DNA of 36,794 nt. It comes from an uncultured Thermoflexus sp. Its GTDB lineage: Bacteria > Chloroflexota > Anaerolineae > J036 > Brachytrichaceae. Made by a program: the position numbers and the translations under genes. Of this stretch, positions 1 through 36,794 are shown in pieces. Numbering within the stretch: position 1 is the stretch's first letter; each line of letters begins with the position of its first letter. Location of the stretch: positions 1 to 36,794 of the forward strand of contig CAZLOF010000001.1 in the NCBI GenBank assembly GCA_964560745.1. The letters are read 5' to 3'. The notes below the pieces were generated by a model that did no database searches, had not been told where the DNA came from, and worked only from the letters and a program-made list of their open reading frames with translations.

Positions 1-639
1 AATCTCGCGCTCGTGGACTGCCTTTCTGTACGGCAGCCAGTAGCGGTAGATTGCCGCCACGCTTTTCGGAACTTGCTCAGCCAGGACCTCTCGCTGCGCG
101 GGCGTTCGCGCAAGTTTCCTCTCGGCTGCGGTCAGGTCATCTCCACCGAGGAGTCGCAACGGCCGCAGCATTTCTTCCGCATCGGCTGAATCGAACAGCG
201 GCTGCCAGTCATCAGGACAAAGCGCTATGCCCTGCATGAAGCCATAAGCCCACATTTCCGCGTCCAGGTATTCGTGGGAATCTCCGGGGTAGGTCATGGT
301 GTTGATGATGGGCTCAAAGGCATCCGGATCATGCTCGAAGCTCCAGACGATACCGTTCATGTGGCGCATGATCAGCTGGATGATTCGCTGCGCCTGCGCT
401 TCCGTCTCGAAAGCGGGCGCATCGTTTGCTGCAGGCCCCCAGACCCCATGCAACCAGTCGCTCAGTCGCAAGCTGGTCGGGCCGATGACAATCGCTGTCA
501 GATAGCCATCCAGCGAATCGATCAGCATGGCTTCTTCAGGAACTGCATCCGAAAGCAGGAAGGACTCAAGTTCGTCCGTCTCGGACTCGGACAGCGGAGC
601 CATCAGATTGAACGGCGGAGGAGGCGGATTCTTTGCCAT
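1..639 (-). CDS. UPF0149/YecA-like family protein; C-terminus lies beyond the left window edge
   Basis: This gene is absent from the ORF track because no stop codon is reached. Reading the minus strand from the ATG (plus-strand CAT at 637-639) stays open for 213 codons to position 1: MAKNPPPPPFNLMAPLSESETDELESFLLSDAVPEEAMLIDSLDGYLTAIVIGP...EMWAYGFMQGIAL...AIYRYWLPYRKAVHEREI. The acidic N-terminus, LDGYLTA..GP and W..GF..G pattern match my memory of the UPF0149 (YgfB/YecA N-terminal) family. Confidence 0.7.
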   Translation of the reverse strand, partial: MAKNPPPPPFNLMAPLSESETDELESFLLSDAVPEEAMLIDSLDGYLTAIVIGPTSLRLSDWLHGVWGPAANDAPAFETEAQAQRIIQLIMRHMNGIVWSFEHDPDAFEPIINTMTYPGDSHEYLDAEMWAYGFMQGIALCPDDWQPLFDSADAEEMLRPLRLLGGDDLTAAERKLARTPAQREVLAEQVPKSVAAIYRYWLPYRKAVHEREI

Positions 640-646
640 CTTCGAT

Positions 647-919
647 TTATCCTTTCCGCTTCCCTCTCAACCACAACAGATCTTCACGAACGGCATCCAG
701 GAACTCGCCGATCAGCTCCGGCTTCTCTTTCTCAGGAGCCAGCGCCCACGCCATTCCGGCCAGCAAAAGGGCCACGCTTGCCATTACGCCAGCAACAACC
801 ATCAGTGCAGATAGTGGATTCCAGGATTCCTCGAGCACGAGCCAAGAATAAGCTCCTGCGCACGAGGCCAAGGACAGGATGGCTGCCCATGGTAACGACG
901 GCGAAGCATTTTCTTTCAT
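647..919 (-). CDS. small hypothetical membrane protein (90 aa, two predicted hydrophobic helices)
   Basis: ATG at 919. Two hydrophobic stretches are present (AAILSLASCAGAYSWLVL and LMVVAGVMASVALLLAGMAWAL). It sits 12 nt after the cysC stop and 7 nt before the UPF0149 start, on the same strand. I recognise no family. Confidence 0.45.
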   Translation of the reverse strand: MKENASPSLPWAAILSLASCAGAYSWLVLEESWNPLSALMVVAGVMASVALLLAGMAWALAPEKEKPELIGEFLDAVREDLLWLRGKRKG

Positions 920-931
920 AGCGAAGCGGGC

Positions 932-1537
932 CTAATTTGCGCTTTCACACTGCGCAAAAACGGCAATCCTGCAAACCGCTTCCTCAACCGGCACCAGCGA
1001 TGCGTCGACAACCAGATCGGGAACTTCCGGAGCCTCATAGGGATCGGAAACCCCTGTAAAACAAGCCAATTTTCCGGCTTTCGCCATTTCGTAGAGGCCT
1101 TTCGGATCGCGTTGTTCGCAGACCTGAATTGGTGTGCTGACATACACCTCACGAAATCGCTCTGCGCCGATAATGCGCTTCGCCATGGCACGATCTTCTC
1201 GGTACGGCGAGATGAATGCGGTGATGACAATCAGGCCGGCATCATTCATCAGATGGGCCACTTCCGCTATCCGCCGAATGTTCTCCGTGCGATCCTCGTG
1301 AGAAAAACCAAGGTTGCTGTTAAGCCCATGGCGGACGTTGTCTCCGTCAAGGACATAACACGCCCGGCCTGCATTGATCAGATGGCGCTCAAGCGCAAAC
1401 GCAAGCGTGGACTTGCCGGACGCACTCAGTCCGGTTAACCAGATTGTCTGCGCGGACTGGCCGAACAATCGCTGCCTGTCTTCTGTCGATACGTGACCAC
1501 CGTGCCAAACCACTTGCTTCATTGATTGCTCCATCAT
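932..1537 (-). CDS. cysC: adenylyl-sulfate (APS) kinase
   Basis: P-loop LTGLSASGKSTLA, then LDGDNVRHGLNSNLGFSHEDRTENIRRIAEVAHLM, FISPYREDR and RDPKGLYEMAKAG...FTGVSDPYEAP, which are classic CysC motifs. The track ORF (932..1756) is over-extended. I place the start at ATGATG 1537/1534, giving MMEQSMKQVVWHGGHV. This forms an ATGA overlap with the stop of the upstream gene at 1534-1536. Confidence 0.9.
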   Translation of the reverse strand: MMEQSMKQVVWHGGHVSTEDRQRLFGQSAQTIWLTGLSASGKSTLAFALERHLINAGRACYVLDGDNVRHGLNSNLGFSHEDRTENIRRIAEVAHLMNDAGLIVITAFISPYREDRAMAKRIIGAERFREVYVSTPIQVCEQRDPKGLYEMAKAGKLACFTGVSDPYEAPEVPDLVVDASLVPVEEAVCRIAVFAQCESAN

Positions 1538-2559
1538 TCCGGCTTCCCTGCCTTCAATACCAACGTACCCATCACCAACGGCGCATACGCCAGGATAACC
1601 AAACCGGGCATCCACTGCGGCCACTGCATGCAGGCCCAGGCCATAGGTGCCAACCACAGCAGATTGACGGTAGCGGCCAACAAGGTGACAGAGTGATGAC
1701 CAGCATTTCTTTCGCCCTGCCAGCATCGCGCCAAACGCTGATACGCATGTTGGCAATGCGCCTCATACCAGCGTTCGCCACGCGCCATCCGCGTCAGCAG
1801 CGTAACGGTCGCATCGGCAACAAAAACAGCACCCAGAACCAACCATGCCGCATAGCTCAACCAGCCAGCTTGTATGGTGAGCAAGGCCAGCGCAAAGATC
1901 ATGAAGCCCAGCCAGGTACTGCCCGTATCGCCCATGAAGATTTTTGCGGGAGGCCAATTCATCAGCAAGAAACCGACGGTGGCCGCAACAACGCAAAGCA
2001 TCAGCCCCCAGAGAGGGCTGGCCACCGCATCGGGATTTATCCATGCCGTCAAGGCGGCTGCGGCCATCAACATGAACACTGCCTGCGCTCCGGCAATGCC
2101 GTCGATGCCATCCATGAAATTGAACACATTAATCCACCAAACGCCGACCAGTAAAAGCAGTCCGGATAAAACAAGACCACCCAATACGATATTGCCGACG
2201 ACGATTTCTGGAACAGTTCCCAGTACGATCAACAATCCCGCACAGACGGACACCTGTACGCTCAAGCGCACACGGGCCGACAAACGCCGGATGTCATCCA
2301 ATAGCCCGACCAGTGCCAGCGGTACAGCAAGAACTAATGGTGCCAGGAGCGCCTGGGATTGAGCCCATGCTAACCAAAAGCCAGCCACCGTAGAGACAAC
2401 AACCATTCCAAGACCACCGCCGCTTGGCGTCGGCTGCACATGGCTGCAACGCAGCGTTGGCGCTTGCATCAGGCTCAGCCGCTCGGCACGATGCAACAGC
2501 CAGATCGTCAAACACCAGGAGGCCAGAAAACTCAGCGCCAACAACAAAATCTTGATCAT
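1534..2559 (-). CDS. glycosyltransferase family 4 polyprenyl-phosphate sugar-1-phosphate transferase (WecA/WbpL/MraY superfamily), likely the initiating enzyme
   Basis: It is polytopic and hydrophobic throughout. Motifs are LLDDIRRL, NVFNFMDGIDGIAG and IFMGDTGSTWLGF. The ATG at 2559 overlaps the upstream stop (ATGA at 2556-2559). Confidence 0.85.
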   Translation of the reverse strand: MIKILLLALSFLASWCLTIWLLHRAERLSLMQAPTLRCSHVQPTPSGGGLGMVVVSTVAGFWLAWAQSQALLAPLVLAVPLALVGLLDDIRRLSARVRLSVQVSVCAGLLIVLGTVPEIVVGNIVLGGLVLSGLLLLVGVWWINVFNFMDGIDGIAGAQAVFMLMAAAALTAWINPDAVASPLWGLMLCVVAATVGFLLMNWPPAKIFMGDTGSTWLGFMIFALALLTIQAGWLSYAAWLVLGAVFVADATVTLLTRMARGERWYEAHCQHAYQRLARCWQGERNAGHHSVTLLAATVNLLWLAPMAWACMQWPQWMPGLVILAYAPLVMGTLVLKAGKPE

Positions 2560-3422
2560 GCCGGCACGTCCTCTGCTGCGAGTACAAACCCCTTCGGCTG
2601 AAATGCGAAATCTCGTGCCGCCTGGGCGTGATCAAACACCAGATCCTGTCCCATGCGTTCAATCATCGCCACCGACCAGTGCTGATATCGAGGATGTAGT
2701 CGAAGCAGAAAAAAAGCTGCTTTGGCGCTCCACAACGGCACGGGAACAAGCCTTGGGCGACGGTCCATTCCCCTGAAAACCTCAATGACCATGTCGCGGT
2801 AAGTCAGCGTGTCCGCGCCCGAAATATCGTAGGCCCGGTTGCTCGCCGACATATTGCCAACAGCTGCTGCACAAACCTTCGCCACATCGAAGGCATGAAT
2901 CGGTTGCCGCAGGCCCCGACCGCCTGCAAACAAGGGAAAGAAACCAAAGCGTCGAATGAATCGAGCTATTTCTGAAATATTTTTGTCCCGGCCCAGCCCG
3001 TAGACCAATGTCGGACGAAAAATCAACCACTGCTTCCCGGCCAATTCTACCCAGTCTTGAAGTTGTCGCTCACCACCGGCAAGCAATGCCGCCTGTTCTC
3101 GCTCCCAGGGTTCCGAAGATTCGACTTTGACGAACCGACTGGTTGAAGAAAGAGCAATAACACGCTGCGCGTCATATCGCTCAAGCAGCGGAAAGAATTC
3201 CGGCAATATCCAGATCGGCAGAAGCGATATCCAATGGTCAATCGAGTAATCGGCATCCATACCGTTAGCAGGCCATTGACGCCACTCAAGACCAAGGTGA
3301 TTCGAAACCATCGGTCGGCGAGAAAACGCAACGACCTTCCAGCCTGCCTCCAGAAGCATCGGGAGCAGGCAGGCCCCGACCAGACTTCGAGCACCGAGGA
3401 CACCTACACGCCTGTCATCCAT
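2556..3422 (-). CDS. atypical NAD(P)-binding SDR / epimerase-dehydratase-fold protein
   Basis: Rossmann-like N-terminus VGVLGARSLVGACLL..GWKVVAFSRR, LSSTSRF, and RPTLVYG typical of extended SDRs. I see no YxxxK catalytic motif. The start is set at ATG 3422 (MDDRRVGVLG), which overlaps the upstream stop by 8 nt. The track start at 3482 would overlap it by 68 nt. Confidence 0.65.
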   Translation of the reverse strand: MDDRRVGVLGARSLVGACLLPMLLEAGWKVVAFSRRPMVSNHLGLEWRQWPANGMDADYSIDHWISLLPIWILPEFFPLLERYDAQRVIALSSTSRFVKVESSEPWEREQAALLAGGERQLQDWVELAGKQWLIFRPTLVYGLGRDKNISEIARFIRRFGFFPLFAGGRGLRQPIHAFDVAKVCAAAVGNMSASNRAYDISGADTLTYRDMVIEVFRGMDRRPRLVPVPLWSAKAAFFLLRLHPRYQHWSVAMIERMGQDLVFDHAQAARDFAFQPKGFVLAAEDVPA

Positions 3423-4353
3423 TACGTCCGCCGATGAGCTGTCTGCCGATGCCACGCACACCGATGTACGCGACAACGGCACAGAATCTCAGCCATACGC
3501 CCAACGTAACCAGCCACATGAGCGCGCCGGGGTATTGGCGCTGGAAGAACTTGTGGTAGAACCTCAACATCCCATGATGTTTGTGCCACTCGACAAACAG
3601 GGGTCTCGACCGGCTGCATGCACCGCGGTGGTGAACAATGCGGGAAGCAGGGACAAAAAGAATGGCCCAGCCTTTTTGGCGGTAGCGCATGCAAAGATCC
3701 AAGTCCTCGCAGTGCAGGAAATATTTCTCATCCCACGGTCCGACATCCTGCATGGCATGACGCTTCACCATTGTGCAGGCACCCGAGATTGCTTCAACCT
3801 CTATAGGGTATTCGGGAAGCGGTTGCTCATGAAGATTAAAGTCTGCAAAGAGGCGAGGCCATCGATCCGCAAATCTAGACAACCGAAAAACACGAACCAA
3901 CGAACGCCAAGGTGTTGGAACCGCACGGCGCCCTCCGCCCTGCTCCTTGCCCTCGATATCAAGAAGCAGACCCCCGCCCATCCCCGCCTTTGGGTCAGCA
4001 TCAAGTGCCAGTCTTAGCTGGCTGACCGCTCCCCCTTCCAAAGCGCAATCCGGGTTCAAGAACAGCACGAACTGCCCACTGGCCGCCTTCGCCCCGATAT
4101 TGCACGCGACAGCAAAACCGAGGTTGGTCGAATTGCAGATAACCCGCAACCTCGAATTCCCCTCGAACCGACGTGTTACCTCATTCATACTCTCGTCGGT
4201 CGAGGCATTATCGACGAGTATGACTTCCCGGGCCTGCTGAAGACTTAGATCGACACAGGGTTCGAGCAGCGCGCCGGCGTTGTAATTGACTACAACGATG
4301 GAGACATCGTTCTCCATGCCAGAACCATCCGACAGCAAGGTGGATTTTGTCAT
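3415..4353 (-). CDS. glycosyltransferase family 2
   Basis: VSIVVVNYNAG...VILVDNASTDES, NLGFAVACN and CEDLDLCMR, which is the GT2 (GT-A, DxD/ED) pattern. The ATG at 4353 is in an ATGA overlap with the upstream stop at 4350-4352. Confidence 0.85.
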   Translation of the reverse strand: MTKSTLLSDGSGMENDVSIVVVNYNAGALLEPCVDLSLQQAREVILVDNASTDESMNEVTRRFEGNSRLRVICNSTNLGFAVACNIGAKAASGQFVLFLNPDCALEGGAVSQLRLALDADPKAGMGGGLLLDIEGKEQGGGRRAVPTPWRSLVRVFRLSRFADRWPRLFADFNLHEQPLPEYPIEVEAISGACTMVKRHAMQDVGPWDEKYFLHCEDLDLCMRYRQKGWAILFVPASRIVHHRGACSRSRPLFVEWHKHHGMLRFYHKFFQRQYPGALMWLVTLGVWLRFCAVVAYIGVRGIGRQLIGGRNG

Positions 4354-5342
4354 GTGGAAGAATTAGCCCTGCTCTGCCGCCGGCTTGGGAAAAAGGCTTT
4401 ATTCAGCATGGCCCACAAAGCATTAGCGGGTAGGCTGCGACGGCTCTGCACGACCGCACGCTTCCTCCAGGCCTTTGGCAAACCTTTGATCGCGTCCCGT
4501 TTGGCGCGGAGGATGGTAGCCGCCTGCCCCTGAAACATGAACCAGACGACGCTGACAAGATTCATGGCTAAATGCAACGGCAGGAGCGCACAGAACAAGT
4601 ATCCCGGCATATTTTTGACAAACATCCAGACGAGATTGCGGTGGCCATGATAAACAGCAAAACTGCTGTGCGCCCCCCCCGTCGTTGCTGAGCCCACATG
4701 CCTGACGACTGCACCGGGAACGTAAAACGACTGCCAACCGGAGAGTCGCAAGCGAAACCCCAAATCGACATCCTCGACGTAGCAGAAAAAATCCTCGTCG
4801 AACCCCCCAACCGCCAGCACCGCCTGCCGTCGATAAAGTGCTGCCGCCGCACACGGCGAGAAAATTTCCCTGGCCGTGCAATCGTCACTATTCATGGAAC
4901 GGCCATAGCCCCCTCGCCAGACTAGCCCGCTGATATGGCAAACATCCTCGATACCATCGAGCACATCGGTCTCGACTGCCATCAATTGGCAGGACCCGAA
5001 GGATGCTGCGTCAGGAGTCTGCCTTGCCGCATTGACAAGCTCTTCCAGCCAAGCCGGTTCGGGAAAAGCATCCGGGTTGAGCAAGGCAACGAACTCGCTT
5101 TCGCAGTGCTCGATAGCTCGATTGTTCGCTGCCGCAAAACCAGTGTTCTCAGGTAGGCAAATGTATTCGAATTCCGGAAACAGTTCTCTGGCACTCTCGA
5201 TGGAATCGTCGGTGCTGTCATTGTCAATGACGATCACTCTGGCAGGCTTGAGTGTCTGCGCGCGCAATGCCTCCAAACAGCGGGGCAAGGTACTTCCAGC
5301 GTTGAAGTTAACGACAATTACCGATACCAAACCAGCCAGCAT
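4350..5342 (-). CDS. glycosyltransferase family 2
   Basis: VSVIVVNFNAG...VIVIDNDSTDDS, NTGFAAANN and VEDVDLGFRL. The ATG at 5342 shares one base with the upstream stop (TGATG). Confidence 0.85.
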   Translation of the reverse strand: MLAGLVSVIVVNFNAGSTLPRCLEALRAQTLKPARVIVIDNDSTDDSIESARELFPEFEYICLPENTGFAAANNRAIEHCESEFVALLNPDAFPEPAWLEELVNAARQTPDAASFGSCQLMAVETDVLDGIEDVCHISGLVWRGGYGRSMNSDDCTAREIFSPCAAAALYRRQAVLAVGGFDEDFFCYVEDVDLGFRLRLSGWQSFYVPGAVVRHVGSATTGGAHSSFAVYHGHRNLVWMFVKNMPGYLFCALLPLHLAMNLVSVVWFMFQGQAATILRAKRDAIKGLPKAWRKRAVVQSRRSLPANALWAMLNKAFFPSRRQSRANSST

Positions 5343-6034
5343 CAGAACTCCTGTTCTGCCAGCGCCAGACTTTCCGGTGTGCCAATGTCTCGGTGGTAGT
5401 CCGAATTGTGGAAGGCCTGCATACGCCCCAGATACCTAGGCAACACTTCCGTGCTGATATCGATGACCGTCTTGTCCAGCGAGGCCAGAAAATCAATCAC
5501 TGATGGCTCGAAGATATAGACAGCAGCATTAGCATGATTGCTTGGCGGCTTGGCAAGCTTTTCGTGGAACTTGATGACTACACCACGCTCATCAAGTTCG
5601 ACGATGCCACAGCTTTGCGGTGCATCGGTATCAAAGGTCATCATCGTGATATCGACACCAGTCGGTCGCGCTGAGTGAGCACGAATAAACGCCCCGACAT
5701 CAAATCGGGTCAAATTGTCCGCGTGAACCACCATGAAAGGCCCGCCTGCAAGGAAATTGCGGTTCTTCAATACGGTCCCGCCGGTACCGAGCAGTTCATC
5801 CTCATACGCCATCTCGATGGAATCTCGCCAAGCAGATTCGGCCACAAAACTTTGTACAGTGTGCGGCAGGTAATGCGTATTTACCAAGACCCGCTCGATA
5901 CCATTTGGCAACAACATATCGAGCCAATACCCCAACAACGGCTTCCCATGAATCGGCACCAGACACTTTGGCACATGATCGGTAATCGGCCGCAGGCGCG
6001 TTCCCAGGCCTGCGGCCAGAAGTAATGCCCTCAC
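5342..6034 (-). CDS. sugar-1-phosphate nucleotidyltransferase (HddC/ManC/RmlA-fold)
   Basis: LLLAAGLGTRLRPITDHVPKCLVPIHGKPLL (GxGTRL signature) and LLGTGG. The track ORF extends to 6172, 142 nt into the upstream gene. I place the start at GTG 6034 (VRALLLAAG), a GTGA overlap with the upstream stop at 6031-6033. Confidence 0.8.
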   Translation of the reverse strand: MRALLLAAGLGTRLRPITDHVPKCLVPIHGKPLLGYWLDMLLPNGIERVLVNTHYLPHTVQSFVAESAWRDSIEMAYEDELLGTGGTVLKNRNFLAGGPFMVVHADNLTRFDVGAFIRAHSARPTGVDITMMTFDTDAPQSCGIVELDERGVVIKFHEKLAKPPSNHANAAVYIFEPSVIDFLASLDKTVIDISTEVLPRYLGRMQAFHNSDYHRDIGTPESLALAEQEF

Positions 6035-7524
6035 AGCATCAGCTCCTGAATCACCTCTGCTGCGGACAAAGGGAAATTCCCAACCCGACCAACCTGGCAT
6101 GCGGCAGCGATGGAGCCAAGATAAGCACTCTCCCAAATTGTCGCCCCTGCAACCAGCGCCATTGACGAACACATCAACAGACAGTCGCCAGCACCAGAAA
6201 CATCCTTGGGCGCCGTATTGAATGCAGGCAACTGGTCAGTGACCAATCCCCTGTGCGCGCCATCGGCAGAATGTACCAAAACGCCTTCTGCCCCTAGCGT
6301 GATGAAAACATGGCCGGCTCTGGCTTTGCGGTGCAGCGCGTCTGCCAGAAAAGCCAGTCCGGAGCCCGTATCACGCACTGCCAGCCGCGCCTCATGCTCG
6401 GTCGGCGTCAAGAGCAGCATCCCCTGAAAGCGGGAGACATCCCCCACCTGCGACGACGACTGGCTATCTGCAACCATTGGCACGCCATGTTGCGCACATC
6501 GAGCGATAATCTCGTCAACCAATAGTTGAGGAAGGCAACCGTAGTTGAAATCAGAGAACACCAGCAGGTCGGCATTTTCCAACGCCAGATCCAGCTTACC
6601 GAGCATATCGGCAATCAACTCGTGGCTAATATCGTGCTGGTGTAAATGGCTGACACGCAAGAGCGTCTTGCCACGCGCCCGATAACGTTGCTTCAAGGTA
6701 GTCGGCCGGCTTTCATCCTTGACTAGAAAGGCATCAACACCGTGTTGCTGAAGTGTTTTTAAGGCATAGGCTGCCGCCTGATCTTCTCCGACAACACCAA
6801 AATACGTAACTTGGGCACCCAGCCCTCTTGCATGGGCCGCAACAATTCCGGCCCCACCGACAAACAGATCATGCTTGATCGGCGTCACCACGATAGTCGG
6901 ATCCTCCTGCGACATGCCCAACGGGTCGCAAGTCACATATTCATCAACAATAAGATCGCCGACAACGACAACGCGGAGTGAGGAAAATTGTCCGACCAAA
7001 TCGGCAAGCCCCCGGCTATTGAATCCATGGCGCGCCGGAAAATCGATCGGCTTGCGTATTGCGGAAAGATTGGATTCTCGGAGTTCGCGCTGCAGCAAAT
7101 CCATGGACGAAAAGCGTACCTCACCAGAACTGAAGAGGAGTTTCCCCCCATAGCCCTCAATGACCGGCTGCTCCGGGTTGAAATGCGCCTCGTGCTCTTT
7201 GCCCTTTACAATCATGTGAGGCTTCAGTACCGCAATAAACTCCTCGGCAGGAACAGGTAACAGAAAGGCAAAACTCACGGCGCTGATGGCCTTCACGCCT
7301 TCCAGGCGCAGTTTCTCTGGAATTAACGCCCCGGGAACATCATCTCCGGTGACACCCACAACAAGAAAATCGCCGCACTCGGCAGCGAAATTCAGGAGTC
7401 TCAAGTGGCCCGGATGAATCACATTGAAATTGCCGGATACAAAAACAATTCGCTTCGAATTGCGAGTTTTTTGCGCAATCTCCGCGACGATTTCGGCCAA
7501 CATACCTTCCTTATCCAAAGCCAT
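6031..7524 (-). CDS. bifunctional HldE/RfaE-like protein with reversed domain order (N-terminal cytidylyltransferase-fold nucleotidyltransferase, C-terminal PfkB-family sugar kinase)
   Basis: N-terminal IVFVSGNFNVIHPGHLRLLNFAAECGDFLVVGV, which is the HxGH nucleotidyltransferase motif. C-terminal VVVVGDLIVDEYV...SQEDPTIVVTP, as at the start of the RfaE kinase domain, and DVSGAGDCLL, the PfkB signature. The track start at 7563 is a TTG. I prefer ATG 7524 (MALDKEG), which is preceded by AAGGGAAG. Confidence 0.8.
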   Translation of the reverse strand: MALDKEGMLAEIVAEIAQKTRNSKRIVFVSGNFNVIHPGHLRLLNFAAECGDFLVVGVTGDDVPGALIPEKLRLEGVKAISAVSFAFLLPVPAEEFIAVLKPHMIVKGKEHEAHFNPEQPVIEGYGGKLLFSSGEVRFSSMDLLQRELRESNLSAIRKPIDFPARHGFNSRGLADLVGQFSSLRVVVVGDLIVDEYVTCDPLGMSQEDPTIVVTPIKHDLFVGGAGIVAAHARGLGAQVTYFGVVGEDQAAAYALKTLQQHGVDAFLVKDESRPTTLKQRYRARGKTLLRVSHLHQHDISHELIADMLGKLDLALENADLLVFSDFNYGCLPQLLVDEIIARCAQHGVPMVADSQSSSQVGDVSRFQGMLLLTPTEHEARLAVRDTGSGLAFLADALHRKARAGHVFITLGAEGVLVHSADGAHRGLVTDQLPAFNTAPKDVSGAGDCLLMCSSMALVAGATIWESAYLGSIAAACQVGRVGNFPLSAAEVIQELML

Positions 7525-7641
7525 GCCTAGCTTCCCTTGTAGAATGCGACATTTTACCTGCAACGCACATGACCATTAAAAGTATTGGTGCTATTGTCAT
7601 TATGGTAGGCGTTATTTTGCTCGATTGCGCCCGGAGGGCTG
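7525..7641. promoter_or_regulatory. divergent intergenic region between the 7524->1 and 7642->12089 blocks; candidate promoters
   Basis: This is the largest non-coding gap in the window and is AT-rich (ttaaaagtattggtgctattgtcattatgg). A plus-strand TAGAAT at 7540-7545 points at the plus block. A minus-strand CATAAT at 7599-7604 points at the minus block. I found no convincing -35 element for either. Confidence 0.3.
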
Positions 7642-8697
7642 GTGCCGAGTCAGCCTATCGCCAAGCATGAGTGGGCGTTTGAATACATGAAATCCACGCA
7701 ATGCAGACTATGTGAGGGCGATTCAGAACGCCTCCATAGCGACCTTAGAGACCGAATTGGTAGCGCCCCCGGGGCGTGGAACCTGAATCGCTGCACCAAC
7801 CCTGACTGTGGTCTAGTCTGGATTGATCCGATGCCGGATGCCGCAACCCTGTCCAAGGCCTACGAGATGTACTACACGCACACCCCGGATAGCGGCGTCT
7901 CGAAATTCCGTCGCCTGTATCTTCGAGCACGGAACAGCTATATCTGCCGAAGATTTGGCTATCCAGTAACAGAAGGCGCCTGGTGGGTCCGGGTCATCGG
8001 CGCATTGATGGCCATCATGCCCCACCGACGCATCGGGATGGATGCCATGGCGATGTGGTTGCCATGGATAAATGAAGGCAGACTGCTTGAGATCGGCTGT
8101 GGCAACGGCAATCGCCTGGCACTGTTCCGGAATCTGGGATGGGAGACCAACGGGATCGAACCAGATGCCGGTGCCGCTCAATTGGCAAGGGCCAAGGGGC
8201 TTAACGTTCTCTCAGCAACGTTGCAACCAGGCGCCATCCCCGCCGCATCCTACAACGTCATCCTCATGAGTCATGTCATCGAGCACGTTTCTGATCCACA
8301 AGAAATAATTCGTGAATGTCATCGCCTGCTCCGACCCGGCGGCTTACTGGTCATGCTGACCCCGAATACTGATAGCCTTGGCCATCGCTGTTTCGGTAGA
8401 GACTGGCTGCATCTCGACCCGCCACGGCACCTGCATTTGTTTAACAGCCGGAACCTGACCAAGCTCTGTACCGACACCGGATTCCGCAACATCCGCACTA
8501 CCACCACCCCACGGGACGCTAACTGGACACTCGGTGCAAGCCTGATCCTGCAACGTGGCAGTCCTTATAAGATTGGACAACTTCCGTTCACCGCCAAGCT
8601 ATTTGGCTTATGCCTGTTTTATATTGAATGGGTTACGCTTTTCTTCCAGCCACACAAGGGAGAAGAAATTCTCGTTATGGCACGCCGCACTGCCTGA
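7642..8697 (+). CDS. class I SAM-dependent methyltransferase with N-terminal Cys-rich (zinc-ribbon-like) segment
   Basis: CRLCEG...CTNPDCG, then LLEIGCGNGNRLALF (motif I) and VILMSHVIEHV...LLRPGGLLV. The start is either GTG 7642 (GGAGGG lies 4 nt upstream) or ATG 7687 (MKSTQCRLCEG). Confidence 0.8.
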   Translation: MPSQPIAKHEWAFEYMKSTQCRLCEGDSERLHSDLRDRIGSAPGAWNLNRCTNPDCGLVWIDPMPDAATLSKAYEMYYTHTPDSGVSKFRRLYLRARNSYICRRFGYPVTEGAWWVRVIGALMAIMPHRRIGMDAMAMWLPWINEGRLLEIGCGNGNRLALFRNLGWETNGIEPDAGAAQLARAKGLNVLSATLQPGAIPAASYNVILMSHVIEHVSDPQEIIRECHRLLRPGGLLVMLTPNTDSLGHRCFGRDWLHLDPPRHLHLFNSRNLTKLCTDTGFRNIRTTTTPRDANWTLGASLILQRGSPYKIGQLPFTAKLFGLCLFYIEWVTLFFQPHKGEEILVMARRTA

Positions 8698-8710
8698 CCA
8701 AAGAAACGAA

Positions 8711-9676
8711 ATGACCCATTACGACATCTTCAACGGCGACGCCGACGGCCTTTGTGCCCTCGTGCAGCTACGTCTAGCGCACCCTCTTGATTCGAATCTC
8801 GTCACCGGCGTCAAACGCGACATCCAATTGCTCGACCGCGTCAATGTCGCCGAAGACGATCACTTCACCGTGCTCGACATCTCGCTCGACAGCAACCGCG
8901 CCGACCTGCAACGGATCCTCGCAGCCGGTGCGCAAGTCGAATGGTTCGATCACCATTACGCCGACCCGATCCCCGCGCATCCTGGCCTGAACGCGCACAT
9001 CGTCACCGCCCCCGACACCTGCACCAGCCTCATTGTCGACCGGCACTTGAGTGGCGCACAACGGCTTTGGGCCATCGCAGGGGCCTTCGGCGACAACCTC
9101 CACCAGAGCGCCGAACAGCTCGCCACGGCCGCAGGGCTTCCCATCGACAAGACCAAACTGCTCCAGGAACTGGGCGAAGCCTTGAACTACAACGCCTACG
9201 GCGAAACCGTCGCCGACTTGCGTTACCCGCCCGAGTTGCTGTTTCACCTGATGATACAGGCAGCCAACCCGTTCGCCTTCATACGGGACTTCCCTCCCTT
9301 CGAGATTCTGCGCAGTGGATTCAATGAAGACATCGGCAACGCGCGCAGCGTCCAACCCCACTCACATACACCTCACGGCACCATTTACATCCTGCCCGAC
9401 ACCAATTGGGCGCGTCGGGTATCCGGTGTCTTCGCCAACGAGTTGGCCGTCGCCCACCCCACCAAGGCGCATGCCATCCTCACCCATAATTCTGGTGGCG
9501 ACTACACCGTCAGCGTCCGCGCACCGAAGGCTAAACCGAGCGGCGCCGATCAACTGTGCCGCCAGTTCCCTACCGGAGGTGGCCGCAAAACTGCAGCTGG
9601 GATCAATCGCTTACCCAAAGAACAACTGGCAAGTTTCGTAGCAGCGTTCGAGCCGCAGTATGGTGGCAAAGAATGA
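8711..9676 (+). CDS. DHH/DHHA1-family phosphoesterase (NrnA-like fold)
   Basis: MTHYDIFNGDADG (DxD), VLDISLD, WFDHHY (the DHH motif) and, near the C-terminus, PTGGGRKTAAG, which is a GGGH-like DHHA1 motif with R in place of H. The track ORF starts at 8555 inside the previous gene. ATG 8711 lies 13 nt after that gene's stop. Confidence 0.75.
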   Translation: MTHYDIFNGDADGLCALVQLRLAHPLDSNLVTGVKRDIQLLDRVNVAEDDHFTVLDISLDSNRADLQRILAAGAQVEWFDHHYADPIPAHPGLNAHIVTAPDTCTSLIVDRHLSGAQRLWAIAGAFGDNLHQSAEQLATAAGLPIDKTKLLQELGEALNYNAYGETVADLRYPPELLFHLMIQAANPFAFIRDFPPFEILRSGFNEDIGNARSVQPHSHTPHGTIYILPDTNWARRVSGVFANELAVAHPTKAHAILTHNSGGDYTVSVRAPKAKPSGADQLCRQFPTGGGRKTAAGINRLPKEQLASFVAAFEPQYGGKE

Positions 9677-12089
9677 AAACGCCGCCCACCAGCGCCAACT
9701 TTTCTCGCCCATGACAGCAATTAACCTGCGCAGGCTCGAATTCGAACTGCGGCGCATTCGGCGGATGCCGTTGCCTACCCTCGCCGGCAAGGTAATAAGC
9801 AAGCTTCTCGGTCTCGGTCTCGGTCTTACCCTGCTGCCGGTTACTGCGCTGCTGCATCTGGCGGGTTACCGCCACGTCACCATCTTCACCGACCGCATTG
9901 GCCACCTGGCCCTGGAACCAGACTGTCTGCTCAAGGAGCATACGCTGGGCCATGTTCCGTACAGAAAATGGATCATGCTCGCACCGCCCGGCCGCGTCGC
10001 CAACGAACACCTCTTGACCTATTGGCAGCCGCACTTCCACATCGTTCGCAGCCGTACCACCTGCTTCCTCATCGCCAGCATGAGCCGTTGGGGGCTGATG
10101 CGTTACAACATCGACCACTATGTTCGCGCCATTGGCCAGGCCCAGGCCGCGTATCGCATCCACGCCGAATGGAACGACCGTCCGCCCCTCCTTGCGTTGT
10201 CGGTCGAAGACCAAGCATGGGGGGCCGAGATGCTTCTAAAACTGGGCTTACCGCAAAGCGCCTGGTTCGTCTGCGTCCACGCCCGCGAATCCGGTTTTTC
10301 GCCCGTGGACGAAGAACTGCACAGCCATCGTAATAGTCGTACCGAAAACACCATTCTCGCAATGCAGGAAATCGTCAAACGCGGAGGATGGGTAATACGG
10401 ATTGGCGACCCTTCGATGCGACCGCTACCGCCGATGGCGCAGGTTATCGACTATGCCCACCATCCGCTGAAATCGCCTCGACTGGACATCATTCTCTGTG
10501 CGAGGGCACGCTTCATTCTCGGCAACACCTCCGGCGTCGCTCTCGTCGGCACGGCATTCGGCGTTCCCTGCGCACTCGTCAACATGGTCCCCATCTCGGC
10601 CATGGGCGTCAGCCCTCAGGATATTTCAATCCCAAAGCTTCACTGGTCCCTGAATGAGGATCGCTATCTTAGTTTCAGCGAAATTTTCGCATCGCATCTT
10701 TCGCGCGCGCAATACGGCCGGGACTTCACTGGCGCTGGCATCCGGGTTGAAGAAAACAGCCCAGAGGACATCAAGCAACTTGCGACTGAAATGCTCGATC
10801 ACCTAGAGGGAAGCGTTGCTGATGCCCACGAATGCAAGACACTGCAGCAGGCATTCCTTGCCTTATTAATGGCCGATCACTACTCGTTCGGGACCACATC
10901 CAGGGTTGGTTCCAGATTTCTCAAACGTCACCGAATGCTCCAAAGCTCCGAGAGGATTTCTATGCTCAACGCCAAACTGGCCGTCCACCACATCGGTGCC
11001 CGAGGCCCCACCCAAGCCTTTCCGACGAACCCAGCTTTCGAGGCTTCTGTAGTCAATGTGCTCTACGAGGCCGATCCCGCCTGCATCGCCGAACTCGAGC
11101 AACTAAACAGCAGCCGTGCAGCAAAGGTGATCATCCTCAACGAATGCGTGTCCGGCACCGGCGGCCTGCGAACATTCTGCGACGCTCACCATGGCTACGG
11201 CAGCTCGTTGCTTGAAGCCAACGCCGAACTCAGGGATCTTTACATCCCAGCGCACTGGATTGACTACGACTACACCGTCTATGAAGCGATCTCAGCCAAG
11301 AGCCGACGCGAGGTAGCCACCAAAACGCTCGACCAGATCACCAATGAAGGCAGTGATATACCGCTACCAGATTTTCTTTCCCTAGACACGCAGGGCACGG
11401 AGCTCGAAATTCTCCAGGGCTCCCCAACCGCGCTGGACGCGGCAGTCTGTATCGTCACAGAAGTCGAGTTTGTACCCCTTTACCAAGACCAACCACTTTT
11501 CGGCGATATCTGTACATTTCTAACCAGCCGTGGCTTCGTCTTCGCCAAACTATTCCAACTACTTAATGGCTCCCTGTATCGGTCCCCATTGGGTCTGCGC
11601 GGCAGCGGCGTTCCCGTGACCACCGACGCCCTCTTCCTGAAGAACCCCCGATCCATCGCTGCATCTAACCGCACAACTCAGGGCAAAGCTATAAGCCTCG
11701 CCAAATTGGCTTTCTTCTCTTTGTCTCAAGGCTATGTTGAGCACGCGCTCTGGGCATTGCATGAAGCTGAGCACTACGCCTGGCGCGAACTCGACTTCGC
11801 CGAACCCTGGTTCAAATTCATGCTGCGATTCTTCGAGTTGACAGAGCGATTTCCAAGGCTAATGCCGGAAACCTTTTTTGAACGCCACGCTGTCACTGCA
11901 ATTGGCAAGACCGAATTCTCAAGGCGTACGGCCGAGCATGTCGGAGAACTCAACAGTTGCTTGGCAGGGATACTGGCACTGTTGCGAGACCACCACTTCA
12001 ACGAAGCGGCCGAGGTATTGCTGCGGCAAGCGGAAATCGACCAGAAGCGGCTCGACTTGCCACCGCTGTTTATAACAGCGAACGCCTAA
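9660..12089 (+). CDS. fusion protein: putative glycosyltransferase domain (TIGR04372-like, from memory) + FkbM-family methyltransferase domain + C-terminal helical region
   Basis: Residues about 70-385 are paralogous to the C-terminal part of the 16194..17948 product (GGWVIRIGDPSMRPL...VIDYAHHPLKSPRLDI...FILGNTSG versus GGWVIRMGDPSMKPL...VIDYAHSTLKTPRADI...FFLGTNSG). Residues about 435-650 carry the FkbM-type pattern LSLDTQGTELEILQGS...VTEVEF. No stop codon separates the domains. The start may be ATG 9660, which overlaps the previous gene by 17 nt, or ATG 9711. Confidence 0.75.
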   Translation: MVAKNENAAHQRQLFSPMTAINLRRLEFELRRIRRMPLPTLAGKVISKLLGLGLGLTLLPVTALLHLAGYRHVTIFTDRIGHLALEPDCLLKEHTLGHVPYRKWIMLAPPGRVANEHLLTYWQPHFHIVRSRTTCFLIASMSRWGLMRYNIDHYVRAIGQAQAAYRIHAEWNDRPPLLALSVEDQAWGAEMLLKLGLPQSAWFVCVHARESGFSPVDEELHSHRNSRTENTILAMQEIVKRGGWVIRIGDPSMRPLPPMAQVIDYAHHPLKSPRLDIILCARARFILGNTSGVALVGTAFGVPCALVNMVPISAMGVSPQDISIPKLHWSLNEDRYLSFSEIFASHLSRAQYGRDFTGAGIRVEENSPEDIKQLATEMLDHLEGSVADAHECKTLQQAFLALLMADHYSFGTTSRVGSRFLKRHRMLQSSERISMLNAKLAVHHIGARGPTQAFPTNPAFEASVVNVLYEADPACIAELEQLNSSRAAKVIILNECVSGTGGLRTFCDAHHGYGSSLLEANAELRDLYIPAHWIDYDYTVYEAISAKSRREVATKTLDQITNEGSDIPLPDFLSLDTQGTELEILQGSPTALDAAVCIVTEVEFVPLYQDQPLFGDICTFLTSRGFVFAKLFQLLNGSLYRSPLGLRGSGVPVTTDALFLKNPRSIAASNRTTQGKAISLAKLAFFSLSQGYVEHALWALHEAEHYAWRELDFAEPWFKFMLRFFELTERFPRLMPETFFERHAVTAIGKTEFSRRTAEHVGELNSCLAGILALLRDHHFNEAAEVLLRQAEIDQKRLDLPPLFITANA

Positions 12090-13954
12090 GGATACTGGGC
12101 TGCCGCGCCCTCAAGCGCCTGCGCCCCGACCTCATCACAGGAGTCGCGACGTAACTGGGCAAGTCCAGCGAAGGCTGCCTGTTCTCTGCCATTGAAGTAC
12201 TGACGACAGAAGTGAATTAGGGGGGTGGGCGCATCGTCGGCCGCCATCTCCGTAACTTTTGCCCGCTCGCGGCGAGGTAACCAGCGGGAAAGCAATGATT
12301 TTTCTGAATTTATGTCAGCCAGAGACACATTAAAGGCGGCCTTCATGCGCTCGGCCCCTTCTACGTAATAGTCACAACCCAGCCGCACCGAATGAGCAGC
12401 GAACACTGCAGCCCAAGGCCAGTCGTTGCGCAATTCGGATAACAACGCTAATTGGAACCAGCAGTCGCCATGCGCCGGGTAGGCTGCGGCAACCTTGGTC
12501 CATAAAGTCATTGCGGCCTCAAACTCACCGGATTTTTTGTACTCCAATGCCCGATCACAGGCTTCCTGATCCGTTAACCAGGCGCCTTCGTGAGTAATTT
12601 TCCCTTGCTCTACTGCAGCCCCGAAAGCCGAGTATTCATGATGCATCGGCAGTGGCGGCAAGCGTTTGAGCAGCAGCAGCTCCTCTTTCGTGCAACGACG
12701 CTCCAGATCCGCCTTGCCAACCATCGCCAAATAAGCAACCAGCAATGCTCTGGAACGCTCGCTGCGATTGATTCGGAAATCATTCCACAAGCGGAAAAAA
12801 GTACCATCGATACCGGACTCAATATTGAAATGGCCGATGTAGTCGGTCAAGCTTGCAAGTCGACGACAGGAAACTCTCCGCCCATCGAATTCATTACCCG
12901 AATGGTCGAGCATGCGTTCCGGTCGCCCCGGGCTGGAGCTTGTCCGATCATCGATTGCGATGCCAACCCAATCTTCCAGCATGACAGCAGCAGCATTCAG
13001 AGTCGCCTGTTTTCGAAGATCGGCAAGCGTCTGCTCATCGGTAACCCGCTTTCCCAGAAAACCGATCCCCTTGGGAAAGTTGCGTATCAGCGGGCAACGG
13101 TGAACCGCGGGGTCGATCTCGAAAGCATTGATTTCCCAACGCTCATCCAAGCCAAACAACCAATCGCCGACTTCCGTTCTTGCAACAGATGCGGGAGTGA
13201 CTGGTGCCATAAAGGAATTGATCGTAAACAGCCAATCCACCTGGCAATCCTGCTGGACAAGCTTCATCCAGGCATTGACAAACGCATTCGGCATTTCGCC
13301 AAATGACCAAACGTTGATTGCCAGGTCAAAATGCTTTCCTGCCAAGACTTGCGGGGCATCGACCACCGGAACCAGGCAAAAATCAGCCTCATGTGCCGTT
13401 TCGGCAGCGCCAACTTCTTGCCATGCAATCGTCGCATCGGGAAAAGCCGCTCGTAAGTAGATCTCGGCGCAGTGCAGCGACTCGGGAATATCGGCAAGCC
13501 AAAAGCGCGTATCCGGATGGAAGCATTTCAATGTGCGCGCAAACCCGCCGTACCCCGATCCGATCTCAAGGACGTTAGCTTTCGTCTCGCCGGGAGGGGG
13601 CCAAATATCGCGAAGCTGCATCGCATAAATTACATAGCGCAGCAGATCTGGGCTTAGCTTGCGGTTGCCCCTGCGGATTATGGTGGCAGCCGGCACGATA
13701 TCCAGTTCAACCAGATCATCAGGCAAGCTGCCAATCTCGACATCAAAGTGCTGGGCAAGGTGCTGCTGTAACCATGTTGCAACAGCGTCGTTGAATTCCG
13801 GCGTCGGATAGGATGTGAATTGGGAGAAATAGCCCAGCTCAAGAATTTGCCGCAACCGGACAACATCAGTCTGATCGGAAGCCAGCAAGTCAGCCATGTT
13901 TGCTGATGCCTGCTGCCAAACGCTACCGTAAGAATTACTTTGCATGGACGCCAA
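12086..13954 (-). CDS. SAM-dependent (putative sugar O-) methyltransferase with C-terminal TPR-like region
   Basis: VLEIGSGYGGFARTL (motif I) and ADIPESL. The C-terminus ACDRALEYKKSGEFEAAMTLWTKVAAAYPAHGDCWFQLALL is TPR-like. 13954 is a TTG; ATG 13945 (MQSNSYGS) is an alternative start. Its stop (12086-12088) overlaps the stop of the convergent plus-strand gene (12087-12089). Confidence 0.7.
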   Translation of the reverse strand: MASMQSNSYGSVWQQASANMADLLASDQTDVVRLRQILELGYFSQFTSYPTPEFNDAVATWLQQHLAQHFDVEIGSLPDDLVELDIVPAATIIRRGNRKLSPDLLRYVIYAMQLRDIWPPPGETKANVLEIGSGYGGFARTLKCFHPDTRFWLADIPESLHCAEIYLRAAFPDATIAWQEVGAAETAHEADFCLVPVVDAPQVLAGKHFDLAINVWSFGEMPNAFVNAWMKLVQQDCQVDWLFTINSFMAPVTPASVARTEVGDWLFGLDERWEINAFEIDPAVHRCPLIRNFPKGIGFLGKRVTDEQTLADLRKQATLNAAAVMLEDWVGIAIDDRTSSSPGRPERMLDHSGNEFDGRRVSCRRLASLTDYIGHFNIESGIDGTFFRLWNDFRINRSERSRALLVAYLAMVGKADLERRCTKEELLLLKRLPPLPMHHEYSAFGAAVEQGKITHEGAWLTDQEACDRALEYKKSGEFEAAMTLWTKVAAAYPAHGDCWFQLALLSELRNDWPWAAVFAAHSVRLGCDYYVEGAERMKAAFNVSLADINSEKSLLSRWLPRRERAKVTEMAADDAPTPLIHFCRQYFNGREQAAFAGLAQLRRDSCDEVGAQALEGAAAQYP

Positions 13955-13959
13955 CTGAA

Positions 13960-16131
13960 CTAACGCTCCCAGCCGTAAAACTCTAACAGATCATCCGAGA
14001 CTAGGCGCTGAACAGAGGTAGTCTGGCCTGATGAAAGGGCTTGCCGCCATTCATCCGTTTGCCCCCCACGGAAATGCAATTTCCCGACAGTTGGAGACTC
14101 TGGATGGGTAAATAATTTTCGGTCAATCGAATAAAAATCCAAGATTGAATTGAAATAGGCTGCGGGGTCATTCACTAGGTCTTCTTGTTTCAAGAAAAGA
14201 ACAGTCGCTTTGATACTACCGCTCTTCACACCGTTCATCCATGTAGTTAGGTACTGAATCTGGCGAGGAAGGTACCAATCAATCGCCCAGTCGATCCTAT
14301 CTTCCAGACTAAGGTGAGATAGCACTCTTGCATAGCTATTGTGGGCTTGGCGACCGACGTGCTCTGGGTCTGCAAGGTAGTGTGCCCACGACATTACGGT
14401 TTGTCTGGGATCGCGAACATGAGCTAATACTTTCGAAAGGGTATTAATTGCGTATGTAGTAACCCCTTCTGGGAAGAAATGACCTTGCACGACAGCGCCA
14501 CCTTTGTTAGCCAGATTGGCGAGCCGCTCCAAATCAATTATTTCCGATGCGTCCTCAGTCCCAGTCCAAGTACTCAATCGAACAGGCTGAAGAGAAAGAC
14601 CAGATGACAAACTCATCCAAATAAATGCTGAGGCCGATTTTGGCAGCGTCGATAGGACGATTAAGAGTGGGGAGTTTTGATCCTCCATTTTCGAGGACAG
14701 TACGCGGGAGAGACTGTTAGCCGCTTTTGTGTCTGCCGTTTCAAGCTGGTTTCTGCCCATTGAGATCAGTGAACTAGCCCGTGGAAGCGAATCGAGATCC
14801 TGAGCAGCCAATTCGGCTGCCGTAAATAAATGCTTGGCAATCGTCAATTCTTTCACCGGCAATGTCAAACACAAAGAATTTGACTCAGTTAAGCCCTCAA
14901 GTGCTCTAGCTTTTTGCTGATGTATCCGCCAATCGTAAGGGAAGTCAACTAGGGCACTGTCCGCAAGCAGGTTGGCCATATCAGACTTTCCGCCCCCGAC
15001 AGCCTCGGCAATTTTGATCACTGCATCGTCCGCCGAAGAAAACTGAGATAAGGAATCAGGTTCAGATCGGGCAGCCACGAAGGATTCGGTTTGGATTGCC
15101 TTCTGGGTATCTAAAACGACATTCCCAGGCGCGGGGTTTGATATTCTTTCCGATGAATGCGGAGCCAGTTCATGTGATGGTGCCCTTTCCGGCTGAGGGG
15201 TATGCAATTTGGAAACCAGCCAATCCACAAAGCCGCGGGGAGGGGGCATGACAACCTCCTTCGGGTCTTGCGTGTCCAGAGGACCAAAATCATCGAGGCC
15301 CTTCAGCCGGAAAGTGCGCCCATTCATTTTCAGGAAGTTATTAATACCAGCCACGACTTCCTGTTCTGTATATGCCCCAGTTGCGACAAAGGGACGATAC
15401 GATCCAATCAAGAGCTGCGCCAAGGACAAGCCACGCTTATCGTCATTAAAGACAGCATCAAATGGAACCACAAAGGGCCAACTGGTACTTTTTTCCAGTA
15501 CTGTGGTGATCAAGGACGACACACCAACGATATTCCGTAGCCCTTCCATGTAGTCAAGATAATCATGAAAAAAATTGCCGCGATCCATCGCCGTCTCATC
15601 GCAAGTTCTGGCCCTGACACTTAGCGCTTTGTAACCGTTCATCCAGATCAGGGCGTGCCAGAATTTTGGCGTCGGGTTCATTAGCCCATGGTTGCCGAGA
15701 CCAAAAAGAGGCACGTCGTTATAGAGAACTCCCCCTTCGGCGCACATCTCGTGCATCAGTGCAAACGTAGCGGCCGGACTGGCGAGGTGCTCGGTAGTGC
15801 CCACGTTGACCACCAGCCCGTATCGACCTCTCGGCCGCGGAATGTCAAAGCGAGCCAAGTCCACGCGGAGAGTGCCGGGGCGTTCGTCAACATCAATGCA
15901 TGTATAGGAAAAACCGGCGCGAAGATAAACTTCGCGTGCCTCAATAACCGAGGGAAACTGGCTAATGGCGAGCAATCGTCCGCCCGGGTTATGTTTGCTG
16001 ATGAACTGATTCAATTGGTCCAGTTCAGCGGTGGAACCTATCGATACGTCCTGCGCGCCGACATCGAGAACTTCTTTCGATGGAAGTTCCAGATTGCCGA
16101 TTTCTTCAAACATTGCTGGGGCGTAGCCCAT
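13960..16131 (-). CDS. fusion protein: methyltransferase-fold N-domain + ~190-aa low-complexity/helical linker + C-terminal sulfotransferase domain
   Basis: N-domain: VLDVGAQDV...LVVNVGTTEHL...EGGVLY. C-terminal domain (about 13963-14670): LPKSASAF (5'-phosphosulfate-loop-like, codons at 14635-14643), VRDPRQTVMSWAHY (3'-phosphate-binding-like) and HFRGGQTDEWRQAL, matching PAPS-dependent sulfotransferase motifs. The start is set at ATG 16131 (MGYAPAMFEE), with GGGAG 7-8 nt upstream. In-frame ATG 16137 and the track start at 16185 are alternatives. Confidence 0.75.
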   Translation of the reverse strand: MGYAPAMFEEIGNLELPSKEVLDVGAQDVSIGSTAELDQLNQFISKHNPGGRLLAISQFPSVIEAREVYLRAGFSYTCIDVDERPGTLRVDLARFDIPRPRGRYGLVVNVGTTEHLASPAATFALMHEMCAEGGVLYNDVPLFGLGNHGLMNPTPKFWHALIWMNGYKALSVRARTCDETAMDRGNFFHDYLDYMEGLRNIVGVSSLITTVLEKSTSWPFVVPFDAVFNDDKRGLSLAQLLIGSYRPFVATGAYTEQEVVAGINNFLKMNGRTFRLKGLDDFGPLDTQDPKEVVMPPPRGFVDWLVSKLHTPQPERAPSHELAPHSSERISNPAPGNVVLDTQKAIQTESFVAARSEPDSLSQFSSADDAVIKIAEAVGGGKSDMANLLADSALVDFPYDWRIHQQKARALEGLTESNSLCLTLPVKELTIAKHLFTAAELAAQDLDSLPRASSLISMGRNQLETADTKAANSLSRVLSSKMEDQNSPLLIVLSTLPKSASAFIWMSLSSGLSLQPVRLSTWTGTEDASEIIDLERLANLANKGGAVVQGHFFPEGVTTYAINTLSKVLAHVRDPRQTVMSWAHYLADPEHVGRQAHNSYARVLSHLSLEDRIDWAIDWYLPRQIQYLTTWMNGVKSGSIKATVLFLKQEDLVNDPAAYFNSILDFYSIDRKLFTHPESPTVGKLHFRGGQTDEWRQALSSGQTTSVQRLVSDDLLEFYGWER

Positions 16132-16193
16132 GTTCATTCTCCCTTTTATTTCCCGCTCCCCGCCGCATGTTGTCGGGAGCTGCACGATTTATT

Positions 16194-17948
16194 TCAGTTA
16201 TTTTCTTCCGTTAGCACCGGCTTCAGCATGGAACCATACTGCCGAATAAATGCACCTGCGAGCGTGCTGCCCACGTAACTTCCATGGCACTCGGCCACTT
16301 GACGATAATAAGCACGGGCATCCGCGAGCCTTTCATCCGGAGATTCCGGAGACATGCCAAGTGCTTCTGCGGTGATCTCTCGTATATCGTCCGGGGTGTT
16401 GTCGTGCAGCCTGATCCCTGCCGGCAGATCCGCCCAATTCTGAATGTATGCCACTCCGGATGCGAATATTTCGTCGATAGTCAGATAGCACTCGCGGCTT
16501 TCATCCCAAAACAACTTTGGCATCATCAAGTCCTGACTGGGCCATAACGGCAAACCAATTGGCAGCCAGTTGGAAAACACACAGCGAACGCCATAGATCG
16601 CCGGAATGGTGGCGAAACCAGAATTCGTCCCCAAGAAAAATCGGCAGCCGAGAGGGATCAAGATGTCCGCGCGAGGTGTCTTGAGGGTGCTATGAGCATA
16701 GTCGATGACTCCCGGTATTGGTGCCAGCGGCTTCATCGAGGGATCGCCCATACGGATAACCCAGCCCCCACTTTTCACAATCAGGTCGATGGCCGGCAAA
16801 TAGTCATCGATATTGGCATCCCGCATGCTGGGGTAAAGCGTATTCCAACCTTTGTGGAAACCCGGCTCTCGCACATGCAGACAAATGTACCAAGCCCCTT
16901 CGGGCAACCCGAGCAAGTTCAACGCCCGGTCAATGAATTTCCGTTCACCATCGGTAACCGAAAGCACTGGCGGCCGCTGTTGCCGCTCCCATTCTTTCTG
17001 GATCTTGTCCGCCGCGTGGGTATAACCCCACACCTCGCCATCTGGAAACTCGAATTCCCAGAAATCGTCGATCATCGCAAAACGTTCCGCTGACGTTAGC
17101 TGGCTCCAGCGACGCTTGCCATGGCGCTTGGCCCAACGGTCATAGTCTGGTTGCAGCCTTCCGCTCTCGATGAACTCAATGCCTGCTTCACCCAAGCGCT
17201 CGCACAGGTAGTTGCCGGGCACACCACTGATGTCGGTTTGAGCGACGACACGAACCTCCGCATCTCTGTAGAGCTTGTTGTACTTGGCGTAAAAATCGAG
17301 CATCGCCACATGGCCGATGGCGGCAAACCAAGAGTTGCCAACAATCCGGTAGATGGGTCCGGACTCCTCGCCGAGGATGAAGCGCCGCAATTCTCCGGCC
17401 TTTCTCCAATATTGATTTGCCAGCTCGATTTTGCCGAGCATGAAGAAGGTGATGCCAGCGTCACGAAGGAGTTGCAGCCTGCGTTCCAGCGGAAACTTGC
17501 CTGAAGAACGCTCGATCAGGTCCTCAAAGGACTCGCAGGCTAAGGCAAGTTTGCCCGCCTGGAAGAGTTGGTGCGCCAAGGCATATTGAGCCTCAGGGTC
17601 AAACTGCTCACCCGATAATGCCTCACGGAAAGTGGCCGGTTGTAGTTGCGAAGCCAATCCTTTGTCGGCCTTACCCACTGCCAGGTAAAGATATGACCGC
17701 AATGTCCGGTTATTTATGCGGGTGCGGTGCCTGCGTTTGGGTTCACGGCGGGATACATGAGCGATGAATCTTAGTGCTCCAAAACCCAGCACTGCGTCAG
17801 CGAGCTGGAACGGCAAATAGCCGATGCCACGAACGATGGGATTACCGGACAATTGTGATTTAGCCAGTACGCCCAGTACCCATACACTGTGATGGCCAAG
17901 AAAGGCCACATAGAGTCTGGCGATAGACGCCTTGATTCGGGAAAACAT
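16194..17948 (-). CDS. putative glycosyltransferase (TIGR04372-like domain) with N-terminal hydrophobic segment and TPR-like region
   Basis: It is a paralogue of the N-terminal domain of the 9660..12089 product (see that entry). The N-terminus is hydrophobic (VWVLGVLA..., GFGALRFIA), followed by TPR-like AQYALAHQLFQAGKLALACESFEDLI. The ATG at 17948 is preceded by GGAGAG. Confidence 0.7.
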   Translation of the reverse strand: MFSRIKASIARLYVAFLGHHSVWVLGVLAKSQLSGNPIVRGIGYLPFQLADAVLGFGALRFIAHVSRREPKRRHRTRINNRTLRSYLYLAVGKADKGLASQLQPATFREALSGEQFDPEAQYALAHQLFQAGKLALACESFEDLIERSSGKFPLERRLQLLRDAGITFFMLGKIELANQYWRKAGELRRFILGEESGPIYRIVGNSWFAAIGHVAMLDFYAKYNKLYRDAEVRVVAQTDISGVPGNYLCERLGEAGIEFIESGRLQPDYDRWAKRHGKRRWSQLTSAERFAMIDDFWEFEFPDGEVWGYTHAADKIQKEWERQQRPPVLSVTDGERKFIDRALNLLGLPEGAWYICLHVREPGFHKGWNTLYPSMRDANIDDYLPAIDLIVKSGGWVIRMGDPSMKPLAPIPGVIDYAHSTLKTPRADILIPLGCRFFLGTNSGFATIPAIYGVRCVFSNWLPIGLPLWPSQDLMMPKLFWDESRECYLTIDEIFASGVAYIQNWADLPAGIRLHDNTPDDIREITAEALGMSPESPDERLADARAYYRQVAECHGSYVGSTLAGAFIRQYGSMLKPVLTEENN

Positions 17949-17966
17949 ATTCTCTCCAGTAGCTAT

Positions 17967-18497
17967 CTATCGTGATGCTTTCCAGTCGCTAACCCTTTGG
18001 CGCAACTGTGACGTATAGGAAACGGATTCGGCAGTACCTTCGACCGGCGAAAAAGCGGCCCAATCGGTCTGGGCCGGATCAAACGGGCCATTGGTAGTCT
18101 CGTGAATTACCAGAACCGGACTGCTGATTAAGAGTGTGTGATAGCGCGGGCTATCGAGACGGTAGTAGAAATTGGCGCTCGGTCCCAGTTCAATCACATC
18201 TTCTATGCTCCCCTGCTCCGAGAGGATGACAATGTCGGCGCTACCCTCGATCAGGTGGAAGGACTCGACCTTGCCGTGGTGGCGGTGAGGGCGCACGTAG
18301 CTACCGGGGGCGATGCCAATCAGCATCTCGTGGAGGTTGTCGCCGGAATCCTTGTGGGCACAGATACGGGCACGACCTCGGGGATTGCGCAGGGCGCAGT
18401 CACGGATAAATACGACGGCTTGCCTATCCAGACGAACAATTTCATCTGCGGCAACATAAACCTCGTCGTTGATTTTCTTGAGGGGCAAAGGGCTCAT
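17967..18497 (-). CDS. WbuC-family cupin-fold metalloprotein
   Basis: RARICAHKDSGDNLHEMLIGIAPGSYVRPHRHHGKVESFHLIEGSADIVIL. This cupin His/Glu pattern and the size of about 175 aa match my memory of the WbuC family found in O-antigen loci. Confidence 0.7.
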   Translation of the reverse strand: MSPLPLKKINDEVYVAADEIVRLDRQAVVFIRDCALRNPRGRARICAHKDSGDNLHEMLIGIAPGSYVRPHRHHGKVESFHLIEGSADIVILSEQGSIEDVIELGPSANFYYRLDSPRYHTLLISSPVLVIHETTNGPFDPAQTDWAAFSPVEGTAESVSYTSQLRQRVSDWKASR

Positions 18498-18506
18498 TGT
18501 GCGTCT

Positions 18507-19688
18507 CTAGGTGAGAGGAAAAGCCGGAACGAAATTTCCTCCAGCATTGAAATAATCGGCGAGCTTCTGACGGACGCGGACCTCACTCTCCGGACTCAGG
18601 GTCGAGATGCAGGTACGGATGTTTCTTGCAGCCAGTGCTGATGAGGGCTCGATAGGCAGATGAGAGCCTGGCATGCGCATCCCAACCTTCTTCGGATGGT
18701 CGTCAATCACACAATCGATGAACGGGGAGATGCCCATGAAGTTGATGAATTTGACGGCAAGGTGGCCGCCGCCGAAAACAGCGAGCGTTTCACCTGATGA
18801 TTTCAGCGACGAGAGGGCGGTATGCCACCGGTCCTTTTCAACTGGGTAGCTATCGGCAAAGGCCTGAAGGTCGTCCACGGTGCCGCGATTTGGTAGATCA
18901 ATCACGGGAGCAATGGAATCGAAGCGCAGTACAGCGACTAAGGCATCCTCGAAGGGGTAGCGATAGCGCTCGAAACGAACAACAGTCGCACCGACCCGAT
19001 TTGCCAAATTTCGAAACGAGGGTTCGGTGAAATAACTAAAATGCTCTTCCCAGACAAAGGCGTGGTGTGAGCGACGCAAGATGCACTCGTTGTCCGGAAA
19101 TTCGACGACCATGTAGCCCCCGGGAGCCAGCAAGGCACGAAGAGTGGATAGGAAGCACGCCGCTGATTCCGCATGTTCGACCATGTGGCGCACCAGCAGA
19201 ACATCGGCAGCACCATACCGATTCCGCAAGGCATCGATGACAGTGGTGTCTGAAAGACTGTGCTGCAAAGTTTCTAGGCCAAAAGTAGATGAGCGGGCGA
19301 GCAGATCATTCAGCTTTATGGAATCTACTTGGCGAAACCCTCGTTGAGAGAAACGCTCCAGCGTGCTCTGGTCCTTGTAGCTGGTACCGAGGATTCGTGC
19401 ATCGACGTTGATGCCCGGCAGAGCTATAAGTTTTTCCGACAGCTCGTCAAGGTGGCTTTCGGGTTCGCTATTGGCGAGCCAGTCGAATCGCGGCCGGATC
19501 GCATTGATGGGCATGCGATCCACCAGTTGAGCGGTGCCGCAGTCATCGCAGTAACCGAGGCTCAGCGAATAACATTCCTCTCCACTCTCGCTTCCCGGGT
19601 GCAAAAAACGGTTAGAGGGTGGTTGGCTGCCAAAATCCAGCGAACGCTGGAGCGAGGTACTTCCGCAGACGGTGCAGCAGACGGTCAT
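18507..19688 (-). CDS. divergent NDP-hexose C-methyltransferase-like protein (Zn-ribbon + MTase fold + C-terminal domain)
   Basis: CTVCGS...CDDCGTAQLV, a four-Cys ribbon as in TylC3-like enzymes. It has the same three-part layout as the 21629..22876 product. The glycine-rich SAM motif is degenerate (ILGTSYKDQS versus VEFGSNDGTL). The start is at ATG 19688 (MTVCCTVCGS), in an ATGA overlap with the upstream stop. Confidence 0.65.
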   Translation of the reverse strand: MTVCCTVCGSTSLQRSLDFGSQPPSNRFLHPGSESGEECYSLSLGYCDDCGTAQLVDRMPINAIRPRFDWLANSEPESHLDELSEKLIALPGINVDARILGTSYKDQSTLERFSQRGFRQVDSIKLNDLLARSSTFGLETLQHSLSDTTVIDALRNRYGAADVLLVRHMVEHAESAACFLSTLRALLAPGGYMVVEFPDNECILRRSHHAFVWEEHFSYFTEPSFRNLANRVGATVVRFERYRYPFEDALVAVLRFDSIAPVIDLPNRGTVDDLQAFADSYPVEKDRWHTALSSLKSSGETLAVFGGGHLAVKFINFMGISPFIDCVIDDHPKKVGMRMPGSHLPIEPSSALAARNIRTCISTLSPESEVRVRQKLADYFNAGGNFVPAFPLT

Positions 19689-20371
19689 TGATCCTCGCGC
19701 ATGCGCTTGCCGGCACACAGGGCAAAAAGGTACTGCGCCATGGGCTGATAGCCGGTGTGGATGACTTCGTCGTTCATGGAGAACATGAATACATTGTCAA
19801 AATACTCGAGCATGAGCGACTTGATCTCTGGACCTTTCTTGCAGTTGATATGACCGATCTTGCTGAGCGGCGCGGCATAGGCTTGAGATTCGAGCGATGG
19901 CATGCCGACAATCAACACACCTTCTGGCGTCAGGCTGGATACGATGTTGTCGAGAAATTGGCGTTCGCTGGCCTGCTCAATGTGTTCGAGCACGTCGAGG
20001 GTATAGGCGCCATCAAACTCGCCCGGCACAGACCCCGAGAGCATGTCATGCACCGCCAAAGTGAACGGCCAAGTCGGATCGGCACGTTCTTGTGCATCTT
20101 CGATGAACAAGGGGTCGATATCCACGGCGTGCAGTTCGCCCACTTCCTGCAATACGATGCGGACAGGAAAAGCATCACCGCATCCGACTTCGAGTACCCG
20201 CTTTTTACCTGACAGCATTTTGGCAATGAACTTATAGCGGGCGAGAACGAACACCAGGCGTTTGGGATCACCATGCCAGTTGGCATTCTTCTCCACACCG
20301 AGCCGGGTCAGGCCCTGCTTTTCCTTGAGTTCGATATGGCTTTCGTATTGACGCTCTACTGTTCTTGCCAT
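19685..20371 (-). CDS. class I SAM-dependent methyltransferase
   Basis: VLEVGCGDAFPV (motif I), AVDIDP, and YTLDVLEHI...LTPEGVLIVGMP. The ATG at 20371 is preceded by GGAGGAAATTAAGGC. Confidence 0.8.
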   Translation of the reverse strand: MARTVERQYESHIELKEKQGLTRLGVEKNANWHGDPKRLVFVLARYKFIAKMLSGKKRVLEVGCGDAFPVRIVLQEVGELHAVDIDPLFIEDAQERADPTWPFTLAVHDMLSGSVPGEFDGAYTLDVLEHIEQASERQFLDNIVSSLTPEGVLIVGMPSLESQAYAAPLSKIGHINCKKGPEIKSLMLEYFDNVFMFSMNDEVIHTGYQPMAQYLFALCAGKRMREDQ

Positions 20372-20414
20372 GCCTTAATTTCCTCCGCGATTCGCCTTGT
20401 TGCGTCTAATTGGT

Positions 20415-21626
20415 TCAAACCGGCACAGCAGACGACCAAGCCGGCCTGCGTACCAGAGAAAGATATGAAGTCTCCCGGCCAAACAGGGAGTTGAAATGTT
20501 TCATCTGCGACACCGCATCGACCACGACTGCAGGCAACCCAAAAGCAAGGTCTGCAAACTCCTGAAGCGCCTTGACGGCAGGAAGCTCTGCAGGCAAGGC
20601 GCCAATGAATTCAACCAGCAGTTCACGTACCTTTTCCGCAGCGGATGGGACATGAGTTTGGTAGGCTATGTGTGTGTCTTCATGGGCCTCGACAGCAGCG
20701 AGAATTTCGTAGGCGAGCCGCTCCAGGTGATTGGCGGCATCGGGGTCGCCTAGGCTTGCGGGCTGCCGATGGTCCAGATAATTATGGGCCTTGCGCCAGT
20801 ACTCATCGAGTATGTGTCCGTTGATCGCTCTATCCACACCCGCCAACGATTTGAACCAACGCCAGTCCTCGGCGAAGGATGGGCTGGCACCAACGACGTC
20901 GAAGTTTGCCCGTAGTCTCGCGATGACCGTCGGGATGCTGAGACACAGACCGAAATAGGCAGGGTTGAGCATATTGTCCTGGACCCAGTCGCGAGCATTT
21001 CGCGTCATGGCGCCAAGCGTATTCAGGTGGGGAGCAAAGGCTTTTTCGAGAACCTCTGATTTCACCTCGAAATCCATATCGGGAGAAACCAGATAGGGCA
21101 CCAGGAATCGTCTCAGGAGGTTGGGCACAAAACCAATCGGGGCCACAGTGGTGACGACCAATGCTCCGCCGGGGACAACCAGATGACTGAGTTTGTCGAG
21201 TAACGCGAGCTCGTGGTCGGAATTGCCCAGCCAGTTTTCGCATAGAACCACGTCGAAGGATTCTGATGGTTCGAATTCCTGTAGGGTCTGCGTCACGATC
21301 TCGGGTGCGGTATGCGGCAGAACGAAGCCTGCATAAGCGGCATCGATATGTTCGACGGCGGTCGCATTGGGTTCCAGCAGGAGCAGCCGCGCCGGTTTGA
21401 GCTGAGCCAGGTAGAGGCTGTTGTGACCCGTGCCCGCCGCTACTTCCAGAACCGAGGCGCCCTTGAAAGCGAAAGGCAGGATACCAAGTTTGTTATAGAG
21501 TGCCTCTCGCCGCTGCAAGTGGGCATCCATGCTGCTCAGGTCGTAGCGTACCGGCGCAATACCGTGCTGGCGGTAGTACTCGAGGTGATTTTGTCGTTTT
21601 GTCGAAGTCACGAAGATGTCCAACAC
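20415..21626 (-). CDS. class I SAM-dependent methyltransferase with an uncharacterised ~200-aa C-terminal extension
   Basis: VLEVAAGTGHNSLYL (motif I), LLLLEPN, and VVLCENWL...VVPGGALVV. The start is GTG 21626, 2 nt after the upstream stop. Confidence 0.75.
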   Translation of the reverse strand: MLDIFVTSTKRQNHLEYYRQHGIAPVRYDLSSMDAHLQRREALYNKLGILPFAFKGASVLEVAAGTGHNSLYLAQLKPARLLLLEPNATAVEHIDAAYAGFVLPHTAPEIVTQTLQEFEPSESFDVVLCENWLGNSDHELALLDKLSHLVVPGGALVVTTVAPIGFVPNLLRRFLVPYLVSPDMDFEVKSEVLEKAFAPHLNTLGAMTRNARDWVQDNMLNPAYFGLCLSIPTVIARLRANFDVVGASPSFAEDWRWFKSLAGVDRAINGHILDEYWRKAHNYLDHRQPASLGDPDAANHLERLAYEILAAVEAHEDTHIAYQTHVPSAAEKVRELLVEFIGALPAELPAVKALQEFADLAFGLPAVVVDAVSQMKHFNSLFGRETSYLSLVRRPAWSSAVPV

Positions 21627-21628
21627 CG

Positions 21629-22876
21629 TTAGGGGATCAAATCGATATCAGGCAGAGGTACCAGAAACCTGCCGCCACGCCGGATGTATTCCTGATGCTT
21701 GGCCACGATAGGCTGCGCATAGCGCCAGGCCAGGATAATAATCAGCGCAGGCTGGTACTGAAGGACACCCTCACCTGAATATACGGGCAGGTCGTAGCCC
21801 GGCCCCTCGATCCGGTCCTTGAAGGGCGTATCGTCGAACATGAAGTCCAATTTATCTTCCAGTTCAAACTGGTGAATCAGGGCGGCGCAGCCAACAGAGG
21901 TTCCGTAGGCGGCAATAGATTGGCCACCAGCACGAGCTTCAACAATCAGGGCATGCAATCTTGTCTTGATGTCAGCAACCTTTGCACTGAAGCGCTGGTG
22001 GTAGGCGGGATCATAAAGACCTGTCTCGTTTTCCAAAGCAATCAGCTCACCGACTCTTGCCGAGACCTGCCGAGGGCCGCCCTTATGTTGAATCCAGAAA
22101 CGAATGGAACCACCTTTAGTGTGGATGCGCTCGGCGTCGAAGACTTCCAGACCAAATCGGGCAAAGGCCCGTGCTACTGGCTGAACCGAGAAACATGAGA
22201 TGTGTTCGTGGTAAATCACGTCCAGCAACGTGTGCTCGAAGACGTCGAGTGCGTACTGTGTTTCGAAGGCATAGGCACCGTCATCCTTTAGCAGGGTCTT
22301 GACGCCCCGGATGATATCCTCCAGGTTGTCGATATTGGCCATCACATTGTTGGACAGAATCAAATCAGCGCGACCCACAGTCTGCATAAGATCGCCAGCC
22401 AAGCGTTCGCCAAAGAAGTCGGCCCGCGTCGGGATACCGCGGGCCGTGGCTTCGGCTGCGATGACACCCGCCGGATCTATGCCCTGGACGTGCATTCCCT
22501 TCTCACGGAAGAAATTGAGCAACGTGCCATCGTTACTGCCAAACTCGACCACAAGACTGTCCGGCCGCAACTCAAGCCGTTCGACTGCGCCGTCGCAGAG
22601 GGACCCGAAGTGCTCTGCGAGCCCCTTGGATATCGCAGTACGGTAAAGATAGTTGCGGTAAATCAGCGAGGGATCGACCACGTGGATCAGCTGTATCAAA
22701 CCGCAATCGCGACACAGATATGTGTCCAGCGGTGCCACGGTAGATGTCACGGACTTTTCCGTGACATCTACGTTGGGCGAAACGATAGGCACTTTTGCCA
22801 GAGGAACGCTCAGTTCAATAGCTGATGAACCACAGCAGCGGCATGTTTTGCGGAGATGGACAAGTTCAGTGGACAT
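21629..22876 (-). CDS. NDP-hexose C-methyltransferase family protein (TylC3-like architecture)
   Basis: CRCCGS...CRDCGLIQL (Zn ribbon), VVEFGSNDGTLLNFF (motif I), GIDPA, and EHISCFS with the C-terminal AAYGTSVGCAAL domain. The start is set at ATG 22876 (MSTELVHL), overlapping the upstream gene by 11 nt. Confidence 0.8.
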   Translation of the reverse strand: MSTELVHLRKTCRCCGSSAIELSVPLAKVPIVSPNVDVTEKSVTSTVAPLDTYLCRDCGLIQLIHVVDPSLIYRNYLYRTAISKGLAEHFGSLCDGAVERLELRPDSLVVEFGSNDGTLLNFFREKGMHVQGIDPAGVIAAEATARGIPTRADFFGERLAGDLMQTVGRADLILSNNVMANIDNLEDIIRGVKTLLKDDGAYAFETQYALDVFEHTLLDVIYHEHISCFSVQPVARAFARFGLEVFDAERIHTKGGSIRFWIQHKGGPRQVSARVGELIALENETGLYDPAYHQRFSAKVADIKTRLHALIVEARAGGQSIAAYGTSVGCAALIHQFELEDKLDFMFDDTPFKDRIEGPGYDLPVYSGEGVLQYQPALIIILAWRYAQPIVAKHQEYIRRGGRFLVPLPDIDLIP

Positions 22877-23939
22877 GCTTTGCCTCGTTATATTCGATCC
22901 GGTGCCAGATATCTTCAATCAAGCGAAGATCATTCATTGCATCGACGCCGTTGGTGAGCGGCGGCTGTCGTTCTAGCAAATTGCCGACAAAAGCATGGGC
23001 CTGACACTTAAAGCTCCAGATTTTTTCGATGGGAAGTTCTCGCACACCGACAGCCCTATTATTTTCATTGATGCGAACGCGACCGACTTGATCGACAGCC
23101 ATTGGAGATGGAATTTCCAATAGGAGACGACCTTTTTCGAAGATGAACTCAGCCCCCTGAAGCCATTCGCCGCTCGCGCTCTTGGCAAGTTCAAAGACGA
23201 CTGGAGTTCGGTTGGCTTCAAATGTGGCGGTTAGCCCTCCCTGAATCGGTGACCCTGCGTGCACCAAACGCAGTTCATTGGCAGGAAAAAAATAAGTTAG
23301 TAGATTAATGTCATGGCTGGCAGCATTCATGAACCAGGCATAGTCATCCGCGCGTGTCTTGGAAAGCCAATCGGGTGATGTAGGCCATGTCTCAAACCGG
23401 ACCGTTCGACTTTCCTCTGGTCTTTTGTGTTGTGGTGGTGGGTGAGCGTAATCGCGGGCGTAGTCGTAGAACCTTGCCAGCAACATCTGTCCAAGCACGC
23501 CAGAACTGACTAGTTGATCCACTTCTTGCTTGGCCGCTTGGACACCGGGGTCATAGCGTTTCATGAAAGCTACGCCGAGGAGCTTATCCATTTCGGCAGC
23601 TTTATTGACCAGTTTTGTCGCCTGTTGGAGGGTGTGCGCCAACGGCTTCTCAACCAATACATCCTTGCCTGCTTCAATTGCGGCGAGCGTTAATGAGCCT
23701 GAGGCCGGACGCGGAGCAATGATTACAATTGCGGAAATATTTGGGTCGTCGAACAGTACATGATGATCCGGAACAACTCGGTTCACTCCAACTGCATCAT
23801 GTAGATGCCGAACCAGCGAAGGCCTCGACTCGGCGACAGCAACTACTTCACAGCGTTGGTCCGCAAGATAAAACGGGAGATGGGCAATTTGGCTCACCAT
23901 ACCACCGCCGACAATACCGATTTTGATACGAGTACTCAT
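22866..23939 (-). CDS. Gfo/Idh/MocA-family NAD(P)-dependent oxidoreductase
   Basis: IKIGIVGGGMVSQIAHLPFY...VVAVAE and DVLVEKPLA, the family's EKP motif. The ATG at 23939 is in an ATGA overlap with the upstream stop. Confidence 0.85.
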   Translation of the reverse strand: MSTRIKIGIVGGGMVSQIAHLPFYLADQRCEVVAVAESRPSLVRHLHDAVGVNRVVPDHHVLFDDPNISAIVIIAPRPASGSLTLAAIEAGKDVLVEKPLAHTLQQATKLVNKAAEMDKLLGVAFMKRYDPGVQAAKQEVDQLVSSGVLGQMLLARFYDYARDYAHPPPQHKRPEESRTVRFETWPTSPDWLSKTRADDYAWFMNAASHDINLLTYFFPANELRLVHAGSPIQGGLTATFEANRTPVVFELAKSASGEWLQGAEFIFEKGRLLLEIPSPMAVDQVGRVRINENNRAVGVRELPIEKIWSFKCQAHAFVGNLLERQPPLTNGVDAMNDLRLIEDIWHRIEYNEAKHVH

Positions 23940-24598
23940 TCGAAATATATAAACTCATAGTCGCCGGTATAACCAAAATGGTTGTACAGCCAAATCCACT
24001 CGGCAGTATCGAACAGCGATTCTGCTGTCAATGCCCAACATTCCAAGTTGAACATTTCCTGTTCGTCCCTGTAACTCTCAACCATTACGTACGCGGATTT
24101 ACCAACGCGCTCAATTTCGCCTAAGGCCGTCTTGAGCTCAAAAATGCGAAGGTTATGCAGTGTTGCTAAAGAAATTACCAAGTCAAAATGCTTGTCGCCA
24201 AAAGGTAGGGGATCTTGTGCGCGGTATCTGACTAGGGAATCCCGGATATCTTCCGGAGCGTCAGCCAATCCATGCTTTGAGATATCAAACCCTACACACG
24301 TTGCTCCCGGGAGCAATTGCTTAAGCTCATATAGAAGATGTGCCTTGCCACAACCAACGTCCAGAATGCGCGCACCGGGCAATAGTCCATATGTCTTGAT
24401 TAACTGCTCGGCAACTGGCTTCCAACGACCGGTATATCGATATCCACCGAAACCATAACGCCGGTCACCGTCCCAATAGTCAACCTCATATTCTTTCGCC
24501 TTACGCATGCAATGTACTTTGTCATCAAGCATGCGAGCCAAGTAATCACGTTTTGTACTTTTGTGAAGCGTTGAAACTATATCGAGCTGTCGCCCCAT
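23936..24598 (-). CDS. class I SAM-dependent methyltransferase
   Basis: ILDVGCGKAHLLYEL (motif I), GFDIS, and DLVISLATLHN. ATG at 24598. Confidence 0.8.
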   Translation of the reverse strand: MGRQLDIVSTLHKSTKRDYLARMLDDKVHCMRKAKEYEVDYWDGDRRYGFGGYRYTGRWKPVAEQLIKTYGLLPGARILDVGCGKAHLLYELKQLLPGATCVGFDISKHGLADAPEDIRDSLVRYRAQDPLPFGDKHFDLVISLATLHNLRIFELKTALGEIERVGKSAYVMVESYRDEQEMFNLECWALTAESLFDTAEWIWLYNHFGYTGDYEFIYFE

Positions 24599-24654
24599 AG
24601 CTAATCACCCTATCCACGCCGCCGCTTTTTTTTCCGTTGCTGAAATGTCTTGAA

Positions 24655-25374
24655 TCATGTTTTCGACTCAACTGACACGATCTTTCCATGCTCTAAATGG
24701 ATAATCTTGTTGCACTGATCTTGAATCATTGCGTGGTTGTGGGAGGCAATCACAACTATCTGCGCATTACTCAACATACGATCAAGACGTGCCTTAGCCT
24801 TCGTCGCAAATTCGGAGTCGCCAACACTAAGCCATTCATCCATGAGGACGATATCCGAGTCGAAACATGTGGAAATCGCAAAGGCTAAGCGCATTGTCAT
24901 GCCACTTGAATATGTTCTTATGGGTAGATGGAGAAAGTCGCCAAGGCCGGAAAATTCTTCAATCTCTTCGATTGCCGCAGCCATTTGTTTTTTTGGGATC
25001 CCCATTACGTGGCCGCGCATAAATGCATTTTCTAAGCCGCTGGCCTCCATATCCATGCCGAGCGTAATACTAAGCATCGATGTAACCCGGCCTTTGACTG
25101 TCATCTCGCCTGCGACAGGTTCATAGATACCGGCAAGAGCTCTCAAGAGAGTCGATTTCCCCGAACCGTTGTGACCAATCAACCCGACTCTATCGCCCTC
25201 ATGGAATTCAAAATTCAGTCTATCGAGTGCTCGAACAACGACGTGGTTGGAAGCATCTTTTGCTAATGCACCGCCGGTTGCCGCATGAAGAATTTTTTTC
25301 TTAATTGATCGATTGGTTGTGCTTCCGTAAATCGGAAATTCAATAACCAAATCTTTTGCATGGATCAAGGGCAT
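24655..25374 (-). CDS. wzt: polysaccharide ABC exporter ATP-binding protein, short form without a C-terminal carbohydrate-binding domain
   Basis: GLIGHNGSGKSTLLRALAGI (Walker A), YSSGMTMRLAFA (signature) and IVLMDEWLSVGD (Walker B). The start is set at ATG 25374 (MPLIHAKDL), 4 nt after the permease stop, giving about 239 aa. Confidence 0.9.
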   Translation of the reverse strand: MPLIHAKDLVIEFPIYGSTTNRSIKKKILHAATGGALAKDASNHVVVRALDRLNFEFHEGDRVGLIGHNGSGKSTLLRALAGIYEPVAGEMTVKGRVTSMLSITLGMDMEASGLENAFMRGHVMGIPKKQMAAAIEEIEEFSGLGDFLHLPIRTYSSGMTMRLAFAISTCFDSDIVLMDEWLSVGDSEFATKAKARLDRMLSNAQIVVIASHNHAMIQDQCNKIIHLEHGKIVSVESKT

Positions 25375-25378
25375 AGCT

Positions 25379-26239
25379 TTATATCCAGTATGCCACTCTA
25401 GAACGGAACCTCGAAAACAGGGCCAAGGCGAAAATAGAACCAAAAATCAGCATTCCAAACGCAACGGACCAAGATAGCAGGGCAACCGCCTGTCCCACCA
25501 AAGGAGCTCGAATCAATTCAACCAAATGATATAGCGGATTCACGTCGGCAATAATCCGGTTTGGGCCAAGCATATCGGCCTTCCAAAGTATCGGACTGAT
25601 GAAGAAGGCTACCTGAATTAAATTCGCCACGATCTGCGGAATATCTCTGAATCTCGCACATAGCAGCGCCACGACCAAACCAACCCAGAAAAGGTTTCCG
25701 ATCACTACAATAAGACCCACACCAGAAGTGAATACCTTTGAAATTTCGTCAGGAGGGAAAGCAATCACCAGCACCAGAATAATCGCAGCGTTATGCGCAA
25801 AAACGATTACATTTCTGGCAAGCACACGTAGCAAATGGACAGAGAGAGGGAGATTTATTTCTTTTATATACCCTGACGCACCAATAAAAGCAGTACAGGA
25901 ATCATTTACTACGCCGGAGATAAATAGCCAGATAATCAAGCTAATGCCCAAGTGTTGCAGATAGGGGCCAATTTCCTGATTGAGCAAGGCGCCATAAAGC
26001 GGCCCCATTGCTGCGACCATGAGCCCAGTGCTGATCGTAATCCAGAATGGGCCGATAACTGACCGACGATATCGCTGCTTTATATCTTGCCATGCCAAGT
26101 GAAACCAGAGCTGCGTGCCAAACAATCCCTGCTGGATATCTGTCACGCCTTTCTGCAATTGACTTAAATAATTTTTATCGGCCACAAGTTCTCTTGATTT
26201 AAAAAACAGCTTCTGGACTGTATAAAACTTGGGAGCCAA
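25379..26239 (-). CDS. wzm: ABC-2-type polysaccharide exporter permease
   Basis: AWQDIKQRYRRSVIGPFWITI, the typical Wzm/TagG/KpsM N-terminal motif, followed by about six hydrophobic segments. The start is uncertain. 26239 is a TTG, and the in-frame GTG at 26185 is an alternative. Confidence 0.8.
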   Translation of the reverse strand: MAPKFYTVQKLFFKSRELVADKNYLSQLQKGVTDIQQGLFGTQLWFHLAWQDIKQRYRRSVIGPFWITISTGLMVAAMGPLYGALLNQEIGPYLQHLGISLIIWLFISGVVNDSCTAFIGASGYIKEINLPLSVHLLRVLARNVIVFAHNAAIILVLVIAFPPDEISKVFTSGVGLIVVIGNLFWVGLVVALLCARFRDIPQIVANLIQVAFFISPILWKADMLGPNRIIADVNPLYHLVELIRAPLVGQAVALLSWSVAFGMLIFGSIFALALFSRFRSRVAYWI

Positions 26240-26287
26240 GAGCTTTGGCTACTGCCAAAATCAGTGGTTTCCATGCATTGATCTTGA

Positions 26288-27352
26288 TTACACAAAAAAC
26301 GAATGATCCTTATCGAGAGAGAGATATTCGTGGATGGCGAGATTTTTGGCATGACTGACACAGTGATGACCGCATTGGACGGAGGGATCAAAGGAAGTGA
26401 GAAATTTCTGGTTCTCCTCTGAGAACCAGAACTCCTTGAATGATCGGTTCGCTATCGAACCCATCCGGCCAGATTCGGTATAGGCCTTGTCTTGACACGT
26501 ATAAACCATTTGGTCTGCACCGATCACGGTCAAGAATTGAAGGAATGGACAGGTGTGATAATTTTTCTCAAACCTGTCTTCAAGGTCGTGGTAGTGGTTG
26601 AGTATGCTGAAGGTTCCATCGGAAAGAGTTTGTGCTTCAGCGATCTGCCGTGCGACTTCTGTCTTGATCGACTGGTGGTAGTCATTGTTTCCGGCAGCAT
26701 CATTGCTAACAACCGCCCCCGACACTTTTACGTGATTGACGCCGCAGTCTTTGAGCAACGAGCATACTTCTGCAATATGCCTGTGATTATTTTGGCCTAC
26801 GATGAGGCTAATCCCCAGTACGCATTTGGTATCACGGGCGGTGAATGCGCAAATATTGTCAACAAGACGTGAAAAATCGTCGCGTTTTGCCCCTCTGCTT
26901 TTCACATAACTCTCATCATCCCAAGCGTCGATGGATATGCGTACCCAAGTACCATGCCGTGCCAACGAATCGGCTACTCGCCCTTTGAGGTTGGAGCCGT
27001 TGCTCAATGCAGCAACCCTGACCCCTCCTGCGGCAAGTACCTCAATTACATCCGGCAATGGCTTGTACAGAAGTGGTTCGCCGCCACCCGAGAACGTTAC
27101 AGCCTTGACGCCGATATCAACAAATTCTTGAGCAAGTGAAAGCATTCTGGCTGCCGGGATGCTGTCCTTTTCAACCATCTCACCACCCAGTGCCAAATCA
27201 TCGGTTCGGTAGGCGCAATACCAACAGTTATGGTTGCAGAGATTGGTCGGTTTTACCCGGATGTGCACCGGTGCAACGACGCGACCCTGTGCAAGCCCCT
27301 GGAGGTGATCCTTGAATTGCAAAAATTTAAGTGAGCTGTAATAAGTGGCCAT
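26288..27352 (-). CDS. radical SAM protein with extra C-terminal cysteines (possible auxiliary-cluster domain)
   Basis: VKPTNLCNHNCWYCAY (Cx3Cx2C), SGGGEPLL, and C-terminal Cys motifs (TCPF, YTCQ, CGHHC). The track start at 27385 is a TTG inside the upstream gene. I prefer ATG 27352 (MATYYSSLKF), 11 nt after the upstream stop. Confidence 0.85.
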   Translation of the reverse strand: MATYYSSLKFLQFKDHLQGLAQGRVVAPVHIRVKPTNLCNHNCWYCAYRTDDLALGGEMVEKDSIPAARMLSLAQEFVDIGVKAVTFSGGGEPLLYKPLPDVIEVLAAGGVRVAALSNGSNLKGRVADSLARHGTWVRISIDAWDDESYVKSRGAKRDDFSRLVDNICAFTARDTKCVLGISLIVGQNNHRHIAEVCSLLKDCGVNHVKVSGAVVSNDAAGNNDYHQSIKTEVARQIAEAQTLSDGTFSILNHYHDLEDRFEKNYHTCPFLQFLTVIGADQMVYTCQDKAYTESGRMGSIANRSFKEFWFSEENQKFLTSFDPSVQCGHHCVSHAKNLAIHEYLSLDKDHSFFV

Positions 27353-27363
27353 GAGCTTGGGTT

Positions 27364-27762
27364 CTATGCAGATGTCTGGACGCAATATAGCAATGTGAGA
27401 CGGACCTGCCAGAGGGTTTCAATGCGCTCACACTCTTGCACAGTACTCGCACTCATGCCCTCGACTGCAAAATGCATGGCCTTTTCCTTTGCCACTATCC
27501 GGCTGTAAATTTTTTGGCGAAGTGCTGAATCCTGAGGTAGCTGAAACAGGCTATATGCTACAAAGCCATCTATTTCATCAAGCTCTTCTATAACCTGCTC
27601 GAGAATCAGGTGACTGTTCGGCATTGCATATTCAGTCGCACTTAAGAGGAAGTGCAAACAATTACGTTCGCAATAATCTCGGATCACCAGATTTTGAACA
27701 TGCTGGGGTACGCGCTCCCCCATGAACGGCCTGCTGAAAATATATCCTCGAGCTTGGTTCAT
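27364..27762 (-). CDS. 132-aa uncharacterised protein; resembles what I recall as the LIC12192-family 'sporadic carbohydrate cluster' protein
   Basis: MNQARGYIFSRPFMGERVPQHVQNLVIRDYCERNCL... has no catalytic motif I can assign. It is tightly embedded, with an ATGA overlap to the oxygenase stop at 27759-27762. The family assignment is from memory only. Confidence 0.55.
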   Translation of the reverse strand: MNQARGYIFSRPFMGERVPQHVQNLVIRDYCERNCLHFLLSATEYAMPNSHLILEQVIEELDEIDGFVAYSLFQLPQDSALRQKIYSRIVAKEKAMHFAVEGMSASTVQECERIETLWQVRLTLLYCVQTSA

Positions 27763-28553
27763 AATATTTGTGGAAGACGGTAAGCCATGCCCGTACGCGA
27801 CGCTGCACGAAGGGTAATTGGCTCAAAAAACTCACCGATTTTTTTGTCCCCATAAGGTGTGAAAACCCCTTTGAACCTGCAGTTCATAGACCAACGGGTT
27901 TCCTTCTCCTCATTGACACGATTGCCATGAGGGAGTGCCTGGTTAAAGACGAGCACTTCTCCATACCGAACTTCGAGCCATTTCACTTGCTCTTTGATCG
28001 ACTGATACAAAGTCTCGCTACTACCTCCCGCACGCTCCGCAAAATTTGTATCAAGCCCTGCAGCTGACTGCGGTGGCAATAGATACATCGCTTTTGTACG
28101 ATAGCAGTCCACCAGTGGCAGCCAAACCACCACTTCAAAAGGTGAATCACCTGACCAGGTATCGGCATGTATCGGCAATAGAGAGCTGTCATCTCCTGGT
28201 AATTGAATGCTTAGGTTGATCCTAAGCTGCATGGCCAACTCGTTGCCGACCAATGCTTCCAGATAGGGCCGCGCTACTCGGAAATACATTTCGCGAAACC
28301 CATCGATGGCATTAAAGCCGCGTATTATTTGCATCCGAAATGCATTCAGGGCTTTGGTGCCGACTTTTTGATGAACCTGGTTCAAAAGATCCTCTGGCTC
28401 ACCAACTGTCTCTACGCCAAGTGCATCGCGAATCAAACGAAGAAATTGATCGCGCATCCAGCCCAGTGCCTCAACATCTGCCACTGGTCGAATGACATAC
28501 CCTTGTTCCAGGTATTCCTTCGTAAGATCCTTTTCTATCTGGGTAAGAAACAT
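27759..28553 (-). CDS. 2-oxoglutarate/Fe(II)-dependent oxygenase (phytanoyl-CoA-dioxygenase-like)
   Basis: LPIHADTW (HxD), ALPHGN (distal His) and RWSMNCRF (2OG-binding Arg). The track ORF (to 28709) overlaps the transketolase gene by 155 nt. ATG 28553 (MFLTQIEKDL) lies 1 nt after that gene's stop. Confidence 0.7.
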   Translation of the reverse strand: MFLTQIEKDLTKEYLEQGYVIRPVADVEALGWMRDQFLRLIRDALGVETVGEPEDLLNQVHQKVGTKALNAFRMQIIRGFNAIDGFREMYFRVARPYLEALVGNELAMQLRINLSIQLPGDDSSLLPIHADTWSGDSPFEVVVWLPLVDCYRTKAMYLLPPQSAAGLDTNFAERAGGSSETLYQSIKEQVKWLEVRYGEVLVFNQALPHGNRVNEEKETRWSMNCRFKGVFTPYGDKKIGEFFEPITLRAASRTGMAYRLPQIL

Positions 28554-28554
28554 T

Positions 28555-29484
28555 TCAAATCTTGCGAAGTTTTTTGCGCATAGTTTCGGCAATTGAATCA
28601 GCAGTAATTCCCCAATGGCCGAGGAGAGAGTCCTGGCTACCGTACTGCTTGGCAAAACAATCGGGAATCCCAATTCTCGCAACTTTTCTGGCCTGATCCG
28701 GCAGTTCATCGCTGCAATATTCGAGAATAGCGCTACCCAGCCCGCCGATACGTGTGTGCTCTTCTACACTAACCAGCGCATCCACTTTAGGAAGCCAATG
28801 ATTCAGCGCCGCATGATCCAAAGGTTTGATGGTATGCATGTGCAGAACGCCGCAGGCCAATCCCTCATTTGCAAGTTGCTCAGCCGCCTTTAATGCAAGC
28901 TGAGTCATCACGCCTGTCGTAACGAATATGCCTGTACCCGGCTCCTTCAGCAGAATTGCCCTACCGATCTCAAACCCAAGCTCTTCGCGACTGATGACCG
29001 CATCGCCACCTTTGCCTAGCCGAATATAAATTGGATGCGGCCAATCAATTGTTTGCACCATTAAGCGACGCATCTCTTCCGCATCGCAGGGAGCAACTAC
29101 TGTCATATTTGGCAGGGCACGCATGATGGCAATATCTTCTACCGCCAGATGGGTCGGGCCAAGCGGCGCATAGACCACGCCTCCGCCACTTGCAATCAGC
29201 CGTACCGGAAGATCTTGAAGGCAAAGATCCAGTGCGACCTGTTCATAGCAGCGCCGGGTAAGAAATGTCGCAATGGTGTTGATGTAGGGAATAAACCCGT
29301 TCATCGCCAAGCCTGCCGCCATACCTACGACATGCTGCTCGCTTACCCCTTCCATAAAAAATCTCTCAGGGATATCGCGCTTCATGCCATCCAGAACACC
29401 GGGCCCAAGATCAGAGCCTATAAAGACAATGCGGGGATCGTTCTTGGCGAACTGATAAACCGAATCCAAACTTGTTTTACGCAT
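28555..29484 (-). CDS. transketolase, C-terminal (pyrimidine-binding) subunit of a split enzyme
   Basis: VFIGSDLG, FMEGVSEQHVVGMAAGLAMNGFIPY, and the IGIPDCF end region. About 309 aa, as in split TktB-type subunits. Confidence 0.9.
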   Translation of the reverse strand: MRKTSLDSVYQFAKNDPRIVFIGSDLGPGVLDGMKRDIPERFFMEGVSEQHVVGMAAGLAMNGFIPYINTIATFLTRRCYEQVALDLCLQDLPVRLIASGGGVVYAPLGPTHLAVEDIAIMRALPNMTVVAPCDAEEMRRLMVQTIDWPHPIYIRLGKGGDAVISREELGFEIGRAILLKEPGTGIFVTTGVMTQLALKAAEQLANEGLACGVLHMHTIKPLDHAALNHWLPKVDALVSVEEHTRIGGLGSAILEYCSDELPDQARKVARIGIPDCFAKQYGSQDSLLGHWGITADSIAETMRKKLRKI

Positions 29485-29499
29485 TTATTCACTCGCTGA

Positions 29500-30303
29500 T
29501 CAGGTAAGGCACTCATACATGGCCGCAATATCGTCTTCGGAGAGGCCGGATTTATGATGCCACTCAGCCTTTCCTTCGGCAAAGTGAAAGCCTTTGCCCT
29601 TGATTGTGTGGCAAATGACAGCCGTTGGTTTCTCTACATTCAGTGGCAAACGAGCCATCAGGGATTCCAATGCGCCGACATCGTGGCCATTGATTTCCTC
29701 GACCGCAAAGCCAAAGCTGCGCCACTTTTCCGGCAGCGGTTCCAGGTCAAGGACCTCACTTGTTGCGCCGTAGGATTGCAGTTTGTTGTAATCAACAAAT
29801 ACTGTAAGGTTGGAGAGTCTATGCTTGGCAGCTGACATCGCAGCCTCCCAAACCGATCCCTCGTTTATTTCTCCATCGCCGGTAACGACCACCACTCTGT
29901 ATGACTGCTTTCGAATTTTCGCGGCCAGCGCCATACCGACCCCCATTGAGAGGCCATGGCCGAGAGCTCCTGTAGAGGCTTCGACCCCTGGCAGTTTTCC
30001 CCATTCGGGGTGGCCTCCCAAACGGGATGTAGGAGCACAAAATGTCAAAAGCTCTTCTTTCGGGAAAAAGCCTTTATCCGCCAATAGCGCATATAGCGTG
30101 AGACATCCGTGGCCTTTACTCAGGATAAAGCGGTCACGATCAGGCCACGTCGGGTCATTCGCCCTGTATTGAAGGAAAGAGTCATACAGGACTCTGAGAA
30201 TCTCCACCATAGACATTGAAGACCCCAAATGCCCACGACGGCCACCTTCAAGAGCCTGTACGATGGTGCGCCTAAGATGCTTCGATCGCTGATCCATAGA
30301 CAT
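29500..30303 (-). CDS. transketolase, N-terminal (ThDP-binding) subunit of a split enzyme
   Basis: GHLGSSMS, SKGHGCLTLYALL, GALGHGLSMGVGMALA and VVTGDGEINEGSVWEA. The ATG at 30303 is preceded by a strong AAGGAG 7 nt upstream, located inside the 3' end of the upstream gene. Confidence 0.9.
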   Translation of the reverse strand: MSMDQRSKHLRRTIVQALEGGRRGHLGSSMSMVEILRVLYDSFLQYRANDPTWPDRDRFILSKGHGCLTLYALLADKGFFPKEELLTFCAPTSRLGGHPEWGKLPGVEASTGALGHGLSMGVGMALAAKIRKQSYRVVVVTGDGEINEGSVWEAAMSAAKHRLSNLTVFVDYNKLQSYGATSEVLDLEPLPEKWRSFGFAVEEINGHDVGALESLMARLPLNVEKPTAVICHTIKGKGFHFAEGKAEWHHKSGLSEDDIAAMYECLT

Positions 30304-31918
30304 GGATTAACTCCTTAATTTCTTGAAGAAGGGCTTTGGATTTTTTGAGTTGCTCACGGCGAATCTCACCCAAATCAGCAGCCTTCATGGGGTCGGCATG
30401 CAAACGTTGGGCAGCGCCATGCTTCAGATATTCATTGAGAAGAATTAAGCACCATTTCAATCCGAACAACGGCAGATAGGCATCTAATCTTTGATCAAAA
30501 GTCTCGTCACACTCGAATATTTCGCGTGCGTTATGGATCCATTTTTCTCGCGATGCTGAAGTCAGGGACATCCCGGGATGCCAATAAAAATCTGACACCA
30601 ACTTGACTGGGTCGTCCCAGCCAAAATATTCAAAATCAATATAGACGATCTCCCCATCATCAGTTCGCAATGCATTGTGGGAGCCGAAATCTGATGGGCT
30701 CAGCATTTGTATTTTTTTCGAGATCGGCATATGAAAATCTTTACCGCATCGAATTTTTGCTCGCTGAGTAGCCTCAAGAAAACATGGTAGGAAATCACGA
30801 TTCACGTAATCTGACAGTACGTCAGATTCAACTACAAGCAATCGCTGTAGCCGCTGTTCAATCTGTGCCGTCAAATCCGAACCACTGAGACAGGCCTCCG
30901 AGGCCAGCGGAAATTGAACTTTGGTGCCTATCAATTGAGTATCACAAAAAAGCTGGCGGACGAACTCAGTTGCATCAGCCAAGAACGCTCCGTCAAACGA
31001 GGACGTTGCTCCTCCCGAAACCCACTTAAAAATCCCCCAGCCGAGCTTCGAATCAGCCACGACGGGTTCGGTCACTCTGTAGCCAGAGCTTTTAAGCTCT
31101 TTGCATGCAGAGAATTCCGTGTCTAGTCTAGGTCTCGAATCTCGCTGTCGATCTGGGTATACCTTTAAAGCGTAGTTGTTGGCACCGCCATCCGTCAGGG
31201 CATATATCCTGCTGTTACCCCTACCTTTTATTAGCTTTGCCTGCTTAACGCCAAGCTCCGGAAAAACTGTCCGGACAACTTGGGAAATTTCGTCATCCTG
31301 CCATCCCCCATGAAGTTCTTGAGCAATATCACGCCATGAGTCAGAAACATGCACGCTCGGGGAACTGGCGCTCACACCCGACGACTGGAATAGAATTTTC
31401 TTTGTCGATGATGGAAAACTTGGCTCTTCAAATACTTCTCGTAGATCATCAATGAAGTGAGTACATTCAAGAATCTGGATTCGGCGAATCTTGTCTTCGC
31501 GAGTAGATTCAAAAAAAACTTGATCCCTAGACAGCGCAAGTCCATTCTCAGCAAAAATCCCATTTTTTTGCATCCAATGTATCGCTTGCTCGCGCAACGG
31601 TACGCGGTCTTCATCAAAATGCCCGAATTCCGATTTGTGGCTTACGATGAAAACCTCATATCCCCGTAACTTGCATAGGTATAGAAATTCATAAAAACCG
31701 GGAAACGCTTCCGCACGCAGCATGTGCTTCCCGTAAACCTGCCCCTGCAATCGCTGCCAGTCCACATCGCCGCCGGGCCGCCTTAATATGCTCTCCTTGA
31801 TGGCCGACTTTGATGAGTGCTGCTGGGGCGAAACAAAACCCATCAATGACGCTACATCACTGAACGCCCGGTCATAACACGCTATCGTGTTATCGAAATC
31901 GACTCCAATTCGAAGCAT
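30272..31918 (-). CDS. fusion protein: N-terminal HAD-superfamily hydrolase-like domain + C-terminal aminoglycoside/choline-kinase-type (APH fold) kinase domain
   Basis: MLRIGVDFDNTIA (HAD motif I, DxDxT). The C-terminal SPSDFGSHNAL....IVYIDFEYFGWDDP matches the APH/ChoK catalytic loop (H.N) and the metal-binding DFE. The ATG at 31918 shares one base with the upstream stop (TAATG). Confidence 0.7.
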   Translation of the reverse strand: MLRIGVDFDNTIACYDRAFSDVASLMGFVSPQQHSSKSAIKESILRRPGGDVDWQRLQGQVYGKHMLRAEAFPGFYEFLYLCKLRGYEVFIVSHKSEFGHFDEDRVPLREQAIHWMQKNGIFAENGLALSRDQVFFESTREDKIRRIQILECTHFIDDLREVFEEPSFPSSTKKILFQSSGVSASSPSVHVSDSWRDIAQELHGGWQDDEISQVVRTVFPELGVKQAKLIKGRGNSRIYALTDGGANNYALKVYPDRQRDSRPRLDTEFSACKELKSSGYRVTEPVVADSKLGWGIFKWVSGGATSSFDGAFLADATEFVRQLFCDTQLIGTKVQFPLASEACLSGSDLTAQIEQRLQRLLVVESDVLSDYVNRDFLPCFLEATQRAKIRCGKDFHMPISKKIQMLSPSDFGSHNALRTDDGEIVYIDFEYFGWDDPVKLVSDFYWHPGMSLTSASREKWIHNAREIFECDETFDQRLDAYLPLFGLKWCLILLNEYLKHGAAQRLHADPMKAADLGEIRREQLKKSKALLQEIKELIHVYGSAIEAS

Positions 31919-32910
31919 TACTGCAAATTCAAACTTTGCATACGTTTGATGTTGAAGTAACGTTCATCCTGTAGTGAGTTCGGTAGCTTGTTTTCCTCAA
32001 ATGCCTTTCGAATACCTTCCACTGCATCGCGAATCGTGTGCTGCGGAATGAAGCCGAGCTTCTCCGCAATTTTCTTCGATGAAATATGGTACGAACGATT
32101 ATCATCGGTTGGAGAACAAACCAGCTTTACGTCATCACCAATCACAGCTTTAACCGTTTCCGCCAATTCCAGAACAGATTGATTCTCGTAGCCGGCATTG
32201 AATGTCTCTCCCGCAATGATTTCTGTCGGGGCTTTCAACAGCAGAAGATAGCTTTCGACCATGTCTTGAATATGAATATTCGGACGTAATTGCTTGCCCC
32301 CAAAGACGGTAATTTCTCGCTTGTGATATGCAAGATTTGTCAAAATATTAACGACAACATCGAGCCGTTGACGTGGTGAATATCCGCACACTGTAGCGGG
32401 TCGGATGGTCACTGTAGTGAAATCCGGAGACTGATATTCAGCAAGGATTTTTTCGCAATCCGCCTTGAATTTCGAATAATCAGTCAAGGGCTCTAACGAC
32501 ATCCCCTCATGGACATTTGATTCTTCTTTGATGCCGTATACCGATGACGAGGATGCATAAATAAATCTTTTTACCCCCGACTGTTTACTGATTTCAACCA
32601 AAGGTCTGAAGGCATCAAGATTGATGGACTTCCCCAGATCGGGGTTTAGTTCGAAGCTGGGATCATTGGAGATGCAGGCCAAATGAATCGCCGCATCATG
32701 TCCCGGAACAGTCTTTTTCAACAGCGCCCTGTCACGAACATCCCCCTTGATCATCGTAAGTTTTGGATGCGACTGAATCACTTCTTCACCGTAAATCATC
32801 AGGTCAAAAACAGTTACCGCATAGCCTTCCTCTAGCAATCTGGGCACAAGAACAGCGCCAACATAGCCAGCTCCGCCAGTAATAAAAATTCGCTTTAATT
32901 CATTATTCAT
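31918..32910 (-). CDS. NAD-dependent epimerase/dehydratase (extended SDR)
   Basis: IFITGGAGYVGAVL (GxxGxxG), ASSSSVYG and YSKFK (YxxxK). The track start at 32922 is a TTG. I prefer ATG 32910 (MNNELKRIF). Confidence 0.85.
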   Translation of the reverse strand: MNNELKRIFITGGAGYVGAVLVPRLLEEGYAVTVFDLMIYGEEVIQSHPKLTMIKGDVRDRALLKKTVPGHDAAIHLACISNDPSFELNPDLGKSINLDAFRPLVEISKQSGVKRFIYASSSSVYGIKEESNVHEGMSLEPLTDYSKFKADCEKILAEYQSPDFTTVTIRPATVCGYSPRQRLDVVVNILTNLAYHKREITVFGGKQLRPNIHIQDMVESYLLLLKAPTEIIAGETFNAGYENQSVLELAETVKAVIGDDVKLVCSPTDDNRSYHISSKKIAEKLGFIPQHTIRDAVEGIRKAFEENKLPNSLQDERYFNIKRMQSLNLQ

Positions 32911-32956
32911 CGTCGTATCCAATTCATCTCATCAATGTAGGGTCTGACAAATTCAG

Positions 32957-33943
32957 TCAGTGATTTGCTCCGAGATACCTGAACCAGTCAGTAGTAGCAG
33001 TAGCAATGCTTTCCGGTGTCCAAACAGGGGCATTGCGCCAGTAATCAATATTTTTCAAAACCTCGGAAACCCCCTCCTCAATGGAAACCGTCGGAGCCCA
33101 TCCAAGATCACGCGTAATTTTTCCAATATCTGCAAACGTGCAGTCAGGCTCACCTGGACGTTTTGGTATATTGACCTTCTCTCCGCCAAGAAGCTCGACC
33201 AAACGATTTACAGAAACAGAATTTCCGCTACCAATATTGTAAATACTGCCAACATGCTCACTACTTGCAGCGGCGATCAGCGCTCGTACAACATCAGTTA
33301 CGTAAGTAAAATCTCGTGTTTGGCATCCATCGCCTACAACCGTGAATGGCTTCCCTGCGAGTTTCTGAGCAAGAAACACTCCGAATACGGCACCGTAAGT
33401 CCCAGAAGTTCTTGAGCGCGTCCCATAAACGTTGAAGAAACGGGTGGAGATTGCAGGCAATTTGTATACTTGGGCCCAATGCATCACCATTTCTTCACCA
33501 AGGCGTTTAGTCAAGGCATATGGATATTGAGGCCGAATTTCTGCAGTTTCTGGCGTTGGGTAGTGATCAGGTATTCCGTAACAGGAAGACGAAGCCGCAT
33601 AGACGAATCGGCGGATTGAAGCAGTCACACTTGCCTGCAACATATTGGACGTACCGACCACATTGGCACGGAAATACGGTTCGGGCTGCTGAATGCTAGG
33701 CACAATATCCGCCAATGCTGCGAGATGAAACACCCAATCGACATTGCCTAGATGTCGCATCCATTCGCCCGGCACCGAAATATCGCACTCTATTAGCTGA
33801 ACCATGTTTTTGACATGTTCCAGATTCTCCGGCCGTCCAGTACTGAAGTTGTCTAGCACAACAACTTCATGCCCCATTGCCAACAACGCATCGACAAGAT
33901 GGCTACCGATAAATCCTGCACCGCCTGTAACCAACGACTTCAT
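32957..33943 (-). CDS. NAD-dependent epimerase/dehydratase (extended SDR)
   Basis: MKSLVTGGAGFIGSHLVDALL, ASSSCYG and YALTK (YxxxK). The ATG at 33943 is in an ATGA overlap with the gmhA-like stop. Confidence 0.85.
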   Translation of the reverse strand: MKSLVTGGAGFIGSHLVDALLAMGHEVVVLDNFSTGRPENLEHVKNMVQLIECDISVPGEWMRHLGNVDWVFHLAALADIVPSIQQPEPYFRANVVGTSNMLQASVTASIRRFVYAASSSCYGIPDHYPTPETAEIRPQYPYALTKRLGEEMVMHWAQVYKLPAISTRFFNVYGTRSRTSGTYGAVFGVFLAQKLAGKPFTVVGDGCQTRDFTYVTDVVRALIAAASSEHVGSIYNIGSGNSVSVNRLVELLGGEKVNIPKRPGEPDCTFADIGKITRDLGWAPTVSIEEGVSEVLKNIDYWRNAPVWTPESIATATTDWFRYLGANH

Positions 33944-34506
33944 TGCCCCTTACCCTCTTTCGATAGCCATTGCATGCACATATGCCCAACAATCAGCTGC
34001 AAATCTTCCGCAATTTGCATATCGTTAATCCCAAAATGTATCGAATACTGCGCAATTTCTTTGCAGCGTCCCCCCGTATAGCCAAGGATGGCAAATGTAG
34101 CCATCCCGATCTTGTTACCAACCTCTAGTGCATTTACAACACTTGGAGAATTGCCGCTTCCCGAAAGAACGACTAGAACATCTCCGGGCCGCGCTTTGAC
34201 ACGAAGTTGCTCCGCGTAGATTTGGTCATAGCCACAATCGTTAGCCAAGCAAGTAATTACTGCAGGGTTGGCACTCAACGCCTCTACGTGCATTCCTCCA
34301 CCGTTTTCTATACCCACCCCGTAGAGAAAATCGTTTGCCAAATGAACCGCATTTCCTGCACTACCGCCGTTGCCACAAAAATATATCGCACTCCGATCAC
34401 GCCATGCGGTGCGCAAAGCTTCTCCAAAAACTGGAATCGTTTCCATCCCCGGCAGGGATAGCGCACCAATCAGCCTGTGGGTGTAGTCAGTAATATGTGC
34501 TTGCAT
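33940..34506 (-). CDS. gmhA: SIS-domain sedoheptulose-7-phosphate isomerase-like protein
   Basis: IYFCGNGGSAGNAVHLANDF and VLVVLSGSGNSPSV are GmhA-type SIS motifs. It is 188 aa and is the first gene of the long minus-strand array. Confidence 0.8.
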   Translation of the reverse strand: MQAHITDYTHRLIGALSLPGMETIPVFGEALRTAWRDRSAIYFCGNGGSAGNAVHLANDFLYGVGIENGGGMHVEALSANPAVITCLANDCGYDQIYAEQLRVKARPGDVLVVLSGSGNSPSVVNALEVGNKIGMATFAILGYTGGRCKEIAQYSIHFGINDMQIAEDLQLIVGHMCMQWLSKEGKGQ

Positions 34507-34573
34507 CGATAATTCCAGACAATCGGACGAAGCATTCTACCGGTTTGGAATACAAATTGCAGCATGGGGCAGG
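34507..34573 (-). promoter_or_regulatory. leader/promoter region of the 22-kb minus-strand array; contains TAGAAT (-10-like) inside an ops-like ACCGGTAGAATG
   Basis: Minus-strand reading: CCTGCCCCATGCTGCAATTTGTATTCCAAACCGGTAGAATGCTTCGTCCGATTGTCTGGAATTATCG, then ATG. TAGAAT lies at 34534-34539. The best -35 candidate is weak (CTGCAA, 17-nt spacer). An imperfect inverted repeat, TTCCAAAC / GTCTGGAA, flanks the element. Confidence 0.3.
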
Positions 34574-35509
34574 TCATACCGCACGGTACATGGCACCGAT
34601 GACAGATGCGGATGAAACGCCCCCCCACCCATCATTCGCCGCACACCGAACCATCAAATCCTCCGTCCCAGAGAACCGATCCAGATCCGACAGCATGATC
34701 GCCTCCAGCATCGCTGGCTTGCGAATTCCCAGCCACTCAGGCGCCGCCTTGCTCGACGTAAGACAATGCAGAAGCGCCTCGTAGTGCCCCTTGGGAAGAA
34801 TGATGCGATGCTTGGCCATGGCCTTCGCGATCCACTCGATGTTGGTGATCTTATGTCCGAGCAGACGACCTCGGTCGCTTAGCTTCCAGCTGCCATCGCT
34901 TTTCAGTAGATACTCGTCCGCCTTGCCCGCATCGTGGAGCAAACCCGCGAGCACGCCGAGCGGCGCGCTGGAGATGTCCTTGCGACCGCACCACTCGCGC
35001 ATCATCGCCGCCACGTCGATGGCGTGGGCGAGATTTCCATTGTCTCCGTTGTGATGCCCGTTCATTGACGAAGGCCCTGTGCAGAAGCGGCGGAACCGTT
35101 CGCCTTCCCAAAAGATCGCGTTGAACAGATGCCGGTGACCGCGCGGCAGAAGCTCAAGAAGGTCAGCCCCCTTTCTCACCAGGCTCCGATCCCGAACCCA
35201 CCCCGTTGGCACCAGATCGAAGAGGTTTTCAATCGGCACGGGATACTCAACCAGGACAAGCCGGCTGATGCGGATCGCGCCTTGCTCGCTCACCGGCGTC
35301 GTCGCGAGCCAGCGAGGCGAGACAAGGAGGTTCGACTTGATGCGTGTGTCCGGGCGGGCAGTCGTCCATTTCACGTTGAGCGAGGCGCGCTCGTGGAAGA
35401 GGGTGGCCGAACAATCGGTGCGTTTGTGATCGATCACTTTCGCCGAATAGCTTGTCAAACGAAAGATCGACGGCAACGACGGCAGATCAAGGTTGGTGAT
35501 TTCATCCAT
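34574..35509 (-). CDS. HD-domain phosphohydrolase/nuclease-like protein (YhaM / TraI_2-type HD core)
   Basis: PSSMNGHHNGDNGNLAHAIDVA and GLLHDAGK (the HD dyad), with later GHKITN and LSDLD. The N-terminal ~100 aa is beta-rich and could be an OB fold. The start is set at ATG 35509 (MDEITNLD), with GGAG 7 nt upstream, overlapping the integrase stop by 8 nt. Confidence 0.65.
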   Translation of the reverse strand: MDEITNLDLPSLPSIFRLTSYSAKVIDHKRTDCSATLFHERASLNVKWTTARPDTRIKSNLLVSPRWLATTPVSEQGAIRISRLVLVEYPVPIENLFDLVPTGWVRDRSLVRKGADLLELLPRGHRHLFNAIFWEGERFRRFCTGPSSMNGHHNGDNGNLAHAIDVAAMMREWCGRKDISSAPLGVLAGLLHDAGKADEYLLKSDGSWKLSDRGRLLGHKITNIEWIAKAMAKHRIILPKGHYEALLHCLTSSKAAPEWLGIRKPAMLEAIMLSDLDRFSGTEDLMVRCAANDGWGGVSSASVIGAMYRAV

Positions 35510-36794
35510 TTTTCTTCTCCATCGATTCATCGTTGGCGGCATTGCCCTCCTGGCCCACAGCGGAGATCGCGCCGCTCTGCAGCAGGAGACGTTCGAAGGC
35601 AGAGCCGTCCTTGCGGGTCAGGTTCGGGACGTAGCGGCTATAGACGCGGAAGAGCATCTCGGTCGTGCTGTGCCCCAGCTGGCGGGCAATCCATTCCGGC
35701 GCTTCGCCACTGGCCAGCCACAAGGTGGCTGCGGTATGCCGACATTGATAGGGCCGACGCACCTTGAGCCCGAGATAGCGAAGCAGGGGATTCCAGACGC
35801 GGCTGATGAAGTTCTTGTTGTCGAGCGGATCCCCGTTGCGGTTGCAGAACACATACTTCATGGCGCCGGTCGACTTGTGCTGTTCCTTCAGCGCGTCATA
35901 GACCACCTGGCTCATCTGGATGTCGCGCTGACTGGAATCGGTCTTGGTGTATTCGTCTTCGCCGAGAACAAAGGTTTCGCGGACGCGGATCTCCCGACGA
36001 TCGAAGTCGACATACTTCCACTGCAAGCCATGAACTTCGCCGGTACGCAGCCCGGTGAAGAAGCGAACGGAGAAGTAGTTGCGGAAATCCTGGCGGACGT
36101 TGGCGATGATCGCCTTCACTTCGTCCAGTGTGAAGGGATCGACATCGCTCTTCTTGACCTTCAGCTGCTTGATGTTCTGGAACGGCGAGCGATAGTCGAA
36201 TCGGTCGGCCGCTTCGTTGAGGATCTGGCGAATCGGATTGAGAATCCGGTTGATGCGGCTGCTCGACAGTTGCGTCGTTTTCTTCCGTGCCGGGACTTTG
36301 GCGAGTTGGGCACGGAAGGCAAGGATGTCCGCCTTGGTGATCTGGCCGACCGCTTTTTCTCCGAACTGGGGAATCAGGATCTTGGTGATGTCATCACGGA
36401 CGCGCGTCTTGTGGGAGCGACGCCATTCGATTTCCTTCTCGGCATACCAGGTTTCGGCGAACTCCTTGAAGAGCGGCGTCTGCGGACGGAACTGGTCGGC
36501 ATTGGCGGCATTGAGGATCGGCACCTCGGCACCAGCGAGTGCAACACCCAGGGTCGAAATGGCTTCGGCCATCGGTGCCTGGTCGAACTTGGCGGCGTTG
36601 CGGCTGGTGGGGAAGTAGCGGCGGTAGTCGAAGACCCCCACTGCGATATCGCTCTCGATTTTCTCAAGAAACTTTTCAAGACGCTTGCGATTGGCGGCCG
36701 TGTCGGGAAGCGCAGTGTATTCCCGGCAGCGCTCTCCTCGATACCGGAAATCGATGAACAGATTTCCGGTCTTGTCGAGTGTGCGAATGCTAGC
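35502..36794 (-). CDS. int: tyrosine site-specific recombinase (phage-type integrase) with Arm-type N-terminal DNA-binding domain; N-terminus beyond the right window edge
   Basis: Catalytic region: FFTGLRTGEVHGLQW (Arg), CRHTAATLWL (the His/Arg box typical of these integrases) and LGHSTTEMLFRVYSRY (His, Tyr). The track starts the ORF at GTG 36641, but the frame stays open to 36794: ASIRTLDKTGNLFIDFRYRGERCREYTALPDTAANRKRLEKFLEKIESDIAVGVFDY. This is the typical Arm-binding N-terminus (DUF3596-like), so the true start is off-window. Confidence 0.9.
   Translation of the reverse strand, partial: ASIRTLDKTGNLFIDFRYRGERCREYTALPDTAANRKRLEKFLEKIESDIAVGVFDYRRYFPTSRNAAKFDQAPMAEAISTLGVALAGAEVPILNAANADQFRPQTPLFKEFAETWYAEKEIEWRRSHKTRVRDDITKILIPQFGEKAVGQITKADILAFRAQLAKVPARKKTTQLSSSRINRILNPIRQILNEAADRFDYRSPFQNIKQLKVKKSDVDPFTLDEVKAIIANVRQDFRNYFSVRFFTGLRTGEVHGLQWKYVDFDRREIRVRETFVLGEDEYTKTDSSQRDIQMSQVVYDALKEQHKSTGAMKYVFCNRNGDPLDNKNFISRVWNPLLRYLGLKVRRPYQCRHTAATLWLASGEAPEWIARQLGHSTTEMLFRVYSRYVPNLTRKDGSAFERLLLQSGAISAVGQEGNAANDESMEKKNG

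Follow-up and report, generated by a model that had tools for sequence, protein, structure and literature searches.

The question raised by this locus is what is done by a single protein that joins a methyltransferase-like domain, through a long linker, to a sulfotransferase-like domain, and that is encoded among genes for a surface glycan. The window, meaning the whole stretch of DNA analysed, comprises 36,794 nucleotides, and a first-pass annotation of it proposed that the protein caps or terminates the glycan chain in the manner of WbdD, a terminator with a coiled-coil ruler. The gene under study is:

13960..16131, minus strand: whole gene, 723 aa and a stop codon, encoding a methyltransferase-fold domain, a spacer, a TPR-like module and a sulfotransferase

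The longest open reading frame at this position extends from 13960 to 16185 on the minus strand and would give 741 aa if read from GTG. The start was assigned to the ATG at 16131 (MGYAPAMF...), which is preceded, at a distance of 7 nt, by the ribosome-binding site GGGAGA. Since MGY is also the N-terminus of every homologue, with the alignments running from there, this ATG is the real start and the gene limits of the first-pass annotation, 13960-16131, are exact. The fusion gene is genuine, single and intact in independent metagenomes: one contig of run X1 covers the whole fusion with 0 differences, and a variant of approximately 98% identity in run X11 carries substitutions only, with 0 indels. 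An assembly or frameshift artefact was also considered and was ruled out by the X1 contig and the indel-free X11 variant. The metagenomes holding the gene come from activated sludge and wastewater; none of the RNA runs searched for its transcripts contained it, and a search of NCBIfam with the target protein gave no matching model. The encoded protein has no hydrophobic segment (maximum KD19 = 1.39) and, judging from its sequence, is most likely soluble and cytoplasmic.

The C-terminal part of the protein was analysed with reference to the following features:

13963..14667, minus strand: predicted PAPS-dependent sulfotransferase domain, aa 489-723 (Pfam, profile, Foldseek)
14623..14646, minus strand: predicted 5'-phosphosulfate-binding loop LPKSASAF (K498), aa 496-503 (alignment)
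14479..14481, minus strand: His551 in QGHFF, candidate catalytic base (family and StaL alignment)
14386..14415, minus strand: predicted 3'-phosphate-binding motif RDPRQTVMSW (R573, S581), aa 573-582 (alignment)
14041..14073, minus strand: FRGGQTDEWRQ motif, aa 687-697 (41-sequence family alignment)

The Pfam model Sulfotransfer_1 scored 23.3 bits with the C-terminal part alone and 20.8 bits with the full protein, the cut-off being 22; it gave 23.3 bits with P0001, the closest orthologue, and matched 38 of the 41 members of the sulfotransferase family (best E 1.6e-14). A single-sequence phmmer search of the PDB was borderline (StaL, E 0.02) and a family profile was needed, which matched the solved sulfotransferases 5x2b and StaL with E of 1.8e-8 and 1.9e-7, respectively. 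The structure was modelled with AF2 on a 75-row alignment that misplaced the N-terminal halves of the sulfotransferase homologues, the domains still being confident (mean pLDDT 80.8); this model replaced one based on a 7-sequence alignment, which was discarded at a mean pLDDT of 51. The best Foldseek match of the modelled sulfotransferase domain was SULT7A1 (E 7e-7, TM(target) 0.56), with further matches to SULT1A1, SULT1C1, StaL, Teg12 and the CurM ST. Both the HMM match and the structural similarity on which the sulfotransferase assignment of the first-pass annotation depended were thus found.

The three PAPS-sulfotransferase motifs that had been read from the sequence (LPKSASAF, RDPRQTVMSW and FRGGQTDEWRQ) are each present in this domain. 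LPKSASAF aligns with PKAGGHW of StaL, its P, K and S being kept in at least 90% of the family, and RDPRQTVMSW aligns with RNPRDAMLS of StaL, with an invariant R and with D, P and S kept in at least 90% of the family. His551 is found in every sequence of the 41-sequence family alignment and stands opposite the His of StaL ATHF, which we take to be the catalytic base of that enzyme. Family members share the consensus HFRKGxxDEWR at the position of FRGGQTDEWRQ, R688 and W695 being invariant; the motif resembles RKGxxGDWK of cytosolic sulfotransferases. The profile and model evidence supports the prediction that the C-terminal domain is a PAPS-dependent sulfotransferase with its PAPS-binding and catalytic residues intact.

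The N-terminal part of the protein was divided as follows:

15283..16131, minus strand: class-I methyltransferase-fold domain, aa 1-283 (Pfam, AF2, Foldseek)
16045..16071, minus strand: non-canonical motif I, VLDVGAQDV (family alignment)
15787..15807, minus strand: invariant N-x-G-T-T-E-H motif after strand beta-4 (family alignment, AF2)

The Rossmann methyltransferase-like fold seen here by the first-pass annotation was borne out. The Pfam model Methyltransf_23 scored 27.5 bits (cut-off 27), so that an HMM match was obtained for this domain as well as for the sulfotransferase; the same model was found in 25 of the 32 members of the N-domain family. The AF2 pLDDT exceeds 90 across the domain, and Foldseek returned the class-I SAM methyltransferases RebM, MccD, TleD, MitM and BH2331 at E of approximately 5e-5, with modest TM-scores of 0.35-0.55. 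The family to which the domain belongs is uncharacterised and consists mostly of stand-alone proteins of 250-320 aa. In an alignment of 32 of its sequences, with identity down to 23%, G25, D80, D91, N109, G111, T112, E114, H115, P141, H148, N165 and Y167 are invariant and Q27 is kept in at least 90%. The Glu/His pair of NxGTTEH is a candidate catalytic pair, as conservation suggests. In the alignment and the AF2 model, D80 and D91 each close a strand and may correspond to the acidic residues expected for SAM ribose (end of beta-2) and adenine (end of beta-3).

A glycine-rich motif I (E/DxGxGxG) was looked for in the domain and was absent, V-L-D-V-G-A-Q-D-V standing in its place; the family as a whole shows D-x-G-[SA]-Q-[DE] instead of GxGxG, and the first Gly alone is kept. 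The family profile gave no significant sequence match in the PDB. When the family was aligned by hhalign with a canonical methyltransferase of the same window, the alignment extended over the beta-4 to beta-5 region only and did not reach motif I. In view of the missing GxGxG SAM loop and of the failure of any solved methyltransferase to match the domain by sequence, methyl transfer is a prediction only. These properties would also fit a protein in which sulfation is the sole catalysis and the N-terminal domain either binds the acceptor, serves as a scaffold or carries out other SAM chemistry. This alternative draws on the non-canonical motif I, on Pfam matches confined to beta-4 to beta-5, on the missing PDB match and on the low TM-scores; moreover MccD, a top fold match, is one that we take to use SAM for chemistry other than methyl transfer. 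It is rather improbable, however, since the twelve invariant residues, including the E-H pair as well as D80 and D91, where SAM ribose/adenine binding is expected, argue for an active enzyme, and since the family is found mostly as stand-alone proteins in clusters rich in sugar-modifying enzymes.

The segment between the two domains had been described as a low-complexity, possibly helical linker of about 190 aa. It was found instead to consist of two different parts:

15043..15282, minus strand: P/S-rich disordered spacer, aa 284-363 (composition, AF2, orthologue comparison)
14668..15042, minus strand: TPR-like helical module, aa 364-488 (AF2, Pfam TPR models, profile search)

The spacer (approximately 80 aa) contains 15% P and 11% S and has an AF2 pLDDT below 50, the model showing disorder at aa 285-361; a short helix around aa 301-309, which includes a Trp, is conserved. 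Between the target and its closest orthologue, P0001, the spacer is 41% identical, in comparison to 82-94% for the flanking domains, its length among orthologues varies from approximately 8 to 80 aa, and it is missing from relatives whose gene is split in two. The TPR-like module (approximately 125 aa) is made of helices with pLDDT of 80-93 and is 82% identical to the closest orthologue. Pfam TPR models match 13 of the 41 sulfotransferase-family members and the family profile matches consensus TPR proteins; by these sequence criteria the module is part of a TPR-plus-sulfotransferase unit.

A coiled coil, which the ruler hypothesis calls for, was not found in the linker. Its maximum heptad score, 0.41, does not reach the mean of the shuffles, 0.46, in a test that combined a home-made weighted heptad score with AF2. 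The weighted score was adopted because an earlier strict a/d-core scan lacked sensitivity, P0010 having escaped it; a/d-core coiled-coil windows were sought in the linker and none were present. The longest helix in the AF2 linker region is approximately 33 aa, and the model shows disorder followed by short TPR-like helices.

The genetic surroundings of the gene were assigned as follows:

932..1537, minus strand: cysC, APS kinase (Pfam APS_kinase E 3e-68; NCBIfam adenylyl-sulfate kinase)
9660..12089, plus strand: TIGR04372 glycosyltransferase fused to an FkbM methyltransferase (domain and NCBIfam matches)
12086..13954, minus strand: NanM-like sugar O-methyltransferase with TPR, downstream neighbour, starting 5 nt past the stop codon
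16194..17948, minus strand: TPR and TIGR04372 glycosyltransferase, upstream neighbour (domain and NCBIfam matches)
24655-25443, minus strand: Wzt (Pfam ABC_tran; best NCBIfam model galactan export Wzt)
25379-26239, minus strand: Wzm (Pfam ABC2_membrane; best NCBIfam model galactan export Wzm)

Besides Wzm/Wzt the cluster contains a WecA-like gene, two GT2 and two TIGR04372 glycosyltransferase genes and sugar-nucleotide genes, a composition that supports its assignment as an ABC-transporter-dependent (Wzm/Wzt) surface-glycan cluster. Wzt has at most 262 aa and ends right behind the nucleotide-binding domain, its best NCBIfam model being a 244-aa galactan-type Wzt; a Wzt_C or other carbohydrate-binding module (CBM) was sought in it and none was found, so by sequence it is of the short, CBM-less galactan/O2a type. 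The upstream TPR-TIGR04372 glycosyltransferase is likely a polymerase component and may also be a docking partner of the target; a literature search on TIGR04372 gave nothing relevant. The start codon of cysC and the stop codon of the wecA-like gene share nucleotides (ATGA), which amounts to translational coupling. Since cysC is coupled in this way to a gene of the cluster, a sulfated glycan is a well-supported prediction for this locus. The minimal proposal of the first-pass annotation, that the glycan is sulfated, is therefore upheld as a prediction by the intact PAPS-binding and catalytic motifs, the fold, cysC and the ABC-dependent glycan cluster.

The two domains were then followed among relatives. 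They are fused in the target and in P0001-4, and in P0005 a sulfotransferase of unrelated lineage occupies the same place behind the N-terminal domain. P0010 and P0043 comprise a methyltransferase-like domain, a coiled-coil-like linker (aa 367-432 and aa 376-427, respectively) and a sulfotransferase. The N-terminal domain and the sulfotransferase are encoded by split, overlapping genes in L002, L003, L012, L013 and L016, L012 carrying two sulfotransferases, and by adjacent genes in L007. In L001 the neighbours are 80-94% identical, the target N-terminal domain only 62-69%, and the sulfotransferase has been replaced. Syntenic clusters without any sulfotransferase were found as well (L015, L020, L027, L029 and the P0008 locus); the syntenic clusters retain the N-terminal domain, the sulfotransferase being missing, doubled or exchanged. 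In a metagenome scan that used a close-relative sequence set, N-domain homologues mostly had no sulfotransferase within 10 kb. The recurrence of fusion or adjacency in several forms was counted in favour of a functional link between the two domains, as far as sequence comparison can suggest one.

The sulfotransferase family also occurs in other arrangements. P0104 unites GT2, a coiled-coil-like segment and a sulfotransferase in one protein, and P0062 a membrane anchor, a coiled-coil-like segment of approximately 300 aa, TPR and a sulfotransferase. P0104, P0062, P0010 and P0043 all adjoin wzm/wzt, with a short Wzt where it is visible, and the same sulfotransferase family adjoins wzm/wzt in four unrelated loci. 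Many members are TPR plus sulfotransferase alone, with no visible glycan context. The two families combined have more than 1000 members at E<=1e-10, the named ones all being called 'hypothetical protein'.

These arrangements bear on the nature of the acceptor. Members of the TPR-plus-sulfotransferase form, the classical binding of peptides by TPRs and the small-molecule or glycopeptide substrates of the closest solved relatives would agree with sulfation of a TPR-recognised protein or peptide, a lipid or a nucleotide-sugar precursor rather than a glycan. A non-glycan acceptor is nevertheless highly improbable, considering that the gene is surrounded by other genes of a glycan operon, the following one at a distance of 5 nt, that TPRs are also carried by the neighbouring glycan enzymes, and that the family includes the GT2-sulfotransferase fusion P0104 and repeatedly adjoins wzm/wzt.

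By analogy with known terminators, the protein could be a chain-terminating or capping enzyme, in which case sulfate, with or without methyl, on the non-reducing terminal sugar would stop polymerisation and set chain length. Two fused tailoring activities are likewise found in WbdD and K. pneumoniae O7 ORF6, and the model of the K. pneumoniae O4 terminator also shows a TPR-like bundle (PMC11231755). Recurrent fusion or adjacency of both domains and the distant sulfotransferase relatives with coiled-coil-like segments beside wzm/wzt (P0010, P0043, P0104 and P0062) point in the same direction. Coiled-coil rulers are, however, the hallmark of the known terminators WbdD, WbbB, KpO4 ORF7 and KpO7 ORF6, and a Wzt CBM recognising the cap is a feature of all characterised terminated systems (PMC11231755). 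The target has no coiled coil, and none was detected by heptad score in the cluster's other large proteins; its linker lies between the catalytic domains and is disordered, poorly conserved, variable in length and absent in split-gene relatives. A hydrophobic or amphipathic C-terminus was sought in the target and none was found, the protein ending with the sulfotransferase domain. The cluster's Wzt has no CBM and sulfotransferase-free syntenic clusters exist. Moreover, N-domain homologues mostly occur without any sulfotransferase, unlike the phosphate-dependent methyltransferase of WbdD, and the N-terminal domain would thus not depend on a sulfate acceptor. The WbdD-like terminator with a coiled-coil ruler proposed at first pass is not supported, given the missing coiled coil, the different topology, the CBM-less Wzt and the sulfotransferase-free syntenic clusters, and a terminator of any design is an unlikely reading of the target.

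In the wider sulfotransferase family sulfate may act as a terminator, since coiled-coil-like relatives, with GT2 or a membrane anchor, stand beside wzm/wzt. It is conceivable, although doubtful, that the TPR-sulfotransferases are unrecognised sulfate-adding terminators independent of a Wzt CBM, the target being a member that has no ruler and puts a sulfate cap, with or without methyl, on the chain. The literature on sulfate as an O-antigen terminator yielded just the A. salmonicida cluster, which includes a sulfotransferase ORF that is unexplained, and a search on TPR sulfotransferases in LPS gave nothing relevant.

In the reading that we consider probable, the protein is a bifunctional glycan-tailoring enzyme of an ABC-transporter-dependent surface polysaccharide and not a WbdD-type ruler. 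Before export, the C-terminal domain would move sulfate from PAPS, supplied by the cluster's own CysC, onto the hydroxyl of a sugar in the glycan while this is linked to undecaprenyl diphosphate. A second, independent change to that glycan, for which SAM-dependent O-methylation is the likeliest candidate, would be made by the N-terminal domain. Docking of the sulfotransferase to the assembly complex or to the acceptor might fall to the TPR-like module, the neighbouring enzymes also having TPRs, and the disordered spacer would act as a flexible tether only. Sulfation would be an accessory, strain-variable decoration, followed by export through Wzm/Wzt; syntenic clusters that do without the sulfotransferase accord more readily with such a decoration than with an obligatory terminator. 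Inferred in this reading are the nature of the acceptor, methyl transfer by the N-terminal domain, docking through TPRs and the position of the modification, in-chain or terminal.

Tight fusion of two tailoring activities and coiled-coil-bearing relatives are also expected of a terminal capping enzyme. Methylation of the sulfate itself by the N-terminal domain, in analogy to methyl phosphate, was considered and rejected on the basis of the N-domain homologues that mostly lack a neighbouring sulfotransferase; sulfate methyl esters are chemically reactive.

Sulfated glycoconjugates have been chemically measured in the EPS of activated and granular sludge, and the bacterial sulfotransferases responsible are largely unidentified (PMC10483923). 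The gene described here is a concrete candidate, a predicted sulfotransferase with its own PAPS supply within the exported-glycan cluster of a wastewater bacterium. Two unannotated families were defined, the DxGSQD/NxGTTEH methyltransferase-fold family and the TPR-sulfotransferase family, whose repeated fusion, fission and swapping mark a hotspot at which surface glycans diversify. Should the coiled-coil relatives turn out to terminate chains, sulfate would join the known terminator chemistries as a new one, and the view that terminal capping requires a Wzt CBM would have to be revised.

In comparison to known systems, WbdD (E. coli O9a / K. pneumoniae O3) and KpO7 ORF6 likewise have an N-terminal class-I methyltransferase fold and a domain adding an anionic group, and like the target each is encoded in an ABC-transporter-dependent glycan cluster. 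The second domain is an ATP kinase in WbdD and a predicted PAPS sulfotransferase in the target. Both catalytic domains of WbdD stand at one end of the ruler, whereas in the target they are separated by the linker. Unlike WbdD, the target has neither a coiled coil nor a membrane-binding or polymerase-recruiting C-terminus, and the Wzt encoded in its cluster is without a CBM. In WbdD the methyltransferase acts on the phosphate that comes from the kinase, whereas the N-domain family of the target mostly works without a sulfotransferase. RebM and other class-I O-methyltransferases match the fold of the N-terminal domain (E ~5e-5) and have a His-containing motif after beta-4; the target domain differs from RebM-type enzymes in its non-canonical motif I and an additional beta-hairpin after beta-1, and its invariant NxGTTEH, NHG, TPKFW and NxY are absent from known methyltransferase families.

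StaL, Teg12/14, SULT7A1, SULT1A1 and the CurM ST share with the target the fold, the PKx(G/A)(S/T) loop, RxPxxxxxS, the His and RxGxxxxW(K/R), at an identity of only 13-18% between the target and the solved Sulfotransfer_1 superfamily enzymes. Unlike these, the target has a TPR module in front of the sulfotransferase and is fused to a methyltransferase-fold domain, and its acceptor is presumably a lipid-linked polysaccharide, whereas theirs is a small molecule or a glycopeptide. The rhizobial enzymes NodH, NoeE and LpsS are PAPS-dependent carbohydrate sulfotransferases. Together with NoeI they differ from the target in being separate, unfused enzymes without TPR, and the likeness considered is one of function: the NoeI/NoeE pair makes 2-O-methyl-3-O-sulfo-fucose on the Nod factors of NGR234 and so places methyl and sulfate on the same sugar.

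The target gene, encoding a fusion of a methyltransferase fold with a sulfotransferase (ST), lies in a minus-strand open reading frame at 13960..16185. The coordinates 13960-16131, proposed in the first-pass annotation, proved exact, because the start codon is the ATG at 16131, with the Shine-Dalgarno sequence GGGAGA 7 nt 5' of it, and every target homologue aligned has MGY(A/S) as its N-terminus. The product, numbered from this ATG, comprises 723 aa with no transmembrane segment present. An assembly artefact was ruled out: a single contig of metagenome run X1 spanned 13700-16400 with 0 differences, and a ~98 % variant of the region in run X11 carried substitutions only. The target sequence was found in activated-sludge and wastewater metagenomes. 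The protein (minus strand throughout) was divided as follows.

aa 1-283: methyltransferase-fold domain, the N-domain (Pfam, AF2, Foldseek)
aa 284-363: spacer (P/S-rich composition, low pLDDT)
aa ~301-309, window about 15205-15231 (-): short conserved Trp-containing helix inside the disordered spacer
aa 364-488: helical module (AF2)
aa 489-723: ST domain (Pfam, profile, Foldseek)
aa 496-503: ST motif LPKSASAF
aa 573-582: ST motif RDPRQTVMSW
aa 687-697: ST motif FRGGQTDEWRQ

The C-terminal domain is very probably a sulfotransferase. It had been read as PAPS-dependent from these three motifs, all found in the target, and the assignment held in profile and structure comparisons. Sulfotransfer_1 scored 23.3 bits (cut-off 22) against the C-part (helical module plus ST) alone and matched 38 of its 41 relatives. 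The ST family profile matched solved sulfotransferases (5x2b, 1.8e-8; StaL, 1.9e-7; also SULT2A1, SULT1B1 and Teg12), and Foldseek related the domain to SULT7A1 (E 7e-7). H551, R573, R576, W631, R688 and W695 are invariant in the family alignment, and P497, K498, S499, D574, P575 and S581 are kept in at least 90 % of the family; in StaL, the positions aligned with K498, H551, R573 and S581 serve PAPS binding and catalysis.

A glycan is the likely acceptor of this domain. The target lies within a co-directional gene run from 27385 to 12086, and the next gene begins 5 nt from its stop codon. The window contains the following genes.

WecA-like initiating transferase
two GT2s
two TIGR04372 glycosyltransferases, one with TPRs and one fused to an FkbM methyltransferase
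NanM-like sugar O-methyltransferase with TPRs
WbuC cupin
two C-methyltransferases and several further methyltransferases
radical SAM/SPASM enzyme
split transketolase
TIGR04324 'sporadic carbohydrate cluster' 2OG oxygenase
heptose-pathway-like genes
Wzm/Wzt (ABC exporter)
932-1537 (-): cysC (APS kinase), its start overlapping (ATGA) the stop codon of the wecA-like gene at 1534-2559 (-)
24655-25443 (-): Wzt of the short type, terminating right after the nucleotide-binding domain
18507-34506: sugar-precursor gene set of unusual composition

The ATGA overlap wires PAPS synthesis into the glycan operon, and this synthesis appears to be translationally coupled to glycan initiation. With the ST fold confirmed and cysC so coupled, the sulfated glycan suggested earlier as a minimal inference is a well-supported prediction for the cluster. 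The 18507-34506 set comprises two C-methyltransferases, at least three other methyltransferases, WbuC, the radical SAM/SPASM enzyme, the TIGR04324 oxygenase, the split transketolase, an APH-like kinase (548 aa), a GmhA-like SIS protein and an HldE-like enzyme. The product suggested by this set is a branched sugar with heavy methylation, possibly derived from a heptose. A tyrosine integrase gene is located at the right end of the window (35502-36641, minus strand), G+C is 0.45-0.50 over about 24-34 kb versus 0.53-0.61 elsewhere, and no tRNA genes were found within the window. Given the integrase and the G+C drop, part of the cluster may have been horizontally acquired.

The N-domain certainly has a methyltransferase fold, as its Rossmann-like appearance had indicated, and methyltransferase activity is predicted with moderate confidence. 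Methyltransf_23 scored 27.5 bits (cut-off 27), its match spanning beta-4 to beta-5 only, and was matched by 25 of 32 family members. No solved structure was matched by sequence; Foldseek retrieved the class-I SAM methyltransferases RebM, MccD, TleD, MitM and BH2331 (E about 4e-5 to 5e-4), and pLDDT exceeded 90 in a second AF2 model. In the alignment of 32 sequences, with identity down to 23 %, G25, D80, D91, N109, G111, T112, E114, H115, P141, H148, N165 and Y167 are invariant, Q27 is conserved in at least 90 %, and motif I reads D-x-G-[SA]-Q-[DE] instead of GxGxG. An exhaustive profile search gave 2292 relatives of the two domains, most N-domain relatives being stand-alone proteins of 250-320 aa. 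All named members of both families are 'hypothetical protein', and the target is built from two unannotated families.

The spacer had pLDDT below 50 (AF2) and 41 % identity to P0001, the closest orthologue, compared with 82-94 % for the flanking parts; its aligned residues fall across orthologues from 80 to 54, 40 and about 8. The Trp helix, DWLVSKLH in the target and NLWRNL in orthologues, may serve either to dock onto the TPR modules of enzymes encoded nearby or to touch the membrane. The helical module consists of three short helices (pLDDT about 90), followed by a hairpin with a second helix of ~33 aa (AF2). Since Pfam TPR models were matched by 13 of 41 C-part family members and the C-part profile matches consensus TPR proteins, aa 364-488 belong with the ST, forming a TPR-plus-ST unit and not a neutral linker.

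Only six close relatives were present among 5.8 billion proteins; four are orthologous over their full length and encoded in syntenic clusters. The neighbouring genes in the metagenomic locus L001 encode products with 80-94 % identity to those of the window, whereas the N-domain reaches only 62-69 % and the C-terminal ST is of an unrelated lineage (EKSGTSHF ... RDPVARAISE; BLAST E 0.86 against the target ST). The target gene is a hotspot of variation, and with the adjacent NanM-like O-methyltransferase-TPR gene it forms a diversification hotspot. That gene (12086-13954, minus strand) is 60 % identical to L001 12186-14039, against 80-94 % for the rest of the cluster. Small insertions occur in otherwise syntenic clusters (L001 16460-17123 and 8730-9878; the P0001 contig), a PIN/MazE toxin-antitoxin pair is inserted in L001, and an Acyl_transf_3 gene, absent from the window, adjoins the target orthologue.

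A 281-aa N-domain gene followed by an overlapping TPR-ST gene stands in place of the fusion in a betaproteobacterial MAG, a Usitatibacter MAG and another three metagenomic loci. In locus L007 the N-domain (37 % identity) is followed 78 nt downstream by a Sulfotransfer_1 gene, and ST-fused N-domains are present in the homologues P0010 (43 %) and P0043 (25 %). Of 80 metagenomic loci that contain an N-domain homologue, an ST was present anywhere in the fetched flanks only in the four closest; the syntenic clusters L015, L020, L027, L029 and that of P0008 contain the N-domain and no ST. The partnership is recurrent, not obligatory, and the pattern is of an N-domain stable in this cluster type with sulfation as an accessory, variable add-on. 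Locus L012 (1100-4741) has a stand-alone N-domain gene between two different TPR-ST genes, giving two STs in that one cluster, and the betaproteobacterial locus L002 has a second N-domain paralogue (19667-20305, minus strand; 32 % identical) about 9 kb from the first.

The most likely role of the target, predicted with moderate confidence, is to tailor the lipid-linked glycan ahead of its export, as a bifunctional enzyme that varies between strains. Its practical interest concerns unexplained sulfated polymers in wastewater sludge (PMC10483923).

The first-pass annotation had likened the target to WbdD of E. coli O9a, a kinase-methyltransferase chain terminator with a coiled-coil ruler. In every characterised terminator protein the terminating module sits at the distal end of an extended coiled-coil ruler, and Wzt carries a carbohydrate-binding module (CBM) in every terminated system (PMC11231755). 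The target linker scored 0.41 for heptads against a shuffle mean of 0.46 (P0010 aa 367-432: 0.69, reached by 2 % of shuffles), AF2 gave it disorder and TPR-like helices, and no other large cluster protein scored as coiled coil. The linker lies between the catalytic domains and not, as in WbdD-type terminators, between both of them and a site for the membrane or polymerase. It is not constrained in length, and split-gene relatives have a stop codon and a start codon in its place. Unlike Wzt of terminated systems, the window's Wzt is without a CBM: Wzt_C of Pfam gave no match, and the best NCBIfam model, scoring below its cut-off, was a 244-aa CBM-less galactan/O2a-type Wzt. The WbdD methyltransferase methylates phosphate; a sulfate-methylating role of the N-domain was rejected, because most of its homologues work without an ST. 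The missing coiled coil, the linker position and length, the CBM-less Wzt and the ST-free homologues leave the ruler unsupported for the target, and a chain terminator is an unlikely minority reading. From the sequence, the target could conceivably add a simple terminal cap while having no ruler.

For the ST family as a whole, distant relatives with coiled-coil-like segments, called with a home-made heptad score, are a lead that may keep the terminator idea alive. P0104, directly upstream of wzm, joins a GT2, a ~180-aa Ala/Glu/Arg-rich helix and an ST. P0062 has an N-terminal membrane anchor, a ~300-aa coiled-coil-like segment, TPR and ST, and its gene is three genes from wzt/wzm, with a Wzt of 264 aa. 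P0043, adjoining a 254-aa Wzt, and P0010 combine the N-domain, a coiled-coil-like segment and an ST. Short Wzt (254-264 aa) stand beside such relatives in loci L009 and L010. Linkers of P0010 (aa 365-475, L005) and P0043 (aa 380-425, L010) share the motif Y[KR]HAFETT(T/A)xDRDRL, in two or three copies each. Were these four proteins terminators, the transporters they work with would be CBM-less; their predicted architectures mimic those of the known chain terminators WbbB and ORF6(O7).

Follow-up and report, generated by a model that had tools for sequence, protein, structure and literature searches.

The six minus-strand genes located between positions 26,288 and 31,918 of the window, meaning the whole stretch of 36,794 nucleotides analysed here (contig CAZLOF010000001.1 from an uncultured Thermoflexus sp.), are part of a larger, approximately ten-gene, horizontally mobile cassette, probably for a nucleotide sugar, which is shared by distant bacteria and which in the window sits inside an ABC-transporter-type O-polysaccharide cluster (Table 1). 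A preliminary description of this DNA had considered the six genes as the unit; the conserved unit is larger and also comprises a methyltransferase, an SIS isomerase and a pair of SDRs. Conservation was counted in 49 loci, drawn from genomes of many phyla and complete over flanks of at least 8 kb. The oxygenase (TIGR04324) and the small protein (TIGR04323) were found in all 49 and always adjacent, accompanied by TktC (47/49), TktN (46/49), the 220-aa methyltransferase MT220 (46/49), SDR1 (42/49), SDR2 (41/49), an APH-type kinase (42/49), a HAD protein (41/49) and the usual partner, a PfkB plus nucleotidyltransferase (PfkB/NT) gene (41/49); the SIS isomerase was identified in 24 and the radical SAM gene in 10 loci. 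The order TktN-TktC-oxygenase-small protein is colinear within 4 kb in 39 of the 49 loci. Hosts include Beta-, Gamma- and Alphaproteobacteria, among them Paramagnetospirillum magneticum AMB-1 with a full cassette, cyanobacteria, Leptospira, Pelagibacteraceae (marine SAR11), Actinobacteria, Bdellovibrio and Myxococcales, next to one locus assigned to Chitinophaga, and identities across phyla are as high as 81-86%. Hence the genes do travel together, with a co-occurrence far above chance, and these counts place the conserved unit of the window at 23,936-34,506, limits which coincide with a block of low GC content (0.48 vs 0.549 and 0.587 outside). That the six genes (GC 0.492) form the most AT-rich part of the window holds only roughly, as GC falls further in SDR1 (0.445) and in the genes of the ABC transporter (0.46).

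Table 1. Cassette genes, neighbouring exporter genes and distant partners in the window
Feature	Position	Strand	Family matches and motifs
SIS-domain ketose-phosphate isomerase, GmhA-like, divergent	33940..34506	(-)	PF13580
SDR2, extended SDR, GalE/TviC-like	32957..33943	(-)	PF01370 201 bits; SSSCYG ... YALTK, epimerase-type
SDR1, extended SDR, GalE-like	31918..32922	(-)	PF01370 133 bits; SSSSVYG ... YSKFK
HAD-like phosphatase (~1-200) fused to APH/choline-kinase-like small-molecule kinase (~200-548)	30272..31918	(-)	PF01636 24.4 bits
TktN, transketolase-like ThDP enzyme, N-terminal (PP-domain) subunit	29500..30303	(-)	PF00456 168 bits
TktC, C-terminal (Pyr + C domain) subunit, non-canonical substrate pocket	28555..29484	(-)	PF02779 + PF02780
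Fe(II)/2-oxoglutarate oxygenase, 264 aa	27759..28553 (ORF as listed 27759-28709)	(-)	TIGR04324 313.7 bits, cutoff 150
LIC12192-family small protein, resolvase-like fold	27364..27762	(-)	TIGR04323 147.8 bits, cutoff 55
Radical SAM/SPASM-twitch enzyme	26288..27352 (ORF as listed 26288-27385)	(-)	PF04055 82 bits; PF13186 23.3 bits
ABC-2 permease + ABC ATPase (Wzm/Wzt-type exporter)	24655..26239	(-)	PF01061, PF00005
MT220, class-I SAM methyltransferase, conserved cassette member	23936..24598	(-)	PF13847 + PF08241
Distant partners, same cluster: cytidylyltransferase-like + PfkB kinase; NTP_transferase	5342..7563 (6031-7563; 5342-6172)	(-)	PF01467 + PF00294; PF00483 129 bits

Reading of the sequence verified that the six open reading frames are real and that their junctions, SD site and motifs are as described before. 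The HAD-kinase gene overlaps TktN by 32 nt, the AAGGAG SD 7 nt 5' of the TktN ATG (30303) lies within the kinase gene, and a gap of 15 nt separates TktN from TktC. The TktC TGA (28557-28555) is followed by the single base 28554 and the oxygenase ATG at 28553, which identifies Met53 of the listed frame as the start of the 264-aa oxygenase, in agreement with the TIGR04324 match beginning at residue 64. Oxygenase and small-protein genes share an ATGA overlap at 27759-27762, and behind the small-protein TAG at 27364 an 11-nt gap leads to the radical SAM ATG at 27352, a start supported by the uniform family length of 354 aa. Tight packing extends upstream, with overlaps of 1 nt between SDR1 and the HAD-kinase gene and 4 nt between SIS and SDR2, rendering the formerly drawn start of the block arbitrary.

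Pfam and NCBIfam HMM searches with the six proteins yielded family matches, and the two NCBIfam models named in the preliminary description proved to be those of the oxygenase and the small protein. Catalytic motifs of the oxygenase are intact, H129-x-D131, H209, R220 and R226 being invariant in 27 homologues, so that the HxD...H...R pattern noted earlier was recovered with two arginines; a PDB search, profile included, found no sequence relative of it. The oxygenase gene ends at most 60 nt from the small-protein start in 46 of the 49 loci. The 132-aa small protein, with homologues in at least 2213 clusters, had been described as lacking an assignable motif, a view which no longer holds: its AF2 model (pLDDT 78.9) was matched best by Foldseek to serine-recombinase catalytic domains (E 3e-3, TMq 0.5-0.63), and G6, Y7, Q23 and E44 are invariant at a mean identity of 33%. 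Furthermore, it is fused to an MT220 homologue in the protein P0131 (E 1e-82), whose C-terminal part is 49% identical to MT220, and to a class-I methyltransferase in P0242. MT220 resides within 2.5 kb downstream of the small-protein gene in 42 of the 49 loci and is displaced behind the two ABC transporter genes in the window. The ATGA coupling, the invariable adjacency of oxygenase and small protein and both fusions suggest a functional triad, in which the small protein is probably a resolvase-fold partner binding phosphate or nucleotide, a role guessed from the weak fold match and the two fusions. A full-text literature search on both families found no paper, and neither there nor among the NCBIfam release 20 names was any biochemistry assigned to them, as had been stated before.

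The radical SAM protein possesses the CNHNCWYC motif and a marginal SPASM match (23.3 bits vs a cutoff of 21.5), and reached no equivalog in NCBIfam. Family members are 63-87% identical, and their genes directly follow the small-protein gene in 7 of the 10 loci having one. With its presence in so few loci, the enzyme is an optional accessory of the cassette, and its place at the head of the module as drawn before is not supported. The exporter genes between the radical SAM gene and MT220 lie outside the conserved cassette, as the permease had no match in any cassette locus and the ATPase only weak, scattered ones (23-39% identity).

Upstream, SDR1 reaches identities of up to 81% in cyanobacteria, and SDR2, with a median identity of 66% across loci, matches GalE, LegB and TviC best, all below cutoff. 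Both carry epimerase-type SSSxYG motifs and not the D/E motifs of dehydratases, which leaves the deoxygenated sugar considered before unsupported. The SIS protein scores 96.6 bits with gmhA (TIGR00441), under the cutoff of 209. In the HAD-kinase (AF2 model pLDDT 89.6), D7xD9xT11, S93, K143 and D157-D158 of the HAD part and D410..N415 and D428/E430 of the kinase are invariant or nearly so in 47 homologues; Pfam returned no HAD match, and Foldseek matched LicA, APHs, ChoK and NahK at E ~1e-8. HAD and kinase occur together in 40 of the 49 loci (fused in 19, separate in 20), and the kinase is present in 23 of the 24 loci with SIS and in 17 of the 18 with the NTP-transferase. The PfkB/NT gene, which scores 203 bits with rfaE domain I (PfkB) and 55 bits with domain II (NT), both below cutoff, is usually found between the two SDRs in other loci; the copy in the window has a native-like GC of 0.54 and a median identity of about 27% to these. 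Cassettes of the Pelagibacteraceae lack HAD and kinase and usually SIS, meaning that this front end is not obligatory.

TktN and TktC are clear homologues of a characterised, active split transketolase (247 bits with 6YAK and 198 bits with 6YAJ/6YAK, respectively), and the cofactor machinery is kept, namely the GDG...N ThDP motif of TktN and the cofactor Glu (EQH) of TktC. However, H461, D469 and S385 of E. coli transketolase, retained by 6YAK as well as TktA of E. coli, correspond to G, L and G in the entire cassette TktC subfamily, where SGGGVVYAPLG replaces the canonical THAGLTVGEDG and DLGPGV replaces DLSKST. Judged from this loss of the substrate-binding His, Asp and Ser alongside retained cofactor residues, the enzyme is not a housekeeping transketolase, a role which the preliminary description had named as speaking against its proposal. 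Basic phosphate-site residues are retained (R2/K3, probably K for R520), which is equally compatible with a sugar phosphate and with an NDP-sugar. In the two loci that have neither subunit, an E1 alpha/beta ThDP enzyme is encoded instead, and in one of them (L072) it occupies the exact transketolase position.

The reading tentatively preferred, at slightly less than an even chance, is that an NDP-sugar, possibly heptose-like, gains two carbons as a chain extension or a branch and is then hydroxylated and methylated; its substrates, products and order of steps we infer. Initially, the GmhA-like SIS would convert a ketose phosphate resembling sedoheptulose-7-phosphate into an aldose phosphate, which the APH-type kinase and the HAD phosphatase, assisted by the PfkB/nucleotidyltransferase and NTP-transferase from another part of the cluster, would turn into an NDP-heptose(-like) sugar. 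The resemblance of SIS to GmhA and of PfkB/NT to both rfaE domains, as well as the kinase accompanying SIS and NTP-transferase, underlie this heptose logic. One GalE-like SDR may then oxidise the NDP-sugar to a keto or aldehyde intermediate, onto which the split transketolase-like enzyme, with its ThDP machinery kept and its acceptor pocket remodelled, would place a glycolaldehyde-type two-carbon unit, yielding a branched or chain-extended higher-carbon sugar whose redox state the second SDR would reset. Transketolases usually accept aldehydes, on sugar phosphates, and none is known to act on an NDP-sugar. The two-carbon transfer is suggested by the intact cofactor residues, the replaced pocket residues and the E1-type substitutions, and by directed evolution at S385/D469/R520 having switched the acceptor class of transketolase (PMC5073344). 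Finally, the oxygenase would hydroxylate and MT220 methylate the sugar, the small protein working with both, and in about one fifth of the cassettes, including that of the window, the radical SAM/SPASM enzyme may add a further modification, e.g., an epimerisation or oxidation. Counting against this scheme, besides this usual acceptor class, the phosphate site that suits sugar phosphates equally and the front end missing from Pelagibacteraceae, the PfkB/NT and APH kinase/NTP-transferase routes are often both present, a redundancy which it does not explain. Moreover, the searchable literature yielded no report connecting the glycan of any host of the cassette with an unusual higher-carbon sugar.

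Possible, if rather unlikely, is a chain extension at the sugar-phosphate level, similar to the lincosamide GDP-octose pathway, whereby the transketolase-like enzyme would add two carbons to hexose-6-phosphate or heptose-7-phosphate, SIS would convert the resulting octulose or nonulose phosphate to the aldose, kinase and phosphatase would provide the 1-phosphate for activation by the nucleotidyltransferase, and SDRs, oxygenase and methyltransferase would tailor the NDP-octose or NDP-nonose. The succession of GmhA, kinase, phosphatase and nucleotidyltransferase is established for heptose and lincomycin octose; the translational coupling of HAD-kinase, TktN and TktC, the near-constant kinase beside SIS and NTP-transferase, an enlarged pocket with phosphate site that would suit a longer phospho-aldose, and an SIS score compatible with a different ketose all agree with such a route. 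Yet Pelagibacteraceae loci and L072 keep the transketolase (or E1), oxygenase, small protein and SDRs without SIS, kinase and HAD, so the ThDP step is not tied to the front end; the direct neighbour of the ThDP genes is always the oxygenase gene (1-nt gap) and not that of SIS, and an E1-type replacement would yield 1-deoxy-ketoses, unusable by an aldose-ketose isomerase.

Quite improbable is the ordinary reading of a self-contained NDP-heptose supply, in which the transketolase would make sedoheptulose-7-phosphate, SIS, kinase, HAD and NT would form NDP-D-glycero-D-manno-heptose, the SDRs would epimerise it, and oxygenase and methyltransferase would hydroxylate and O-methylate it, respectively. 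Every front-end protein is indeed most similar to heptose-pathway enzymes, and TktN and TktC, with their cofactor residues intact, clearly resemble an active split transketolase; against this stand its three replaced substrate contacts in every cassette TktC, the substitution by E1 enzymes unable to make sedoheptulose-7-phosphate, the retention of the enzyme, sometimes without its C-terminal domain, by streamlined SAR11 genomes, and an additional Tkt pair next to the cassette in locus L024. A phosphodiester-linked non-sugar substituent is hardly to be expected. It would resemble the LicA/LicC phosphocholine decoration in its choline-kinase-like fold and the PF01467 cytidylyltransferase-like domain of the partner gene: ThDP enzyme, oxygenase and methyltransferase would build a small alcohol, the kinase would phosphorylate it, and the cytidylyltransferase-like domain would activate it as CDP-alcohol for transfer onto the polysaccharide. 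By structure, the kinase matches pneumococcal LicA best (E 7e-9), but the ranking is flat among APH/ChoK/NahK folds, the partner domains match those of rfaE best, and a GmhA-like SIS belongs to the core, as do two extended SDRs of the NDP-sugar type. The kinase is also missing from Pelagibacteraceae cassettes, and the cassette has no conserved phosphotransferase.

The unusual monosaccharide proposed earlier is thus partly supported: its branched or chain-extended form is what we infer, and its deoxygenated form has no support. Most likely, the product of the cassette is an unusual, modified cell-surface sugar.

All six consecutive minus-strand ORFs of the preliminary description were recovered in the ORF list, and its junctions were borne out when read from the sequence. 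The gene of the HAD-kinase fusion overlaps that of the transketolase-like N-subunit (TktN) by 32 nt, whereby an AAGGAG lies 7 nt before the TktN ATG; TktN and the C-subunit (TktC) are spaced by 15 nt, a 1-nt gap parts the TktC TGA (28557-28555) from the oxygenase ATG, and the oxygenase and the 132-aa small protein have an ATGA at 27759-27762 in common. As the TktC TGA is followed by one base and then by ATG 28553, the oxygenase start was assigned to Met53 of the mechanically listed 316-aa ORF, yielding a protein of 264 aa, with which the onset of the TIGR04324 match at residue 64 of the listed ORF agrees; the mechanical ORF (27759-28709) overlaps TktC by 155 nt. For the small protein the public gene call (P0001) comprises 119 aa from Met14, while homologues favour the 132-aa start at 27762. 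For the radical SAM (rSAM) gene, ATG 27352 is the most likely start, 11 nt past the small-protein TAG, its family being uniformly 354 aa long. According to the ORF list, this dense packing extends past the edge of the six genes, with a 1-nt overlap between SDR1 and the kinase start and one of 4 nt between SIS and SDR2. The location of the six genes in the most AT-rich part of the window holds approximately: they reside (GC 0.492) within a low-GC block (GC 0.48 versus 0.549 on the upstream and 0.587 on the downstream side), whose minimum falls in SDR1 and the ABC-transporter genes.

Coordinates in the window and presence among 49 loci of the cassette genes and further features
Feature	Strand	Coordinates	Loci
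Cassette (low-GC block)		23,936-34,506
SIS (GmhA-like)			24/49
SDR2			41/49
SDR1			42/49
HAD-kinase fusion	minus	30272-31918	HAD 41/49; kinase 42/49
TktN	minus	start 30303	46/49
TktC	minus	end 28555	47/49
Oxygenase (TIGR04324)	minus	27759-28553	49/49
Small protein (TIGR04323)	minus	start 27762	49/49
rSAM	minus	26288-27352	10/49
MT220 (220-aa methyltransferase)			46/49
PfkB/NT (cytidylyltransferase-like + PfkB)		6031-7563	41/49
NTP_transferase		5342-6172	18/49
GFO oxidoreductase/C-methyltransferase block	minus	17967-23939
Methyltransferase + sulfotransferase protein		13960-16185
APS kinase		932-1756
322-aa ORF and integrase		34507-36641
Phage-type integrase		35502-36641

Domain searches identified the window as an ABC-transporter-type polysaccharide cluster. 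The six genes are flanked upstream by the genes of two GalE-like SDRs and one GmhA-like SIS protein, beyond which a 322-aa ORF without Pfam match and a phage-type integrase directly adjoin the cassette, GC rising from 0.48 to 0.59 at this boundary; a tRNA scan for an island attachment site revealed no tRNA gene in the window. Downstream, Wzm/Wzt-type ABC genes are found together with MT220, a GFO oxidoreductase, two sugar C-methyltransferase-like proteins, a WbuC cupin and further methyltransferases, and farther along a methyltransferase/sulfotransferase protein, GT2 glycosyltransferases and a WecA-like GT4. Further members of the cluster are a reversed-order RfaE-like protein (PfkB/NT), an NTP_transferase and an APS kinase. 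The block of GFO oxidoreductase, two PF08421/PF08484 proteins, further methyltransferases and the cupin (TIGR04366) accompanies the cassette in this window as well as in loci of Leptospira, cyanobacteria and Betaproteobacteria (order in the loci, in our family labels: f16-f9-CMT429-f22-MT403-f17), which suggests a second tailored, C-methylated sugar. The APS kinase (PF01583, 229 bits) shares the cluster with the 741-aa methyltransferase + sulfotransferase protein, and the window polysaccharide may carry sulfate groups or, alternatively, a cap added by a WbdD-like terminator.

The small-protein family comprises at least 2213 clusters at 90% identity and 819 representatives at 50% identity (E ≤ 0.001). 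A genome scan yielded 80 loci, hosted by Beta-, Gamma- and Alphaproteobacteria (including Pelagibacteraceae, SAR116, Reyranella and Skermanella), cyanobacteria, seven Leptospira species, Actinobacteria, Bdellovibrio and Myxococcales, with one locus assigned to Chitinophaga. Presence was counted by tblastn with the window proteins in the 49 loci having at least 8 kb on both sides, ORF clustering being distorted by spurious antisense ORFs in high-GC loci. The genes were found to travel together across phyla, as the preliminary description had proposed to check by gene-neighbourhood co-occurrence, and these statistics rule out a chance juxtaposition. TktN, TktC, oxygenase and small protein are colinear within 4 kb in 39 of the 49 loci, the oxygenase and small-protein genes are adjacent in 46, and MT220 starts at most 2.5 kb past the small-protein gene in 42. 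A HAD-kinase fusion occurs in 19 loci and separate HAD and kinase genes in 20; of the 24 loci with SIS, 23 have the kinase too, as do 17 of the 18 that have NTP_transferase. Where rSAM occurs, its gene follows that of the small protein by 21-36 nt in seven of ten cases. Based on these counts and the gene order, the conserved unit was defined as SIS-SDR-SDR-HAD/kinase-TktN-TktC-oxygenase-small-(rSAM)-MT220, whereby in the window MT220 is parted from the rest by the exporter genes. A complete cassette including rSAM resides in P. magneticum AMB-1 (L082; AP007255.1 66,111-87,175). In Leptospira (L017, L018, L020-L023, L031, L034) a Nudix hydrolase gene lies between small-protein gene and MT220, its copies having a median identity of 78%.

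The limits of the window cassette are those of the low-GC block, its proteins are 60-86% identical to those of cyanobacteria and Leptospira, and it is flanked by an integrase; taken together, these sequence features argue for lateral transfer of the whole cassette as a block. The PfkB/NT region (5342-7563) has a native-like GC of 0.54 and its PfkB/NT is about 27% identical to the copies found between the SDRs elsewhere, and hence this gene may not have been brought in with the low-GC cassette.

The cassette encodes a transketolase-like enzyme with a remodelled pocket. TktN (PF00456) and TktC (PF02779 + PF02780) show clear homology to the characterised split transketolase from Carboxydothermus hydrogenoformans (6YAK/6YAJ; 247 and 198 bits), with which they have in common the two-gene architecture, the fold, the ThDP motif (GDGEINEG...DYN in TktN) and the cofactor Glu (EQH in TktC). 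In contrast, the substrate-contact segment, 'ATHAGLTVGEDGASH' in 6YAK, reads 'A[S/N]GGGxVYAPLGPTH' in every cassette TktC, and 'DLSKST' and 'RLGRSG' are changed to 'DLGPGV' and 'RL[A/G]KGG', so that in all cassette members Gly, Leu and Gly take the place of the His and Asp of the 6YAK 'THAG...GEDG' and the Ser of its 'SKST'. The genomic context of these members is an O-antigen cassette and not central metabolism. Aligned to what we take to be the corresponding E. coli TktA segment, H461 is changed to Gly, D469 to Leu and S385 to Gly, whereas, of the phosphate-binding Arg residues, R358 is kept and R520 is probably Lys. The canonical substrate-binding His, Asp and Ser of EC 2.2.1.1 are hence replaced in the whole subfamily, and on these substitutions the housekeeping tkt was rejected as identity of TktN/TktC; the NF004559 transketolase model was matched with 253.8 (N) and 191.8 (C) bits, below its cutoff of 488, which applies to the full-length enzyme. 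For the E. coli S385Y/D469T/R520Q variant, PMC5073344 describes a shift from phosphorylated to non-phosphorylated and aromatic aldehyde acceptors, and these positions therefore govern the acceptor class. Among the complete loci, the two that lack both transketolase subunits carry an E1 alpha/beta ThDP enzyme, located in one of them (L072) at the exact TktN/TktC position. Judged from these sequences, the common denominator is a predicted transfer of a two-carbon unit to a non-canonical acceptor by a ThDP enzyme.

ThDP-dependent two-carbon branching of NDP-ketosugars is catalyzed by YerE, an acetolactate-synthase-like flavoenzyme (yersiniose A), and by the E1 alpha/beta-like AviB1/AviB2 (avilamycin). 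In these systems, too, a ThDP enzyme is encoded beside SDRs in a deoxy/modified-sugar cluster, and in some cassettes E1 alpha/beta-type enzymes stand in for the transketolase; however, the cassette donor would be a ketol or hydroxypyruvate instead of pyruvate, and the cassette holds no 4,6-dehydratase-type SDR. Some Pelagibacteraceae have a TktC without C-terminal domain. In a minimal cassette found in six loci (L039, L042, L043, L052, L077, L028; mostly Pelagibacteraceae), TktC comprises about 163 aa, i.e., the Pyr domain without the transketolase C-terminal domain, and the HAD and kinase genes are missing or fragmentary. Downstream of the cassette of L082 (13048-17154), and likewise in L081, three genes encode another rSAM/SPASM protein, an E1-type ThDP enzyme whose alpha and beta parts are fused (654 aa), and a lipoyl-attachment domain combined with a hexapeptide acyltransferase, a set which looks like a pyruvate-dehydrogenase-like acyl-transfer system inside an amino-sugar cluster.

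The NCBIfam 'sporadic carbohydrate cluster' models named in the preliminary description do match the small protein and the oxygenase, with TIGR04323 (LIC12192 family; 147.8 bits, cutoff 55, residues 4-122 of 132) and TIGR04324 (313.7 bits, cutoff 150), i.e., both proteins score well above the cutoffs and are adjacent as the model names imply. These models come without a function, and the wider cassette, the optional rSAM, the small-protein fold and the methyltransferase fusions lie outside their definitions. The oxygenase HxD...H...R signature is confirmed by H129, D131, H209, R220 and R226, which are invariant in 27 sequences and provide the facial triad and the basic residue for the 2OG C5 carboxylate characteristic of Fe(II)/2-oxoglutarate oxygenases; the Pfam PhyH match has an E-value of just 0.01, and neither single-sequence nor profile searches revealed a significant PDB relative.

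The small protein had been considered devoid of any assignable motif, a view that has to be revised given its resolvase-like predicted fold and its fusions to methyltransferases; no Pfam match and, with a profile, no PDB sequence relative was found. Its AF2 model (pLDDT 78.9, pTM 0.74) matched serine-recombinase catalytic domains best (3guv, 3g13, 1gdt, 3bvp; TMq 0.5-0.63), the Foldseek matches being weak (E 3e-3 to 2e-2, identity 9-16%) and the second-best folds being DNPH1/nucleoside deoxyribosyltransferase (TMq ~0.38). The protein also has an N-terminal GY..SR strand-loop and a long C-terminal helix, but the likeness is at fold level only: a serine recombinase (resolvase/invertase) was rejected, as there is no DNA-binding domain (no HTH) and the invariant residues are not the resolvase Ser/Arg set. 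A deep alignment, whose members are 33-59% identical to the window protein and whose columns average 33% identity, leaves G6, Y7, Q23 and E44 as the only invariant residues; P19, N24, S71, R82 and E101 are nearly so, and S10 and R11 are not invariant. By this conservation pattern, the invariant residues are more suggestive of a site for catalysis or ligand binding than of a recombinase site. Stand-alone proteins of 130-150 aa make up nearly all of the best 150 family representatives; P0131 is a fusion with MT220 (49% identical to the window MT220, E 1e-82), P0242 one with a class-I methyltransferase and P0121 a tandem duplication. These fusions and the invariable ATGA-type coupling to the oxygenase gene point to an oxygenase/small-protein/methyltransferase triad.

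For the rSAM enzyme, the CNHNCWYC motif (PF04055, 82.2 bits) and, with a marginal score, the expected SPASM-like C-terminal Cys-rich domain (PF13186, 23.3 versus 21.5 bits) were found, while no NCBIfam equivalog cutoff was reached. The nearest solved relative is SkfB (E 2e-6), and further distant matches, none at cutoff, comprise MoaA, TYW1 and the tungsten-cofactor maturase. The family is strongly conserved (63-87% identity) but optional to the cassette. Another rSAM/SPASM family (~367 aa, ~22% identical to the window rSAM), located beside an SDR gene in L003, L005, L029, L030 and L058, is a second, independent radical SAM accessory.

Concerning the front end of the pathway, the 548-aa HAD-kinase protein matches Pfam in PF01636 (APH) alone (24.4 versus 23.2 bits), and no Pfam or NCBIfam model matches residues 1-200 or a stand-alone homologue of them. 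The HAD assignment nevertheless holds, since D7, D9 and T11 (DxDxT), S93, K143 and D157-D158 show (near) invariance across 47 homologues and the confident AF2 model (pLDDT 89.6) places an alternating beta/alpha N-domain before the kinase domain. In the latter, D410 and N415 (catalytic D...N) and D428 and E430 (DFE-type metal site) are invariant. Each front-end protein has its closest likeness among the enzymes of heptose pathways, none at equivalog cutoff: SIS scores 96.6 bits against GmhA (TIGR00441, cutoff 209.45), and PfkB/NT 203 (cutoff 345) and 55.5 (cutoff 181.5) against HldE/RfaE domains I and II, with reversed domain order. Compared with the NDP-D-glycero-D-manno-heptose pathways (GmhA; HldE or HddA; GmhB; HldE-C or HddC), the cluster offers SIS, PfkB plus nucleotidyltransferase, HAD phosphatase and NTP_transferase, whereas PfkB/NT has the domain order opposite to HldE, the HAD-fused kinase is of APH/ChoK type, not GHMP or PfkB, and a classical GmhB occurs in just two of the 49 loci. 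SSSxYG is an epimerase-type SDR motif, D/E marking the dehydratase type; both SDRs possess epimerase-type SSSxYG...YxxxK motifs, leaving 6-deoxygenation via a 4,6-dehydratase unsupported.

The scheme we tentatively prefer, at a little below even chance, assumes a C2-extended or branched, hydroxylated and methylated NDP-heptose-like sugar. Here, an NDP-heptose-like sugar would be made and oxidised by an SDR, whereupon the transketolase-like enzyme would extend or branch it by a C2 unit; the oxygenase/small-protein/MT220 triad would hydroxylate and methylate the product, and the rSAM enzyme would add an optional further step. Extension by C2 might instead take place on a sugar phosphate, in the manner of lincosamide octose biosynthesis. 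The lincosamide GDP-octose pathway (LmbR, LmbN, LmbP, LmbK, LmbO) uses a transaldolase and a GHMP kinase; its logic of sugar-phosphate C-C extension followed by isomerase, kinase, phosphatase and nucleotidyltransferase is alike, but by sequence the cassette is related to it no further than the SIS, HAD and NT superfamilies, and we regard this route as unlikely. Plain S7P supply for an ordinary heptose pathway would match the heptose-like front end, against which stand the exchanged transketolase pocket residues, and it appears distinctly improbable. A phosphodiester-linked, non-sugar substituent of LicA/LicC type, finally, is suggested by the Foldseek matches of the kinase domain to LicA, APHs, choline kinases and NahK (E ~1e-8), a ranking which is flat across choline, aminoglycoside, macrolide, hexosamine-1 and MTR kinases and hence does not fix the substrate class; we judge such a substituent highly improbable. 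Going beyond the preferred NDP-sugar scheme, a neofunctionalised transketolase could add a two-carbon ketol to a nucleotide-activated sugar instead of a sugar phosphate, to give a new class of higher-carbon or branched surface sugar, the resolvase-fold protein, previously unrecognised, being an obligatory third subunit or enzyme that couples the Fe/2OG hydroxylase to the methyltransferase. Leptospira serovars, cyanobacteria and SAR11 would then have this sugar in common as an antigenic determinant exchanged by lateral transfer; this combined proposal is rather unlikely.

Full-text literature searches covering the families, Leptospira rfb/O-antigen, split transketolase and heptose found no paper on TIGR04323/TIGR04324 or the cassette proteins. 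The oxygenase/small-protein pair had already been catalogued, without function, as 'sporadic carbohydrate cluster'; new are the true extent of the cassette, the optional nature of rSAM, the remodelled transketolase pocket with its E1 substitutes, the small-protein fold and fusions, and the lateral mobility of the block. The cassette is widespread, with at least 2213 small-protein sequence clusters, and crosses phyla at 60-86% protein identity. It resides in the O-antigen (rfb) loci of pathogenic Leptospira, in which the O-antigen sets serovars and vaccine specificity, and in surface-glycan islands of Pelagibacteraceae, which rank among the most abundant bacteria of the sea. For none of the three signature proteins of the cassette (altered transketolase, TIGR04324 oxygenase, TIGR04323 protein) is a reaction known or a structure solved. 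With a complete cassette in the genetically tractable P. magneticum AMB-1 the system is directly testable by deletion and glycan analysis, and solving it would probably reveal a new sugar along with new ThDP and Fe/2OG carbohydrate chemistry, and would give the resolvase-like fold a function outside DNA recombination.
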